64,000 bases of DNA from Pseudomonadota bacterium (GTDB lineage Bacteria; Pseudomonadota; Gammaproteobacteria; Burkholderiales; JABEVD01), in the NCBI GenBank assembly GCA_021802655.1, contig JAJZRP010000003.1, positions 1,024 through 65,023 of the forward strand, in the 5' to 3' direction. Below the pieces are notes generated by a model. The model was given only the letters and a program-made list of their open reading frames with translations. It made no database searches and was not told where the DNA came from. Position numbers and translations under genes: made by a program. Below are positions 1 through 64,000 of this stretch, piece after piece (within the stretch, counting starts at the first letter, position 1; each line of letters starts with the position of its first letter).

Positions 1-756
1 CAGAAGTTCCCCGGGAGGATCCTGCCCCAGAAAGCCGAGCGCCCTGAAAAGCACGGGCACATCCGCTTCGACGGGGCTCGCCAGCGTCTGCTTGGAGAGT
101 TTTTCCCCATGGCTATTCGCTGCAACGGGAAGATGGGCATAGGCCGGCGTCTCGAAACCGAGGCATCTCTGCAGGTGGATCTGGCGCGGGGTCGAGTCGA
201 GCAGGTCGGCACCCCTGACGACATGCGTCACGCCCTGTTCTTTATCGTCGACCACCACGGCGAGCTGGTAGGCGAAGTAGCCGTCTGCGCGCAGCAGGAC
301 GAAGTCGCCGGCATCCCTTTCCAGATTCTGTGCGAATTCTCCCTGGATTGCGTCGAAAAAGGCTATCCGCTCATTTTCCACCCTGACCCGGATCGCGCGG
401 GCCTCACCCTTTGCGCCATTCCTGCAGGTTCCCCGGTAGATGCCTTCGATTTCGCGTCTCGAACAGGAACAGGGATAGGTGAAATTTCCCAGGCTTTCCA
501 GAGCGTCCCGGTAAAGTCGGGTCCGCTGACTCTGGAAGACGACTTCCCCGTCCCAGGCCATTCCCAGTTTTTCCAGAACATGCAGTATCTCGGAAGCTGC
601 ACCCGGCGCGGTTCTGGCCTCGTCAACGTCCTCGATCCTGACCAGCCATTTCCCTCCGGCGGCTTTCGCTGCGAGAAAGCTTCCCGCCGCGGCGATGATG
701 GAGCCGAAATGGAGCGGGCCGGTAGGGGAGGGGGCGAAGCGTCCGACATGGGTCAT
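1..756 (-). CDS. gluQ: tRNA glutamyl-Q(34) synthetase GluQRS (3' end runs off the window)
   Basis: Not in the ORF track. Manual translation from ATG at 756 gives MTHVGRFAPSPTGPLHFGSIIAAAGSFL, the RFAPSPTG / HIGH-like (HFGS) signature of GluQRS. Confidence 0.88.
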   Translation of the reverse strand, partial: MTHVGRFAPSPTGPLHFGSIIAAAGSFLAAKAAGGKWLVRIEDVDEARTAPGAASEILHVLEKLGMAWDGEVVFQSQRTRLYRDALESLGNFTYPCSCSRREIEGIYRGTCRNGAKGEARAIRVRVENERIAFFDAIQGEFAQNLERDAGDFVLLRADGYFAYQLAVVVDDKEQGVTHVVRGADLLDSTPRQIHLQRCLGFETPAYAHLPVAANSHGEKLSKQTLASPVEADVPVLFRALGFLGQDPPGELL

Positions 757-837
757 GAGGCGCTATTCTGCCACAGCTTGAACAAGGATGCTTCCTGTCC
801 TATAAAGAAAATTCGGATACTCGCAGCAGGAGGAGCC

Positions 838-1185
838 ATGCTGGACATAGAGAAAATGATGGGGGACGACCCCGAAGGAAGGCTTTCCGCCCTTCCCGAA
901 TGGTCCGAGGAAATCGCGAATAAGCTCGCCGAAAAGGAGGGCATTTCGCTGACCGAGGAGCACTGGGAAGTGATCCGGCTGCTGAGGAACCATTACCGTC
1001 TGCGCGGCAACGACCTGAGCGGAACGAGATTGCTGAATGCGCTCGAAGAGCCTTTCGGCGCAAGAGGCGGCAAGAAGCATCTATACGAGCTATTTCCAGG
1101 CGGGCCGATCAACCAGGGGAGCCGCCTGGCCGGCGTTCCGTCGCCTCCCTACAGCCGGGACACTTCCTTCGGCAGCGTGGCGTAG
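838..1185 (+). CDS. TusE/DsrC/DsvC-family protein lacking cysteines
   Basis: RBS AGGAG before ATG 838. Motifs WSEEIA..LA..EGISLTEEHWEVI, LYELFPGGP and RLAGVP are DsrC-fold signatures. No Cys anywhere in the protein. Confidence 0.85.
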   Translation: MLDIEKMMGDDPEGRLSALPEWSEEIANKLAEKEGISLTEEHWEVIRLLRNHYRLRGNDLSGTRLLNALEEPFGARGGKKHLYELFPGGPINQGSRLAGVPSPPYSRDTSFGSVA

Positions 1186-1202
1186 TTCGGGGCTTCCCTG
1201 GC

Positions 1203-1928
1203 TCAGGCTTCCTTTTCGCCTGGCGGGACGAATTTTGCGAGGAATATGCCGAGTTCGTACAGCAGCCAGAGCGGCAGGGCGAGCATGGTTTGCGAGACGA
1301 CGTCGGGCGGCGTGAAGACCGCGCCCAATATGAAAGCCCCGACGATCATGTAGGGACGCCATTCCTTGAGCTTCTGGATTTGGATGAATCCCATTCTGAC
1401 CAGTACGATGACGATGATCGGGACTTCGAATGTGACCCCGAAGGCGATGAACAGGGTGAGGACGAAATCGAGGTACTTTCCGATGTCGGTCATCATCGAA
1501 ACGCCTTCCGGCGTCACCTTGGAAATGAAGCCGAAAACGACGGGAAAGACCAGGAAATAGGCGAAAGCCATGCCGCTGAAGAAAAGGAAGGTGCTGCCCA
1601 CGATGAGCGGAGCGATCAGCTTCTTCTCGTGGGAATAGAGCCCTGGGGCGACGAATGCCCAGAGCTGGTAAAGCGTGTGGGGAAGACTGATCAGGAAGGC
1701 AGCCATGATCGCGATCTTCATCGGGACCAGGAAAGGCGTGGTGACCTCTGTCGCGATCATGCTCCCTCCCTTGGGCAGGTGCTGGAGCAGGGGGTGGGCG
1801 AGAATGGTGTAAAGCTCCCTCGCCCAGGGTGCGAGGCAGAGGAATATGACAACGACAACCACTGCGATTCGCAACAGGCGGGACCTGAGTTCGATCAGGT
1901 GAGCGATGATGCTTTCGGAAGTGCTCAT
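1203..1928 (-). CDS. tatC: Twin-arginine translocase subunit TatC
   Basis: HLIELRSRL, FVAPGLYSHEK and FTPPDVVSQ motifs; multi-TM; follows tatB. Confidence 0.97.
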   Translation of the reverse strand: MSTSESIIAHLIELRSRLLRIAVVVVVIFLCLAPWARELYTILAHPLLQHLPKGGSMIATEVTTPFLVPMKIAIMAAFLISLPHTLYQLWAFVAPGLYSHEKKLIAPLIVGSTFLFFSGMAFAYFLVFPVVFGFISKVTPEGVSMMTDIGKYLDFVLTLFIAFGVTFEVPIIVIVLVRMGFIQIQKLKEWRPYMIVGAFILGAVFTPPDVVSQTMLALPLWLLYELGIFLAKFVPPGEKEA

Positions 1929-2317
1929 TGTTCGCCGAAGTCGATCTTGAGCTGCCTCGGATCCTCTTCAGCGACAGGCTCCCCGTGCGCTTCCCCTTCG
2001 AGCGTTTTTTTCACTTCCTCCAGTTCGATATGCACCGCGCCTTCGGCTTCCCTGAACTTTTTCTCGTATTCGAAAGCCTTGGTTTTCAGGGCCGCTTCGA
2101 GCTTCATCGCGGATTCCCTGGCGTCTTCCTGCATCTGCTGGATTTCGTCGAGATTGGCTTCCCGCTGCAGTTCGACCTTGACGTCGTTGACGTAGCGCTG
2201 CGCCCGCCCGACCAGCAGGCCGAAGGCGCGCGCCACCTTCGGCAGGCGTTCCGGGCCGATGACGACGAGTGCGACTATCCCGATGAGGAAAAGCTCTGAG
2301 AAGCTGATGTCGAACAT
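1925..2317 (-). CDS. tatB: Twin-arginine translocase subunit TatB
   Basis: MFDISFSELFLIGIVALVVIGPERLPKVAR. Confidence 0.96.
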   Translation of the reverse strand: MFDISFSELFLIGIVALVVIGPERLPKVARAFGLLVGRAQRYVNDVKVELQREANLDEIQQMQEDARESAMKLEAALKTKAFEYEKKFREAEGAVHIELEEVKKTLEGEAHGEPVAEEDPRQLKIDFGEQ

Positions 2318-2321
2318 TGGA

Positions 2322-2540
2322 TCAGGATTTCGACTTTTCCTTCACTTCACCCTCGAGGGTGTGTCCGACTTCTTTCGAGTCGATCTTGGCATGTTCGTCC
2401 TCGACGCCTGCCATGCCTTCCTTGAAGCCTTTCACCGCGCCGCCGAGATCGCTTCCGATATTCCTCAGTTTCTTCGTTCCGAAAATCAGCAGAACGACCA
2501 GAAGAACGATGAGCCAGTGCCAGATGCTGAATGAACCCAT
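2322..2540 (-). CDS. tatA: Twin-arginine translocase subunit TatA
   Basis: [40 protein letters not shown]. Confidence 0.97.
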
Positions 2541-2555
2541 TTTAAACTCCTTGAA

Positions 2556-2906
2556 TTAAATCCTGACGAGCATGGGAGGAAGCCTTTCCTTCCCGCCGAT
2601 GACATGCAGATGCAGATGCATCACTTCCTGACCGCCGATTCTTCCCGTGTTGACGATGGTGCGGAATCCGTCGGCAAGCCCTTCTTCCCGGGCGAGTTTG
2701 GGCGCGAGCACCATGATTTTGCCCATGACATCCCTGTGCTTTTCACCGACATGCGCCATGGATTCGATATGTTCCTTGGGAATCAGCATGAAATGGACAG
2801 GGGCCACGGGATGGATGTCGTGTATGGCGATGACGTCTTCGTCCTCGTAAAGTCTCCTGCCGGGAATCTCCCCCCTGATGATGCGGCAAAAAATGCAGTT
2901 TTCCAT
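2556..2906 (-). CDS. Histidine triad (HIT/HinT) nucleotide-binding protein
   Basis: CIFCRII N-terminus and HLHLHVIGG histidine triad; conserved position between hisE and tatA. Confidence 0.93.
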   Translation of the reverse strand: MENCIFCRIIRGEIPGRRLYEDEDVIAIHDIHPVAPVHFMLIPKEHIESMAHVGEKHRDVMGKIMVLAPKLAREEGLADGFRTIVNTGRIGGQEVMHLHLHVIGGKERLPPMLVRI

Positions 2907-3217
2907 TATTTTCGCCCAGCCTTTTCCTCGTTGCCTGAAACGCCTTCCCTTCTTTCCAGTTCGGCATACACGTCTTCCGGGCGCAGCCCGTGCCAGGCGA
3001 GCATGACGAGGCTGTGGAACCAGAGATCCGCAGTTTCCTTCACAACGTGCAGTTTATCACCGTCCTTGGATGCGAGCAGCGTCTCCCCGGCTTCTTCCGC
3101 TATCTTTTTCAGTATGGCATCCTGCCCCTTGTCGAAAAGGGAGGCGACATAGGACGATTTCGGGTCCATTCCCTTGCGGGATGCAATCGTGTCCGCGAGG
3201 CGTTCCAGTATGCTCAT
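2906..3217 (-). CDS. hisE: Phosphoribosyl-ATP diphosphatase
   Basis: [17 protein letters not shown] and [11 protein letters not shown] at 3217 overlaps the hisI stop. Confidence 0.95.
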
Positions 3218-3609
3218 GCCTTGCTCCCGTAAATTTCCTCGGGGGCCTTGATCACTTCGTCCGTCACCACCCAGTGGCCGTCTTCCAGCTTCTGGAAGAA
3301 GCAGCTCTCCCGCCCCGTGTGGCAGGCGATGCCGCCCTTCTGTTCGACTTTCAATAGAATCACGTCTTCGTCGCAATCGAGGCGCATCTCCACGATGCTC
3401 TGGGTATGCCCCGATTCCTCGCCCTTGCGCCAGAGTTTCTTTCTGGAGCGCGACCAGTAGACGGCGACCCCGGTTTTGGCGCTCAGCTCCAGGGCTTCCC
3501 GGTTCATCCAGGCGACCATCAGCACGCGCCCGGTTGCCGAATCCTGGGCGATCGCGGGAACAAGGCCTTCGTTGGACCAGTTGATCTTGTTCAGCCAGTT
3601 GTCGTTCAA
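3214..3609 (-). CDS. hisI: Phosphoribosyl-AMP cyclohydrolase
   Basis: [27 protein letters not shown] and [13 protein letters not shown] start overlapping the hisF stop (start inferred). Confidence 0.94.
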
Positions 3610-4367
3610 AGTCTCACCTCGATATGGCGGTTTGCCATGTATTCCTTGGCTTCTCTCACGGTGTATTCGCCGTAATGGAAAATGCTTGCGGCGAGGACCG
3701 CATCGGCATGCCCTTCGAGCACGCCCTGCGCAAGATGCGCGAGGTTGCCCACTCCGCCGCTTGCGATCAGGGGAATGTCGAGCGCGTCGGACACGGCCCT
3801 GGTGAGTTCGATGTCGAAGCCGTTTCTGGTGCCGTCCCTGTCCATGCTGGTGAGCAGGATTTCCCCCGCTCCCAGTTGCTGCATTCTCACAGCCCATTCT
3901 ATAGCATCCAGCCCGGTTTGCCTTCTTCCGCCGTGGGTGAACACTTCCCACTTTTTTTCGCCGGTCTTCTTGGCGTCGATTGCGACGACGATGCATTGCG
4001 ATCCGAAGCGGTGCGACGATTCGGCGACGAGATCGGGATTGGATACCGCCGACGTGTTCATGCTGACCTTGTCCGCGCCCGCATTGAGCAGGCTCCTCAC
4101 GTCGGACACAGCCCTCACCCCCCCGCCCACCGTGAGCGGGATGAAGACCTGGGAAGCCACGTCTTCGATGATTTTGAGGATCAGCCCGCGCTCGTCCGAG
4201 CTTGCCGTGATGTCGAGGAAAGTGAGCTCGTCTGCGCCCTGCTCGTCATAGCGGCGGGCAATCTCGACGGGGTCCCCGGCGTCCCTGAGACCGACGAAGT
4301 TGACTCCCTTGACGACCCTTCCTCCGGTTACGTCGAGGCAGGGAATGATCCTTTTCGCGAGTCCCAT
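3606..4367 (-). CDS. hisF: Imidazole glycerol phosphate synthase cyclase subunit
   Basis: [18 protein letters not shown] and SMDRDGT. Confidence 0.97.
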
Positions 4368-4368
4368 T

Positions 4369-5121
4369 TCACTCCAGGAATTTCGGGGCGAGCGAGTCGG
4401 CGAGCGCCTGCGCCGCCTTGAAGTCGAGCGTCCCCTCGTAGATGGCGCGCCCCGTGATCGCCCCCATGATGCCCTCCGATTCTATGCCGCACAGCGCCCT
4501 GACGTCTTCGAGATTGGTGAGCCCGCCGCTCGCGATCACCGGAATGGTGAGCTCGCGCGCGAGATTGACGGTTGCCTCGATATTGACCCCGGTGAGCATG
4601 CCGTCCCGTCCGATGTCGGTGTAGATGACGGCTTCCACCCCGTAATCCTGGAAGCGCCTGGCGAGATCGACGACGTCGTGCCCGGTTACCTTGGACCAGC
4701 CGTTGACCGCGACCTTGCCGTCCTTGGCGTCCAGCCCGACCATGATGTGGCCGGGAAAGGCGTTGCAGGCGTCGTGCAAAAACCCCGGCGTCTTGACCGC
4801 AGCAGTGCCGATGATGATGTAAGTGACCCCGTCGTCGAGATAGCGCTCTATGGTTTCGAGGTCGCGGATTCCTCCGCCGAGCTGGACCGGAACGTCATCC
4901 CCTACCGCCTTGATCACGGAACGGATCGCTTCCTCGTTCCTGGGCTTTCCGGCAAATGCGCCGTTGAGGTCGACGAGATGGAGGCGTCTCGCGCCCTGGG
5001 CTATCCAGTGCTTCGCAGTGGTTGCCGGATTGTCCGAAAAGACGGTGGCGTCTTCCATCAGTCCCTGTTTGAGGCGAACGCATTCGCCGTCCTTCAAATC
5101 GATGGCAGGAATAATCAGCAT
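4369..5121 (-). CDS. hisA: ProFAR isomerase
   Basis: [26 protein letters not shown] and TDIGRDG. Confidence 0.97.
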
Positions 5122-5139
5122 ATCCCGGTGTTCTCCAAT

Positions 5140-5784
5140 CTAAAATGCGCCATTCCAGGCGGAGAAATTGCGCAACAGGGCAAGCCCCGCGCTCTGGCTT
5201 TTCTCCGGATGGAATTGTACGGCAAAAATATTGCCCTTCGCCACGGCCGAGGCGAAGCGGAAGGGGTAGCGGCTGGTTGCCGCGATGATGCCTTCATCGT
5301 CCGGTTCGGCGTAATAGCTGTGCACGAAATAGAACCGGCTGCCCTGTTCTATTCCTTCCCAAAGGGGATGGGACAGGCATGTTTCGACCTGGTTCCATCC
5401 GATATGCGGCACTTTCAGTTTTTCCCCGGAAGAGTCGAACATTTTGTCCTGGGGGAATCGCTTCACCTTGCCCCTCAAAACCCCCAGCCCGGCCACGTTA
5501 CCCTCTTCGCTGAAATCGAAGAGCATCTGCAGGCCGATGCAGATGCCGAGAAAGGGCTTTTCTTTTGCCGAGCGCATGACCGCATCCCTCAGCCCCCTGG
5601 AATCGAGTTCACGCATGCAGTCCGGCATGGCGCCCTGTCCGGGAAAGATCACGCGATGGGCTCCCAGGATTTCGGAAGGGTCGCTCGTCACCGTCACCTT
5701 CGATTGCGGCGAGACATGCTCTATCGCATGGGCGACAGAGCGCAGGTTGCCCATGCCGTAATCGATGATGGCGATTTCGGCCAT
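5140..5784 (-). CDS. hisH: Imidazole glycerol phosphate synthase glutaminase subunit
   Basis: IIDYGMGNLRSV, GICIGLQ, YFVHSY and QFHPEKS; ATG at 5784. Confidence 0.96.
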   Translation of the reverse strand: MAEIAIIDYGMGNLRSVAHAIEHVSPQSKVTVTSDPSEILGAHRVIFPGQGAMPDCMRELDSRGLRDAVMRSAKEKPFLGICIGLQMLFDFSEEGNVAGLGVLRGKVKRFPQDKMFDSSGEKLKVPHIGWNQVETCLSHPLWEGIEQGSRFYFVHSYYAEPDDEGIIAATSRYPFRFASAVAKGNIFAVQFHPEKSQSAGLALLRNFSAWNGAF

Positions 5785-5786
5785 GC

Positions 5787-6374
5787 TCAGAGGCTGCCTT
5801 TGGTCGATGGCATTTCGCCTTCCAGGCGCGCGTCGATGCTGCACGCCATCCTCAGTGCGCGTCCGAAAGCCTTGAAAATCGTTTCGCACTGGTGATGCGC
5901 ATTCTTTCCCTTGAGGTTGTCGATGTGCAGGGTGACCAGGGCATGGTTGACGAAGCCCTGGAAGAATTCGCGAACCAGCTCGACATCGAATTCCCCCACC
6001 ATTCCTCGCGTGAAAGGCGCGTCCATGACGAGTCCCGGCCTGCCGGAGAGGTCGACGACGACCCTGGAGAGGGCTTCGTCCAGCGGGACGTAGGCGTGGC
6101 CGTAGCGGAATATGCCCTTCTTGTCCCCGATCGCTCTGGAAAACGCCTGTCCCAGGGTGATGCCGATGTCTTCCACCGTGTGGTGCCCGTCGATGTGCAG
6201 GTCCCCCTTCGCATTGACATCGAGATCGATCAGGCCGTGTTTCGCGACCTGGTCGAGCATGTGGTCGAAAAAGCCTATTCCGGTGGAAATCGAGGATTTT
6301 CCCGTGCCATCCAGGACGATCCCGACCGAGATCTCGGTTTCGAGCGTGCTTCTTTTGACTTCGGCTTCCCGCAT
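5787..6374 (-). CDS. hisB: Imidazoleglycerol-phosphate dehydratase (monofunctional)
   Basis: [15 protein letters not shown] and NAHHQCE. Confidence 0.97.
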
Positions 6375-6382
6375 GATGTGTC

Positions 6383-7687
6383 CTATGAGTTTTCGAAACG
6401 AAAGGCGGCGGATCTGGCATGCGCATCCAGCCCTTCACCGATGGCGAGCGTTTGCGCCACGCGCCCCAGGGTTGCCGCGCCTGCCTGTGACACCGATATC
6501 AGGCTGCTCCGCTTCTGGAAGTCGTAGACTCCCAGGGGGGAGGAGAAGCGCGCGGTTCTCGATGTGGGCAGAACATGGTTCGGCCCTGCGCAATAATCCC
6601 CGAGCGACTCCGAGGTATAGCGCCCCATGAAGATCGCTCCGGCATGCCTGATTTTATCGAGCAGCGCTTCCGGATCCTCCACGGAAAGTTCGAGATGTTC
6701 GGGTGCGATTCGGTTCGCGATTTCGCACGCTTCCCGAAGGTCCCTGACCTTGATCAGCGCGCCGCGCTTGCCGAGCGATGCCGCTATCACTGCGCGCCTC
6801 GCCATTTGCGGAAGGAGCTTTTCCATGCTCCTTCCGACGGCATCGAGGAAAGCCCGGTCCGGGCAGAGCAGGATGGACTGTGCGATTTCGTCGTGCTCGG
6901 CCTGGGAGAAAAGATCCATGGCAATCCAGTCAGGGCTCGTCTTGCCGTCGCAGATCACCAGGATTTCGGAAGGACCTGCGATCATGTCTATGCCGACTGT
7001 CCCGAAAACCCTGCGCTTGGCCTCAGCTACATAGGCGTTTCCAGGCCCCACGATCTTGTCGACCTGGGGAACCGTTTGGGTGCCATAGGCGAGCGCGCCC
7101 ACCGCCTGGGCGCCGCCCACGCAGAATACCCTGTCGACATTGCAGATCGCGGCAGCAGCGAGCACCAGCTCGTTCTTCTCCCCTCCCGGGGTCGGGACGA
7201 CCATGATGAGTTCGGATACCCCTGCGACCTTGGCGGGAATCGCGTTCATCAGCACCGAAGAAGGATAGGCTGCCTTGCCGCCCGGAACATAAAGACCGAC
7301 TCTGTCGAGCGGCGTGATTTTCTGCCCGAGCATGGTGCCGTCTTCCTCGACATGGCGCCAGGAGGACTGCAATTGCTTTTCGTGGTAGATCCTGATTCTG
7401 TGAGCCGCCTGCTCGAGCGCTTCGCGCTGCGCCAGGGGCAAGCCCTGCAATGCTGCTTCGAGCCTCGATCTCGGCAGGTCGAGTTCCTGCATGGAAGCCG
7501 CGTCCAGTCTGTCGAAGCGCCGCGTATAGTCGAGCAGGGCGGCATCTCCCCTTTTATGGATGTCGTCAAGTATGGAGGCGACGGTTTCCTCAATTTTGGG
7601 GTCGCGCGCGCTCTCATAGGCGAGCAGGGCTTTCAGTCCGGAATCGAAGCCGGAAGCCTGGGTGTCGAGACGGGAAATGATGGGCAT
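6383..7687 (-). CDS. hisD: Histidinol dehydrogenase
   Basis: [31 protein letters not shown] and SQAEHD. Confidence 0.97.
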
Positions 7688-7707
7688 GATTCGATTTTAC
7701 ACGAAAT

Positions 7708-9835
<2,128 letters not shown>

Positions 9836-9845
9836 GGTTTCTCTT

Positions 9846-10601
9846 TCAGTTGCGCAGTTTGTAACCGGATTTTAACAGGCCGAGGGTGATCAATGATACA
9901 GCCGCAAGGCAAATGGAGACGACGAGCAGACTGAAATAGGGGGAAATGTCGGAAACCCCGAAAAATCCGTAGCGGAAGCCGTCTATCAGATAAAAGAACG
10001 GATTCAGATGTGAGACTTCCTGCCAAAAAGGGGGCAGGGAATGGATGGAATAGAATACCCCGGAAAGGAAGGTCAGGGGAAGAATGATGAAGTTCTGGAA
10101 GCTCGCCAGCTGGTCGAATTTTTCGGCCCATATGCCCGCCACGATGCCGATCGCGCCGAGGATGAAGCTTCCCAGCAGGGCGAAAACCAGCGCCCAGAGC
10201 GGAAATTTCAGGGGGATGTCGACGGCCCACAGCGTGATCAGGAAAATGCCGCTTCCGACCAGGACCCCTCTTATCGTCGATGCGAGCACGTAGGCGAGAA
10301 AGATTTCGGGGTAGGAGACCGGAGAGAGCAGCAGGAAAATGATGTTTCCGGTGATCTTCGACTGGATGAGGCTGGAAGAACTGTTCGCGAAAGCGTTCTG
10401 CAGCAGCGCCATCATGGCAAGACCGGGGATCAGAAACGAAACGTATGGAACTCCCGGGAAGGCCTCGACATGGTCTCCCAGGACATGGGAGAAAATGAGG
10501 AGGTAGAGCATCGTGCTCAGGAGCGGGGACAGGACGGTCTGGAACCCCACCTTCCAGAAACGCACCACTTCCTTGTACAGCAGGCTGTAGAAACCTTTCA
10601 T
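9846..10601 (-). CDS. ABC-2 type transporter permease (YadH-like)
   Basis: KEVVRFWKV, PLTFLSGVFYSI and NPFFYLIDGFRYGF. Confidence 0.9.
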   Translation of the reverse strand: MKGFYSLLYKEVVRFWKVGFQTVLSPLLSTMLYLLIFSHVLGDHVEAFPGVPYVSFLIPGLAMMALLQNAFANSSSSLIQSKITGNIIFLLLSPVSYPEIFLAYVLASTIRGVLVGSGIFLITLWAVDIPLKFPLWALVFALLGSFILGAIGIVAGIWAEKFDQLASFQNFIILPLTFLSGVFYSIHSLPPFWQEVSHLNPFFYLIDGFRYGFFGVSDISPYFSLLVVSICLAAVSLITLGLLKSGYKLRN

Positions 10602-11497
10602 TGCTTCCTCATGATTTCCACGAAAACCGCTTCGAGGTCGGGATGGGGGAGGACCATGTCCGTGATCCTGGCGCCCGATGCTCTGATGGTTTCCAGCATG
10701 GATTCGAGTTCTGCAAATTCGTCGAGTTTCAGCACATGGTAGCCGGATTCTTTGCCAATAAATCCCGGGAGAAGCGCATCCGGCAGGCTGTCGGGGGAAA
10801 TCTGCAGCTTGACATGGCGAACCTTGCAGCTTTTCAGGAGATTGCTGGTCGTATCGAGCGCCACTATTTTTCCCGCTTTCAGCATGGCGATCCGGTTGCA
10901 AAGCGCCTCGGCTTCCTCAAGGTAATGGGTGGTGAGCACGATGGTGTGCCCCGATGCGTTGAGCGACTTGATGAATTCCCAAAGCGCCTGCCTCAGTTCG
11001 ACGTCGACTCCCGCAGTCGGCTCGTCGAGGATGATGACCGGCGGCTTGTGGACGAGCGCCTGCGCGACCAGAACACGGCGCTTCATGCCGCCCGAGAGCG
11101 CTCTCATGTTGGTGTCGGCCTTCGAGGAAAGATCCAGGCGCGCCAGTATCTCGTCTATCCAGGCGGCATTGTCGGATATGCCGAAATAGCCCGACTGGAC
11201 TTCGAGCACTTCCCTGACGGTGAAGAAGGGATCGAAAACCAGCTCCTGGGGAACGACGCCCACCGAACGCCGCGCCTTGCGGTATTCCCTGGAAACGTCG
11301 AAGCCCATGATGGCAAGCCTGCCGCTATCCGGCCGGGAAAGCCCGGACAGCAGGTTGATGAGGGTCGTTTTTCCGGCCCCGTTGGGTCCCAGAAGGGCGA
11401 AGAACTCGCCCTGGGCGATTTCGAGATCGACGCAGTCGACAGCCCTGAGGCTGCCGAACTGCTTGCTGGCCTGACGGATCGCTATTGCCGGATTCAT
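10598..11497 (-). CDS. ABC transporter ATP-binding protein (YadG-like)
   Basis: [17 protein letters not shown] and ILDEPTAGVD; ATG at 11497. Confidence 0.92.
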   Translation of the reverse strand: MNPAIAIRQASKQFGSLRAVDCVDLEIAQGEFFALLGPNGAGKTTLINLLSGLSRPDSGRLAIMGFDVSREYRKARRSVGVVPQELVFDPFFTVREVLEVQSGYFGISDNAAWIDEILARLDLSSKADTNMRALSGGMKRRVLVAQALVHKPPVIILDEPTAGVDVELRQALWEFIKSLNASGHTIVLTTHYLEEAEALCNRIAMLKAGKIVALDTTSNLLKSCKVRHVKLQISPDSLPDALLPGFIGKESGYHVLKLDEFAELESMLETIRASGARITDMVLPHPDLEAVFVEIMRKQ

Positions 11498-11793
11498 TTC
11501 GGAGAATCCGTTTCCTCTTGAGGAAACAGGCCGTTCAGCCCGTAAAGCCTGGCGAGGCTTGCCAGTTCCTGATTGATGCCGAAAAAGGAAAGATCCTGCC
11601 TGCGTTTTTTCGCTGCCCGCATCCATTCGAGCATCATGCCGATCGCGGAGGAATCCACCGCGCTCACCTTGCCGAGATCGACCTCGAGCGCTCCTGCCTC
11701 GATTTCGGCCAGTCCTTCAGCGAGCGTTTTCCTGACGTTGCCGACCGTGACCGGACCTTCCAACGAAATGCGGATGCCCCGGCGCTGGATCAT
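11494..11793 (-). CDS. mlaB: STAS-domain protein MlaB
   Basis: VDLGKVSAVDSSAIG and LARLYGL; position in the mla operon. Confidence 0.85.
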   Translation of the reverse strand: MIQRRGIRISLEGPVTVGNVRKTLAEGLAEIEAGALEVDLGKVSAVDSSAIGMMLEWMRAAKKRRQDLSFFGINQELASLARLYGLNGLFPQEETDSPK

Positions 11794-12386
11794 TTGCCCG
11801 TTTCAAGCTTTTTGTTCTTGTCGACAAGCATCTTGATGAGGCCGTCGATCCCGGAATTGCTGATCTCGGTCTGGAAAGTGCTGCGGTAATTCGTGACTAG
11901 GCTCACGCCTTCGACCGAGACGTCGAAGATCATCCATCCCTGGCCGGTCTTTTCCATCCGGTAATCGATCGAGATGGGCGCCTTGCCGCTCTGGATGATG
12001 CGGCTGTGAACCATGACCTGATTCGAATCCGGTGCGGCGGACAGGGGGAGCACTTCTATGGGTTCGTTCCTGTAGGACTCCAGCGCGCTGGAATAGGTAT
12101 TCATCAGCAGGGTGTGGAATTCCTGGGTCAGGCTTTTTTGCTGTTCCGGGGTCGCATCGCGCCATCCCCTGCCGACCGCCAGCTTGGTCATGCGGGTGAA
12201 GTCGAAATGGGGCATGATCTTGGCATCGACCGCATCGGCCAGGGCCTTCCTGTCGGAATGCCTGGATTTTTCCTGCTTGATGATGGCGGTCACTTCCTGG
12301 GCCAGATCCTTGATCAGCGCGTCAGGCGCGATTTCCGCGTACGCGAGAACCGGGAAGAGGAGCAGCAGTGTCAGAAGTTTTCTCAT
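11790..12386 (-). CDS. mlaC: Periplasmic phospholipid-binding protein MlaC
   Basis: Signal peptide; PHFDFTRMT and DVSVEGVSLVTNYRSTF. Confidence 0.92.
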   Translation of the reverse strand: MRKLLTLLLLFPVLAYAEIAPDALIKDLAQEVTAIIKQEKSRHSDRKALADAVDAKIMPHFDFTRMTKLAVGRGWRDATPEQQKSLTQEFHTLLMNTYSSALESYRNEPIEVLPLSAAPDSNQVMVHSRIIQSGKAPISIDYRMEKTGQGWMIFDVSVEGVSLVTNYRSTFQTEISNSGIDGLIKMLVDKNKKLETGK

Positions 12387-12396
12387 GATTTCCTTT

Positions 12397-12861
12397 CTAC
12401 TGGTGGTTGCCCGATCCGGCCTTGTTGAAGATGAATTGACCGATCAGTTTTTCGAGAACTATGGCCGACTGGGTCAGCGTGATGGTGTCTCCGGCCTTGA
12501 GCATCTGGTCGTCAGCGCCGGTATCGAGTCCGATATACTGTTCTCCCAGAAGCCCGGAGGTCAAGATGGATGCGGTGCTGTCCTTGGAGAACTGGTACTG
12601 CCTGTCGATATTGAGCGTGACCCTGGCCTTGTACTGTTTCTGGTCGAAAGCGATTGCCGCCACCCTTCCCACCACGACTCCTGCGCTCTTGATCGGAGCC
12701 CTGGGCTTCAATCCGCCGATATTGTCGAAATAGGCATAGACCGGGTAGGTGCTGGACCCGTTCAGGCTGAAGTTTCCCACCTTGAGTGCGAGCACGAGAA
12801 TTGCAGCCATGCCGGCTGCAACGAAAATGCCGACCCATAAATCCAGTGTTGTGCGTTCCAT
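12397..12861 (-). CDS. mlaD: MCE-domain protein MlaD
   Basis: FDNIGGLK..GVVVGRV and ILTSGLLGEQYIGL. Confidence 0.94.
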   Translation of the reverse strand: MERTTLDLWVGIFVAAGMAAILVLALKVGNFSLNGSSTYPVYAYFDNIGGLKPRAPIKSAGVVVGRVAAIAFDQKQYKARVTLNIDRQYQFSKDSTASILTSGLLGEQYIGLDTGADDQMLKAGDTITLTQSAIVLEKLIGQFIFNKAGSGNHQ

Positions 12862-12865
12862 TGAA

Positions 12866-13648
12866 TCAAACTCCCCGAAACATGAATGAGGTCAATACGA
12901 AATCCAGGATCAGAATGACCAGGGACGAAGTGACGACCGTGCGTGTGGTCGCGCCGGAAACGCCTTCGGCCGTGGGTGGCGAATCGTAACCCTCGAAAAC
13001 AGCGATCAGGGTCACTGCGATGCCGAACACGAAGCTCTTGATCACCCCGTTCATGATGTCTTCCCTGAAATCGACGCCGGCCTGCATTTGCGACCAGAAG
13101 GAGCCCTCGTCGACCCCGATCAGCACCACCCCGATCAGGTAGCCGCCGAAAATGCCCATCGCGTTGAATATCGCAGTGAGCAGCGGCAAGGAGATCACGC
13201 CGGACCAGAAACGCGGTGCGACCACCCTTGATATCGGATCGACCGCCATCATTTCCATGGCGGAAAGCTGCTCGGTCGCCTTCATGAGCCCGATTTCCGC
13301 CGTTATCGCAGAACCCGCCCGGCTTGCGAAAAGAAGCGCCGAGACGACCGGTCCCAGTTCCCTGACCAGTGCGAGGGCCACCAGCACTCCGAGCGCCGAG
13401 GATGAGCCGTAGCGCTGCAGCGTTTCGTAGCCCTGCAGCGCCAGAACCATGCCGACGAAAAGTCCGGACACGATGATGATGATGAGCGAGCGCACCCCGG
13501 TGTAATAGATTTCCCGGACGACGAGATGGAAGCGCCTGAAACTGATCCCCGAACCGATCAGGGTCAGGAAAAAGAACTTCCCCGCATAACCCAGGCGCCA
13601 GACGGCGTCTATGACTGTATGCCCCAGTTTTCTCAGAAGATCAAGCAT
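12866..13648 (-). CDS. mlaE: Lipid asymmetry ABC permease MlaE
   Basis: RELGPVVSALLFASRAGSAITAEIGLMKATEQ; ATG at 13648. Confidence 0.94.
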   Translation of the reverse strand: MLDLLRKLGHTVIDAVWRLGYAGKFFFLTLIGSGISFRRFHLVVREIYYTGVRSLIIIIVSGLFVGMVLALQGYETLQRYGSSSALGVLVALALVRELGPVVSALLFASRAGSAITAEIGLMKATEQLSAMEMMAVDPISRVVAPRFWSGVISLPLLTAIFNAMGIFGGYLIGVVLIGVDEGSFWSQMQAGVDFREDIMNGVIKSFVFGIAVTLIAVFEGYDSPPTAEGVSGATTRTVVTSSLVILILDFVLTSFMFRGV

Positions 13649-14453
13649 GGGGCGACTCCAGTTGCAAATCTTCGAGATAGGGTGGAGAGGGGTAATGGAA
13701 CGGCACGGGACCGTCGATTTCGCCGTGGATGAACTGGTGCACGAATGGCGTTTTGGACGACCTGATTTCGTCGGGGGTGCCGTGCGCGACAATGACGCCT
13801 TCCGAGACGAAATAGACGTAATCGACGATCTGCAGGGATTCCTGCACGTCGTGCGTGACCACGATGGAGCTCGCGCCGAGCGCATCGTTGAGTTTCCTGA
13901 TCAGGTTGCCGATGACCCCGAGCGATATCGGGTCGAGTCCCGTGAAAGGTTCGTCGTACATGATGAGCATGGGGTCCAGGGCGATCGTCCTGGCAAGCGC
14001 CACGCGCCTTGCCATGCCGCCGGAAAGCTCGTTCGGCATCAGATCCCTTGCGCCGCGCAATCCCACTGCATCGAGCTTCATCAGAACCAGGTCCCTGATG
14101 AGGGATTCCGGAAGGTCGGTATGCTCGCGCATCTGGAATGCGACATTGTCGTATACGGAGAGATCGGTGAAGAGCGCGCCGAACTGGAAAAGCATGCCCA
14201 TCTTGCGCCTGGTCTCGTAAAGATCGCTCCTGCCGAGTTCGTGGACGATTCTTCCGTCGAACTGGACGTAACCCTGGGTGGGCCTGATCTGCCCGCCTAT
14301 CAATCTCAGGAGCGTGGTTTTGCCGCAGCCGCTCCCCCCCATGATCGCGACGACCTGGCCTTTGGGGATGGACATATTGATGCCCCTGAGAATGGGTCGT
14401 TTGTCGTAGGCGAAGTTGAGATCCCGGATTTCCAGAAAGTTTTCAGGGGGCAC
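13641..14453 (-). CDS. mlaF: Lipid asymmetry ABC ATPase MlaF
   Basis: GGSGCGKTT, LFQFGALF, LSGGMARRVALAR and YDEPFTGLDP. Confidence 0.94.
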   Translation of the reverse strand: MPPENFLEIRDLNFAYDKRPILRGINMSIPKGQVVAIMGGSGCGKTTLLRLIGGQIRPTQGYVQFDGRIVHELGRSDLYETRRKMGMLFQFGALFTDLSVYDNVAFQMREHTDLPESLIRDLVLMKLDAVGLRGARDLMPNELSGGMARRVALARTIALDPMLIMYDEPFTGLDPISLGVIGNLIRKLNDALGASSIVVTHDVQESLQIVDYVYFVSEGVIVAHGTPDEIRSSKTPFVHQFIHGEIDGPVPFHYPSPPYLEDLQLESPHA

Positions 14454-14559
14454 GGTCGGCGTTTTTCGGGTGAATGAGGTGCGTATTTTAAACCACCTTC
14501 CATGACAAAGACAGTGCTTTGGCGGCTGCTATATTGAAACAAATTGTAAGGAGGATGGC

Positions 14560-15276
14560 TTGGAACCCGCACTGAAATTCGAAAATGCAGGCAAAAGATA
14601 TGGCAAGTCTGTGGTTTTCGGAAACCTGGAATTCCAGGTCGAGCGCGGAAGCTTTCTCGGGCTCGCCGGGGTGAACGGCGCCGGAAAGACCACGCTCATC
14701 AAGTGCCTGCTCGATTTTTGCGTCCTCGACGAAGGCGAAATAACGATTTTCGACATTCCCCACGTCGAAAGCCGCGCCCGGACCAGGCTCGCCTATCTGC
14801 CGGAGCGCTTCAATCCGCCGGGGTTTCTCTGGGGGCGGGATTTTTTGGATCTCTCACTGAAACTCCATGGGATCGATCCTGATTCCGCCGCAATTTTCGA
14901 AATGCTGAAAGAGCTCGACCTGGATCGGGATGCGCTGGAGAAGCCCATCAAGGCCTTATCGAAAGGCATGGCCCAGAAGCTCGGGCTTGCCGCCTGTTTT
15001 CTGAGTGAAAAGGAACTTCTTGTTCTGGACGAGCCGATGAGCGGCCTGGATCCCAAGGCGAGGGCGCTGGTTAAGATGAAGCTGCTGAAGCTGAAGGATG
15101 CTGGAAAAACGCTGCTTTTCACATCCCACTCCCTTCTTGAGATGAGCGAACTTTGCGACAGGATGGCGGTGCTTCACGAAGGAAAATTGAGTTTTCTGGG
15201 GTCTCCCGATGAGCTTTCGAGTATTTCGCAGAAAAAAAGCATCGAGCAGGCATTTTTGACCTGCATCGGCGGTTGA
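14560..15276 (+). CDS. ABC transporter ATP-binding protein heading the pilus/secretion operon (PilH-like)
   Basis: GVNGAGKTT, LSKGMAQKLGLA and LDEPMSGLDP; RBS GGAGG before TTG. Confidence 0.88.
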   Translation: MEPALKFENAGKRYGKSVVFGNLEFQVERGSFLGLAGVNGAGKTTLIKCLLDFCVLDEGEITIFDIPHVESRARTRLAYLPERFNPPGFLWGRDFLDLSLKLHGIDPDSAAIFEMLKELDLDRDALEKPIKALSKGMAQKLGLAACFLSEKELLVLDEPMSGLDPKARALVKMKLLKLKDAGKTLLFTSHSLLEMSELCDRMAVLHEGKLSFLGSPDELSSISQKKSIEQAFLTCIGG

Positions 15277-15357
15277 TGCAGCGGGGCTTTCCGGCATTGC
15301 AAATACCCGGGGCGGTGCTATTGTGGTTCATGAAGACTATTGTGAAAACCAGTATCC

Positions 15358-17115
15358 ATGAAAAAAGCTATCGCCATCCTGGTCTGCCTGAGTCTGGCAG
15401 CCTGCGGGATCCAGTCCATCAAGCCTTCTTCCCAGCATCTGCTGACAAAACCAGGGAGGCAGGGAGCCATTCCGCAGCCGGTCAGGTCCAGCATTGCCCC
15501 GCCTCTCCCGAAGCCGGCTGCGAGAATCGCGGTCTATAGCGTGTCCGTCTACAACGTTCCGGTGCAGGAACTGCTTTACGCCCTGGCGCGCGATGCGGGC
15601 ATCAACATCGACATCCATCCCGGCATCAACGGCGTAGTGACCATCAATGCGATCAACCAGAGCCTGCCGCAAATCCTGAGCCGCATTTCGGAGCAGGTCG
15701 ACATGCGTTACGAAATGGAAGGGGCGGATATCTCCGTCATGCCGGATACGCCCTATCTGCTCAACTACAAGGTCGATTATCTGAACATGTCCCGCGACAC
15801 GAACGGCTCTGTTGCGATCATCACCCAGATTGCGACGCCTGGGGCAGGGGTCGTGGCTGGAGGAACCGGTACGGCGACAGCGGGGATCAACAATTCGACC
15901 ACTTCGGTGACGAATATCGCCAAAAACCGGTTCTGGGAGACGCTGATCCAGAACATCAAGGATTTGCTGCACGAAACCGACAAGATATTGCCGGAAGGGT
16001 CTTCCGAGACTATCGTTCAGCAGGCCGGCATCCAGACCACGACGGGAACCGGCGCTCCTCCCCGCATATCGTCGGGGAAGAGGGACCAGGGCTCCATTGC
16101 GGCAAGCCCGAGCCCCGCAACACTGCAAAATACCGGAACCACCGTCATCAAGCGCACCACGTTCAGGGAGGCCTCCTCGGTGATAGCCAACCCCGAGGCC
16201 GGGATCATCAGCATCCGAGCGACCTCCCGCCAGCATAAAAAGATCCAGGAATTCCTGGATCGGGTGATGCAAAGCGCGAAAAGGCAGGTTTTGATCGAGG
16301 CGACCGTGGTGGAAGTCCAGTTGAGCGACGCGTATCAGCAGGGAATCAATTGGGCCGGACTCGCCAATGGCGGGAAAGGCTGGAGTCTCGTCCAGTCTCC
16401 GACCGGAGGCATTCCTTCGGCGGTCAACCAGAGTCTGTTCGTGCTGAGTTACACGAATCCGTCTTCGAGCGTGGGCAATCTTTCGGCGACGGTGTCGCTG
16501 CTCGAATCATTCGGCAAGGTCAAGGTTCTCTCCAGCCCCCAGGTCAGTGTGCTCAACAACCAGACTGCGCTTCTCAAGGTGGTGGACAACAGGATCTATT
16601 TCACGATTCAGGCCAACACCAGCCAGAACCAGACCACCACGCTCACGACTTATACCACGACGGTCAATTCCGTTCCGGTCGGATTCGTGATGGATGTGAC
16701 CCCGGAAATCGGCAGCAACGATTCCATCATCATCGACCTGCGGCCGACTATCTCGCGAATTCTGGGGTATGTCTCCGATCCCAATCCCTCGCTGCCTGCC
16801 ACAGTCAAGAACCTCATTCCCGAGATCCAGACGAGAGAAATGGAATCGGTGATCAGGGTGAACAGCGGACAGATCGCGGTTCTCGGCGGCCTGATGCAGG
16901 ACTCGGTTCGCAATGCGGACGACACCGTCCCGGGATTGTTCCAGTTGCACAGCATCGGCGGGATTTTTTCCCACAGGAACGATACCACCACCAAATCGGA
17001 ACTGGTCATTTTCCTGCGTCCCATCGTCATCAAGGATGCCAGCCTGGATGGGGATTTCGCGAAATTCAGAAGCGCCCTTCCGGATCGGAATTTTTTCGAT
17101 ACCGAAGGGAATTGA
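15358..17115 (+). CDS. Secretin, MshL/GspD-like lipoprotein
   Basis: Lipobox LAAC; QVLIEATVVEV, VLSSPQVSVLNNQTA and KSELVIFLRP secretin motifs; Thr-rich N-domain typical of MshL. Confidence 0.9.
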   Translation: MKKAIAILVCLSLAACGIQSIKPSSQHLLTKPGRQGAIPQPVRSSIAPPLPKPAARIAVYSVSVYNVPVQELLYALARDAGINIDIHPGINGVVTINAINQSLPQILSRISEQVDMRYEMEGADISVMPDTPYLLNYKVDYLNMSRDTNGSVAIITQIATPGAGVVAGGTGTATAGINNSTTSVTNIAKNRFWETLIQNIKDLLHETDKILPEGSSETIVQQAGIQTTTGTGAPPRISSGKRDQGSIAASPSPATLQNTGTTVIKRTTFREASSVIANPEAGIISIRATSRQHKKIQEFLDRVMQSAKRQVLIEATVVEVQLSDAYQQGINWAGLANGGKGWSLVQSPTGGIPSAVNQSLFVLSYTNPSSSVGNLSATVSLLESFGKVKVLSSPQVSVLNNQTALLKVVDNRIYFTIQANTSQNQTTTLTTYTTTVNSVPVGFVMDVTPEIGSNDSIIIDLRPTISRILGYVSDPNPSLPATVKNLIPEIQTREMESVIRVNSGQIAVLGGLMQDSVRNADDTVPGLFQLHSIGGIFSHRNDTTTKSELVIFLRPIVIKDASLDGDFAKFRSALPDRNFFDTEGN

Positions 17116-17117
17116 GC

Positions 17118-18092
17118 ATGAACATCCTGACGCACATGATCAAGGGAGCCGGGAGCGAAGGGGAAACGCTGCAAATCGAGGATAAGACTCCCGGGGAAGC
17201 GCCCGCTGAAGATATCGGGGCCGCGCAGCTCCCCCAAAAATCGGGATGGGGCTGGCGCCCGTGGGGCCTGCTGTCCGCAGTCTCCCTTCTTTTGCTAGCC
17301 AGTGCCTTCTACTACCTGCGACAAGCTTCGGAACCGGCTCGTTCTGTCCAGCATCCTGCCGCTCCCATGCCTTCTCTGCCTCCGCCACAGCAGGAAATGC
17401 CGAAAAAGGTGCCGGATAAGGCAGAAGTCAGCGAAGCCAAGCCGCCGGAAAAGCCGGTGCAGCAGGAGCAGGTCATCAATTCCGTGAAAATCGAGAAGAG
17501 CCAGGAGAGCGCTGTCGTCAATCCGCTTTCGGTCAGGGGATATGAGGCCATGATGGCGCGGGATCTGGCAGGGGCGCAAAAAGACTATACGACCCTGTTG
17601 TCGAAAGACCCGCAGAACAAGGAGGCGTTGCTCGGCCTTGCCGCAGTCGCGCTCAAGCGTGGACGCATTTCCCTTGCGGAGCGCTATTACAACAGGGTGC
17701 TCGAAATAGATCCTGGCGATCCTGTCGCCACGGCGAGTCTCGTCGACATCATGAATCCCGATGGCGCGGAGAGCAGATTGAAAAGTCTTCTCAGAAGTTC
17801 GCCCGATTCCGGGGAACTCTATTTCAGTCTGGGAAACCGTTATGCCAATCAGTCGCTCTGGGCCGATGCGCAGCAGGCCTATTTCAACGCCTTCGAGAGC
17901 GAACCGGGAAACCCCGATTTCGCCTTCAATCTGGCGGTCAGCCTGGATCACCTGAGTCGCATCGAGCCTGCGCTCGAGTATTACAGGATGGCCCTCAAGC
18001 TCTCCGGCAAGGGGTTCCCTGGATTCGACCCGGCTGTGGCAGCTGACAGAATCCGTGAACTGGAAAATGGTCATGCCGGGCGAGCGCAATAA
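17118..18092 (+). CDS. Membrane-anchored TPR protein (MshN-like)
   Basis: One TM, Pro-rich linker and C-terminal TPRs (AQQAYFNA, NLAVSLDHL); ATG at 17118. Confidence 0.78.
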   Translation: MNILTHMIKGAGSEGETLQIEDKTPGEAPAEDIGAAQLPQKSGWGWRPWGLLSAVSLLLLASAFYYLRQASEPARSVQHPAAPMPSLPPPQQEMPKKVPDKAEVSEAKPPEKPVQQEQVINSVKIEKSQESAVVNPLSVRGYEAMMARDLAGAQKDYTTLLSKDPQNKEALLGLAAVALKRGRISLAERYYNRVLEIDPGDPVATASLVDIMNPDGAESRLKSLLRSSPDSGELYFSLGNRYANQSLWADAQQAYFNAFESEPGNPDFAFNLAVSLDHLSRIEPALEYYRMALKLSGKGFPGFDPAVAADRIRELENGHAGRAQ

Positions 18093-19761
18093 ATTGCTCG
18101 GACAGCTCCTGATCGAGAAAGGCGTGGTTGGCGAGGATCAGCTCCGGATCGCGCTGCTCGAACAGGACAAGAGCCGTATGCGGCTCGGGGAGTTGATGGT
18201 GGGGCTCGGGTTTCTGACGGAAGGCACGATTCGCGACGTGCTTTCGGAAAGCATGGGTCAGGAAACCGTGGATCTGTCCAGGGTGGTGGTCGATGCTGCA
18301 GCGGTCAGGCTGATTCCTCAGGAAGTCGCGCGCCGTCATCAGGTTTTGCCCCTGTCCTTCGACAAAAACCGCCACATTATGACGCTTGCGATAGCCAATC
18401 CGGAAAATATCATCGCCCTGGATCAGGTCAAGGCGCTGCTGGGGGAGGACTGCAGTTTGCATCTGCTGCTCGCCGGGGAATCCGAGGTCATGCATGCGAT
18501 CGACCAGTATTACGGATTCGAGCTTTCCATCGAAGGCATACTCCAGGAAATAGAACCTGGCGAGATCGAAAATCCCGGCCTGCAGATCGGCGTGACCGAA
18601 TTCAGCCAGCCCGTGGTGCGGCTGATCGATGCGCTCCTGTCGGATGCGGTGCAGCGCGGTGCTTCCGACATCCATTTCGAACCGGAGCACAGTTTCCTTC
18701 GCATACGCTGCAGGATAGACGGCGTGCTGCGCCAGTTGAGGAGTTTGCACAAGTCGTACTGGTCTCCCATGGCGGTGAGGCTGAAGGTGATGAGCGGCAT
18801 GAATATCGCGGAAAACCGCGCGCCTCAGGACGGGCGGTTTTCGCTGCGACTCTCCGGCAGGCAGATCGATTTCAGGGTCTCCGCAGAACCCACCACCCAT
18901 GGCGAGAATATCGTCCTGCGCATTCTCGACAGGCAGAAAGGGATCGTTCTTCTCGAAGATATCGGGCTGGAAAAGGAGGAGCTCGAAATACTCAAGATGA
19001 TGATTTCGAAGCCGGAAGGGCTCATCCTGGTCACGGGTCCAACGGGGAGCGGGAAGACCACGACGCTCTATTCCATATTGAGCCGCATCAATACCGAGGC
19101 GGTCAACATCATGACGCTGGAAGATCCAGTGGAGTACCCGATGCCGATGATCAGGCAGGCATCCGTCAACGAAATGGCGAAGCTGGATTTCGCCGGCGGC
19201 ATCAGGTCGATGCTGCGCCAGGACCCCGACATCATCCTGGTCGGCGAAATACGCGACCAGCCCACGGCAGTCATGGCATTCAGGGCGGCGATGACGGGAC
19301 ATCAGGTTTACACGACGCTGCATACCAATTCCGCGATAGGCGCCATTCCCAGGCTGTATGACCTCGGTATTCATCCCGAGATCATGGCCGGAAACATCAT
19401 CGGCATGATTGCACAGAGGCTGGCAAGGCGGCTTTGCCATTCCTGCAGGAAGGCCTATGAAACCGGCCCGGAAGAAGCGGCATTGCTCGGCGAAAAGGCC
19501 GTCGTTTACAGGGCGGAAGGGTGCGAATCGTGCGATTTCCAGGGCTATTCTGGGCGGTTTGCGATCATGGAGCTCGTCAGGCTGGACGAAGACTTCGACG
19601 ATCTGATCGTGCGCCGCGGTACCTTGCGCGAGATGAGAAATCTCGCACGGGAAAAGGGATTCAGGACGCTTTCGCAGAGTGCGATTCGATCTGTTCTATC
19701 CGGCGTGACTTCTCTGGACGAGATTTCGAGAGTGATCGATCTGACGGGAAGATCGACATGA
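18073..19761 (+). CDS. GspE/PilB/MshE-family assembly ATPase with N-terminal MshEN domain
   Basis: ASDIHFEP, Walker A GPTGSGKTT, LRQDPDIILVGEIRD and two CxxC pairs; tandem MshEN-like motifs at the N-terminus. Start could be 18067. Confidence 0.92.
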   Translation: MPGERNKLLGQLLIEKGVVGEDQLRIALLEQDKSRMRLGELMVGLGFLTEGTIRDVLSESMGQETVDLSRVVVDAAAVRLIPQEVARRHQVLPLSFDKNRHIMTLAIANPENIIALDQVKALLGEDCSLHLLLAGESEVMHAIDQYYGFELSIEGILQEIEPGEIENPGLQIGVTEFSQPVVRLIDALLSDAVQRGASDIHFEPEHSFLRIRCRIDGVLRQLRSLHKSYWSPMAVRLKVMSGMNIAENRAPQDGRFSLRLSGRQIDFRVSAEPTTHGENIVLRILDRQKGIVLLEDIGLEKEELEILKMMISKPEGLILVTGPTGSGKTTTLYSILSRINTEAVNIMTLEDPVEYPMPMIRQASVNEMAKLDFAGGIRSMLRQDPDIILVGEIRDQPTAVMAFRAAMTGHQVYTTLHTNSAIGAIPRLYDLGIHPEIMAGNIIGMIAQRLARRLCHSCRKAYETGPEEAALLGEKAVVYRAEGCESCDFQGYSGRFAIMELVRLDEDFDDLIVRRGTLREMRNLAREKGFRTLSQSAIRSVLSGVTSLDEISRVIDLTGRST

Positions 19762-20957
19762 CCCTCTTTTCCTACCGGGCGATAGACCGGTTCGGCATGG
19801 TGAGAAGCGGCGTGCTCGAAGCGCTGAGCGAATCGGATCTCGACGAGCGATTGAAGCGCATCGGCCTCGATCTTGTTTCCGGAAGGCCGGCATCCATCAG
19901 GAAGCCTTTTTTCGGCAACAAGGTAAGCCGGCGCGAACTGATCACCTTCTTCTTCAATCTGGAACTTCTGGCAAGGGCAGGCGTTCCGCTCATCGAGTCC
20001 CTTTCTGATCTGAGGGATACCATGGACGTGCCGCATTTTCGCGAGGTCATCGCGGAAATGATCGAGAACATAGAGGGGGGGATGCATTTTTCTCAGGCGA
20101 TGGCGCTCAATCCCGGAATATTCGACAGCGTGATGGTCAGCCTGGTGAAGGCCGGGGAAGAAAGCGCCAGGCTTCCGGCGATCTTCAAGCATCTGACCGA
20201 TTCGCTCAAGTGGCAGGACGAAATGCGCGCGCAAACCAGGCAGATACTGCTTTATCCCGCTTTTGTCGGCATTGTCGTCATCGCCATCACCTTTTTCCTG
20301 ATGATTTACCTCGTGCCGCAGTTGAGCACTTTTTTCAGGAACCTCGGGCAAACCCTCCCTCCCCAAACCAGGGCGCTCATCGCTGTATCGGACTTCTTCG
20401 TGAATTACCGCTACTACCTGCTCTTGATCCCGGTCGGATTTTTTGTCGTGGTGAGGTCATTCACCCTGCTGAGCAGGGAGGCCAGGTTCAGGGTGGACGA
20501 GATCAAGACCAGGATATGGATCATCGGCCCCATCCTCCTCAAGATCATCCTGGCGCGGTTCGCCAATACCTTCGCGATCATGTACGAGTCAGGCGTCAGC
20601 ATACTCGACTGCATCTCCATTTCCACCGGAATAGCCGGAAACCTGGTGATTTCCGAAAAACTGAAGAATGCAAAAAGGGAGATCGAGGCGGGCAAGACGC
20701 TGCTCCAGAGCTTCCAGGAAGCCGGCATATTCCCGGCACTCGTGCTCAGGATGATCAAGGTCGGCGAAGCGACAGGTCAGCTAGACGAGGCTTTCTTCAA
20801 CGTGAGCTATTTCTACGAGCGCGATACGAGGGAGGCCATTCGCAGGGTTCAGGTGATGATCGAGCCGTTCCTGACGGTGGTTTTGGGATCGCTGCTCGGA
20901 TGGATCATGCTCTCGGCGATCACCCCGATTTACGACATGCTGGGAAGGATCAGGTGA
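19758..20957 (+). CDS. GspF/PilC/MshG-family platform protein
   Basis: AGVPLIESL, KAGEES, LYPAFV, VGEATGQLD and IEPFL. Confidence 0.92.
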   Translation: MTLFSYRAIDRFGMVRSGVLEALSESDLDERLKRIGLDLVSGRPASIRKPFFGNKVSRRELITFFFNLELLARAGVPLIESLSDLRDTMDVPHFREVIAEMIENIEGGMHFSQAMALNPGIFDSVMVSLVKAGEESARLPAIFKHLTDSLKWQDEMRAQTRQILLYPAFVGIVVIAITFFLMIYLVPQLSTFFRNLGQTLPPQTRALIAVSDFFVNYRYYLLLIPVGFFVVVRSFTLLSREARFRVDEIKTRIWIIGPILLKIILARFANTFAIMYESGVSILDCISISTGIAGNLVISEKLKNAKREIEAGKTLLQSFQEAGIFPALVLRMIKVGEATGQLDEAFFNVSYFYERDTREAIRRVQVMIEPFLTVVLGSLLGWIMLSAITPIYDMLGRIR

Positions 20958-22459
20958 AGGGGCTGATTTTCATCGGGGACAGGCATTGCCTTGCGGCGAA
21001 AATGGAGAGAGGCTCCCTGGATTCTCAGCGCATTTTTCCCAACAGCGAGGAGGGCAGGCGGGAATTCGAGCGTTATCTCGACGATATGAAAGATGCCACA
21101 TTCGGCATGCTGGCCGATTTCGTCGAGGAAGATTACCGCATCGAGCGCGTCCCCCATCTCGGCTGGCGCGACAGGAAGCCTTTCCACGAGAAAAAACTGA
21201 ATCAGTATTATCGGCATACGCCTTTTCGCAATGTGCTCGTTCAGGGCAGGGAAGGAAAAAGCGACCGGATCCTGTTTTCGGCGCTGACGAACCCGAATCT
21301 GATCCTTCCCTGGATCGAATCGATGGCGAAGCGGCAGATCGCCCTCTCGGGCATTGCTTCGGTCGCGATGCTGAGCGAAAAACTGGTCGGGAAGATCCAT
21401 GCATCCCATTTCCTGCTGCTCAGTTTCCAGAACGGGACGGGATTGAGGCAGAGTTTCTTTCTGAACGGAAGCCTCAATTTCTCGCGCCTGACCCTCGTTC
21501 GCCCCGAGGACGATCCCGCCGCCATCCTGCAAATCGAGTCCGAACGGCTGTACAAGTACCTGCATGCGCTCAATCTCCTTCCCGGGAATGGAGCGCTTCA
21601 GGTCTCGATCCTTTGCGGTATCGAACAAAGAAAACTATTCGGGGCGGTGCTCGGAGACACATCTTCCATTCACTATGTCTTTCTCGACCTGAAGGATGCG
21701 GCAAAACGCATCGGGTTCAGGGGGAAATTCGCGGGGTCGGATGCGTTGCCGCTTTTCCTGCATCTGCTCGGGCGGGGCGTCAACCAGTACGGCAGCGAGG
21801 AGCATACCCATACCCACGATTTGAGGCAGTGGCAGTATGCCGCATACGCCCTGTCGGCATCCCTGGTCATCGGAGGATTGTCTCTTGCCGGGATCGACGT
21901 TTCGAGGGCGGTCAGCCTTCATGGCCATGCGGTCATGCTGAATGCGCGCGCGGATGCCGCCATGACCCGTTACCGGGAACTGGTGCCGCCCGATTCGGGG
22001 CCGGATTCGCCGCAGAAGATGAAAGCGGCCGTTTTGGTCGCGGAAAAAGTCGAATCGGCCTTCCCGCCGCCACGAAAATTGTTCGCTGAAATGAGTCGGA
22101 CGCTGGATGCTTTTCCGGGTATCCGCATCAACCGGTTTTCATGGCAGGTTGCGAAGCATCCCGAATCGGTGAAGGCGGTTTCGGGAGAGATCGGCTTCGA
22201 TCGGGATTTGCTCGAGAAGGGACCGAATTATCTGGTGATTTTCATGGAGGGGGAAATTTTCCCGTTCGCAGGCAACTACAGACAGGCCAACGAAACAGTC
22301 GACCGATTCTGCGGGGTGCTGGAGAAGGAAGGGATGAGGGTCGCGAAGATCGGTCTTCCCCTGGACCTGAATCCCGATGCCGGCCTTGTCAAGAGATCCG
22401 GGCAATCCGGGGAGAGAGCGGCCTTTTCCATCAGGGCGGTATGGAAGGTGGGATCGTGA
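20954..22459 (+). CDS. Putative PilM/PilN (GspL)-like alignment protein
   Basis: Large cytoplasmic domain, single TM and periplasmic domain; GTG overlaps the upstream stop; typical position after the platform gene. Confidence 0.6.
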   Translation: MKGLIFIGDRHCLAAKMERGSLDSQRIFPNSEEGRREFERYLDDMKDATFGMLADFVEEDYRIERVPHLGWRDRKPFHEKKLNQYYRHTPFRNVLVQGREGKSDRILFSALTNPNLILPWIESMAKRQIALSGIASVAMLSEKLVGKIHASHFLLLSFQNGTGLRQSFFLNGSLNFSRLTLVRPEDDPAAILQIESERLYKYLHALNLLPGNGALQVSILCGIEQRKLFGAVLGDTSSIHYVFLDLKDAAKRIGFRGKFAGSDALPLFLHLLGRGVNQYGSEEHTHTHDLRQWQYAAYALSASLVIGGLSLAGIDVSRAVSLHGHAVMLNARADAAMTRYRELVPPDSGPDSPQKMKAAVLVAEKVESAFPPPRKLFAEMSRTLDAFPGIRINRFSWQVAKHPESVKAVSGEIGFDRDLLEKGPNYLVIFMEGEIFPFAGNYRQANETVDRFCGVLEKEGMRVAKIGLPLDLNPDAGLVKRSGQSGERAAFSIRAVWKVGS

Positions 22460-23034
22460 AATTCATTCGCGAGGATTTGCCCCGGCTGGCAAGGCCCATT
22501 GCCGTTTTCGTCGGTGCGCTTGTTCTGGCGACGGCGGCGCCGGTCATCGGTCAGGGCCTGCTGAAGAAAATGGACGCGGAAGATTCCGCGGCCGAGAAGT
22601 CATTGTCCTTGGCAAACGACAGAGTCAGGCAGGCGAGGCGGGAGCAGGAAAACCTGGGTTCGTATCGTGCATCCTATGGAAATCTTGTCAAAATGGGATT
22701 CATCGGGAGTTTCAGGAGAATCGATCTCGTCGAGCGTCTGGAAGAAACGGAATCCTCGCTGTTCGACATGCAGTATTCGATTTCTCCCAGGCAGAAGGTC
22801 CCGGCATCCGACTTTTTCGCATTGAGCGTGGACCGTGTTGTATTCCAGTTGAGCCTGCTTCACGAGGGAAGACTGCTGGATTTCATCGGCTCGCTGGAAA
22901 CGGGATCGAACGGCATTTCCCTGGTTGCGGGATGCAACACCGAAAGAATCAGGGAGGCTTCCGGGATGAGTTACGAGCCCCACCTGAAAGCCGGATGCAC
23001 CGTGATATGGGCGACGCTGGAGGGATTGAAATGA
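22456..23034 (+). CDS. Putative PilO/GspM-like bitopic protein
   Basis: N-terminal TM, coiled coil and LLHEGRLLDF region; translationally coupled in the operon. Confidence 0.55.
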   Translation: MKFIREDLPRLARPIAVFVGALVLATAAPVIGQGLLKKMDAEDSAAEKSLSLANDRVRQARREQENLGSYRASYGNLVKMGFIGSFRRIDLVERLEETESSLFDMQYSISPRQKVPASDFFALSVDRVVFQLSLLHEGRLLDFIGSLETGSNGISLVAGCNTERIREASGMSYEPHLKAGCTVIWATLEGLK

Positions 23035-23279
23035 AAGGGCTGATCCTGGCTTTCATGCTGCTGCCTGCCATTTCCAAAGCCGATTCCTTCGGCAGGTTTT
23101 TTTTCACCCCCCAGGAGCGCGCCATGCTGGATCGGCAGCATCGGCAGCCGGGACAAATCGCTTTGAAGGGCATGGTTCAACAGGAAAGCGCGACCGGTTC
23201 GGTCGAATTGAAAGGCGGAGGGAAGACGGTCTGGATAAACGGCGTTCCGCGCCATATTGAACCGGTGCAGAAGAAATGA
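23031..23279 (+). CDS. Small exported protein (PilP/MshK-like position)
   Basis: Signal peptide; GRFFFTPQERAMLDR and TVWING; coupled on both sides. Confidence 0.6.
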   Translation: MKGLILAFMLLPAISKADSFGRFFFTPQERAMLDRQHRQPGQIALKGMVQQESATGSVELKGGGKTVWINGVPRHIEPVQKK

Positions 23280-24502
23280 GACAGAGAGGTGTCACGATCC
23301 TGCTGCTCCTGCTGATCGTCGTGACGATGGGAGTGGCTTATTTTCTGACGGGTTCGGTGAGCATTGCCAGGCAAAAAATTGAAAATGACAAAAGAACTGC
23401 TCAAGCGCTTGCGCAGGCAAAGGATGCGCTGATCGGGTTTGCCATAACCTATGGCGATACGCATCACGGAAATGTGGAAGGTTATCTTCCCTGCCCCGAC
23501 AGGTCGGGGACGGCCATAGGCGGTGAAGGCGGCGCAGAAGGAAATTGCGGGGCCGAGAATGTCAGCATACTCGGAAGGCTGCCTTGGAAGACGCTGGGCT
23601 TGCCTCCGTTGAAAGATGGCAATGGGAATTGTCTGTGGTATGCCGTGTCTGGAACTTATAAATACAACCCTAAAACCGATCTCATGAACTGGGACAATAA
23701 CGGATTATTCCAGGTTGTGGCATCCGACGGGATTAGCTTCCTTACGGGTTCGACTCCCGACAATCAGGCTGTGGCAGTCATTTTTGCGCCAGGGGCGGCC
23801 ATGGGAAGTCAGAGTCATGCTTCGGTATCGGGCACGCCAACCTGTGGGGGAAATTACATTGCATCCAATTATCTGGATAACGATCCGGTTCACGGCATCA
23901 ATAACGCGGCTGTTTCTCCGATTGCGAATGCGGTGACTCGGTTTGTCGCCGGCCCGGTCGGGAATATCTCGGGCAATGAGATCGTGAACGATCGTGTGAT
24001 TTTTATCACCAGAAGCGATCTGTTCAATGCCATAAAGAAACGCAAAGACTTCGAAGGGTTCGTAAACGGGTTACTCACAGATGCCATATCGAATCTGTCC
24101 ACCCTTCCTGCGCCTGGAGCCATCAATTTTTCGACTTCGCCAGTGACTGAAACAGCCGGCGGTACCATTGTGGGGAGTCTCAATATCGGGAGAGTTCCCG
24201 GGGTGTCCGCTACCGGCAATTATTCCTTGGAAAATTGGCAGGACAATTTGCTTTATGCGAGATGCACTTCCGGTTTTGCCTGCCTCACTGTCAATGCTGT
24301 GCCATGCAGGGGGGTGGTGATTTTTTCGGGAGAAAGAGAGGCTTCCCAAGACAGGGGCACCAATGCGCAGAAAAACGATTGGAGCAACTATTTGGAGAGC
24401 GCCGTATATAGGGCTTTCACTACGGGAGACGTTTTTTTCTCGGGCGCTCAAGCGTACTCGACGACTTCAACTTCAACGGATTTGTTGGCCTGTATCCCAT
24501 GA
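23276..24502 (+). CDS. Large PilX/GspK-like minor pilin (no Glu5)
   Basis: MRQRG|VTILLLLLIVV class III-like signal lacking E5; ALAQAKDALIGFA and LPCPD; several Cys. Confidence 0.7.
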   Translation: MRQRGVTILLLLLIVVTMGVAYFLTGSVSIARQKIENDKRTAQALAQAKDALIGFAITYGDTHHGNVEGYLPCPDRSGTAIGGEGGAEGNCGAENVSILGRLPWKTLGLPPLKDGNGNCLWYAVSGTYKYNPKTDLMNWDNNGLFQVVASDGISFLTGSTPDNQAVAVIFAPGAAMGSQSHASVSGTPTCGGNYIASNYLDNDPVHGINNAAVSPIANAVTRFVAGPVGNISGNEIVNDRVIFITRSDLFNAIKKRKDFEGFVNGLLTDAISNLSTLPAPGAINFSTSPVTETAGGTIVGSLNIGRVPGVSATGNYSLENWQDNLLYARCTSGFACLTVNAVPCRGVVIFSGEREASQDRGTNAQKNDWSNYLESAVYRAFTTGDVFFSGAQAYSTTSTSTDLLACIP

Positions 24503-25272
24503 CTTATACAGGGGATTTAAACCAACAAGCTGGATTCACCCTTATCGAAATCGCGGTGGTATTGGTGGTCATTGCCTTGCTGCTCGGGGGATTGTTAGTG
24601 CCCCTGACCGCCCAGATCGACCTGCAAAAGATAAGAGAAACCCAAAATTCTCTTGATGAGATCAGAGAGGCACTCATTGGCTATGCCATCATCAATGGGA
24701 GGCTGCCTTGCCCGGCAGACGGCACTATCCCGACCGGACAGACCAACTCTGCCGGTGTGGCCGCCGGTCAGGAGTACAGGAACCCTGTTGCCGGTTCGCC
24801 CTATGCTTGTGCCAATGTGGTCGGCAATGTCGCAGTGGGCGTGCTGCCCTGGGTTACATTGGGAGTCAAGGAAACTGATGCCTGGGCGCGGCGTTACACC
24901 TATGAAGTCACGGCGACCTGGGCGGACAGCAAGGATGGTACGGGATTATCAAGCTGCAGTGTGGTGAATGGCGTTTCCTTCCAATTGTGCTCAAATGCAA
25001 ACCTGGACATCTTGTCCACAGTCGGCGGAACCAGCATCGCTGCCAATATCCCAGCAGTCGTCGTTTCACACGGCAAGAATGGTTTTGGTGCGTACACACC
25101 AAACGGTGGCGCGCGCTTGGGCACGAGCAGGGATGCTGATGAAGCAGAAAACAGTAATGGCGATGTTAATTTCGTTTCCAAGCCAATGACACCGACTTTC
25201 GATGATATCGAGATATGGGTATCGCCCAGCATCCTCATGAACTTGATGGTTCAGGCGGGAAGACTGCCTTGA
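24499..25272 (+). CDS. Prepilin-type N-terminal cleavage/methylation protein (minor pilin)
   Basis: QQAG|FTLIEIAVVLVVIALLLGG; GRLPCPA and DAWARRY. Confidence 0.85.
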   Translation: MTYTGDLNQQAGFTLIEIAVVLVVIALLLGGLLVPLTAQIDLQKIRETQNSLDEIREALIGYAIINGRLPCPADGTIPTGQTNSAGVAAGQEYRNPVAGSPYACANVVGNVAVGVLPWVTLGVKETDAWARRYTYEVTATWADSKDGTGLSSCSVVNGVSFQLCSNANLDILSTVGGTSIAANIPAVVVSHGKNGFGAYTPNGGARLGTSRDADEAENSNGDVNFVSKPMTPTFDDIEIWVSPSILMNLMVQAGRLP

Positions 25273-26024
25273 TGACGATCGCCCGCTATACCCTGATTGA
25301 AGCCCTGCGCAGCAAGGTCTTGTGGCTTGCGCTCCTGCTCGCCGTTCTGGGATTCGGTTTTTCGCTGTTTTTGCAGCAGATTGCAGTCACTGAAAGCAGG
25401 CAAATCCAGTCCGGGGCGCTGGCGATGATTTACAGGCTGGGCGCGGTTTTCATCCTGTGTTCGTTCGTCGTGTCCGGCATGCTGCGCGATTACCACGACA
25501 AGGCTCTTGAATTTTTTCTCGCCATGCCGATGAGCAGGGCCAGCTATGGCTTCGGCAAACTTTCGGGTTATGCGGCCTGTTCCCTGATCCTGTCCATTCT
25601 GCTGTGCATTCCCCTGCTGTGGAGCAATGCGGCAGGTACGGTACTGCTCTGGGGAGTTTCGCTTTTCCTGGAACTCGTTCTGATGAGTTCGGTCAGCTTC
25701 TTTTTCGCGATCACGCTCACCCAGATGCCTTCCGCTCTTGCCGCGGCCTTCGGCTTTTACCTGCTTTCGCGCGCCATGGGTACGCTCATCCTGATCGTGA
25801 ACGGGCCTCTCGCAGGGCATGATTTGCTCCGGAGAATAGGGAGCATGGTCCTTTCGGCCATCGGTTTTTTGCTGCCCAGGCTGGACGAATTCACCCGCAC
25901 TGCATGGCTGGTCTACCCTGGTTCAGACTGGCATGAACTCCTTTCTGTCGCGGCTCAAACAGCCATTTATTCGGTTTTGATATCGAGCGCTGCGCTTTTC
26001 GATTTTTACAGGAGGGAGCTGTGA
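25272..26024 (+). CDS. ABC-2 type permease (PilI-like)
   Basis: IARYTLIEALRSK and LAMPMSRASY..GK; about six TM segments; ATG at 25272. Confidence 0.78.
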   Translation: MTIARYTLIEALRSKVLWLALLLAVLGFGFSLFLQQIAVTESRQIQSGALAMIYRLGAVFILCSFVVSGMLRDYHDKALEFFLAMPMSRASYGFGKLSGYAACSLILSILLCIPLLWSNAAGTVLLWGVSLFLELVLMSSVSFFFAITLTQMPSALAAAFGFYLLSRAMGTLILIVNGPLAGHDLLRRIGSMVLSAIGFLLPRLDEFTRTAWLVYPGSDWHELLSVAAQTAIYSVLISSAALFDFYRREL

Positions 26025-26695
26025 ACCGGATTGGCGTCATTCTGGCTTCGGCGCTCATGCTCCAGTTGCTTTGGCACGCCGCCATGCCCTGGGAAGGCGC
26101 CAGGGCGCAGGCGCTGCAGAGTCCGCCGGCGCTGACCGCATTGCGCCTGGCAAGCCTGGACGAATCGGTCATGGCTTCGAGATTCGTGATGCTCTATCTC
26201 CAGGCCTTCGACATTCAGCCTGGCGTCATCATTCCCTATCGAGACCTCGACTACGGCATCGTTCAAAAATGGCTGGAAGCGAGCCTGGATCTCGACACAA
26301 GCGACAAGTATCCTCTGTTCGCAGCGACCTATTTCTATGCGGGCGTGAAGGACGAAAGGAAAACCCGGAGCATGCTCGATTTCATTTCCAGGGAATTTTT
26401 GAGTGATCCTGAAGGGAGATGGCCGTGGCTGGCAAGCGGGGCATTGATCGCCAAATACGAATTGCACGATTTGCCGCTTGCGCTCGAGTATTCCGAGGCG
26501 TTACGGAAAGACGCGACAGGGGCGCCCAACTGGGTGCGGGAAATGTCGATATTCACGCTGGCAGACATGAACCGGTTGGACGCTGCGAAAATAGTGCTCG
26601 GCGGACTGCTTGTCGACGGCAGGATAAAAGACCCGAACGAGATCGCTTTCCTGAAGAGGCGGCTTGATCGCATCGGCAGGTTTTCCGGCCGGTGA
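26021..26695 (+). CDS. Membrane-anchored helical protein (PilG-like, inferred)
   Basis: N-terminal TM then helical repeats (LD..KYP..AA..Y, RWPW, DLPLALEY, GAPNW); GTG overlaps the permease stop. Confidence 0.55.
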   Translation: MNRIGVILASALMLQLLWHAAMPWEGARAQALQSPPALTALRLASLDESVMASRFVMLYLQAFDIQPGVIIPYRDLDYGIVQKWLEASLDLDTSDKYPLFAATYFYAGVKDERKTRSMLDFISREFLSDPEGRWPWLASGALIAKYELHDLPLALEYSEALRKDATGAPNWVREMSIFTLADMNRLDAAKIVLGGLLVDGRIKDPNEIAFLKRRLDRIGRFSGR

Positions 26696-26756
26696 GCAGA
26701 AGATTTCGCATATGCTATGGTGAAAATGAATGCAATTTCTATGAACAGGGGAAATC

Positions 26757-27458
26757 ATGAAAACGTCGGGGCAAGGGGGGTTCACTTTGGTGGAGATCGC
26801 CATTGTGCTGGTGATCGTGGGGCTGCTGCTGGCTGCCGTAATGAAGGGCCAGGAAATGGTTACGCAGGGCAAGATCAAGGGCACGATATCCGACTTCAAC
26901 AGCGTGCTGACTGCCTACAACGGCTACCAGGACCGCTACAAGGCGATTCCCGGTGACGATTCGGGCGCGGCAGCGCGCTGGCCAACCGGCGCATTCGGCA
27001 CGGATTCGGTCGCTGCGGTGAATGGAAACGGGGACGGCGTGATCGCCGGATTGTATTCGGCCAACCTGGGGGCGGATGCTGCGCCGACAGCAACCCAGGA
27101 AAGCAATCTTTTCTGGCAGCATTTGCGCGCTGCAGGTTTCTATGCCGGGATACAGACCGGAAACGGGAGCGGAACCCTCCCCACCAATTCCGTCGGCGGC
27201 ACCATCGGCGTCGAAAACGACACGACCAGTACGGCCGGCATCAGAATGGGCGGCATACTGATTTGCCTCACCAGCATTCCGGAGAAAATCGCCACTGCCG
27301 TCGACAGGCAGATCGACGACGGCGATGCGACCATGGGATCGGTGCGCAGCCTCGCCATTGCTTCTGCAACGCCAGTGGTGCTTCCCGTGCTGACATCCGC
27401 TTCGCCAGTCGCCTACGTCTCCGGCAGCAGCTACGTGATGTGCCGTTCGGTCCTCTGA
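26757..27458 (+). CDS. Type IV pilin-like protein 1
   Basis: GQGG|FTLVEIAIVLVIVGLLL; YQDRYKAIPGDD; two Cys. Confidence 0.88.
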   Translation: MKTSGQGGFTLVEIAIVLVIVGLLLAAVMKGQEMVTQGKIKGTISDFNSVLTAYNGYQDRYKAIPGDDSGAAARWPTGAFGTDSVAAVNGNGDGVIAGLYSANLGADAAPTATQESNLFWQHLRAAGFYAGIQTGNGSGTLPTNSVGGTIGVENDTTSTAGIRMGGILICLTSIPEKIATAVDRQIDDGDATMGSVRSLAIASATPVVLPVLTSASPVAYVSGSSYVMCRSVL

Positions 27459-27461
27459 AGC

Positions 27462-28145
27462 ATGCAAGCCAGGCATTCAGGTTTCACGCTGGTCGAGATC
27501 GCGATTGTTCTCGTGATCATCGGTTTGCTTCTTGGGGGGGTTCTGAAAGGGCAGGAAATGATCACGCAGGGCAGGATCAAGAATGCGATCATCGATTTTT
27601 CCGGCATCACTGCAGCCTATTATGCCTATCTGGACAGGTACAGGGCGCTTCCCGGCGACGACAGCCAGGCAGCCACCCGGTGGGGAACGTCGATTCTTCC
27701 CGGCGGAGAAAAGGGCGACGGAAACGGCGTGATCACCGGCCTCTACAATGCAACCGGCACCCCGCTCGCCGAATCGCAGATTTTCTGGATGCATCTCAGG
27801 GCGGCGGGGTTCGTGACGGGTTCCGCAGCTTCCCCCAAGCAGCCCGTCAATTCGGCAGGCGGCATAATCGGGGTGCAAACCGGGGATGGCGCAGCTTCCC
27901 CGACCGAAGTCCTGACCACCGACAGCCTTTCCGGGACTGGGATTTCGAGACTCATGATCTGCTCGTCGGGGCTTGCGGACAGGGTGGCTGCCGCAGTGGA
28001 TGCCCAACTCGACGACGGCATTCCCAAGACCGGGAGCCTCCGGGCGCAAAAAACCAAATCCCAGGACACGATAGAAAGCGCCGCCTATGCGCAGCCCTAT
28101 TCGGATACGGGATCGACTCCGTTCACGATCTGCAAGGTGCTCTAA
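27462..28145 (+). CDS. Type IV pilin-like protein 2 (paralog of the upstream gene)
   Basis: HSG|FTLVEIAIVLVIIGLLL; YLDRYRALPGDD; two Cys. Confidence 0.88.
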   Translation: MQARHSGFTLVEIAIVLVIIGLLLGGVLKGQEMITQGRIKNAIIDFSGITAAYYAYLDRYRALPGDDSQAATRWGTSILPGGEKGDGNGVITGLYNATGTPLAESQIFWMHLRAAGFVTGSAASPKQPVNSAGGIIGVQTGDGAASPTEVLTTDSLSGTGISRLMICSSGLADRVAAAVDAQLDDGIPKTGSLRAQKTKSQDTIESAAYAQPYSDTGSTPFTICKVL

Positions 28146-30112
28146 CCCTGGAGCAGCCCGATCTCGGCTGCGGCAAGACCGGCAGGCGTTCCTCTCAGGA
28201 CAACGACATCCCCCGCTTCCAGGACGGTTTCCGGAGAAGGGGCGAGTCCCCTGATGTTGCGCCTCCTGACTGCGGTGATGTCGACCGAGAAGCGGCCGAG
28301 ATCGATTTCGGCAAGGGATTTCCCGACGCACGCTGCGCCTTCCGGGATCATGACGCTGCGCAGGCGCAGCTGCAATGCCTCGCTTTGCTCGGATGCCTGG
28401 TCGGTGGTGCCCCTGAAATAGCCGCGGAATCCGCTGTAACGTTCTTCCCGGGTATCCCTGATGCGCTTCAATACCCTGTTGAGCGGCACGCCCAACAGGA
28501 GCAGGGCATGGGATGCGAGCATCATGCTGCCTTCCATGATTTCGGCGACGACTTCGGCTGCGCCTGCCTGCCTCAACTGATCCATTTCGGAGTCGTCCAG
28601 CGTCCTCACGATGACGGGAAGGTCCGGGCGCAGTTCGCGTGCATGGTTCAGGATGACGAGCGCCGAGTGCGCATCGGAATAAGCGACGACCAGCGCCTTC
28701 ACCCGAAGCAGTCCTGCGGCGAGAAGCACTTCCCTGCGGCTCGCATCCCCATAGACCACGTTCTCCCCCGCAGCTGCAGCTTCCCTGACGCGTTGCGGAT
28801 CATGGTCGAGGGCGATGAAGGGGATCGATTCCTGCTCCAGAAACCGCGCCAGCGTCTGGCCGCTGCGCCCGTAACCGCAGATGATGATCTGGGCGTCTGT
28901 TGCCATGGTCTGGACTGCGATTGTGTGCAGTTGCAGCGCACGGTGCATCCATTCGCCAGCCGAATAGCGCCTGACGACCTGATCGGATCGATCGATCAGG
29001 AAGGGAGCGGCGAGCATGGAAATCAGCATGGCGGCGAGGACGATCTGCAGGGTGGACTCGTTCACGAGGTGGAGATTGCTCGCCTGGGCAAGAAGCACGA
29101 AGCCGAACTCCCCTGCCTGTGCGAGATGAAGCCCGGTACGCAAGGCCACGCTCCAGTCGCGGTCGAAAAAATAGCTGAGTCCCGACACCAGGGCGAGCTT
29201 GAGGATGAAAAGCGCGGCAAGCACCAGCAGAACCCAGGGCAGTTCGCTCCACACCATCTTCAGATTGAGGAGCATGCCGATGGTGATGAAGAATAGTCCG
29301 AGCAGGACATCCCGGAAGGGCTTGATATCGTTCTCGACCTGGTAGCGGTATTCCGTTTCGGAAATGAGCATGCCTGCAAGAAAGGCGCCGAGAGCGAGCG
29401 ACAATCCTGCGGCGTTGGTGACATAGGCAAGCCCGAGCGTGATGAAGAGCACGTTGAGCATGAAAAGCTCGGACGATTTCTGCCTTGCGACCAGATGGAA
29501 CCAGGGGCGCATCATTTTCTGCCCGAGGAAAAGCAGGGCGGCGAGAACCAGCGCGCCTTTCAGCAGGGCGATGCCGAGTTCCATGGGAAGGTTTTGCGCC
29601 GGATGCGAAAGTGCCGGAATGATGAGGAGGAGCGGAACGACTGCGAGATCCTGGAAGAGCAGGATGCCGAAGATTTTCCTGCCGTGGGCCGAATGAAGCT
29701 CCTGCCGCTCGGCCATCAGCTTGCTGACGATCGCGGTCGAGGACATCGATAGCGCACCGCCCAGGGCCAGCCCGATGCGCCAGTCGATTCCGAGGGCAAG
29801 GGCTGCGAGCAGGGTAACGACAATGGCCAGCATGACCTGGGTGAACCCGAGCCCGAAAACGATGCGCCTCATGGTGAGCAGCTTGGGCAGGCTGAATTCG
29901 AGGCCGATGCTGAACATCAGGAAGACGATGCCGAATTCGGCAAGATAGCGGGTTTCAGCCGTGTCCGGAATCAGCCCCAGGGCATGGGGGCCTGCCAGGA
30001 TGCCGACCAGCAGGTAGGCGAGCATCTGCGGCAGATGCGCTATGCGGAAAAGCGCCACGACCAGAACGCTGGATGCCAGCAAAACGATAACGAGCGGCAG
30101 GATGTCATGCAT
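28142..30112 (-). CDS. CPA2-family K+/H+ antiporter (Kef-like) with TrkA-N and TrkA-C domains
   Basis: FSIGLEFS, ILLFQDLAVV, LAQAGEFGFV, ICGYGRSGQ and YGDA; RBS GGAGG upstream of ATG 30112. Confidence 0.92.
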   Translation of the reverse strand: MHDILPLVIVLLASSVLVVALFRIAHLPQMLAYLLVGILAGPHALGLIPDTAETRYLAEFGIVFLMFSIGLEFSLPKLLTMRRIVFGLGFTQVMLAIVVTLLAALALGIDWRIGLALGGALSMSSTAIVSKLMAERQELHSAHGRKIFGILLFQDLAVVPLLLIIPALSHPAQNLPMELGIALLKGALVLAALLFLGQKMMRPWFHLVARQKSSELFMLNVLFITLGLAYVTNAAGLSLALGAFLAGMLISETEYRYQVENDIKPFRDVLLGLFFITIGMLLNLKMVWSELPWVLLVLAALFILKLALVSGLSYFFDRDWSVALRTGLHLAQAGEFGFVLLAQASNLHLVNESTLQIVLAAMLISMLAAPFLIDRSDQVVRRYSAGEWMHRALQLHTIAVQTMATDAQIIICGYGRSGQTLARFLEQESIPFIALDHDPQRVREAAAAGENVVYGDASRREVLLAAGLLRVKALVVAYSDAHSALVILNHARELRPDLPVIVRTLDDSEMDQLRQAGAAEVVAEIMEGSMMLASHALLLLGVPLNRVLKRIRDTREERYSGFRGYFRGTTDQASEQSEALQLRLRSVMIPEGAACVGKSLAEIDLGRFSVDITAVRRRNIRGLAPSPETVLEAGDVVVLRGTPAGLAAAEIGLLQG

Positions 30113-30191
30113 GGTGCGAACAGCCTCCCTTGCCGAGGGACGGCGGACAATCAATACGGATTTTGCTCAAACCTTTTCCCCATGCGACTTC

Positions 30192-30200
30192 TGGTATAAT
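30192..30200 (+). promoter_or_regulatory. Extended -10 sigma-70 promoter (TGGTATAAT) for the kdsD operon
   Basis: Perfect TGnTATAAT ending 7 nt before the kdsD ATG. Confidence 0.6.
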
Positions 30201-30207
30201 TCCCTAC

Positions 30208-31194
30208 ATGATACCTCAATCCAACAGAGACTTTTCGGTGCTCGAGATCGCGGCAGAAGTGCTGGAAATCGAATCGAAGGCGGTGATGGGCCTGACCAGG
30301 CGACTGGATCACCGTTTCGTTCAGGCAGTGGACATGATCCTCGGCTGCAGCGGGCGAGTCGTGGTGAGCGGGATGGGGAAGTCGGGGCATGTCGGGCGGA
30401 AGATCGCCTCCACCCTTGCCAGCACCGGAACACCGGCATTTTTCGTGCATCCTGCGGAAGCAAGCCACGGCGATCTCGGCATGATCACGAAGCAGGATGT
30501 TTTCGTCGCGCTTTCCAATTCGGGCGAAAGCGCAGAACTGCTTTCCATCATTCCCCTCATCAAGCGCCAGGGCGCAAAATTGATATCCATGACTGGGAAC
30601 CCGGCTTCTTCCCTGGCGGTCGAGGCGGATGTTCATCTCGATGCAGGTGTCGACAAGGAAGCCTGTCCCCTGGGGCTTGCCCCGACGGCGAGTACCACCG
30701 CGGCGCTGGCCCTGGGAGATGCTCTGGCGGTGACGCTTCTGGTGGAGCGGGGATTCAGCGCAGAGGATTTTGCCATGTCGCATCCGGGCGGCTCGCTCGG
30801 AATCAGGCTCCTGACCCATGTCAGGGATGTCATGCGCAAGGATGGCGCCGTTCCAGTCGTGTCGAGCAACGCTTTTTTGTCGGAGGCGCTCCTTGAAATG
30901 TCGAAGAAGGGGATGGGGATGACTGCAGTTGTCGATGACCAGAATCGCGTGACTGGAATCTATACGGACGGCGACCTGAGGCGCACCCTTGAGAACGAAA
31001 TAGACTTCCGGAAAACCCCGGTCGCATCGATCATGACGAGAAACCCCAGGACGATTTCTGCCGACCGCCTTGCAGCGGAGGCGGTGCAGTTCATGGAACA
31101 ATTCAAGATCACTCAGCTTCTCGTCGTCGATTCGGATGCGAAGCTGGTGGGTGCACTCAACATGCACGATCTGCTGCGTGCCAAGGTGATCTGA
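30208..31194 (+). CDS. kdsD: Arabinose-5-phosphate isomerase (KpsF/GutQ family)
   Basis: GMGKSGH, HPAEASHGDLG, APTASTT and HPGG, plus a CBS pair. Confidence 0.94.
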   Translation: MIPQSNRDFSVLEIAAEVLEIESKAVMGLTRRLDHRFVQAVDMILGCSGRVVVSGMGKSGHVGRKIASTLASTGTPAFFVHPAEASHGDLGMITKQDVFVALSNSGESAELLSIIPLIKRQGAKLISMTGNPASSLAVEADVHLDAGVDKEACPLGLAPTASTTAALALGDALAVTLLVERGFSAEDFAMSHPGGSLGIRLLTHVRDVMRKDGAVPVVSSNAFLSEALLEMSKKGMGMTAVVDDQNRVTGIYTDGDLRRTLENEIDFRKTPVASIMTRNPRTISADRLAAEAVQFMEQFKITQLLVVDSDAKLVGALNMHDLLRAKVI

Positions 31195-31716
31195 TTGGAC
31201 GATATCCTGGCGAGGGCGAAGCGGATTCGCCTGGCGATATTCGATGTGGACGGCGTGTTGACAGACGGCAGGCTTTACCTTTCCGATTCGGGGGAGGAAA
31301 TGAAGGCGTTCGACACCCAGGACGGGCATGGCATGAAAATGCTGCAGGCCTCCGGAGTCGAGATTGCCATCATCACGGGAAGGACTTCGCGCTGCGTCGA
31401 ACTGCGTGCAAAAAACCTGGGGATTTCCCTGCTTTTTCAGGGGGCATCCGACAAACTGCTGGTCTACCGGGATTTGATGGCGTCCCTGGGGCTCGATCCT
31501 GCAGAAACCGCATACATGGGAGACGATCTTGTCGACTTGCCGGTGTTGAGGCGATGCGGGTTCGCGCTTGCCGTGCCCGATGCACCGGATATCGTCAGGC
31601 AGCATGCGCATTACGTGACAAGAAAACGGGGAGGGCGCGGCGCAGTGCGCGAAGCATGCGAATTTCTGATGCGGATGCAGGGCAAATTCGATGAGCATCT
31701 TGCCGGGTATTGGTGA
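31195..31716 (+). CDS. kdsC: KDO-8-phosphate phosphatase
   Basis: FDVDGVLTDG, IITGR and MGDDLVD. Confidence 0.94.
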   Translation: MDDILARAKRIRLAIFDVDGVLTDGRLYLSDSGEEMKAFDTQDGHGMKMLQASGVEIAIITGRTSRCVELRAKNLGISLLFQGASDKLLVYRDLMASLGLDPAETAYMGDDLVDLPVLRRCGFALAVPDAPDIVRQHAHYVTRKRGGRGAVREACEFLMRMQGKFDEHLAGYW

Positions 31717-32279
31717 TGTCCGACCAGCTCAGGAAATGGTTCCCGGTCCTGTTTCTCCTGCTTCTGGCGGCGCTTTCCTACTGGCTGGAGAACAAGGTCA
31801 AATTTGCCGCCCTGTCGGATGCTTCCAAAAGGCACATACCTGACGCTATTGTGGAAAATTTCACTGCGACGAAATTCGGCCTTGACGGCAAGCCGCGCCA
31901 GACCCTGTCGGCGCAGGTATTGTTTCATTTTCTGGACGATAGCAGTTCCAAACTGATCGAACCCCATCTTCTGCTGGTCTCCCCGGGGCAGGCGAACATC
32001 CGTGTAAGATCAAACTGGGCATGGCTTTCCGAAAACGGCGAAGATGTCTATTTGCACGACAAGGTAGAGGTGATTCGAGAGGCTTATGGTGTGCACAGCA
32101 AGATGGACATGACAACAGAGTATCTCCACTTGAATGCGGACAAGCATGAGGGGGAGACGAATCTGCCGGTCAGGATACAGGATCCGAAAACGGATGTTCA
32201 TGCCGTCGGCATGACTTTCAACGACGAGACGAGAGTGGTCAATCTGCTCTCCCATGTGCATGTGGATTATGAAAAATAG
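31716..32279 (+). CDS. lptC: LPS export protein LptC
   Basis: N-terminal TM and beta-jellyroll-like periplasmic part; synteny kdsC-lptC-lptA-lptB. Confidence 0.88.
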   Translation: MSDQLRKWFPVLFLLLLAALSYWLENKVKFAALSDASKRHIPDAIVENFTATKFGLDGKPRQTLSAQVLFHFLDDSSSKLIEPHLLLVSPGQANIRVRSNWAWLSENGEDVYLHDKVEVIREAYGVHSKMDMTTEYLHLNADKHEGETNLPVRIQDPKTDVHAVGMTFNDETRVVNLLSHVHVDYEK

Positions 32280-32850
32280 GCATCTGTTCGTGGCGTTCGC
32301 GCTTCTTTTGCAGACGATGCCTGCCGTTGCAGAAAAGGCCGACAGGGACAAGCCGATTCACATCGATGCAGACAGGGTCGAGATCGATGATGCGAAAAAG
32401 ATCAACACGTTCTACGGCAATGTCGTCCTGACGCAGGGAACCCTGGTCATCAAGGCGGACAAGGCTGTCGTGACCCAGGATGCTGCAGGGAACCGGCATG
32501 CCACTGCCTATTCCGGGGAGCATCCCGTTTATTTCAGGCAGAAACGCGAAGGCTACGACGAATATATCGAAGGGGAAGGCGACAGAGGTGAATACGACAG
32601 CAAAACCGATACTGTGGAGCTCTTCGGCAACGCCCATGTCAAACGGGGGAAGGATACCGTGAAAGGGAACTATATTTCCTACAATTCGAACACCGACTTT
32701 TTCCGGAGCGAAGGAGGGGCGAAGACGCCGACGGGAAGAGTGCATGCCGTGATTCAGCCCAAGAAAAAGGAGGGGCAAAAAGCATCATCCCCGGTATCTC
32801 CTGCCATTATTCGGCCTTCCGATACGCTCGAAAGCCCCCCGCAGCAATGA
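32269..32850 (+). CDS. lptA: LPS transport periplasmic protein LptA
   Basis: [24 protein letters not shown] and GRVHAVIQP. Confidence 0.93.
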
Positions 32851-33569
32851 GTAGTCTCAAGGCGGAAAATCTGAGAAAACGCTACAAGTCGCGGACTGTC
32901 CTGCAGGATGTTTCGCTCGAGGTGAACAGCGGGGAAGTCGTCGGCCTGCTCGGACCGAACGGGGCTGGGAAAACGACCTGTTTTTACATGATGGTCGGTC
33001 TCGTGCCGCTGGACGGCGGGGATATCTACCTCGACGGGGAGAAGCTTTCCCGCATGCCCATTCATTTGCGTGCGCGCCTGGGGCTTTCTTATTTGCCGCA
33101 GGAAGCATCCGTTTTCAGGAAACTCAATGTTGCGCAGAATATCCAGGCTGTTCTGGAATTGCAGCGCCATCCGGACGGAGAGATCCCCAAACTTCTCGAA
33201 AGTTTGCTCGAAGACCTGAACATCTCCCACCTGAGGAATAGCCCGGCTGCCAGTTTGTCGGGTGGCGAAAGGCGAAGGGTCGAGATCGCGCGTGCGCTGG
33301 CAACCAATCCGCGCTTTATCTTGCTCGATGAGCCCTTCGCCGGCGTCGATCCGATCGCCGTTCTCGATATTCAGAAAATCATTCATTTCCTGAAAGACCG
33401 CGGCATAGGGATACTGATCACGGACCACAATGTGAGAGAGATGCTCGGCATATGCGACCGGGCGTACATCATCAACGAGGGTGTCGTTCTGGCTTACGGA
33501 AAGCCGGATGAAATCATTTATAATGAGAATGTCAGGAAAGTCTATCTGGGTGAGCATTTCCGCATGTGA
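32847..33569 (+). CDS. lptB: LPS export ABC ATPase LptB
   Basis: [35 protein letters not shown] and TDHNVRE. Confidence 0.96.
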
Positions 33570-33589
33570 CGGAAAATTGAATTGAGTCG

Positions 33590-34993
33590 ATGAAACCTAC
33601 GCTACAGCTCAAGTTATCTCAACAACTGACGCTGACCCCCCAACTGCAGCAGGCCATCCGGTTGTTGCAGCTCTCCACCCTGGAAATGAATCAGGAGGTG
33701 GAGCGCTTCCTGCTGGAAAATCCCCTTCTCGAGCGGGAAGAGCCTACGGAAGAGGAGTCTGCTGGCGTTTTTCAGGCTGGGGAGGCCGCCGTCGAGAAGC
33801 CGGAATCTTCCGAAGTGCCGCAGGAGATCGACTGGTTCGACAACGATGGCCCTTCCTATTCTTCAGAGGCTTCCGGCGACGACGATGTTCACGACTACCA
33901 GCAGGCGCAGAGCCCCAGCCTGAGGGATCACCTGAACTGGCAGCTTGGCATGACCCAGCTTACCGACAGGGACAAGAAAATCGTTTCCCTGCTGATCGAT
34001 GCGCTCGACGACAATGGTTACCTGTCGCAGGATCTGGAAGAGCTTGCCGCCATGTTGCCGGTCGAGCTGGAAATCGACGCCGAGGACTTGGCCATCGCGC
34101 TGCAGCATTTGCAGCATATGGATCCCGTGGGGGTCGGGGCGAGAAACCTTTCCGAATGCCTGGCGCTTCAACTGAAGGCGATGCTTCCGGACACGCCTTT
34201 CCGCGAAGAAGCCCTGGAAATCGTGGGTCATCATCTGGCGAGTCTTGCGGCTCACGATTTTGCCAAGCTGAAAAAAAGCCTGAGCTGCAATGATGTCGTA
34301 TTGCGCGGCGCGCAACAGCTCATCACGCACCTCAACCCGAGGCCGGGAAGCGAGTATTCGAATCAGGTTGCGCGTTACATCATTCCGGATGTCATCGTTC
34401 GAAAAATCAAGGGGGAGTGGGCCGTCTCCCTGAATCCGGATGCCATTCCGCGCCTGAAGGTGAACAAGCTGTATGCGGATATCCTGAGCCGCGGGCAGGA
34501 CTCCGGTCAGCAACAGATCGGCCAGCAATTGCAGGAAGCGAAATGGCTGATCAAAAATGTGCAGCAGCGCTTCGAAACCATACACAAGGTGTCGAAGGCG
34601 ATCGTGGAGAGACAGCACAATTTCCTGGAGCATGGGGAGGTCGCGATGCGTCCTCTGGTGTTGCGCGAGATTGCTGAAGAGATCGGACTGCACGAGTCCA
34701 CCGTGTCCCGCGTCACCACCCAGAAGTTCATGCTCACCCCGCGCGGCATTTTCGAACTGAAATATTTTTTCGGCAGTCATGTTTCGACCGAGGCGGGAGG
34801 CGCCTGTTCTTCGACTGCCATCAGGGCGCTGATACGCCAGCTCGTCAATGCGGAAGATGCGAGAAATCCGCTCAGCGACAGCCAGATTTCTGAAATGCTG
34901 GGGAAGCAGGGTATTGTGGTTGCCCGCCGAACCATTGCAAAATACCGGGAATCCCTGAAAATACCCCCGGTCAATCTTCGTAAGTCACTATAA
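33590..34993 (+). CDS. rpoN: RNA polymerase sigma-54 factor
   Basis: LTPQLQQAIRLLQLS, HESTVSR and RpoN box ARRTIAKYRE. Confidence 0.98.
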   Translation: MKPTLQLKLSQQLTLTPQLQQAIRLLQLSTLEMNQEVERFLLENPLLEREEPTEEESAGVFQAGEAAVEKPESSEVPQEIDWFDNDGPSYSSEASGDDDVHDYQQAQSPSLRDHLNWQLGMTQLTDRDKKIVSLLIDALDDNGYLSQDLEELAAMLPVELEIDAEDLAIALQHLQHMDPVGVGARNLSECLALQLKAMLPDTPFREEALEIVGHHLASLAAHDFAKLKKSLSCNDVVLRGAQQLITHLNPRPGSEYSNQVARYIIPDVIVRKIKGEWAVSLNPDAIPRLKVNKLYADILSRGQDSGQQQIGQQLQEAKWLIKNVQQRFETIHKVSKAIVERQHNFLEHGEVAMRPLVLREIAEEIGLHESTVSRVTTQKFMLTPRGIFELKYFFGSHVSTEAGGACSSTAIRALIRQLVNAEDARNPLSDSQISEMLGKQGIVVARRTIAKYRESLKIPPVNLRKSL

Positions 34994-35012
34994 CCCAAAA
35001 AGGAGTTCTTCG

Positions 35013-35339
35013 ATGAATATCAAGCTCAGCGGGCACCATGTGGAAATCACCCCGGCAATCCGCGATTACGTGCAGACGAAGCTGGGGCGCGTGGCCAGCC
35101 ATTTCGATCATGTGATCGACATCAGCGCCATTTTGTCGGTCGAAAAACTCAAGCAAAAGATAGAAGCGACTGTCCACATGCCGGGAAAGGACTTTTTCGC
35201 CGAATGCAGCGATGCGAACATGTATGCGGCAATCGACAATCTTGCCGACAAGCTGGACAGACAAATCATGAAGCACAAGGAAAAAACGATCGAGCGCCGC
35301 CTCGACGGCGAAGGGCTGAAGGCTCAGGCAGCCGAATAA
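35013..35339 (+). CDS. hpf: Ribosome hibernation promoting factor
   Basis: GHHVEITPAIRDYV and MYAAID..DKLDRQ; follows rpoN. Confidence 0.93.
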   Translation: MNIKLSGHHVEITPAIRDYVQTKLGRVASHFDHVIDISAILSVEKLKQKIEATVHMPGKDFFAECSDANMYAAIDNLADKLDRQIMKHKEKTIERRLDGEGLKAQAAE

Positions 35340-35342
35340 GCC

Positions 35343-35810
35343 GTGAACCTGATTGCCAAACTGCTCTCCCCCGGGCATGTGCTGATCGATCTCGATGCGG
35401 GGAGCAAGAAGCGGGTCTTCGAGCAGGTCGGGCTTCTGTTCGAGAACAGCCTGGGGATTGCCAGAAGCGAAGTTTTCGACAGCCTCTTCGGGCGCGAGAA
35501 ACTCGGCTCCACTGGCCTCGGGCAGGGAGTGGCGATTCCTCACGGCAGGATAAGGGGGCTGCGCGAGGCTGCGGGCGCTTTTGTCAAACTGGCCTCCCCG
35601 ATTCCTTTCGATGCGCCGGATTCCAAGCCGGTCGGCCTGATATTCGTGCTTCTCGTGCCGGAGCGGGCAACGGATCTTCATTTGCAAATTCTGGGCGAAC
35701 TGGCACAGATGTTCAGCGACAAGGATTTCAGGGAAAGTCTGCTGAATGCTTCCGATGCGGATACGGTCATCCGCCTGGTATCCGAGTGGAAGGCGCATGC
35801 AGCAGATTAG
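35343..35810 (+). CDS. ptsN: PTS IIA(Ntr)
   Basis: SKKRVFE and REKLGSTGLGQGVAIPHGR. Confidence 0.94.
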   Translation: MNLIAKLLSPGHVLIDLDAGSKKRVFEQVGLLFENSLGIARSEVFDSLFGREKLGSTGLGQGVAIPHGRIRGLREAAGAFVKLASPIPFDAPDSKPVGLIFVLLVPERATDLHLQILGELAQMFSDKDFRESLLNASDADTVIRLVSEWKAHAAD

Positions 35811-36741
35811 CATCGCAGCGCTCTTCGATGAGCAGAAGGAGAAGCTCGCCCTCGAATGGGTTTCGGGAAGAGGCGGGAGCGGAAGAATTCTGGACAGCGA
35901 CAGGATAGGGGTGTCGACCCAGGGATTGATAGGGCATCTCAACTTTATCCACCCCAATTGGGTTCAGGTCGTGAGCCGTGTCGAGAACGACTATCTCGGT
36001 GCGTTCGATCTCGACGCGCAAAGAAGCATGCTCGAACCGATTTTTCGGGGGGACATCGCCTGCATGATCGTCGCCGAAAGTGAACCCGTATCCGCTGTGC
36101 TCGCCGAAATGGCAGATTCCCTCGGTGTCCCTCTGCTGCGCTCTCCACAGCAGAGCGTGCATTTGATGTGGCTGCTGCGCCATTATTTGACAAGAAACCT
36201 CGCGAAGTCGACTTCCCTGCACGGCGTGTTTCTCGATGTCCTGGGGCTGGGGGTGCTGATCACCGGCGAGAGCGGAGTGGGAAAAAGCGAGCTTGCCCTG
36301 GAACTCATCAGCCGCGGCAGCGGACTCATTGCCGACGATTCGGTCGAATTTTACAGGATCGCCCCCGAGACGCTTGAGGGGCGCTGCCCCCCCATGCTCA
36401 GGGATTTTCTGGAAGTGCGCGGCATCGGTCTGCTCAACATCAGGACCATCTTCGGCGAGAATGCAATGCGTCCGAAGAAGAATTTGAAGCTGATCGTCAA
36501 CCTGAAGCGTTCGAATGAATCGGAGCTCGTGGAAATCGAGAGGCTGCCGCTGGACCGCGGAAAACGCGAAATCATGGGGGTCGAGGTATCCGAAGTGACG
36601 CTTCCCGTTGCAGTTGGGCGCAACCTTGCCGTTCTCGTCGAAGTTGCCGTGAGGAACCACATTCTTCTGATGCGGGGGATAGACAGCACCCGGGACTTCG
36701 TCGAGAGGCAGCGGACGCATATGCAAAATGGTGACTCCTGA
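35797..36741 (+). CDS. hprK: HPr(Ser) kinase/phosphatase
   Basis: [25 protein letters not shown] and LEVRGIG; ATG at 35797. Confidence 0.94.
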
Positions 36742-36742
36742 C

Positions 36743-37582
36743 ATGCAGATTATCCTGATCAGCGGTCTTTCCGGCTCCGGCAAGAGCATCGCGCTCAATG
36801 TGCTCGAGGATGGCGGCTATTACTGTGTCGACAACCTTCCCGTCAGGCTGCTTTCCGATCTGACGCGGATACTGCTCGAGTCGGGGAACGAACGCATCGC
36901 CGTGAGCGTCGATGTCAGGAACGTCGGCTCGCTTTCTCAGTTGCCCCAGCATATCCAGGCGCTGCGGCAGGGCGAAATGGATGTGCGCCTGCTGTTTCTC
37001 GAGGCCAAGACCGAGACGCTGGTCAAGCGTTTTTCGGAGACGAGGCGCAAGCACCCCCTTTCCGACGACAAGCTCACGCTTCCCGAATGCATCGAATACG
37101 AACGCGAAATGCTTTCCGAGGTCAGGGAGATCGCCCACAAGATCGACACCTCGGACCTGAGCCCCAACGTGCTGAGAAGCTGGATACAGGACTTCATCCA
37201 CATCGACCGCTCCAGGCTGACCCTGCTTTTCCAGTCTTTCGGCTTCAAGCACGGTCTGCCGCTCGATTCGGACATGGTTTTCGACGTGCGTTGCCTGCCC
37301 AATCCCTTCTATGACCTGAAACTTCGTCCACTGACCGGCAAGGAGCAGGAAGTCGTTCGCTTCCTCGAAAGCGATGAAAGCGTCGGGCGCATGCTTGACG
37401 ACATCAGGCGTTTCGTGGAAACCTGGCTGCCGAGTTTCATCCGGGACAACCGCAACTATCTTTCCATATCGATAGGCTGTACCGGCGGCCAGCACCGATC
37501 GGTCTACATGGTCGAAAAGCTCGCAAGGCATTTTTCATCCCTGGACAGCCAGGTGCTGGTGAGGCACAGGGAACTGAAGTGA
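36743..37582 (+). CDS. rapZ: RNase adapter RapZ
   Basis: [23 protein letters not shown] and [10 protein letters not shown]. Confidence 0.95.
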
Positions 37583-37947
37583 TACGCCTGATCAGGATTG
37601 GAGACTGGCTGGTGATTCTGCTCGCCATGGTTTTCGTGGGCTTTCTTTTCGCGGAAACGGGGCATGCGGGCGGAGCTAGACAAGTTTTGATCAGGAAGGG
37701 CGGGGAAATATTCGCGGAAGTCAGCCTTTTCAAGGACAGAAAGATTGACGTGCCGGGCCCGCTGGGCGTGAGCCTCGTCGTGATTTCCGGAGGAGCTGCG
37801 CGGGTGGCGAAGGACCCCGGTCCGCGCCAGTATTGCGTCAGGCAGGGTTGGCTGAGGAATGAGGGGGACGCCGCAATCTGTCTGCCGAACCAGGTGAGCG
37901 TCGAACTTTTGGGCGGGAATAAGCGCTATGATTCGCTCAACTATTGA
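37579..37947 (+). CDS. NusG domain II (DUF1312)-like membrane-anchored protein
   Basis: GD-hydrophobic TM N-terminus; [16 protein letters not shown] and AICLPNQV. Confidence 0.8.
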
Positions 37948-38473
37948 AATTTTTGCAACCAGGGACGACCATCATGTCTCCCGCATGGCGGCCCTTGCAA
38001 TAGGGCTTTCCTTCGTGGATGCGGCGATTCCGCTTCCGGTTCCGGGGATCAAGCCCGGATTTGCGAATATCGTGGTATTGATCGTGCTCGCCCGCTACGG
38101 ACTGCGCACGGCGATATGGGTTTCCTTGTTGCGCGTGCTGGCGGGCAGCCTGCTGTTCGGCGCCTTCCTCTCTCCCGGATTCTTTCTCAGCCTTTGCGGC
38201 GCGCTTTGCAGCCTCGCAGCCCTTTTTCTGGCCAGCGCGCTTCCGGAAAGATTCTTCGGTGCAGTGAGCCGCAGCATCATCGCGGCTTTCGCGCATATTT
38301 CCGGGCAACTGATGCTGGCCTATTTCTGGCTGATTCCCCATGTCGGGCTGTTCTCGCTTGCGCCCTTCTTCGCAGCGGCCGCGCTCCTTTTCGGCACGGT
38401 CAACGGCCTGGTCGCTGCGCATTTCCTGGAATGCGAAAAAGTTGAGGCGGTTCCTCAAGTTCCCATACAATGA
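37928..38473 (+). CDS. Gx transporter family / heptaprenyl diphosphate synthase component I-like membrane protein
   Basis: IPLPVPGIKPGFANIV, LLRV and AHISGQL; multi-TM. Confidence 0.82.
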   Translation: MIRSTIEIFATRDDHHVSRMAALAIGLSFVDAAIPLPVPGIKPGFANIVVLIVLARYGLRTAIWVSLLRVLAGSLLFGAFLSPGFFLSLCGALCSLAALFLASALPERFFGAVSRSIIAAFAHISGQLMLAYFWLIPHVGLFSLAPFFAAAALLFGTVNGLVAAHFLECEKVEAVPQVPIQ

Positions 38474-38477
38474 CCGG

Positions 38478-39101
38478 ATGAACAAAGAAAGAACCATCGC
38501 GCTGGCGCTGACGGGCGCATCGGGCATGCCCTACGCCATCAGGCTGATCGAGAAAATCCTGGAAAGCGGGGCCCGCCTCTATCTCATCTATTCCGCGGTG
38601 GCGCAGATCGTCATCAAGCAGGAAATGGGGCTTGCCCTGCCATCCAGGGCGAGCGAGGCGGAGGATTATTTCGTCGAACGATTCAAGCCGGAACCGGGCA
38701 AGCTCCGCGTTTTCGGCCGCGAGGAATGGTTCGCCCCGGTAACCTCGGGTTCCAATCCGCCGGACGCGATGGTGGTCTGCCCCTGCACCATGGGAAGCCT
38801 TGCGGCGTTTGCAGCCGGCATGAGCCAGAACATCATCGAGCGCGCAGTGGACGTGATGCTGAAGGAGCGCAGGAAACTCGTCATCGTGCCGAGGGAGACC
38901 CCGTTCTCGACGATCCACCTCGAGAACATGCTGAGGCTTGCCCGGGCAGGTGCGGTCATACTTCCGGCGAACCCCGGTTTCTACCAGCATCCGCAATCCG
39001 TGGACGATCTGGTGGACTACATCGTTGCGAGGATACTGGATCACCTCGACATACCGCAGAATATTTCCGCCAGATGGGGCGAGATCGAAGGAGAAGCATG
39101 A
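38478..39101 (+). CDS. ubiX: Flavin prenyltransferase UbiX
   Basis: [30 protein letters not shown] and PGFY. Confidence 0.93.
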
Positions 39102-40264
39102 AAATACACGAATACCAGGCGAAGGAAATTTTGCGGGAATACGGCGTTCCGACTCCCCGGGGTTTTTCCGCCTTCAGCGTGATGGATGCAGTCGAAAATG
39201 CGCAAAGGCTGGGCGGCGACACCTGGGTGGTGAAGGCGCAGATCCATGCGGGAGGACGCGGCAAGGCAGGCGGGGTGAAGGTCGCAAGGTCCGGCGGGGA
39301 GCTCGAAAAGTTTGCCGGCGAGATGCTCGGCATGCATCTCGTGACGCCCCAGACAGGGGAGGAAGGACGAATCGTCAAGCGCCTCCTGATCGAGGAGGGG
39401 GCGCAGATAGAAGCCGAATATTATGCCGGGCTCGTGGTGGACAGGGGATCGCAGCGTGTGGTGCTGATAGCCAGCCGGGAGGGCGGAACGGAAATAGAGG
39501 AAGTCGCGAGGGATACCCCTGAAAAAATACACAAGGTTACCATCGATCCCGGCAAGGGGCTGCTCCGGCAGGACGCCGGGGATGTCGCGCGCAAGATAGG
39601 CATTCCGGAAAGCGCCGTGGATGCCGCCGGCGAATTCTTCATGGCGCTTTACAGGGTTTTCGTCGAAAAGGATGCGATGCTGCTTGAAGTCAATCCCATG
39701 ATCTTGGACAGGGGCGGCAGGCTGCTCGCCCTGGACGCCAAGATCAACTTCGATGACAACGCGCTTTACCGGCACCCTGAAATCCTGGCGCTGCGCGATC
39801 TGGACGAGGAAGATCCCGCGGAGATCGAGGCGTCCAGATTCGGACTTTCCTATATTTCGCTGGACGGCAACATCGGTTGTCTCGTCAACGGGGCGGGACT
39901 CGCGATGGCGACCATGGACATCGTGAAGCTCTATGGCGCCTCCCCTGCCAACTTTCTGGACGTGGGGGGCGGCGCCTCGGTCGAGAAAGTCACGGAAGCC
40001 TTCAAGTTGATGCTGGCGAATCCCAAGGTCGAGGTGATCCTCGTCAACATATTCGGCGGGATCATGAAATGCGACGTGATCGCACAGGGAATCGTTGCAG
40101 CGGCGAGGCAGGTTGCGCTCAATGTGCCGCTGGTGGTCAGACTGGAAGGCACCCATGTGGAACTCGGCAAGAAAATCCTGGCGGAATCGGGATTGCCGAT
40201 CATTTCAGCGAACACCATGATGGATGCTGCGAAAAAGGCGGTCGATGCCGCGAAAGGCCATTGA
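39098..40264 (+). CDS. sucC: Succinate-CoA ligase beta subunit
   Basis: [34 protein letters not shown] and NFLDVGG. Confidence 0.95.
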
Positions 40265-41139
40265 TGTCCATACTTGTCGACAAGAACACCAAAGTGATGA
40301 CGCAGGGCATGACCGGGAAAACCGGCATGTTCCATACGCTGCAGTGCAAAAATTATGCGAACGGAGTCAACTGCTTCGTCGCCGGGGTGACTCCCGGAAA
40401 GGGCGGACAGAACTTCGAGGGCATTCCCGTTTTCGACACGGTGAGGGAAGCGAAACATTCGACGGGAGCCGCCGTTTCGGTGATCTACGTCCCGCCTCCT
40501 TTCGCCGCTGCGGCGATCCTGGAGGCGGTCGAAGCGGAGCTCGATCTCGTGATCTGCATCACCGAAGGAATCCCGGTCCACGACATGATCAATGTCAGAT
40601 ACCGAATGGAGGGAAAAAGGACGCTCCTCATCGGGCCGAATTGCCCCGGGATCATCACTCCGGACGAAATCAAGATCGGGATCATGCCCGGCCATATCCA
40701 CAAGAAGGGCAGGATAGGGGTGGTGTCGAGATCGGGAACGCTGACCTACGAAGCCGTCGGGCAATTGATGGAAGTCGGCCTCGGGCAGTCTTCCTGCGTC
40801 GGCATAGGCGGAGATCCGGTCAGCGGATTGAAGCATATCGACGTGATGAAGCGCTTCAACGAAGATCCTGAAACCGATGCGGTCATCATGGTCGGGGAAA
40901 TCGGCGGAAACGACGAGGAAATCTGCGCGAAGTGGATCAGGGACAACATGCAAAAACCGGTGGTCGGATTCGTCGCCGGGCTCACCGCGCCTAAGGACAA
41001 GCGCATGGGGCATGCAGGCGCGATCATCTCGGGCGGGGAAGGCGGGGCCGAGGAAAAGCTGGCGGTCATGGAGGAATGCGGAATCAGGGTGACGCGCAAT
41101 CCTTCCGAAATCGGCAGGCTCCTGAAGTCGGTTTTATGA
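40264..41139 (+). CDS. sucD: Succinate-CoA ligase alpha subunit
   Basis: [15 protein letters not shown] and MGHAGAI (phospho-His). Confidence 0.95.
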
Positions 41140-41210
41140 ATTCCGGGCTGCGCACCGCATCCCGCCTGATGGTGCATAATTTGTTGGAATGAGTTCATTT
41201 GAAATATGAC

Positions 41211-42020
41211 ATGGATTTAAGCCGCGCTCTCGAAATCGCCAGCCGGTCCGATACCGGGCGGGTGCGATCCCACAACGAGGACAGCATCGCTTGCGACGCG
41301 GCAACCGGCCTTGTCGTTCTGGCAGACGGCATGGGCGGATACAATGCCGGGGAAGTGGCGAGCGGGATTGCGGTGACGTTGATGGCTTCCTGCGTAAAGG
41401 AAGCGTTGGCGAGAGCCGACGAGATGGATATTAAAAGCGGGGAGAGTCTGCTGCGCGGTCAGGTGATTGCGGCAAACAGCGCGATTTTCGACGCTGCGCA
41501 AAGCAGGACGGACTATGCGGGAATGGGTACGACGGTGGTCGCTGCGCTGTTTTACGACGACAGGGTGAGCGTCGCGCATCTCGGGGACTCCCGGCTGTAC
41601 AGGCTGCGCGATGAGAAACTGGAGCTTTTGACGCGCGACCATTCGCTGCTTCAGGAGCAACTGGACAGGGGCATGCTTACCCTCGAGGAGGCCAGGGTTT
41701 CCCGGCATAGAAACATCGTGACGCGCGCGCTTGGCGTCGAGCGGGAAGCAGAGGTGGAAGTCGGGAGCTTCGATGTCCTGCCGGACGACATTTATCTGCT
41801 ATGTTCGGACGGGTTGAACGATATGCTCGATGACGAGGAAATCCGGCTTGCCGTTCAGACATTGAAGTCGAACATGAAACTGGCAGCGGACCAACTCGTC
41901 GAACTTGCCAATGAAAATGGCGGGCGCGACAATATCTCGGTTATCCTGGTCAAGGTGAAACAGAGTTTCGCTGTCCGCAAGGGGCTGATTGCAAAACTCA
42001 GGTCGTCTTTCAGAAAATGA
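41211..42020 (+). CDS. PP2C-family (Stp1-like) Ser/Thr phosphatase
   Basis: RSHNEDS, ADGMGG, MGTT, GDSRLY, LCSDGL and GGRDNIS; start 41199 or 41211. Confidence 0.93.
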   Translation: MDLSRALEIASRSDTGRVRSHNEDSIACDAATGLVVLADGMGGYNAGEVASGIAVTLMASCVKEALARADEMDIKSGESLLRGQVIAANSAIFDAAQSRTDYAGMGTTVVAALFYDDRVSVAHLGDSRLYRLRDEKLELLTRDHSLLQEQLDRGMLTLEEARVSRHRNIVTRALGVEREAEVEVGSFDVLPDDIYLLCSDGLNDMLDDEEIRLAVQTLKSNMKLAADQLVELANENGGRDNISVILVKVKQSFAVRKGLIAKLRSSFRK

Positions 42021-42033
42021 AGGGGCAGCTTCC

Positions 42034-42705
42034 ATGTCGAAATTGATCCTCAGCCTTGAAGACGGAACGCTCAAGGAATACCGGCTCGACAGGGAACGCA
42101 TCCGGATCGGGCGGAAACCCGGCAACGATATCCGGATAAACGATGCCGCAGTGAGCGGAGAGCATGCCCTCGTCATCACGATTCTCAACGATTCCTTCCT
42201 GGAGGATCTGGCAAGCACGAACGGCACGAAAGTGAACGGAAAACCTGTCGAGAAATGCTTCCTTCGGCATGAGGACATCATCGAGATCGGGAAATTCAAG
42301 CTGACCTATGTTCATGAGGATGCGCCTGCGCCGGATTTCGAAAAAACCGTCATGCTGCGCCCGCTTGCCTCGCCCGCCATGCTGCCTGCTTCCGCTTCAA
42401 CTCCTGACGTCGCGCCTCAACCGCAGTCGCCCCCAGCCGGGCAGGCCATGGCGGCGATGCGGCTTCTCACCGGCCCGAGTGCGGGCAGGGAACTCGATCT
42501 GGTCAAGAACCTGACCACGCTCGGCAAGCCCGGGGTGCAGGTCGCGTTGATCACGAGACGCCCGCAGGGCTTTTTCGTCGCGCATGTGGATGGGGACAGA
42601 TCGCCGGTTCTGAACGGGCAGGCCATCGGCTTTCAGTCGCATCCGTTGCAAAATCACGATATCCTGGAGCTGGTGGGAATCAGGATGGAATTTTTTCTCA
42701 GGTAG
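42034..42705 (+). CDS. FHA-domain protein (intact N-terminal FHA, degenerate C-terminal FHA-like domain)
   Basis: IGRKPGNDI, VSGEHA and DLASTNGTKVNG; Pro/Ala linker; second domain ends LQNHDILELVG. Confidence 0.9.
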   Translation: MSKLILSLEDGTLKEYRLDRERIRIGRKPGNDIRINDAAVSGEHALVITILNDSFLEDLASTNGTKVNGKPVEKCFLRHEDIIEIGKFKLTYVHEDAPAPDFEKTVMLRPLASPAMLPASASTPDVAPQPQSPPAGQAMAAMRLLTGPSAGRELDLVKNLTTLGKPGVQVALITRRPQGFFVAHVDGDRSPVLNGQAIGFQSHPLQNHDILELVGIRMEFFLR

Positions 42706-42717
42706 GCGGACAGAAAA

Positions 42718-43482
42718 GTGAAGCTCAGAATTCTTGGGTGCAGCGGAGGAATAGGCGGTGCATTGCGAACCACCTCCTTTCTGCTGGATCACGATGTGCT
42801 GATCGATGCCGGCACCGGCGTGGGCAATCTCTCCCTTGAGGAGATGAGCAGGGTCGACCATGTTTTCCTGACGCACGCCCATCTTGACCATATCGCCTCG
42901 CTTCCCCTTCTCGTGGACAGCGTGGGCTATCTGAGGGGAAAACCGGTCACCATTCATGCGATTCCGGAGACGATATCCGCCCTGCGGCAGCATATCTTCA
43001 ACGATGTGATATGGCCGGATTTCGGCAGGATACCCACTCCGGAGTCCCCCTATTTGCGTTACGAGGCTGTCGTCCCGGGAAAAAAGACGGATCTTGCGGG
43101 GCGCAGCATCACCCCGCTGCCTGCGAACCATACGGTTCCCGCAGCGGGCTATCATCTGGACAGCGGAGAAGGAAGCCTCGTATTCAGCGGCGATACGACG
43201 ACCAACGATGCGCTCTGGGATGCGGTCAACCGCATTTCGAATCTGAAATATCTGATCGTTGAGACGGCTTTTTCAGACGGGGAGCGCGAGGTCGCAGTGC
43301 TATCCAAACATCTCTGTCCCAGCCTGCTCGGGATCGAACTCAAGAAATTCAAGGGGAATGTGCCGATCTATATCACCCATCTCAAACCCGGCGAGATGGG
43401 CCTCATCATGCAGGAAGTCGAACAAAATGCGGAGGGCGTGATGCCTCGGATGCTGTTAAACGATCAGGTTTTCGAGTTTTGA
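42718..43482 (+). CDS. Metallo-beta-lactamase-fold 3',5'-cyclic-nucleotide phosphodiesterase (class II-like)
   Basis: ILGCSGG, IDAGTG, THAHLDH, HIFNDVIWPDF, SGDT, HLCP and ITHLKP. Confidence 0.85.
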   Translation: MKLRILGCSGGIGGALRTTSFLLDHDVLIDAGTGVGNLSLEEMSRVDHVFLTHAHLDHIASLPLLVDSVGYLRGKPVTIHAIPETISALRQHIFNDVIWPDFGRIPTPESPYLRYEAVVPGKKTDLAGRSITPLPANHTVPAAGYHLDSGEGSLVFSGDTTTNDALWDAVNRISNLKYLIVETAFSDGEREVAVLSKHLCPSLLGIELKKFKGNVPIYITHLKPGEMGLIMQEVEQNAEGVMPRMLLNDQVFEF

Positions 43483-43483
43483 C

Positions 43484-45868
43484 ATGACCGGACTGACGGA
43501 GAGGAGCAGCGACGGCATGCCTGCAGTTCAGGAGAGCCTTGCCGATGTCAGCATCAAGCTGAATTTTTCCAGGTCCCTCCAGGCCCTGACCAACAGGATC
43601 CATGCCACAAGCAATATCGACGAGATCATATTCGATCTCGGCAACGACATCTGCACGCTTTTCAATGCCGACAGGGTTACGATTTACGTGATCGGCGAGG
43701 ACAGGACTTCGATCATCTCGAAGGTCAAGACAGGTCTGTCCTCTTTCAAGGACTTGAAGCTGCCGATTTCCGAGCAGAGCATTGCAGGATATGCCGCATT
43801 CCACAAGAAGGTACTGAATTTGAAGGATGTGTACGACGAGAAGGAGCTTCAGTCCTACAGTCCCCACCTGCATTTCATGCGCGAGGTCGACAAGAGAACC
43901 GGCTACAGGACCAAACAGATGCTCGTTGCGCCCATCGTCGATGCCGCCGACAACGAACTGGTCGGCGTGCTGCAGATCATCAACAACAAGTTGGGGCTGC
44001 CTTTCCAGCCCATGGCAGAGGAGGGGATGGTCGAATTTGCCAAGACCCTCGCCATCGCCCTCAAGCAGCGGCAGCGTTCCCATCAACTCGTCAGGACGCG
44101 CTTCGATCTTTTGATCGCGGACGGCGTGATTTCGGCAGTCGAGTTCGATCTTGCGTCACGCTCGGCAAGAAGGCGCGGGGTGCCGATCGAGGACGTGCTC
44201 ATCGAAGAATTCCAGGTCAAGCTGTCCGACCTCGGAAGATCGCTCGCCCATTTCTTCGGGGTGGAATACGAACCCTTCAAGCCCGACAGGATCAGGCCGC
44301 CGGATCTCCTGAAAAACATCAAGCGCGACTATGTCGAGACGAATCAATGGGTTCCCGTCGACGAGACAAAGGATGGGCTGATCATCATCAGCCCGGACCC
44401 GGAGAGGGTGCAGGCTTCGCGCATCGTCAACAATGTTTTTCCCAAGCACAAATTGATCTACAGGGTCTGTACGCTGCGGGAATTCGCTCAGACCGTCGAG
44501 CAGTTCTACGGCAGCGGAGAAGGCAGCTCTTCCATAGGAGAATTGCTTTCTTCCATGGATGGGGAGAGCGAAAGCGAGGATATTTCAGACGAGATATCCG
44601 CTGCCGCAGACAACGAGCTCGTCAAGCTGGTCAACAAGATCATCGTCGATGCCCACAAAATGGGCGCCTCGGACATCCATATCGAGCCTTATCCGGGGAA
44701 GGGGAAAATCCAGGTGCGCTTTCGCAAGGACGGAACGCTGCTGCCCTATGTCGAGATTCCTTCGACCTACCGGAATGCCATCGTGGCCCGCATCAAGATC
44801 ATGTGCGAGCTGGACATTTCTGAAAAAAGACGGCCGCAGGACGGGAAAATCCAATTCAGGAAATTCGGGCCGCTCAACATCGAACTGCGGGTCGCCACCA
44901 TTCCTTCGGCCGGCGGGGTGGAGGATATCGTGATGCGTATCCTGGCTTCCGGGGAGCCCATTCCCATCGAGAAAATCGGCCTTTCGAAGCATGCTCTCGA
45001 AACGCTCAAGGATATTGTCACCAAGCCTTACGGTCTGTTCTTCGTTTGCGGACCGACGGGTTCCGGAAAAACGACGACGCTGCATTCCGTGCTGGGATTC
45101 ATCAATACCCCGCAGACGAAAATCTGGACCGCAGAAGATCCCGTTGAAATCACGCAGAAAGGATTGCGCCAGGTGCAGATGAACCCCAAGGCAGGGTTCA
45201 CTTTTGCAGTTGCAATGCGCGCTTTCTTGCGCGCCGACCCCGATGTGATCATGGTGGGTGAAATGCGGGACCAAGAGACCACTGCGGTCGGGATCGAGGC
45301 ATCCCTGACAGGCCACCTCGTCATGTCCACCCTGCACACCAACAGCGCGCCGGAGAGCATCGTCAGGCTCCTGGACATGGGGATGGACCCTTTCAATTTC
45401 GCCGATGCGATTCTGGGTATACTTGCCCAGCGCCTGATCAAACGCTTGTGCAAGCATTGCAAGAGGCCCGAGATTGCCGGCGAGGAAGAGATCAGGAGAC
45501 TGCTTTCCGAATATTGCGAAGAACTGAAGCATACCGAAGCCTGGAAACGGGATTCCGATGCCGTGATGGGGAAGATATACGACGATTGGGTCAGGGCCCA
45601 TGCGAACGAAAAGGGGGAGTTCACGCTCTATCGCCAGGTGGGGTGTCCGGAATGCAGCGGGACGGGCTACAGCGGCCGCCTCGGCATATTCGAACTTCTC
45701 GAGGGGACGGATGCCGTGAAGAAGAACATCCAGGAGCGCGCGCGCGTTTCGGAATTGTTCGCAACCGCGCTTTCGGAGGGAATGAGAACGCTGAAGCAGG
45801 ACGGCATCGAGAAAGTGCTGCAGGGCATCACCGACATGCAGCAGGTGAGATCGGCATGCATAAAATAA
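43484..45868 (+). CDS. GAF-domain-fused GspE/PilB-family ATPase
   Basis: N-terminal GAF (DKRTGYRTKQMLVAPI..LVGVLQIINNK); ASDIHIEP, GPTGSGKTT, LRADPDVIMVGEMRD and CxxC..CxxC. Confidence 0.92.
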   Translation: MTGLTERSSDGMPAVQESLADVSIKLNFSRSLQALTNRIHATSNIDEIIFDLGNDICTLFNADRVTIYVIGEDRTSIISKVKTGLSSFKDLKLPISEQSIAGYAAFHKKVLNLKDVYDEKELQSYSPHLHFMREVDKRTGYRTKQMLVAPIVDAADNELVGVLQIINNKLGLPFQPMAEEGMVEFAKTLAIALKQRQRSHQLVRTRFDLLIADGVISAVEFDLASRSARRRGVPIEDVLIEEFQVKLSDLGRSLAHFFGVEYEPFKPDRIRPPDLLKNIKRDYVETNQWVPVDETKDGLIIISPDPERVQASRIVNNVFPKHKLIYRVCTLREFAQTVEQFYGSGEGSSSIGELLSSMDGESESEDISDEISAAADNELVKLVNKIIVDAHKMGASDIHIEPYPGKGKIQVRFRKDGTLLPYVEIPSTYRNAIVARIKIMCELDISEKRRPQDGKIQFRKFGPLNIELRVATIPSAGGVEDIVMRILASGEPIPIEKIGLSKHALETLKDIVTKPYGLFFVCGPTGSGKTTTLHSVLGFINTPQTKIWTAEDPVEITQKGLRQVQMNPKAGFTFAVAMRAFLRADPDVIMVGEMRDQETTAVGIEASLTGHLVMSTLHTNSAPESIVRLLDMGMDPFNFADAILGILAQRLIKRLCKHCKRPEIAGEEEIRRLLSEYCEELKHTEAWKRDSDAVMGKIYDDWVRAHANEKGEFTLYRQVGCPECSGTGYSGRLGIFELLEGTDAVKKNIQERARVSELFATALSEGMRTLKQDGIEKVLQGITDMQQVRSACIK

Positions 45869-45878
45869 AGAGGATGGA

Positions 45879-47519
45879 ATGAAGGGAGAAACCATGCAAG
45901 AAAGTCCTGTTTCGGGGAAGAATGTCCCCATGGCGGATATTTTCAGGTGGATCGAGGAGCTCAACCATATCGGCGCGGCGCTGTCTGCCGAGCGGGATAT
46001 CGGCATGCTGCTCGAGACGATCCTGCTGGCGGCGATGAAGATCGTGAACGCGGACGGCGGCACGCTCTATCGCGTGATCGACGGCAAATGGATCCGGTTC
46101 GAGACGCTCCGGACCGATTCCCTGGGAATTGCCATGGGCGGCACGACAGGGAAGGAAATCACCTTTCCGCTCATTCCCCTCTACAAGGATAATGGAGAGC
46201 CGAACGACTCGCTGGTGGTGGCCCATGCCGTGCTGGGCGGCAGCACGATCAACATCCGGGACGTTTATCAGGAAAAGGGTTTCGACTTTTCCGGAACGCG
46301 AAAATTCGACGAAATGACGGGCTACCGATCCCGGTCCTTTCTCACCGTTCCGATGAGGAATCACGAGCAGGAAATCATCGGGGTGCTGCAGCTCATCAAT
46401 GCCAGGGACAGGGAAACCGGGGAGATCGTGGGCTTTTCGGATGTGGACCAGAGTTTTGCCGAGTCGCTCGCCTCCCAGGCCGCCATTGCCCTGACGAATC
46501 GGCAACTGATCATCCAGATGGAGGAATTGTTCGAATCCTTCATCAATGTGATCAACAATGCGATCGACAACAAGTCGCCCCATACCGGCAAGCATCTGCA
46601 GCGCGTTCCTGTCCTGACCATGATGCTGGCCGAGGCTGCAAATGCCACGACCGATGGGCCGCTGAAGGATTTTTCGATGACGGACAGGGACAGGATGGAG
46701 CTCCGGCTCGCGGGCCTTTTGCACGATTGCGGGAAAATCGTGACTCCCGTGCATGTCATGGAAAAATCGACCAAGCTCGAGACGATTTTCGACAGGATAC
46801 ACTGCGTCGAGGCCAAGTTCGCAGTATTGAGGCGCGATGCCGAAATAGCCTACCTGAACGGCGTGATCGCTTCTCCTGAAAGAAAACCGGAGCTGGAGCG
46901 GGACTATCGCGCAGCCCTTGCGCAACTGGAAGAAGATCTCGAATTTCTGAACAAATGCAACATGGGCGGAGAATTCATGAGCGACGCGGACGTCGCTCGC
47001 GTCAAGGAACTGGCGGTGCGCCACAAGGTGGACGGGGAAAATCTGCTGTCCGACGACGAGATCGAGAATCTGACGATCAGGCGCGGTACGCTGACCGCTG
47101 CCGAGCGGCAGATCATCAACGGGCACATCGACGTGACGATCGACATGCTGGAAACCCTGCCCTGGCCCAATCGCCTTAAGAACGTGCCAGAATATGCGGG
47201 CGGGCACCACGAAAAGATGGACGGGACGGGGTATCCGAAGGGCCTGAAGCGGGACGAGATGTCGATTCAGGCGAGGATGATGGGAATCGCGGACATTTTC
47301 GAGGCCCTCACTGCGAGAGACCGTCCCTACAAGCAGGGCAAGACCCTGAGCGAGTCGCTTGCCATCCTCGGCAAGTTCTGTCTCGACAACCATATCGACC
47401 CGGATCTGTTCGACGTTTTCATAAGCCGGGGGGTTTATCTCGATTATGCGAACCAGTTCATGAGTCCGGAGCAGATCGACGAAGTCGATCATTCGAAAAT
47501 TCCCGGCTACAGGATGTGA
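45879..47519 (+). CDS. GAF + HD-GYP cyclic dinucleotide phosphodiesterase
   Basis: GAF (FDEMTGYRSRSFLTVPM..IGVLQLIN); LLHDCGK, HHEKMDGTGYP and ADIFEALT..RPYK. Confidence 0.9.
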   Translation: MKGETMQESPVSGKNVPMADIFRWIEELNHIGAALSAERDIGMLLETILLAAMKIVNADGGTLYRVIDGKWIRFETLRTDSLGIAMGGTTGKEITFPLIPLYKDNGEPNDSLVVAHAVLGGSTINIRDVYQEKGFDFSGTRKFDEMTGYRSRSFLTVPMRNHEQEIIGVLQLINARDRETGEIVGFSDVDQSFAESLASQAAIALTNRQLIIQMEELFESFINVINNAIDNKSPHTGKHLQRVPVLTMMLAEAANATTDGPLKDFSMTDRDRMELRLAGLLHDCGKIVTPVHVMEKSTKLETIFDRIHCVEAKFAVLRRDAEIAYLNGVIASPERKPELERDYRAALAQLEEDLEFLNKCNMGGEFMSDADVARVKELAVRHKVDGENLLSDDEIENLTIRRGTLTAAERQIINGHIDVTIDMLETLPWPNRLKNVPEYAGGHHEKMDGTGYPKGLKRDEMSIQARMMGIADIFEALTARDRPYKQGKTLSESLAILGKFCLDNHIDPDLFDVFISRGVYLDYANQFMSPEQIDEVDHSKIPGYRM

Positions 47520-47541
47520 CGAAAAACGTCACTTTGTGACG
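47516..47541 (+). promoter_or_regulatory. Inverted-repeat enhancer (putative PilR-type bEBP binding site)
   Basis: GTGACG-AAAAA-CGTCAC-TTT-GTGACG: three alternating half-sites 70-100 bp upstream of the -24/-12 promoter. Confidence 0.65.
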
Positions 47542-47612
47542 TGAAGTGGCGATCCCGTAAGCGTGTTGCGGGTTCGGCATGATGAATTCAGGGGTTCCGG
47601 CGCTCTTTCGTT

Positions 47613-47629
47613 CTGGCACGCCGCTTGCT
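47613..47629 (+). promoter_or_regulatory. Sigma-54 (-24/-12) promoter of pilA
   Basis: CTGGCACGCCGCTTGCT matches YTGGCACGNNNNTTGCW with exact GG-N10-GC spacing, 60 bp upstream of the pilin ATG. Confidence 0.88.
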
Positions 47630-47688
47630 TTGATGGTTCCAGGAGTTTCGCTCCCGGAAATTTTTCAACCTTACGTAGAGGGCTTATC

Positions 47689-48135
47689 ATGAAGCAAATG
47701 CAAAAAGGCTTTACGCTGATCGAATTGATGATCGTGGTCGCCATCATCGGTATCCTGGCCGCAGTCGCCATCCCGCAGTATCAGGATTACGTCACCCGGA
47801 CCAAGCTGTCCAATGCGGCCACTTTCGCGAATCCGATCAAGACTGCGATTGCCGAGTATGCCCAGGAAAATGGAAACACGGCTTTAGGCGCTCTTGGCGC
47901 CTCGGACTGGACGACCCTTGGACTGAGCGCAGCGCCGACCTTGCCGCCTGAGGTTCAATCCGTAACGATCACTGGGGGAACAATAGCCATGACATTGAAT
48001 GTTCCAGTTGGGACTACTGCAAACCCGACTGTTTCAATGGCCCCAACTGTCGGCTCGACCAGTGTGACCTGGACCAATACCTGTACTCCTGCCGGTAACG
48101 CCAACATGATCAAGGTATTCCCTGGCTGCTCCTGA
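47689..48135 (+). CDS. pilA: Type IVa major pilin
   Basis: [35 protein letters not shown]-terminal disulfide loop C..C ending in Ser. Confidence 0.93.
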
Positions 48136-48156
48136 TGTCAGTAGTATTGTGATTTG

Positions 48157-48190
48157 AAAGCCCGCCATCCATCAGGGTGGCGGGTTTTTT
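48157..48190 (+). terminator. Rho-independent terminator after pilA
   Basis: GCCCGCCATCC-ATCA-GGGTGGCGGGT stem-loop followed by a T tract. Confidence 0.85.
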
Positions 48191-48213
48191 ATCGACGAGG
48201 AAATGGTAACCCT

Positions 48214-49866
48214 ATGCCTTTTTCCAACAAACCCGTTTTCAGCCTGGATTCCCCATTGCAGGGGAAGGCCCCCTTTCTGATCCTTGCCTTTTTCCTTTTT
48301 GTCGCCATCGATGCCCTTTACGGGAAATTCCTGTGGAATCCTGTGGTTTTCGACGATCACAATTTTTTCAAGAAGGAACTCGTTCAGGGTTACGCTCATT
48401 CGTCCTTCGACTTCAGCCTGAGATGGTTCGCCTATGCATCCCTGGGCTGGACTTACAGGCTGTTCGGCTCGGACCTGATCTGGTTCAGGGCGGGGAACAT
48501 GCTGCTGCATTTCGCGGCCTCCCTGTGCCTTTTTTTCTTTCTGAGACGCCTTTTCAACATCGTGCTGAAGGAGCCATCCGGACTTTCGAACGACTGGCTG
48601 GCCTTTTTCGCCGCGCTGATTTTCGCGCTCGATCCGGTATCGGTCTATGCGGCAGGCTATCTCATCGAGCGCTCGATTGTCATGGCCACAGGATTCGGAT
48701 TCCTGATGCTGCTCGCCTATGTGGAAGGGGTGGTGAGGGAGGAAAAAATATGGTTTTTTCTCTCGGCCCTGTTCTATTTTCTGGCGGTATTTTCCAAGGA
48801 GCATGCAGTCATGCTCCCCGCCGTAGCCCTGGCACTGACACCCCTCCTGAAAAAACCTTCGAAGGACTGGCTGAAGGCGCTATGGCTTCCCCTGGCGCTT
48901 TTTGCCTGCATTGGCATCCTGGTGGTGCTCAAGGCGAAAGGCGTGCTGGGTTCTGCTTACGAGATCTACGGCGCAGCCATGATCGAGTCGGAAAAGATCG
49001 AGGCGTCGAATGCCTATGGCTTGAGCATACTGACCCAGTCCGGGCTTTTCTTCAAGTATCTGCTCCTCTGGCTGTTTCCTGATCCGTCCACGATGTCGGT
49101 GGACATGAGGGAACCCTTAGCTTCCAGCTATTTTGCCATGCCGCGGATTCTGGGATTTGTCGCATTCCTGATCTATCCGGCATTCGCTTTGAGGCTTCTG
49201 CTCAAGGGAGGCAGGGTCGGTTTGGCAGGGTTCGGCCTGCTTTTTCCCTATCTCCTTTTCATGACCGAACTTTCGACCGTCAGGATACAGGAGTCCTTCG
49301 TGCTTTACCGCAGCTACCTCTGGATGGGCGGCTTCTTTTCGGTCCTGCCGTTCGTTTTTTCGAAACTTCCCGCGAAAGCCGCATTCCTCCTGCTGTTCGC
49401 GGCATCCGCAGCCCTTTTTCCGCTCGCGAGGGAAGAACTGGTTTCCTTTTCCAGCCCTGCTCTGTTGTGGGGCGATGCGGCGAGGCTGGTCGAAGGCAGG
49501 TCCGGTCTGGTGGGGATCGACAGGATCTACTACAACCTCGGGAAGGCCGAGCTGGACGAAGGGCGGTATCCCGATGCGATCGGGGATTTCACCAAAGTCG
49601 TCGAGATCAGCCCGAGAGTCTACCAGGCCTGGTATAACCGGGGGTACGCCTACTATTACGATCGGAAACCGGAGCTTGCGATTCATGACTTCGATAGGGC
49701 GCTTGAATTAAATCCGGACTATGCCCAAGGCTATTTCATGCGTGCGCTCGCCTACCGGCAGACGAAGCATGAAGCATCCGCGCTTGCCGATTTCAGGAAA
49801 AGCTGCGATCTCGGCTTTAAAAGAGGCTGCGTCAAATGGAAGGAAGGGAGCGGGCAATTGTTTTGA
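48214..49866 (+). CDS. TMTC-like GT-C membrane glycosyltransferase with C-terminal TPRs
   Basis: First-loop VFDD; NMLLH, ERS, FSKEHAVMLP and YRSYL in a multi-TM region; TPRs (YYNLGKA, WYNRGYAY, YFMRALAY). Confidence 0.72.
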   Translation: MPFSNKPVFSLDSPLQGKAPFLILAFFLFVAIDALYGKFLWNPVVFDDHNFFKKELVQGYAHSSFDFSLRWFAYASLGWTYRLFGSDLIWFRAGNMLLHFAASLCLFFFLRRLFNIVLKEPSGLSNDWLAFFAALIFALDPVSVYAAGYLIERSIVMATGFGFLMLLAYVEGVVREEKIWFFLSALFYFLAVFSKEHAVMLPAVALALTPLLKKPSKDWLKALWLPLALFACIGILVVLKAKGVLGSAYEIYGAAMIESEKIEASNAYGLSILTQSGLFFKYLLLWLFPDPSTMSVDMREPLASSYFAMPRILGFVAFLIYPAFALRLLLKGGRVGLAGFGLLFPYLLFMTELSTVRIQESFVLYRSYLWMGGFFSVLPFVFSKLPAKAAFLLLFAASAALFPLAREELVSFSSPALLWGDAARLVEGRSGLVGIDRIYYNLGKAELDEGRYPDAIGDFTKVVEISPRVYQAWYNRGYAYYYDRKPELAIHDFDRALELNPDYAQGYFMRALAYRQTKHEASALADFRKSCDLGFKRGCVKWKEGSGQLF

Positions 49867-49945
49867 GCCAAAGCGATTTTCCCGGCTTGATGGGAGATGC
49901 GGCTATTTCGACTATAGTGAGTCATGGACTGATTATCGAAATGCA

Positions 49946-52141
49946 ATGTCACCCAAATCCCAAAATTCGATTCATGGCGTACTGCCCGCAGCCCCCCGCC
50001 GCATCCTCATCGTCGATGACGATCCTGTCGTTCTGAAGGCGCTTCTGCATACCTTTCGCCGCGACAACTACCAGATCGTATCCGCCGTCAACGGCGAGGA
50101 TGCGGTGGGGCAACTGGAGCGCTCGCGCTTTAACGTGCTGATTGCGGATTACCGGATGCCGGTGATGGATGGCCTGGAATTGCTCTCGAAGGCGAGAGAA
50201 ATCCAGCCCGGCATGGTCAGGATTCTCCTCACCGTGCAGGGCGACATCGCTCCCGTGATGGGCGCGATCGGCGATGGGCTCGCTTTCAAGTTTGCGATCA
50301 AGCCCTGGAAGGAAGAGGAGCTGCGCACCGTAACCAATCTCGCCATCGAGCAATATGAAAAAGGCAAGGCGGAACTGCCCGAGCAGAAAAAAGCGGCCGA
50401 GATCGTTGCGCTTTCCAAGCTGATGGTGACGAACAGGAGTCAGCTTGCCGTGATGCTCAACAAGCATGGCTTGCTCTCCATGGAGCAGGTGCAGGAACTC
50501 AACCGGCTCCAGGTCGCAAGAAAGGAGCCGCTCATCAAGGTTCTTCTGGAACAGGACTGGGTGACCGAAAAGGAAATCAGGAGCCTGTTGCGCAGGGAAC
50601 TCCAGATGGAGGAAGTTGCGCTTTCCGATTACCAGATCGATGCGGCGGTGGCCTCCCTCGTGCCGATGAGCTTTTGCGAGCGGCAACTCGTCGTCCCGCT
50701 CAAGCTGGAAGGCAAGCGCTTCACGCTTGCAGTTGCAGATCCGCTCGATCTCGGGCTCATCGACGATCTGCGCTTCGTTTCCGGACTCAATATCCATATC
50801 GTCGCGGCGGACATTGCCGCCATCCAGGCCAAGATAAACGAGACTTACCGGCCTGACCATGTGATGGATTTCAGGGATCTGGAAACCCTGCTTTCCAGGA
50901 TCGACCCCTACGAGGGGATAGAGATCGTCATCGACGATGCCGATGAGCAGTCCCTTGAGGAACTCCTGATCGGGGAGGAGCCACCCGCCATCAGGATCGT
51001 CAATGCCATCATACTGGAGGCGATCCGGCTGGGTGCGAGCGATGTTCATGTCCAGCCCAGGGCGAAAAGCGTCGTCGTGCGCTACCGCATAGACGGCGTG
51101 CTGATGGACAAGATCAACATTCCGCTGCAATTGCTGCAATCGATCGTGTCCCGCATCAAGATCATGTCCGAGCTCGACATCAGCGAAAGGCGCAGGCCTC
51201 AGGACGGCAGGATCACCGCCAGAACGTCGATGCGTGTCGTCGATCTCAGGATTTCGACCCTTCCCACCGTCAACGGCGAGAAGGTGGTGATGCGCATCCT
51301 GGACCGAAATTCCAGGATACACAGCCTGGAAGGATTGAGGCTTTCCCAGCCGGATCTCGCCAAGGTGCTCGATTTCGTCGACAAACCTCAGGGCATCATC
51401 CTGGCGACCGGTCCCACGGGGAGCGGGAAGACGACAACCCTGTACGCCCTTTTGCAGCACAATGCTTCCCCCACCAAGAATTATGTCACGATCGAGGATC
51501 CTGTCGAATATTACATGGACATGGCAGGACAGGTGTTGATCCGGGAAAAGATAGGATTGACCTTCCCGGTCGTGCTGCGCTCGATATTGAGGCAGGATCC
51601 AGATGTCGTATTGCTCGGCGAAATAAGGGATTTCGAGACGGCGGAAGTCGCCTTCCATGCTGCGCTCACGGGGCATGTGGTCTTTTCCACGCTCCATACC
51701 AATTCTGCAGTGGCGACGCTCTCCAGGCTTTTCGACCTGGGATTGAAGCCATTCGTCGTGGCTGCCGCTCTGGAAGGCATCATCGCGCAGCGGCTGGTGA
51801 GGATGATCTGCCCCGAGTGCAGGGAGGAGGATCGCATGGCTTCAGCTTTTCTTCCGAGGCTCGGCCCTGTCTTTCTCGGGAATGAAGTCAACGCCTGCAA
51901 GGGAAAAGGGTGCGCGCATTGCAACGGCACGGGTTACAAGGGAAGGCTGGGCATCTACGAGGTGCTCGCTCCCGACGAGGAAATGCGGCACCTCATCGCA
52001 TCGGGTGCGAGCATCCTCGATATCTCGCGAGTTGCACAAAGGATAGGCACTTCGTCCCTGCTGGAAGATGCGCTCGTCAAGGTCAGTCAGGGGCTGACCA
52101 GCGTCGAGGAAGTGCTTCGCGTTCTGGGGCCGCAGGTTTAA
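49946..52141 (+). CDS. Receiver (REC)-domain-fused GspE/PilB-family ATPase
   Basis: ILIVDDD..ADYRMP..LLT..KPW REC domain; ASDVHVQP, GPTGSGKTT, LRQDPDVVLLGEIRD and CxxC pairs. Confidence 0.9.
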   Translation: MSPKSQNSIHGVLPAAPRRILIVDDDPVVLKALLHTFRRDNYQIVSAVNGEDAVGQLERSRFNVLIADYRMPVMDGLELLSKAREIQPGMVRILLTVQGDIAPVMGAIGDGLAFKFAIKPWKEEELRTVTNLAIEQYEKGKAELPEQKKAAEIVALSKLMVTNRSQLAVMLNKHGLLSMEQVQELNRLQVARKEPLIKVLLEQDWVTEKEIRSLLRRELQMEEVALSDYQIDAAVASLVPMSFCERQLVVPLKLEGKRFTLAVADPLDLGLIDDLRFVSGLNIHIVAADIAAIQAKINETYRPDHVMDFRDLETLLSRIDPYEGIEIVIDDADEQSLEELLIGEEPPAIRIVNAIILEAIRLGASDVHVQPRAKSVVVRYRIDGVLMDKINIPLQLLQSIVSRIKIMSELDISERRRPQDGRITARTSMRVVDLRISTLPTVNGEKVVMRILDRNSRIHSLEGLRLSQPDLAKVLDFVDKPQGIILATGPTGSGKTTTLYALLQHNASPTKNYVTIEDPVEYYMDMAGQVLIREKIGLTFPVVLRSILRQDPDVVLLGEIRDFETAEVAFHAALTGHVVFSTLHTNSAVATLSRLFDLGLKPFVVAAALEGIIAQRLVRMICPECREEDRMASAFLPRLGPVFLGNEVNACKGKGCAHCNGTGYKGRLGIYEVLAPDEEMRHLIASGASILDISRVAQRIGTSSLLEDALVKVSQGLTSVEEVLRVLGPQV

Positions 52142-52659
52142 GCTCGCCGGTATTTTCCGACAAGCTCGGCTTCATCGAGAATATGCCCTTTCATGGCATT
52201 CATGAGATCGCTTTTCGAAGCCATGCCGAGATTCGGCAGGATGACGTCGAGCGCATAGAGCCTGTGGAAATAGCGGTGGTTGCCCACCGGGGGGCATGGC
52301 CCGCCGTATGTCGTGCGCTTGAAATCCGTCCAGCCCGAGAGCGTCCCTTGAGGAAGATCCCGGATTCCTTCGCTGAGCGAAGCGGTTTCCGGAGGAAGGT
52401 TGTAGAGCAGCCAATGGGTCCAGTCCATCCTGGGGTGCTCGGGATCAGGGGCATCCGGGTCGTCGATGAAAAGAACCAGGCTTTTCGTCCCCTTGGGGAT
52501 GCCGCTGAAAGCGAGCGGCGGCGAAATGTTCAGGCCGTCGCAGGTGTATTTTGCAGGGATCTGCCCGCCATCCTGGAAGGCGGAAGAGGTCAGGATCATG
52601 TTTCCTCCCGCCATGGCTGCAGGCATCGAAAAAAGAAAAAGGATTTCGGCAAGTCTCAT
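52138..52659 (-). CDS. YbhB/YbcL-family (PEBP/RKIP-like) protein, likely exported
   Basis: LTSSAF, DPDAP, WTHW and YGGPCPP..HRY. Confidence 0.92.
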   Translation of the reverse strand: MRLAEILFLFSMPAAMAGGNMILTSSAFQDGGQIPAKYTCDGLNISPPLAFSGIPKGTKSLVLFIDDPDAPDPEHPRMDWTHWLLYNLPPETASLSEGIRDLPQGTLSGWTDFKRTTYGGPCPPVGNHRYFHRLYALDVILPNLGMASKSDLMNAMKGHILDEAELVGKYRRA

Positions 52660-52707
52660 TTTTGTAGAATAGACGAAATTCCCGGGGGGCGGTGTTAAAA
52701 TGTCGCC

Positions 52708-55700
52708 ATGTCAGATCCCCGTTTCGTCCACCTCAGGCTGCACAGCGAATATTCCGTGTCAGACAGCATCGTCAGGCTCGACGATGCGCTGGAAGCCGCC
52801 CGGCAGGACGCCATGCCCGCGCTCGCGCTCACGGATTTATCCAATGTCTTCGGCCTGGTGAAATTCTATCTTGCAGCGCGGCAAAAGGGCGTGAAGCCGA
52901 TTGCGGGCTGCGATGTCTGGCTGGAAAAGGGCTACCGCATGCTCCTGCTTTGCCAGTCCAGGGAGGGTTACCTGAAGCTTTGCGAAATACTGTCCCTCGC
53001 ATACAGGAAGAACCAGAACCGGGGAAGGGCGGAGATCAGGGCGGAATGGTTCGAGGAAATCGGAAGCGAAGGCCTGATCGCCCTGTCCGGCGCACACCTC
53101 GGAGAAGTCGGCCAGCTTCTGCTGCAGGGCGGCGATGCCGCCGATGCTGCAAAAAAATGGAGTGCGCTTTTCCCGGGGCGCTTCTACATCGAACTGCAAA
53201 GGGTGGATCAGCAGAGCGAACTCTGCGTCCAGCATTCGATCAAGCTGGCTTCCATGCTGGGGCTTCCCGTCGTCGCGACCCATCCCGTCCAGTTCATGCG
53301 CCGCGAGGATTACAAGGCGCACGAAGCCAGGGTTTGCATCGCGGAAGGGGCGATACTGGGAGACCCGCGCAGGACAAGGCATTTCAATGAGGAGCAGTAT
53401 TTCAAGACCCAGGAGGAAATGGTCGGGCTGTACGCCGATATTCCGGAGGCACTCGAGAACGGTGTCGAAATCGCGAAGCGCTGCAATCTGACACTTGAAA
53501 TAGGCAACAACAAGCTGCCTGCGTTTCCCACGCCGGAAGGGCAGGGGCTCGACGAATATCTGCGCGGGCAGGCCGTCTCCGGTCTCTCGAAGCGCATGGC
53601 GATGCTTTATCCTGATCCGGGTGAGCGCGAGAAGCAGTATCCGAAGTACATGGAGAGGCTGGAATTCGAGGTCGCCATGATCATCAGGATGGGATTCCCC
53701 GGCTACTTCCTGATCGTCGCCGATTTCATCAACTGGGCAAAAGGAAACGGCGTGCCGGTGGGTCCGGGCAGGGGCTCGGGGGCGGGTTCTCTGGTCGCCT
53801 ATTGCCTCGGCATCACCGATCTCGATCCTCTCAGGTACGATCTGCTTTTCGAGCGATTCCTGAATCCCGAGCGCGTTTCCATGCCCGACTTCGACATCGA
53901 TTTCTGCCAGGACGGGCGGGAGCGCGTGATCGAATATGTCAGGCAGAAATACGGCGAGGAGAGCGTCTCGCAGATCGCGACTTTCGGCACCATGGCGGCA
54001 AAGGCCGTGGTGAGGGACGTGGGGCGCGTGCTCGATCTTCCCTACGGCTTCGTCGATTCTCTGGCGAAACTGATTCCTTTCGAGATCGGCATGACGCTCA
54101 AAAAGGCCCGCGAGCAGGAGCCTGAAATCAACCTGAGGGCCGAGCAGGAAGAGGAAGTTTCCGAGCTTCTGGAACTTGCTGCAGCGCTGGAAGGCCTGAC
54201 CCGCAATGTCGGGATGCATGCGGGAGGGGTGCTGATCGCACCCGGCAAGCTGACGGATTTCTGCCCCGTCTATTGTACCGAAGGGAGCGAAGCGGTTGTC
54301 AGCCAGTTCGACAAGGACGATGTCGAGAAGGTGGGGCTCGTCAAGTTCGACTTTCTGGGCCTGAGAACCCTGACCATCCTGGACTGGGCGGTGAGATACC
54401 TCAGGATGCTCGACGGGAAAGAAGAAAATTTTTCCGTCGAATCCATTGCGCTCGACGACCCCGCCACTTACAAGCTGCTGAAAGCCTGCGATACGACGGC
54501 GGTTTTTCAGCTCGAATCGAGGGGAATGAAGGATCTCGTGAGGCGGTTGCAGCCCGACTGCTTCGAAGACATCATCGCGCTGGTGGCGCTGTTCAGGCCG
54601 GGGCCGCTGCAGTCCGGCATGGTCGACGACTTCATCAACAGGAAGCACGGCAGGGCCAAGGTCGATTATTTCCATCCCGATCTCGAAGGGGTGTTGAAGC
54701 CGACCTATGGCGTGATCGTTTATCAGGAGCAGGTGATGCAGATCGCCCAGATCCTGGGCGGCTATTCCCTGGGTGCGGCAGATCTTCTGCGGCGCGCGAT
54801 GGGCAAGAAAAAGCCCGAAGAAATGGCGAAGCATCGAAGCATCTTCGTCGCGGGAGCACTCGAACGCGGCGTGCCCGAATGGCAGGCGCAGCAGCTTTTC
54901 GACCTCATGGAAAAGTTCGCAGAATACGGCTTCAACAAGTCGCATTCGGCGGCCTATGCGCTGGTTGCCTATCAGACCGCCTATCTCAAGGCGCATTATC
55001 CCGCTGCGTTCATGGCCGCTACGCTTTCAGCCGATATGGACGACACCGACAAGGTGCACAATTTTTATGCCGACTGCCTGGCGAACGGCCTCGTGATGCT
55101 TCCCCCCGACATCAACAGGAGCGATTACCGCTTTTTCCCGGTGGATTTCGAGCGGATACGCTATGGCCTCGGGGCAGTGAAGGGGACGGGAGAAGCTGCG
55201 ATTCTCGCCATCCTGGAGGCGAGGAAGGAAGGGGACTTCCGGGACATTTTCGATTTTTGCAGGCGGGTGGACAGAAGGACGGTGAACCGGCGCGTGATCG
55301 AGTCGCTGGTGCGCGCGGGCGCATTCGATTGCCTCAATCCGAACCGGAAGAGCCTGCTCGCGTCCGTAGGACTTGCGATGGAAGGCGCAGAGCAATCGAG
55401 CCGGGCCGCCAATCAGCATTCCCTTTTCGACGATGCCGAAGAAGAGTTCGGGCATGTCGAAATCCAGGATTTCAGCATGAAGGAAAGGCTGAGAGAAGAA
55501 AAAGCCAGTCTCGGTTTCTATTTCAGCGGACATCCTTTCGATTCGGATCTCGAAGAGGTTTCGCATTTCTGCAAGATGCGTCTCAACCAGTTGAGTGTCG
55601 CGAAGGGACCTGCAAAGCCCGTGCTGCTGGCGGGAATCGTGCTGAGCGCGAGAATCCAGCAAACGAAACGGGGAAGAATGGCGATAGTGACGCTTGACGA

Positions 55701-56094
55701 CGGCAGTGCGCAGGTCGAGGTATCGGTCTTTTCAGAATTGTTCGAGGCGAGAAGGGATCTGATCAAGGAGGATCAAATCCTGATAGTCGAAGGCAAGGCG
55801 AGCTTCGATGATTATTCGGGCGGGACCCGGGTCACCGCGGAAAATCTTTACGATATCGCCGGAGCCCGGTCGCGATATGCGAAAGCGCTGGAATTTCATT
55901 GCGACCCGGGTACGAACATTGCGGGACTGATGAATCTGATTTCCCCCTTCAGGGGAGAAGGCTGCCCTGCGCGAATCATTTACAGCAACGGAAGAGCAAG
56001 TTGCGAAGTCGAACTCTGGCAGGTCAGGCCGGAGGATGCGCTTCTGGAGTCGCTCAAAAGTCATTCCGATAAGGTGAGGCTGGTTTATTCATGA
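52708..56094 (+). CDS. dnaE: DNA polymerase III alpha subunit
   Basis: FVHLRLHSEYS, GRGSGAGS, SMPDFDIDF, KFDFLGL and YGFNKSH. Confidence 0.98.
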   Translation: MSDPRFVHLRLHSEYSVSDSIVRLDDALEAARQDAMPALALTDLSNVFGLVKFYLAARQKGVKPIAGCDVWLEKGYRMLLLCQSREGYLKLCEILSLAYRKNQNRGRAEIRAEWFEEIGSEGLIALSGAHLGEVGQLLLQGGDAADAAKKWSALFPGRFYIELQRVDQQSELCVQHSIKLASMLGLPVVATHPVQFMRREDYKAHEARVCIAEGAILGDPRRTRHFNEEQYFKTQEEMVGLYADIPEALENGVEIAKRCNLTLEIGNNKLPAFPTPEGQGLDEYLRGQAVSGLSKRMAMLYPDPGEREKQYPKYMERLEFEVAMIIRMGFPGYFLIVADFINWAKGNGVPVGPGRGSGAGSLVAYCLGITDLDPLRYDLLFERFLNPERVSMPDFDIDFCQDGRERVIEYVRQKYGEESVSQIATFGTMAAKAVVRDVGRVLDLPYGFVDSLAKLIPFEIGMTLKKAREQEPEINLRAEQEEEVSELLELAAALEGLTRNVGMHAGGVLIAPGKLTDFCPVYCTEGSEAVVSQFDKDDVEKVGLVKFDFLGLRTLTILDWAVRYLRMLDGKEENFSVESIALDDPATYKLLKACDTTAVFQLESRGMKDLVRRLQPDCFEDIIALVALFRPGPLQSGMVDDFINRKHGRAKVDYFHPDLEGVLKPTYGVIVYQEQVMQIAQILGGYSLGAADLLRRAMGKKKPEEMAKHRSIFVAGALERGVPEWQAQQLFDLMEKFAEYGFNKSHSAAYALVAYQTAYLKAHYPAAFMAATLSADMDDTDKVHNFYADCLANGLVMLPPDINRSDYRFFPVDFERIRYGLGAVKGTGEAAILAILEARKEGDFRDIFDFCRRVDRRTVNRRVIESLVRAGAFDCLNPNRKSLLASVGLAMEGAEQSSRAANQHSLFDDAEEEFGHVEIQDFSMKERLREEKASLGFYFSGHPFDSDLEEVSHFCKMRLNQLSVAKGPAKPVLLAGIVLSARIQQTKRGRMAIVTLDDGSAQVEVSVFSELFEARRDLIKEDQILIVEGKASFDDYSGGTRVTAENLYDIAGARSRYAKALEFHCDPGTNIAGLMNLISPFRGEGCPARIIYSNGRASCEVELWQVRPEDALLESLKSHSDKVRLVYS

Positions 56095-56558
56095 TCATAG
56101 ACGACGATATGCTGGGTTCCCTGAGCCTTTCTGCAGCAGCATCGGAGAGAAGAAGGAAGAACCTGAATTTTCATCAAGGCGAGCTCTCAGTTTGCAACCG
56201 GCTCCTGAATGCGATCGAGCCGGATTCCTATGTCCAGCCCCATTGCCATCTCGATGCCTCGAAGGACGAAACGCTGATTCTCCTCAAGGGAAGACTGGGT
56301 TTGCTCTATTTTTCTGAACAAGGGGAAGTCGTCATGAAAACCGTGCTGGATCCTGAATGCGGCGTTTATGGCGTCAACATTCCCCATGGCACGATTCATA
56401 CCGTGGTGTCCCTGCAACCCGGCACGGTTTTCTTCGAGGCGAAAGCGGGGCCCTATGTTCCCATTGCCGATGCCGAGCGGGCTCCATGGGCACCCCGGGA
56501 AGGCGCCCCAGATGCTTCATCCTACATGGAATCGCTGAAGCAAACTTTCGAAATCTGA
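56091..56558 (+). CDS. WbuC-family cupin-fold metalloprotein
   Basis: RRRKNLNFH, RLLNAIEPDSYVQPHCH, HTVVSL and FEAKAGPY. Confidence 0.85.
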   Translation: MIIDDDMLGSLSLSAAASERRRKNLNFHQGELSVCNRLLNAIEPDSYVQPHCHLDASKDETLILLKGRLGLLYFSEQGEVVMKTVLDPECGVYGVNIPHGTIHTVVSLQPGTVFFEAKAGPYVPIADAERAPWAPREGAPDASSYMESLKQTFEI

Positions 56559-56665
56559 GATGGGAAGCCGAGGTTTTCTTGCGCCATGCCTATCCGGTGC
56601 GTAGTATTCATTTATGAACCATATCGGCGCGATCGAATTTCACTCAATCCCTGCGGCCAGATCTT

Positions 56666-59257
56666 ATGAATGGAGCCATTGATTTGAAATACAGGGAGTT
56701 TCTTGAGGAAGCTCCCGATGCTTTTTTCGCCCACGATCTGGAAGGCCGGATCAGCGACGTCAACCGCAAGGCATGCGAGAGTCTCGGTTATTCCCGAGAG
56801 GAATTGCTGAACATGACGGTCATGGATATCGAGCAGGATTTCGACATGACGGCTGCGAAGGTGTTCTGGGAGAGAGTCCGGTCCGGAGAAACCATGGCGT
56901 TCTCGGGGCGGCACCGGCGCAGGGATGGAACGGTTTTTCCGGTTGACATCCACCTCGGCGTATGCCTTGTTGGCGGTAGCAAAACCCTGCTGGCGCTGGC
57001 ACACGACATTACCTCACGCAAAAAGGCCGAAAACCGCCAGGATAGGCTGACGAAGCTCTACAGGGCGCTCAGCGAAGTCAACCAGGCCATCGTGCGCATG
57101 GAGACGGAATCAGAACTGTTTCCCCTGGTTTGCAGGATGGCAGTTGATTTCGGTGGCATGAAAATGGCCTGGGTGGGACAGATGAATCCGGCAAGCGGTT
57201 TGATCGAGCCGATAGTGAATTATGGAAGCGGATCGGATTATCTCGATGACATAACCATCTCGGGAAGCGATGCCGTACCGGAGGGGCGCGGCCCTTCCGG
57301 CACGGCTTACCGGGAGAACCGGAATGTGATCGTCAACGATTTGAGAGCCGACCCGTCGATGCGGCCATGGCTTGGGACAGCTTCCAGCTTCGGATTCGAA
57401 TCGTGCGGCTCCTTCCCGGTATTTCGCGGGGATAAGCCCTTCGCCGTATTCACGGTTTATCATGAGCAAGCTGATGCCTTCGATGAGGAAGCGGTGGGGT
57501 TGCTGGATGAAATGTCGCGGGATATTTCATTTGCGCTGAATAATTTCGATCGCGAAAGGGAGCGCCAGTCGGCAGAAGAGGCATTGTATCTCAGCGAGGA
57601 TAAATTCTCGAAGATATTCCATAATTCGCCCAACCCGATTTCCGTTTCCAGACTTGAAGACGGCAAATTCATCGACGTCAACGAGGCATGGAGCCGCATT
57701 ACCGGATACTCGGGGCAGGAAGCCATCGGCAGGACGGCATTGGAGCTGGGGGTGTGGGCGAATCCGGAAGATCGAAACAAAGTCGTCGAAGCACTCAGGG
57801 AAAGCGGGCACATCAGGGGAGTCGAGTTTTCCTTCAGGACGATGGCAGGCAGCGAGGTGATGTGCCTGGTCTCTGCGGAGAAGGTCGCCATACAAAACGA
57901 GCAGTGTCTGGTACTTGTCGCGCAGGACATCAGCGAACTCAAACAGGCCAACGCTCTGATCTGGAAGCAGGCCAATTTCGATTTCCTGACCGATCTGCCA
58001 AACCGTCATATGTTCTACGACAGGCTGGAACAGGAGATCAGGAAAGCGCATCGCGACGGGGGTGCCTTGGCGCTGTTCTTCATCGATCTCGACCGGTTCA
58101 AGGAAGTCAACGACGCGCTGGGCCACCAGACCGGGGATACGCTGCTGGTTGAGGCGGCGAAACGGATATCCGCCTGCATCGGCGAATCGGATACCCTGGC
58201 CCGGCTGGGTGGGGATGAATTCGCGATCCTCTCCGGGATGCGCGAGACGATGCACATAGAGAATGTCGCACAGCATATACTGGATGCGCTTTCCGAGCCT
58301 TTTGCCGTGGCAGGGAAGCCGGGGCGGATTTATGTTTCGGCGAGCATCGGCATTACACTTTATCCTGGGGATGCCGTTAATGCCGATCAACTGCTGAAAA
58401 ATGCGGACCAGGCGCTGTATGCGGCGAAGAATGCGGGGAGAAACCGCTTCAGCTATTTCACCCAATCGCTGCAGGAAAAAGCCCAGGCCAGGCTCAGGCT
58501 GCTCAATGACTTGAGAGGGGCGCTTTCCGCAAACCAGTTCCTGCTCTATTTCCAGCCCATCATGGATATTTCTTCGAATCGCATCGTCAAGGCAGAAACC
58601 CTGCTGCGCTGGAAGCATCCGGAGCGGGGCATGGTGAGTCCGATGGAATTCATTCCGCTCGCAGAGGAGACGAGGCTGATCCTTGAAATAGGGGATTGGG
58701 TTTTCAGGGAAGCTGCGAGATGGGCGAGTTTGTGGACCAAACGGCATCCTGATTTGGAGATCGGTGTGAATATGTCTCCGCTGCAGTTCAAAAGCGGTGC
58801 GGGAAGCATCAATGCCTGGCTGGAGCATCTGCGGCAGCTCGGTCTTTCCGGCCGTAATGTGGCCATAGAGATCACGGAGAGCTTGCTTCTCGATGCCGAT
58901 TCGGAGGTCACGGGCAGGCTGAACGAGTTCAGAAATGCCGACATTCGGGTGGCGATAGACGATTTCGGAACGGGCTACTCGGCCCTTTCCTACCTGAAGA
59001 AATTCCATATCGACTATCTGAAGATAGACCGGGCATTCGTCAGGAATCTGGCAAGCGATTCGAGCGATATGGCCCTTTCCGAAGCGATTATCGTGATGGC
59101 GCACAAGCTCGGCCTCAAAGTCATCGCCGAAGGGGTGGAAACAGTGGAGCAGCGCGATCTGCTTCTTCAGGCAGGCTGCGATTACGCCCAGGGCTACCTG
59201 TTTTCCAAACCGATCCCGCCGGAGGAATTCGAGGCCCGCCTGGATTACCGGACTTGA
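56666..59257 (+). CDS. PAS-GAF-PAS-GGDEF-EAL c-di-GMP signalling protein
   Basis: Two PAS domains and a GAF; DFLTDLPNR, RLGGDEF, AETLLRW and DDFGTGYS. Confidence 0.93.
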   Translation: MNGAIDLKYREFLEEAPDAFFAHDLEGRISDVNRKACESLGYSREELLNMTVMDIEQDFDMTAAKVFWERVRSGETMAFSGRHRRRDGTVFPVDIHLGVCLVGGSKTLLALAHDITSRKKAENRQDRLTKLYRALSEVNQAIVRMETESELFPLVCRMAVDFGGMKMAWVGQMNPASGLIEPIVNYGSGSDYLDDITISGSDAVPEGRGPSGTAYRENRNVIVNDLRADPSMRPWLGTASSFGFESCGSFPVFRGDKPFAVFTVYHEQADAFDEEAVGLLDEMSRDISFALNNFDRERERQSAEEALYLSEDKFSKIFHNSPNPISVSRLEDGKFIDVNEAWSRITGYSGQEAIGRTALELGVWANPEDRNKVVEALRESGHIRGVEFSFRTMAGSEVMCLVSAEKVAIQNEQCLVLVAQDISELKQANALIWKQANFDFLTDLPNRHMFYDRLEQEIRKAHRDGGALALFFIDLDRFKEVNDALGHQTGDTLLVEAAKRISACIGESDTLARLGGDEFAILSGMRETMHIENVAQHILDALSEPFAVAGKPGRIYVSASIGITLYPGDAVNADQLLKNADQALYAAKNAGRNRFSYFTQSLQEKAQARLRLLNDLRGALSANQFLLYFQPIMDISSNRIVKAETLLRWKHPERGMVSPMEFIPLAEETRLILEIGDWVFREAARWASLWTKRHPDLEIGVNMSPLQFKSGAGSINAWLEHLRQLGLSGRNVAIEITESLLLDADSEVTGRLNEFRNADIRVAIDDFGTGYSALSYLKKFHIDYLKIDRAFVRNLASDSSDMALSEAIIVMAHKLGLKVIAEGVETVEQRDLLLQAGCDYAQGYLFSKPIPPEEFEARLDYRT

Positions 59258-59273
59258 CGCCGGCGGCGTTCCT

Positions 59274-60320
59274 TTAAAAGGCGATCATCGCGACAAGTCC
59301 CGCTGCAATACCCGAAAGAGCGACGCAGAGTGCGATTAGAAGCCGGGTGCGCAGGCTGAAAACTCGGCCCAGCATGGCAAGCGAGGGCAGGCTGACGGCG
59401 GGCAGCGTCATGATGAGCGCGCCTGCAGGACCCGCGCCCAGCCCCAAAGCCAGCATCGCCTGCACGATGGGTACTTCTCCTGCCGTGGGGATGACGAACA
59501 GGGTGCCGGCAAGCGCCATGGCGACGATCCACAGGATGCCGTCATGCGCGCCGAGCACCGGAAAAAGCCAGGCACGAACTGCGCCGAGAAGCAGCACGAG
59601 CATTAAATATTCCGGCACGAGGCCGATGGCGAGGGTGGCAAATTCCCTGATCCAGCGCAAGAAGAATCCGCCTTCCGGGGTTTCCGGCTGGAAACCCGGT
59701 TCGGCTGCAACGGGCTCTGCGGCATAACGCTCCGCGAGATGGGCGATCCCGACTACCATCGCCAGGCCGAATACCAGCCTGAAAAGGGACCAGCCCCAGC
59801 CCAGCACGAACCCCATGAACACCAGGGTGGCCGGATTCAGCACCGGGTTGGACAGCCACCACGCCACCACGCTTCCGACCGATGCCCGGCTTTGACGCAT
59901 GCCGACCGCCACGGGCGCTGCGCAGCAGGTGCACATCATGGAAGGCAAACCGAACAGGCCGCCGAGGGCGACATTCCTGAAACCCGCGTGTCCGAGCGCT
60001 TCACCAAGCCATTTTCCGGGCAGCAGCGCCTTGATGCCGGAACCGAGCAGGAGGCCGAGAACAAGCGCCTGCCAGATCGATTTGATGTAGACGACGGCGT
60101 AATCCAGGGCGGCGTTCCATGAAGGCGGGGGCGCCGATGGCGCTTTTCCAGAAAGTAGCGAATCGCCTATGGCATGATGGCTCTGCGCCACGAACGCCTT
60201 GGCATAGTAGGGGATCCACTTGACATAGGCGACCCCGACCAGGGCGACGAGGACGAAGATCATCGCCCTGGCGTAATACGATCGTTCTTCCGATTTGAAT
60301 TGCATGGCAAGACCTTTCAT
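59274..60320 (-). CDS. DUF318/ArsP-like predicted permease
   Basis: MMCTCCAAP, NPVLNPATL and IPTAGEVPI; multi-TM. Confidence 0.82.
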   Translation of the reverse strand: MKGLAMQFKSEERSYYARAMIFVLVALVGVAYVKWIPYYAKAFVAQSHHAIGDSLLSGKAPSAPPPSWNAALDYAVVYIKSIWQALVLGLLLGSGIKALLPGKWLGEALGHAGFRNVALGGLFGLPSMMCTCCAAPVAVGMRQSRASVGSVVAWWLSNPVLNPATLVFMGFVLGWGWSLFRLVFGLAMVVGIAHLAERYAAEPVAAEPGFQPETPEGGFFLRWIREFATLAIGLVPEYLMLVLLLGAVRAWLFPVLGAHDGILWIVAMALAGTLFVIPTAGEVPIVQAMLALGLGAGPAGALIMTLPAVSLPSLAMLGRVFSLRTRLLIALCVALSGIAAGLVAMIAF

Positions 60321-60357
60321 TTTGACGCCATTTTGCCAGCGGATGAATGTTTCGGCC

Positions 60358-60377
60358 AGGGCCTGTTAACAGGCCCT
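60358..60377. repeat. Perfect 20-bp palindrome between the dacB stop and the permease gene
   Basis: AGGGCCTGTTAACAGGCCCT is its own reverse complement. Confidence 0.75.
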
Positions 60378-61773
60378 AGCCGTTCTGTTCTATCCATTCC
60401 AGGAGCGCGTCTTCGAAAGGCTTCGCCCTTTTCGCGCCCGGATCTTCGACGATGCATACGACGACGAATCTTTTTCCGGATTTCGTCTGGACGAGTCCCG
60501 CTATCGCCCTGACATTTTCCAGTGACCCCGTCTTGATGTAGGCGCGCCCTTTGACCTGCGTTTTCCCGAGCCGCTTTTTCATGGTGCCGTCGATTCCGGC
60601 AATGGGAAGGGACGAAAAGAAGGTCGGCATGAGCGGGCTGCGATACGCATCGAGAAGCAGCTTGCCGAGATGCATCGGGCTGATCGCAGCTTCCCTGGAA
60701 AGGCCTGAGCCGTTGTCCAGAACGAGTTCGGGGAAGACAAGCCCCTGTTCTTCCAGCCATGTCTTGACCTGTAAACGGGCGGATTCTTCCGTCCCGGGAA
60801 GGCTCTTCAGCGCTCCCAGGGTGAGGAAGATCTGCCTCGCCATCACGTTGTTGCTGTACTTGTTCATGTCGGTGACGAGAGAAGAAAGCGGAGGGGACCG
60901 GGTTGCGGCAAGCAGCTTCGCATCAGGCGGAACAACGCCTTCTTGCCATTCCCCTTCGATTTTTCCGCCTGATTCGCTCCAGAGCTTGGAGAAGAGCTGG
61001 AAGAGATATTCGGAATGATCGTATGCGGCGATTTCGTCCTCCTTCTCTCCGCATGAGGCCGGAAATTGGCCGCTCAGGGCCAGCTTCGCGCTTTTTCCGT
61101 CGCTTTCTATCTGCTCGGCAATCCCGTCCTCCCAGTCGCCGCAGGGGCCCGTCATGCTCTTCAGACGATTGGAAACGGAAAGGCTGGAAAAATCCGGAAG
61201 CGCGATCAGCTTGACCGAATTGCCATCCGGGACGAAGCGGATGCTGTTCGCTTCGAAATTGACCAGGAGCGCATCGGGAATCGCGTTATAGGGACGGTAA
61301 GGTTTGCCGTCGAATTTTCCCGGATCTCCCGATACCTGGAAATAGCTCCTGTCGAAAACCAGCCCGCCTTCGATGTCCTTCAATCCTCTCGCTCTCAAAT
61401 CGTTGACGAAAAGCCAGAGCCGCCCGATGTCGAGCTTCGGGTCCCCGTAACCTTTGAGGATCAGCGGGCCTTTCAATATGCCGTTCTCGACTTTTCCGGA
61501 AACATAAGCTTCCGTTTTCCAGGTATGGGCAGGTCCGAGAAGGGAAAGCGCGGCATAGGTCGTGACGAGCTTCATGGTCGAAGCAGGGCTCATCGGTTCT
61601 TGTGCGTGCCACGCAATCACGGGGTTCTTTTCCGAAACTTCCCTGACGTAGATCCCGGCATGACCGGATGGAATGCCGGCTCTCGCCAGTGCATTCCCGA
61701 GTTCCTTCGGCAGCCCGGAGGCCGAAGCCTGAAGGGAGATGATCAGGAGCAGGAAAAAGACCGGGATTCTCAT
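60376..61773 (-). CDS. dacB: D-Ala-D-Ala carboxypeptidase/endopeptidase PBP4
   Basis: SxxK (PASTMK), SxN (YSNN), DNGSGLSR and KTG(S). Confidence 0.93.
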   Translation of the reverse strand: MRIPVFFLLLIISLQASASGLPKELGNALARAGIPSGHAGIYVREVSEKNPVIAWHAQEPMSPASTMKLVTTYAALSLLGPAHTWKTEAYVSGKVENGILKGPLILKGYGDPKLDIGRLWLFVNDLRARGLKDIEGGLVFDRSYFQVSGDPGKFDGKPYRPYNAIPDALLVNFEANSIRFVPDGNSVKLIALPDFSSLSVSNRLKSMTGPCGDWEDGIAEQIESDGKSAKLALSGQFPASCGEKEDEIAAYDHSEYLFQLFSKLWSESGGKIEGEWQEGVVPPDAKLLAATRSPPLSSLVTDMNKYSNNVMARQIFLTLGALKSLPGTEESARLQVKTWLEEQGLVFPELVLDNGSGLSREAAISPMHLGKLLLDAYRSPLMPTFFSSLPIAGIDGTMKKRLGKTQVKGRAYIKTGSLENVRAIAGLVQTKSGKRFVVVCIVEDPGAKRAKPFEDALLEWIEQNG

Positions 61774-63065
61774 AATAGCTCCAGCGTTCCCTGAACCAGG
61801 AAATCCATTTCGTCCTCCTCGATCACGTAGGGCGGCATGAAATAGACGGTGTTGCCCATCGGCCTCAGGAGCAGCCCCCTGTCCAATGCAGCGAGATGAA
61901 AGCGCCTGGAGAAATCGGGCGAGGGGTCCGCCACCTCGAAAGCCCAGATCATCCCGGTGTTCCTGAAATGCTCGACCTTGGGATGCGCTGCGAGAGCTTT
62001 CATTTTTTCGTTCATGAGATTCGATTTCTCCCGGTTCTTTGCGATCACGTCGTCGCTTTCGAAAATGTCGAGCACGGCAAGCGCCGCCCTGCAGGCGAGC
62101 GCGTTTCCCGTATAGGAATGGGAATGCAGGAAAGCCTTGGAGATGCTGTCGTCATAAAAGGCTTCGAATATGGCCTGCCGGGACAGGACTGCAGACAGGG
62201 GCAGATAGCCCCCCGTGATGCCTTTGGAGAGACAGAGGAAATCAGGCAGGATGTTGCCCTGTTCGCAGGCGAAAAAGGTTCCCGTTCTGCCGAATCCGAC
62301 CGCGATTTCGTCCGCGATGAGGTGGACATCATACCTGTCGCACAATTGTCTCGCCTTCGCAAGATAGACCGGGTGGTGCATGCCCATTCCCGCCGCGCCC
62401 TGCACCAGGGGTTCGAGTATCAGGGCCGCAATGGCCGGGTGATGGATTTCGAGCAGCTTTTCGAGTTTTTCGGCACAGCGCAACGCGAAATCGCGGGGGG
62501 ATTCACCCTTTTCGGCATGGCGCCAGTCCGGGGTGTCGATGCGGATGCTTTTCGAAATCAGGGGGGAATAGGTGTCGCTGAAGATCGCAACGTCGGTCAC
62601 GGAAAGCGCACCCAGGGTTTCGCCATGGTAGCCGTTCTCGAGGCTCACGAAATGCCTTTTTTCCTCAAACCCCCTGTTTTTCCAGTAATGGAAGCTCATC
62701 TTGAGAGCGATTTCCACTGCGGAGGCGCCGTCGCTTGCATAGAAGGCATGTCCCAGTTTCGAGAGTTTCGCAAGTCTCTCGGAGAGCTCGACTGCGGGTT
62801 CATGGGTGAATCCGGCCAGGATGACATGTTCGAGTTTTTCGAGCTGGTCGGAAATGGCGGAATTGATTCTGGGGTTGCAGTGTCCGAAGAGATTGACCCA
62901 CCAGGAGCTGATTGCGTCGAGATGGCGCTTCCCTTCGAAATCGTAAAGCCAGAGTCCTGCTCCCCTGGAAAAAGGGACGAGCGGGACGGTCTCGTGCTGT
63001 TTCATCTGGGTGCAGGGATGCCATACCGATTGCAGGCTCCTCGAAATCAAATCGCTGTTTTTCAT
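61770..63065 (-). CDS. bioA: Adenosylmethionine-8-amino-7-oxononanoate aminotransferase
   Basis: VWHPCTQM, SSWWVN, YHGET, ADEIAVGFGRTG, LSKGITGG and HSHSYTGN. Confidence 0.95.
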   Translation of the reverse strand: MKNSDLISRSLQSVWHPCTQMKQHETVPLVPFSRGAGLWLYDFEGKRHLDAISSWWVNLFGHCNPRINSAISDQLEKLEHVILAGFTHEPAVELSERLAKLSKLGHAFYASDGASAVEIALKMSFHYWKNRGFEEKRHFVSLENGYHGETLGALSVTDVAIFSDTYSPLISKSIRIDTPDWRHAEKGESPRDFALRCAEKLEKLLEIHHPAIAALILEPLVQGAAGMGMHHPVYLAKARQLCDRYDVHLIADEIAVGFGRTGTFFACEQGNILPDFLCLSKGITGGYLPLSAVLSRQAIFEAFYDDSISKAFLHSHSYTGNALACRAALAVLDIFESDDVIAKNREKSNLMNEKMKALAAHPKVEHFRNTGMIWAFEVADPSPDFSRRFHLAALDRGLLLRPMGNTVYFMPPYVIEEDEMDFLVQGTLELL

Positions 63066-63133
63066 GCCGGGTGCCGCCTCTGCGCTTCTCTAGTATACTT
63101 TGAATCTGGATTTTAACCGTTTTGGAAAAGAAC

Positions 63134-64000
63134 ATGGCCGAAGAATCACTCTATGCCGTTCTCGGCGTATCGGGCGCATCCCCTCAGGAAGAGATTGTGC
63201 AGGCTTTCCGCGCCCGTTCGTTCGACCGGGATGCGCTGCAAAAGGGGAACGAGGATGAAAGGCTGCGATTTACCGAGTGGGCGCATGCCTATGCCGTGCT
63301 TTCCGATCCCGGCTTGAGGGCGAAATACGACCAATCCGGCCCGGACGAGTCCTTCAGGGAAAAATTCAATCTTGCGCTGGGCCTTGCGCTCAAGGGCTAC
63401 GACGACGAAATGCTTTCCGAATACCTGAGAAGGCTTTCCTTCGACGAAAAAACCATAGAAGGATTGATGGCTGCGGTTTCCCGGGTAAGGGAAGTTCCGG
63501 AAGCGCCTTCACCCCGCCAGCAGGAAGGTTTCGAAGGATACAGGAAACTCGGGGCAACGCAGGGCTGGCAGTGGGTGAAGGAAGGTTTTCTTCTCTTCAG
63601 GAAAAGCCCGCTGATCTGGATCGTGCTTTGCATGATCCTGACGGCAATAGGGCTGACCCTTTCCCTGATCCCGATAGCCGGGGAAATCGTTCTCTATCTC
63701 GCCTCCCCCCTGTTTGCGGCGGGATTGATGCAGGGCTGCAGGGATCTCGAAGGGGGCGGCGAGCTGGAACTCGCCCATCTTTTTCTGGGCTTCAGGAGGG
63801 ATGCCCGGCAGCTTCTCAGGATAGGCGGGGTCTATCTTTTCGGGCAGATCCTGATTCTGGGGATCATGGTCGCTTTCGGAGGCGACGCCATGGAGAAGCT
63901 CTTTTTCGGAACATCCGACATCGATCCTGCAACGCTCCCGCCTGCCGAGACGAGCCGCGTGATGCTTTCTCTCCTCGTGGGGATGGCGGTATCCGTTCCG
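63134..64000 (+). CDS. J-like domain fused to a BPSS1780-like multi-TM membrane domain (runs off the window)
   Basis: Not in the ORF track. Manual translation gives MAEESLYAVLGV...AYAVLSDPGLRAKYD, then GWQWVKEGFLLFRKSP..IPIAG..SPLFAAGLMQG..HLFLGFR; open to the window end. Confidence 0.75.
   Translation, partial: MAEESLYAVLGVSGASPQEEIVQAFRARSFDRDALQKGNEDERLRFTEWAHAYAVLSDPGLRAKYDQSGPDESFREKFNLALGLALKGYDDEMLSEYLRRLSFDEKTIEGLMAAVSRVREVPEAPSPRQQEGFEGYRKLGATQGWQWVKEGFLLFRKSPLIWIVLCMILTAIGLTLSLIPIAGEIVLYLASPLFAAGLMQGCRDLEGGGELELAHLFLGFRRDARQLLRIGGVYLFGQILILGIMVAFGGDAMEKLFFGTSDIDPATLPPAETSRVMLSLLVGMAVSVP

Follow-up and report, generated by a model that had tools for sequence, protein, structure and literature searches.

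Five genes that lie head to tail in the stretch of DNA analyzed here (the window, 64 kb in full) correspond to a conserved seven-gene cassette in reduced form; the larger form additionally encodes two CHASE2 proteins, a kinase and an adenylyl-type cyclase. The reading of the reduced cassette that we favor, tentatively and with somewhat less than even confidence, is that cAMP is likely the ligand of the GAF domain in an accessory PilB-type ATPase, which it likely turns on to serve as a second extension motor for the type IVa pilus apparatus whose genes lie elsewhere in the genome. The domains of the block proteins pass Pfam cut-offs, and the catalytic motifs are intact (Table 1).

Table 1. Features of the five-gene block and the adjoining pilin gene (positions within the window)
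Feature	Position	Strand	Basis or remark
PP2C/PPM Ser/Thr phosphatase (Stp1/IreP family), 269 aa	41211..42020	+	NF033484; alternative TTG start at 41199 possible
Tandem-FHA protein, 223 aa	42034..42705	+	PF00498, E 1e-18
FHA linker motif DFEKTVMLR (T105), predicted phosphorylation and FHA-docking site	42334..42360	+	conservation
Metallo-beta-lactamase-fold, class II-like cyclic-nucleotide phosphodiesterase (predicted), 254 aa	42718..43482	+	PF02112
GAF - degenerate MshEN - PilB/GspE-type ATPase, 794 aa	43484..45868	+	Pfam domains, motor motifs
ATPase cNMP-type GAF domain	43574..44083	+	R64, T66, V81 align to CyaB2 R291, T293, I308
GAF - HD-GYP phosphodiesterase, 546 aa, ~100-residue insert; predicted binuclear, c-di-GMP-specific	45879..47519	+	
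Inverted repeat ACGTCAC-AAA-GTGACGT, just 3' of HD-GYP stop	47526..47542	.	candidate activator site for pilA promoter
Sigma-54 (-24/-12) promoter of pilA, TGGCAC-N5-TTGC	47614..47628	+	motif search
Type IVa major pilin PilA, 148 aa, neighbor with own promoter	47689..48135	+	PF07963, PF00114

The initial annotation described five same-strand genes with gaps of 1-13 bp, and the open reading frames, domains and gaps (13, 12, 1 and 10 nt) proved real; the domains that it named are present, but the annotation had missed MshEN and a further FHA domain, which is degenerate. Short gaps alone say little, because the spacing of the ten upstream housekeeping genes is about as close (roughly -20 to +19 nt for the start codons chosen), and tight packing was therefore rejected as proof of a separate operon. 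That the arrangement is not due to chance follows instead from other families of the betaproteobacterial order, in which these genes recur in identical arrangement. A scan of 40900-48400 for sigma-70 promoters and terminators gave counts no higher than shuffled sequence (2 versus 3.2; 7 versus 7.6). Transcripts were sought in three metatranscriptome runs of a single study, taken as contigs to which DNA may contribute and whose depth does not rank genes. One of these runs (X1) contains near-identical pieces of the sucD end (40998-41185), PP2C, HD-GYP and pilA as well as phosphodiesterase and ATPase pieces at 91-94%, with no junction inside the block bridged among the matches listed. A plasmid search found no full-length relative.

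The PilB/GspE motifs (PF00437) of the ATPase are complete, comprising Walker A (GPTGSGKTT), Asp box (EDPVE), Walker B (DVIMVGEMRD) and His box (HLVMSTLH); the core motif residues are invariant in 85 sequences, and the zinc cysteines (C656/C659/C721/C724) are split by a 60-residue insert. Its best solved relatives are PilB and PilF, with the M. xanthus PilB model first. The protein scores below the cut-offs for canonical PilB (TIGR02538, 479 versus 675.65 bits), T2SS GspE (TIGR02533, 455 versus 630 bits) and TfpB (NF053534, 396 versus 850 bits), its core is ~40% identical to canonical PilB and to MshE-like and REC-fused ATPases alike, and it forms its own clade in a quick tree with SH-aLRT support only and long branches among the outgroups. 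A platform (GspF-type) gene occurs at none of 48 loci of the order, and pilC lies near the ATPase at none of these 48 and at 2 of 44 further loci. In the source genome, pilBC, pilM with its neighbors and PilT-like ATPases are found elsewhere, the canonical PilB gene adjoining pilC. PilM is present in 99 of 100 ATPase-positive genomes versus 66 of 101 others, a difference that kinship and genome size confound, as do divergent PilM proteins that escaped detection. A part in the pilus machine is favored because the motifs are invariant, the best relatives are PilB and PilF, the ATPase has no platform of its own, pil genes lie elsewhere, PilM is associated, and an orphan second motor is already known in Acinetobacter baylyi TfpB (PMC8213720).

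The position of the block directly upstream of pilA, which had been emphasized at the outset, is a less informative matter. The adjacency is real (169 nt from the HD-GYP end), but pilA has its own sigma-54 promoter and is also found behind sucD in 7 of 20 genomes negative for the ATPase, so adjacency was rejected as proof of a pilus role. The sigma-54 motif is the only match in the window, even at one mismatch, and a similar motif occurs in all 63 spacers between HD-GYP and pilin genes, compared with 79 of 1143 windows of coding sequence and 19 of 103 PP2C upstream regions. PilA is the only canonical-type prepilin found in the assembly. The inverted repeat in this spacer came up as a minus-strand terminator-like stem in the terminator scan.

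Extension ATPases are usually specific to one machine (PMC11656802). The strongest alternative, which we consider unlikely, holds that the ATPase is gated by a cyclic nucleotide but powers a different filament or secretion system, for which the MSHA-like/T2SS cluster with a second secretin, ATPase and platform in the window (15358-28145) is a candidate, or that it tunes or blocks the canonical PilB, for example in mixed hexamers. The even identity to several ATPase types, the separate clade with its insert in the zinc domain, the canonical PilB already beside pilC, the weak link to pilA and the distant homologs without a neighboring pilin all accord with such a role, yet the best sequence matches remain PilB-type (TIGR02538 ahead of GspE), PilM accompanies nearly all carriers, and the catalytic motifs are invariant throughout, as in a working motor. 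The distant homologs (~41% identity, in another gene order) lie near an HD-GYP gene in 8 of 16 cases and a CHASE2 cyclase gene in 3 of 16, and in 0 of 16 near a pilin, FHA, PP2C or phosphodiesterase gene.

The N-terminal part of the ATPase was detected in 100 of the 201 genomes sampled from the order, including those of the cultured iron oxidizers Sideroxydans lithotrophicus and Ferrigenium kumadai; were the favored reading correct, it would explain one spare PilB paralog of many Betaproteobacteria (at least 6,685 database proteins). Gene-neighborhood analysis bore out the expected co-conservation, with PP2C and FHA each at 41 of 49 order loci outside the genus, the phosphodiesterase at 43 of 49 and HD-GYP at 39 of 48. 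The writers had been said to lie outside the window, which is correct for the whole 64 kb, and linked writers were found in relatives (kinase at 25 of 49 loci, cyclase at 27 of 49). Within the genus, both CHASE2 writers are missing at the locus in 9 of 9 genomes, and no CHASE2 genes were found in the source genome (88% complete). Seventeen gene compositions occur among 46 loci, each gene having been lost in some lineage, while gene order is unchanged wherever cassette genes remain; the exact five-gene set appears again at 7 of the 46 loci outside the genus, the phosphodiesterase, the most constant neighbor of the ATPase, is its sole one at 3 of 46, and HD-GYP is gone behind the ATPase in two members of the genus. 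In genome G008, co-transcription of cellulose genes with the ATPase was rejected because they lie on the opposite strand.

Purifying selection acts on all five genes. The dN/dS of the ATPase against two close relatives is 0.065-0.071, as low as that of sucD, and that of its GAF domain is 0.06-0.08 in three genomes without a detected CHASE2 cyclase; PP2C and FHA also remain constrained without the cassette kinase. Decay of the block since the loss of the writers was rejected on these grounds. The writer-less form constitutes a natural experiment on the interdependence of the cassette parts.

The second domain of the FHA protein was found in 130 of 201 genomes of the order, 36 of which lack the ATPase, and likewise in 84 of 251 genomes of the class; the ATPase occurs without it in six genomes of the order. 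Outside the order, the FHA gene has as neighbors a kinase in 18 of 22 cases, PP2C in 21 of 22 and a cyclase in 11 of 22; neither the ATPase nor a pilin was ever found beside it. The description of an operon built around the ATPase was therefore abandoned, because the kinase-PP2C-FHA(-cyclase) block is far wider and survives without it. These distributions, together with the loss of every gene somewhere, lend weight to a second alternative, next in rank and likewise unlikely, in which the block is not one circuit but a composite of parts brought together behind sucCD (the old kinase-PP2C-FHA(-cyclase) module, the pair of ATPase and HD-GYP, and the pilin gene), with the phospho-Thr genes and HD-GYP serving targets in the genus that are unrelated to the motor. 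It fits poorly, however, with the fixed gene order, with the recurrence of the exact five-gene set, with an ATPase-HD-GYP-cyclase link that reappears in another arrangement in the distant group, and with the continued selection on PP2C and FHA.

The cassette cyclase of relatives retains all catalytic residues, and Lys/Thr occupy its specificity sites (88-89 of 89), as in the adenylyl type. The source genome encodes an intact stand-alone cyclase on contig C39 and an intact soluble kinase on contig C12. The C39 cyclase is of a Lys/Asp type, and sequence matches place such a cyclase in 4 of the 5 relatives that were tested. Best matches of the C12 kinase (56-62%) sit between PP2C-FHA pairs in four other genomes; that it is a remnant of the CHASE2 kinase was rejected, as its median identity to the latter is 46% versus 56-62% to another kinase family. 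In 5 of 9 genomes of the genus no cognate cyclase was detected, yet the GAF domain is conserved there. In G003 (96% complete), which retains those cassette genes that its contig shows, only two divergent cyclase-like genes were seen, a point against the favored reading.

The best solved relative of the ATPase GAF domain is that of Anabaena CyaB2 (1YKD, cAMP-binding; E 2.9e-24), followed by those of PDE2, PmGH and PDE10. Its pocket is preserved in nearly all orthologs (R64 in 89 of 89, T66 in 88 of 89, V/I/L at position 81 in 89 of 89), and the Arg and Thr are retained in 16 of 16 and 15 of 16 distant homologs; R291 of CyaB2, the equivalent of R64, is presumably a nucleotide-pocket residue. An ESM Atlas search with the domain returned only generic GAF clusters. 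In CyaB2, T293 and I308 affect nucleotide binding, and the isolated GAF, which binds both nucleotides, prefers cAMP over cGMP only tenfold (PMC4411481), so that the ligand is not fixable from sequence. Quite improbable in our view is a GAF that binds cGMP or another small molecule or that mainly pairs hexamer subunits, a reading encouraged by this dual binding, by the unknown ligand of the related PmGH GAF (bioRxiv 10.1101/2021.11.05.467447) and by the genomes with a conserved GAF but no cognate cyclase found, and countered by the adenylyl-type residues of the linked cyclase, the constancy of the class II-like phosphodiesterase, the C39-type cyclases and the invariance of pocket residues rather than of helices alone.

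MshEN domains that bind c-di-GMP carry two RLGxx(L/V/I)(L/V/I)xxG..LxxxLxxQ motifs (PMC5013675). Aligned to M. xanthus PilB, those of the ATPase read TRFDLL..SA and PIEDVL..HF, a regular expression for the motif has no match in the protein, and the same degenerate state is seen in 89 orthologs. Because both motifs are without Arg, Gly and Gln, c-di-GMP binding is not predicted and was rejected for the motor. Since the GAF domain is nearest to CyaB2 and MshEN is degenerate, cAMP likely binds the GAF and gates the accessory PilB-type motor directly. A cAMP-gated pilus motor is favored by the invariant CyaB2-like pocket, the adenylyl-type linked cyclase and the constant phosphodiesterase neighbor, and disfavored by the tenfold selectivity of the isolated GAF, the ~40% identity to PilB, the separate clade and the scores below the PilB, GspE and TfpB cut-offs.

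The phosphodiesterase scores 51 bits against PF02112 (cut-off 23.7) in a match limited to profile positions 81-141 of 340. It carries THAHLDH (HxHxDH) and the class II stretch FNDxIWPD, its best solved relative is yeast Pde1 (4OJV, E 2.6e-9, over the HxFNDxIWPD stretch), and H53, H58, D159 and H198 are invariant in 86 orthologs; hydrolysis of 3',5'-cyclic nucleotides is predicted. In the HD-GYP protein, for which PmGH is the best solved relative (4MCW, E 2.6e-29), the motifs HD, HHExxDGxGYP, ADxxxA and RPYK are intact, with RxxK in 118 of 118 sequences. The position of PmGH E185 is non-acidic (His here, Tyr in 114 of 118), contrary to the trinuclear subfamily, and the enzyme is predicted to be a binuclear, c-di-GMP-specific hydrolase. 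Its GAF domain is related to those of PDE5, PmGH and CyaB2, with the CyaB2 Arg replaced by Gly in 117 of 118; PDE2 GAF-B likewise is without this Arg.

The PP2C protein passes NF033484 (248 versus 230 bits), its motifs HNED, DGMGG, GDS and GRDN are invariant or nearly so in 79 orthologs, and the metal-binding aspartates are kept. The FHA protein consists of an intact FHA domain (1-95), a disordered linker with a conserved threonine and a degenerate FHA domain (138-223), and its AlphaFold model shows two all-beta domains joined by a low-confidence linker. The first domain matches the FHAs of GarA, OdhI and FhaA and holds the GR, SxxH and NG residues that serve phospho-Thr binding (R27, S41 and H44 in 79 of 82 rows, the other three being incomplete; N63 in 80 of 82). 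In the second, GK replaces GR, the SxxH loop is deleted and STN is replaced; this domain has no Pfam or PDB sequence match, but profile comparison relates it to the first (probability 97%, E 4e-11; controls under 1%). The linker motif is present in 79 of 79 full-length cassette orthologs, three incomplete rows being without it, and in 33 of 44 FHA proteins of further loci, paralogs included, from which T105 is inferred to be a phosphorylation site. An acidic T-x-x-hydrophobic docking motif of this kind was found in none of the ATPase, phosphodiesterase, HD-GYP, PP2C and cyclase sequences, and the conserved T-x-x-I/L/V/M sites sit in folded cores. The initial proposal that phospho-Thr or c-di-GMP acts directly on the motor finds no support, the MshEN motif being degenerate. 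The tandem-FHA protein appears to be a widespread and unstudied phospho-switch in its own right.

In the proposed circuit, cAMP would activate rather than inhibit the motor, by analogy with other cNMP-GAF enzymes, and the phosphodiesterase would remove it locally. PP2C and the tandem-FHA protein would make up a phospho-Thr switch, in which a kinase would phosphorylate T105, the first FHA domain would grip it, and the second would change partner; as the original target of this switch, the cyclase branch is likelier than the motor. The HD-GYP protein may cut c-di-GMP to pGpG in parallel, the motor itself presumably not reading c-di-GMP. In the genus, cAMP and phosphate would be supplied in trans by the C39 cyclase and the C12 kinase. 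A broader claim, possible but doubtful, is that half of the order possesses an unstudied second extension motor in which cAMP, acting through a fused GAF, replaces the MshE-type c-di-GMP input, within a circuit that has its own cAMP eraser, a self-latching tandem-FHA switch and a c-di-GMP hydrolase, and that the genus unplugged the two membrane sensors and rewired the circuit to soluble writers.

Kinase-phosphatase-FHA triads and self-docking FHA switches resembling those of the cassette are familiar from GarA/OdhI and from the PpkA/PppA/Fha1 pathway of the T6SS. M. tuberculosis Rv1747 likewise has two FHA folds joined by an unstructured linker that carries a conserved threonine (PMC8339232). 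Unlike these, the cassette protein is stand-alone, its second FHA has no phospho-Thr loop, and no T6SS or ABC transporter is linked.

With V. cholerae MshE, M. xanthus PilB and C. perfringens PilB2 (PMC5013675, PMC11656802) the ATPase shares the PilB/GspE type, the N-terminal MshEN fold and an N-terminal input for a nucleotide messenger, whereas here the MshEN motifs are degenerate, a cNMP-type GAF stands in front and no platform gene is linked. A literature search found no paper on the cassette. The GAF-MshEN-ATPase architecture was already catalogued in 2016 (PMC5013675), where it is entered for gamma- and deltaproteobacteria only; Glov_1971 of Geobacter lovleyi (Supplementary Table 4 there) has the same GAF-MshEN-T2SSE order and a similar MshEN stretch. 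TfpB is also a second, phylogenetically separate extension ATPase away from pilC and alongside a canonical PilB (PMC8213720), but the cassette ATPase is not a member of that family, the pilus role shown for TfpB is only inferred here, and the main text of that paper does not contain "GAF".

The GAF domains of CyaB2 and of the cAMP-activated Lcd1 and Tlr0485 (PMC4411481, PMC8846402) belong to the same clade as that of the ATPase and have the same pocket residues; here, the output is a motor ATPase and the GAF is single. Tlr0485 and PmGH share the GAF-HD-GYP layout of the cassette HD-GYP protein, which differs from CyaB2 and PmGH in the Gly at the Arg291 position, the long insert in its catalytic domain and the missing third-metal Glu. 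In P. aeruginosa, the Pil-Chp/CyaB/Vfr system links cAMP to type IV pili via transcription (Vfr), and among nucleotide messengers only c-di-GMP is described as binding extension motors (PMC11656802). In the cassette, cAMP would instead act on the motor protein, with a phosphodiesterase of its own, and a cAMP-binding motor would, if real, be a new and fast control point.

Five plus-strand genes, separated by the short gaps that the initial annotation had described (13, 12, 1 and 10 nt), encode proteins matching, gene by gene, the Pfam domains PP2C; FHA; Lactamase_B/PDEase_II; GAF+MshEN+T2SSE; and GAF+HD_5. Every part of this block falls in a known family; among NCBIfam models the sole cut-off passed is that of PP2C (NF033484), with the ATPase below those of PilB, GspE and TfpB. 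The reading tentatively preferred here, held a little short of probable, is that the ATPase is a second extension motor borrowing the type IVa machine. Binding of cAMP to its GAF domain would switch the motor on and the phosphodiesterase would reset it, while a phospho-switch would act upstream and the HD-GYP protein would lower c-di-GMP in parallel. Gene content, motifs and selection rest on direct observation; which ligand is bound, which way control runs, which platform is used and whether phosphorylation occurs are inferred.

Features of the window and of related loci, with their coordinates
Location	Strand	Feature
Window 15358-28145	+	Cluster of MSHA-like or type II secretion kind, with a secretin, three prepilin-like genes, a T2SSF platform and an MshE/GspE-like ATPase; possible alternative platform
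Window 41139-41211		Between sucD and PP2C; TerC and Usp genes, present here in most genus relatives, absent in this and the two closest genomes
Window 41211-47519	+	Five-gene block
Window 47614-47628		Sigma-54 promoter of pilA, exact match
Window 47689-48135		pilA
Window 48214-49866	+	Membrane protein ending in TPRs, immediately following pilA here and the pilin in many relatives; presumably resembles a pilin-modifying glycosyltransferase (TPRs alone matched)
Window 49946-52141	+	REC-MshEN-T2SSE protein of 731 aa, a further orphan ATPase located two genes after pilA; same place in 3 genus relatives with contigs reaching that far, missing in others; MshEN motif degenerate too
This genome, C12 1196-3743 (L003/L004) and C69 6106-8298 (L002)		Two divergent cyclase-like proteins in which DTGDG stands where a Lys-bearing motif is usual; the soluble kinase of C12 is the partner of one; both types in nearly all genus genomes tested
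This genome, C86 42194-42958		Stand-alone paralogue of the phosphodiesterase, 46% identical
Genome G008, C40 11019-16661 (L017)		bcsB, bcsA and a C39-type adenylyl cyclase in convergent orientation, taking the place of HD-GYP and pilA immediately after the ATPase
Locus L082 8757-9926		cNMP_binding-rhodanese gene between phosphodiesterase and ATPase; further cyclic-nucleotide receptor within the cassette
Loci L173 2417-3739 and L187 2385-3770		GAF-MshEN protein without full ATPase domain, adjoining a distant GAF ATPase; may be a paralogue that acts as decoy or regulator

The block is a reduced form of a seven-gene cassette in which two writers, a CHASE2 kinase and a CHASE2 cyclase, are added. 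In an evenly drawn sample of 201 Burkholderiales genomes, the N-terminal 313 residues of the ATPase find a match in 100, from 51 of 116 genera. About half of these carriers are represented by 53 loci fetched from outside the genus (14 + 39), hand-picked down the ranking with long contigs preferred. Where flank suffices, these hold phosphodiesterase (43/49), PP2C and FHA (41/49 each), CHASE2 cyclase (27/49) and CHASE2 kinase (25/49), and on the other side HD-GYP (39/48) and pilin (24/48). With both flanks available (46 loci), all seven genes occur in 20 and the exact five-gene set in 7; in a Gallionellaceae-rich set (best 80 of 109), all seven occur in 30/35. Both writers are missing from the locus in 9/9 genomes of this genus, a cyclase orthologue lying elsewhere in 4/8 relatives. 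CHASE2 has zero matches in this genome (2.0 Mb assembly, 88% complete) and was likewise not found in four other genus genomes (82-99% complete), and such absence excludes a CHASE2 kinase in 6/9. In comparisons with two close relatives lacking CHASE2, the ATPase has a dN/dS of 0.065-0.071 and its GAF domain one of 0.06-0.08, while sucD gives 0.07; HD-GYP stands at 0.13-0.14, PP2C and the phosphodiesterase at 0.13-0.20, and the FHA protein at 0.31-0.35. The block is not in decay.

Candidate writers in trans may be a soluble kinase on contig C12 of this genome, with intact motifs and best matches (56-62%) between PP2C-FHA pairs in four other genomes, and a cyclase on contig C39, whose specificity residues are Lys/Asp and which has close homologues in 4/5 relatives tested. 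The C39 cyclase lies among cellulose-synthesis-like genes. Signalling matches in the genome number one FHA gene, 3 class III cyclases, 4 kinases, 32 GGDEF and 7 cNMP-binding.

The motor motifs of the ATPase are all invariant among orthologues; among solved structures it is closest to PilB/PilF, then to GspE. Its core is about 40% identical, alike, to the PilB, MshE-like and REC-fused ATPases of the genome; a quick 38-row tree groups the GAF ATPases with a sister family in a separate clade (SH-aLRT 100), with 60 residues inserted between the zinc cysteine pairs. In the sister family (L038-L045, L048), about 50% identical, the GAF is replaced by an unannotated N-terminal domain of ~200 residues followed in the list of features by several MshEN repeats, of which one has RLG. 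Distant homologues at about 41% identity occur in 26/301 genomes of the phylum, 25 of the 26 outside the class. At the 16 such loci fetched, whose arrangements differ, the same HD-GYP family lies nearby in 8 and a CHASE2 cyclase in 3, with FHA, PP2C, phosphodiesterase or pilin in 0/16.

Which machine the motor would drive bears on the strongest alternative, that the ATPase serves another machine or has a regulatory role. Extension ATPases are usually machine-specific (PMC11656802, section 11), which favours another machine, and the window also holds an MshE-like ATPase, together with a platform and a secretin belonging to it, as well as the REC-fused ATPase at 49946. Elsewhere the genome has a canonical pilB-pilC locus, PilT-like ATPases, and pilM with pilN/O/P/Q-like neighbours, named from sequence appearance without family search; pilC or pilB is near the ATPase in 0/48 extra-genus order loci with enough flank. 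PilM is matched in 99/100 carriers versus 66/101 non-carriers, a contrast inflated by relatedness among the genomes, by their size and by divergent PilM that escaped detection, and in 26/26 distant carriers, one only weakly. Service to another machine, or a regulatory role, is judged fairly unlikely. A second alternative, also unlikely, is that the block is a composite neighbourhood.

The block starts 59-71 nt after sucCD, and since spacing among the upstream genes is about equally tight, its gaps are no mark of a separate operon; none of the metatranscriptome RNA contig pieces listed bridges an inner junction. The block lies directly upstream of pilA (169 nt), which is weak evidence for tying pilA to the ATPase. 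The sigma-54 promoter of pilA is the sole match in the window, and a similar motif occurs in 63/63 HD-GYP-to-pilin spacers versus 79/1143 and 19/103 controls. Of 39 ATPase-negative order genomes with a sucD match, the 20 higher-scoring ones include 7 where sucD is followed by a pilin, 4 of these without a cassette gene between, so that the sucCD...pilA order is independent of the ATPase.

The FHA protein comprises two FHA folds, the first retaining its phospho-Thr residues and the second having lost them, yet highly conserved; the linker between them contains DFEKTVMLR, whose threonine is present in 79/79 full-length orthologues. The second FHA domain is matched in 130/201 order genomes, 36 of them ATPase-negative (6 genomes with the ATPase have no such match), and in 84/251 class genomes, including one unpublished (G524). 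At 22 hand-picked loci outside the order, its neighbours are PP2C (21), kinase (18), cyclase (11), HD-GYP (4) and phosphodiesterase (2), with ATPase and pilin each in 0/22 at the locus. At 16 ATPase-negative order loci, three being a paralogous pair and one holding a 74-residue ATPase fragment, they are PP2C (14), phosphodiesterase (9), pilin (7), kinase (6), HD-GYP (4) and cyclase (3). The range of the phospho-Thr module exceeds that of the ATPase, which makes it more likely that the switch originated in control of the cyclase branch, with the ATPase as one output. In a second layout (L203, L206, L207, L240), a pair of tandem-FHA genes, accompanied by one PP2C gene or two, brackets a divergently oriented kinase with a weak PEGA match and a small lipoprotein-like gene, next to radA/alr/dnaB-like genes.

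For the ATPase GAF, the solved relatives rank as the cAMP-binding GAF of Anabaena CyaB2 (E 2.9e-24), then PDE2A, PmGH and PDE10A. R64 (89/89), T66 (88/89) and V81 (V, I or L in 89/89) align with CyaB2 R291, a residue of the nucleotide pocket, T293 and I308. The cassette cyclase of relatives has intact catalytic residues, with Lys532 in 88/89 and Thr606 in 89/89, presumably the adenylyl signature, and the best solved relative of the phosphodiesterase is yeast class II Pde1. According to PMC4411481, T293 affects cGMP binding and I308 cAMP binding, and the isolated CyaB2 domain prefers cAMP over cGMP just tenfold, so the cAMP argument leans on the neighbouring genes; with these and the pocket in view, another GAF ligand is decidedly improbable. 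Both MshEN motifs for c-di-GMP, as PMC5013675 defines them, have lost Arg, Gly and Gln here, so no c-di-GMP sensing by the motor is predicted.

The HD-GYP protein has intact metal and c-di-GMP motifs, with RxxK in 118/118. The position of PmGH E185 is His here and Tyr in 114/118, which points to the binuclear class, whose reaction tends to end with pGpG (bioRxiv 10.1101/2021.11.05.467447). Its GAF is 25% identical to that of the ATPase, and its ligand is less certain because Gly replaces the CyaB2 arginine in 117/118; GAF enzymes activated by cAMP include Tlr0485 and Lcd1 (PMC8846402).

The GAF-MshEN-T2SSE architecture has an entry in Supplementary Table 4 of PMC5013675, and the accessible text of PMC3164672 only mentions three PilB paralogues. 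'GAF' is absent from the main texts of the 2024 PilB review (PMC11656802) and the TfpB paper (PMC8213720), and in full-text literature, with most subscription journals outside coverage, no paper was found on the cassette or a cAMP-binding extension ATPase. The cassette is a real, widespread and apparently unstudied variant among messenger-gated pilus ATPases. New here are the loss of writers throughout the genus while selection persists, the occurrence of the phospho-module well beyond the ATPase, a promoter belonging to pilA itself, and the sucD-pilA control. Two reports offer precedents: linker threonines between tandem FHA domains in Rv1747 (PMC8339232), and TfpB of A. baylyi, a second motor working through the type IVa machine, the role proposed for the GAF ATPase (PMC8213720).
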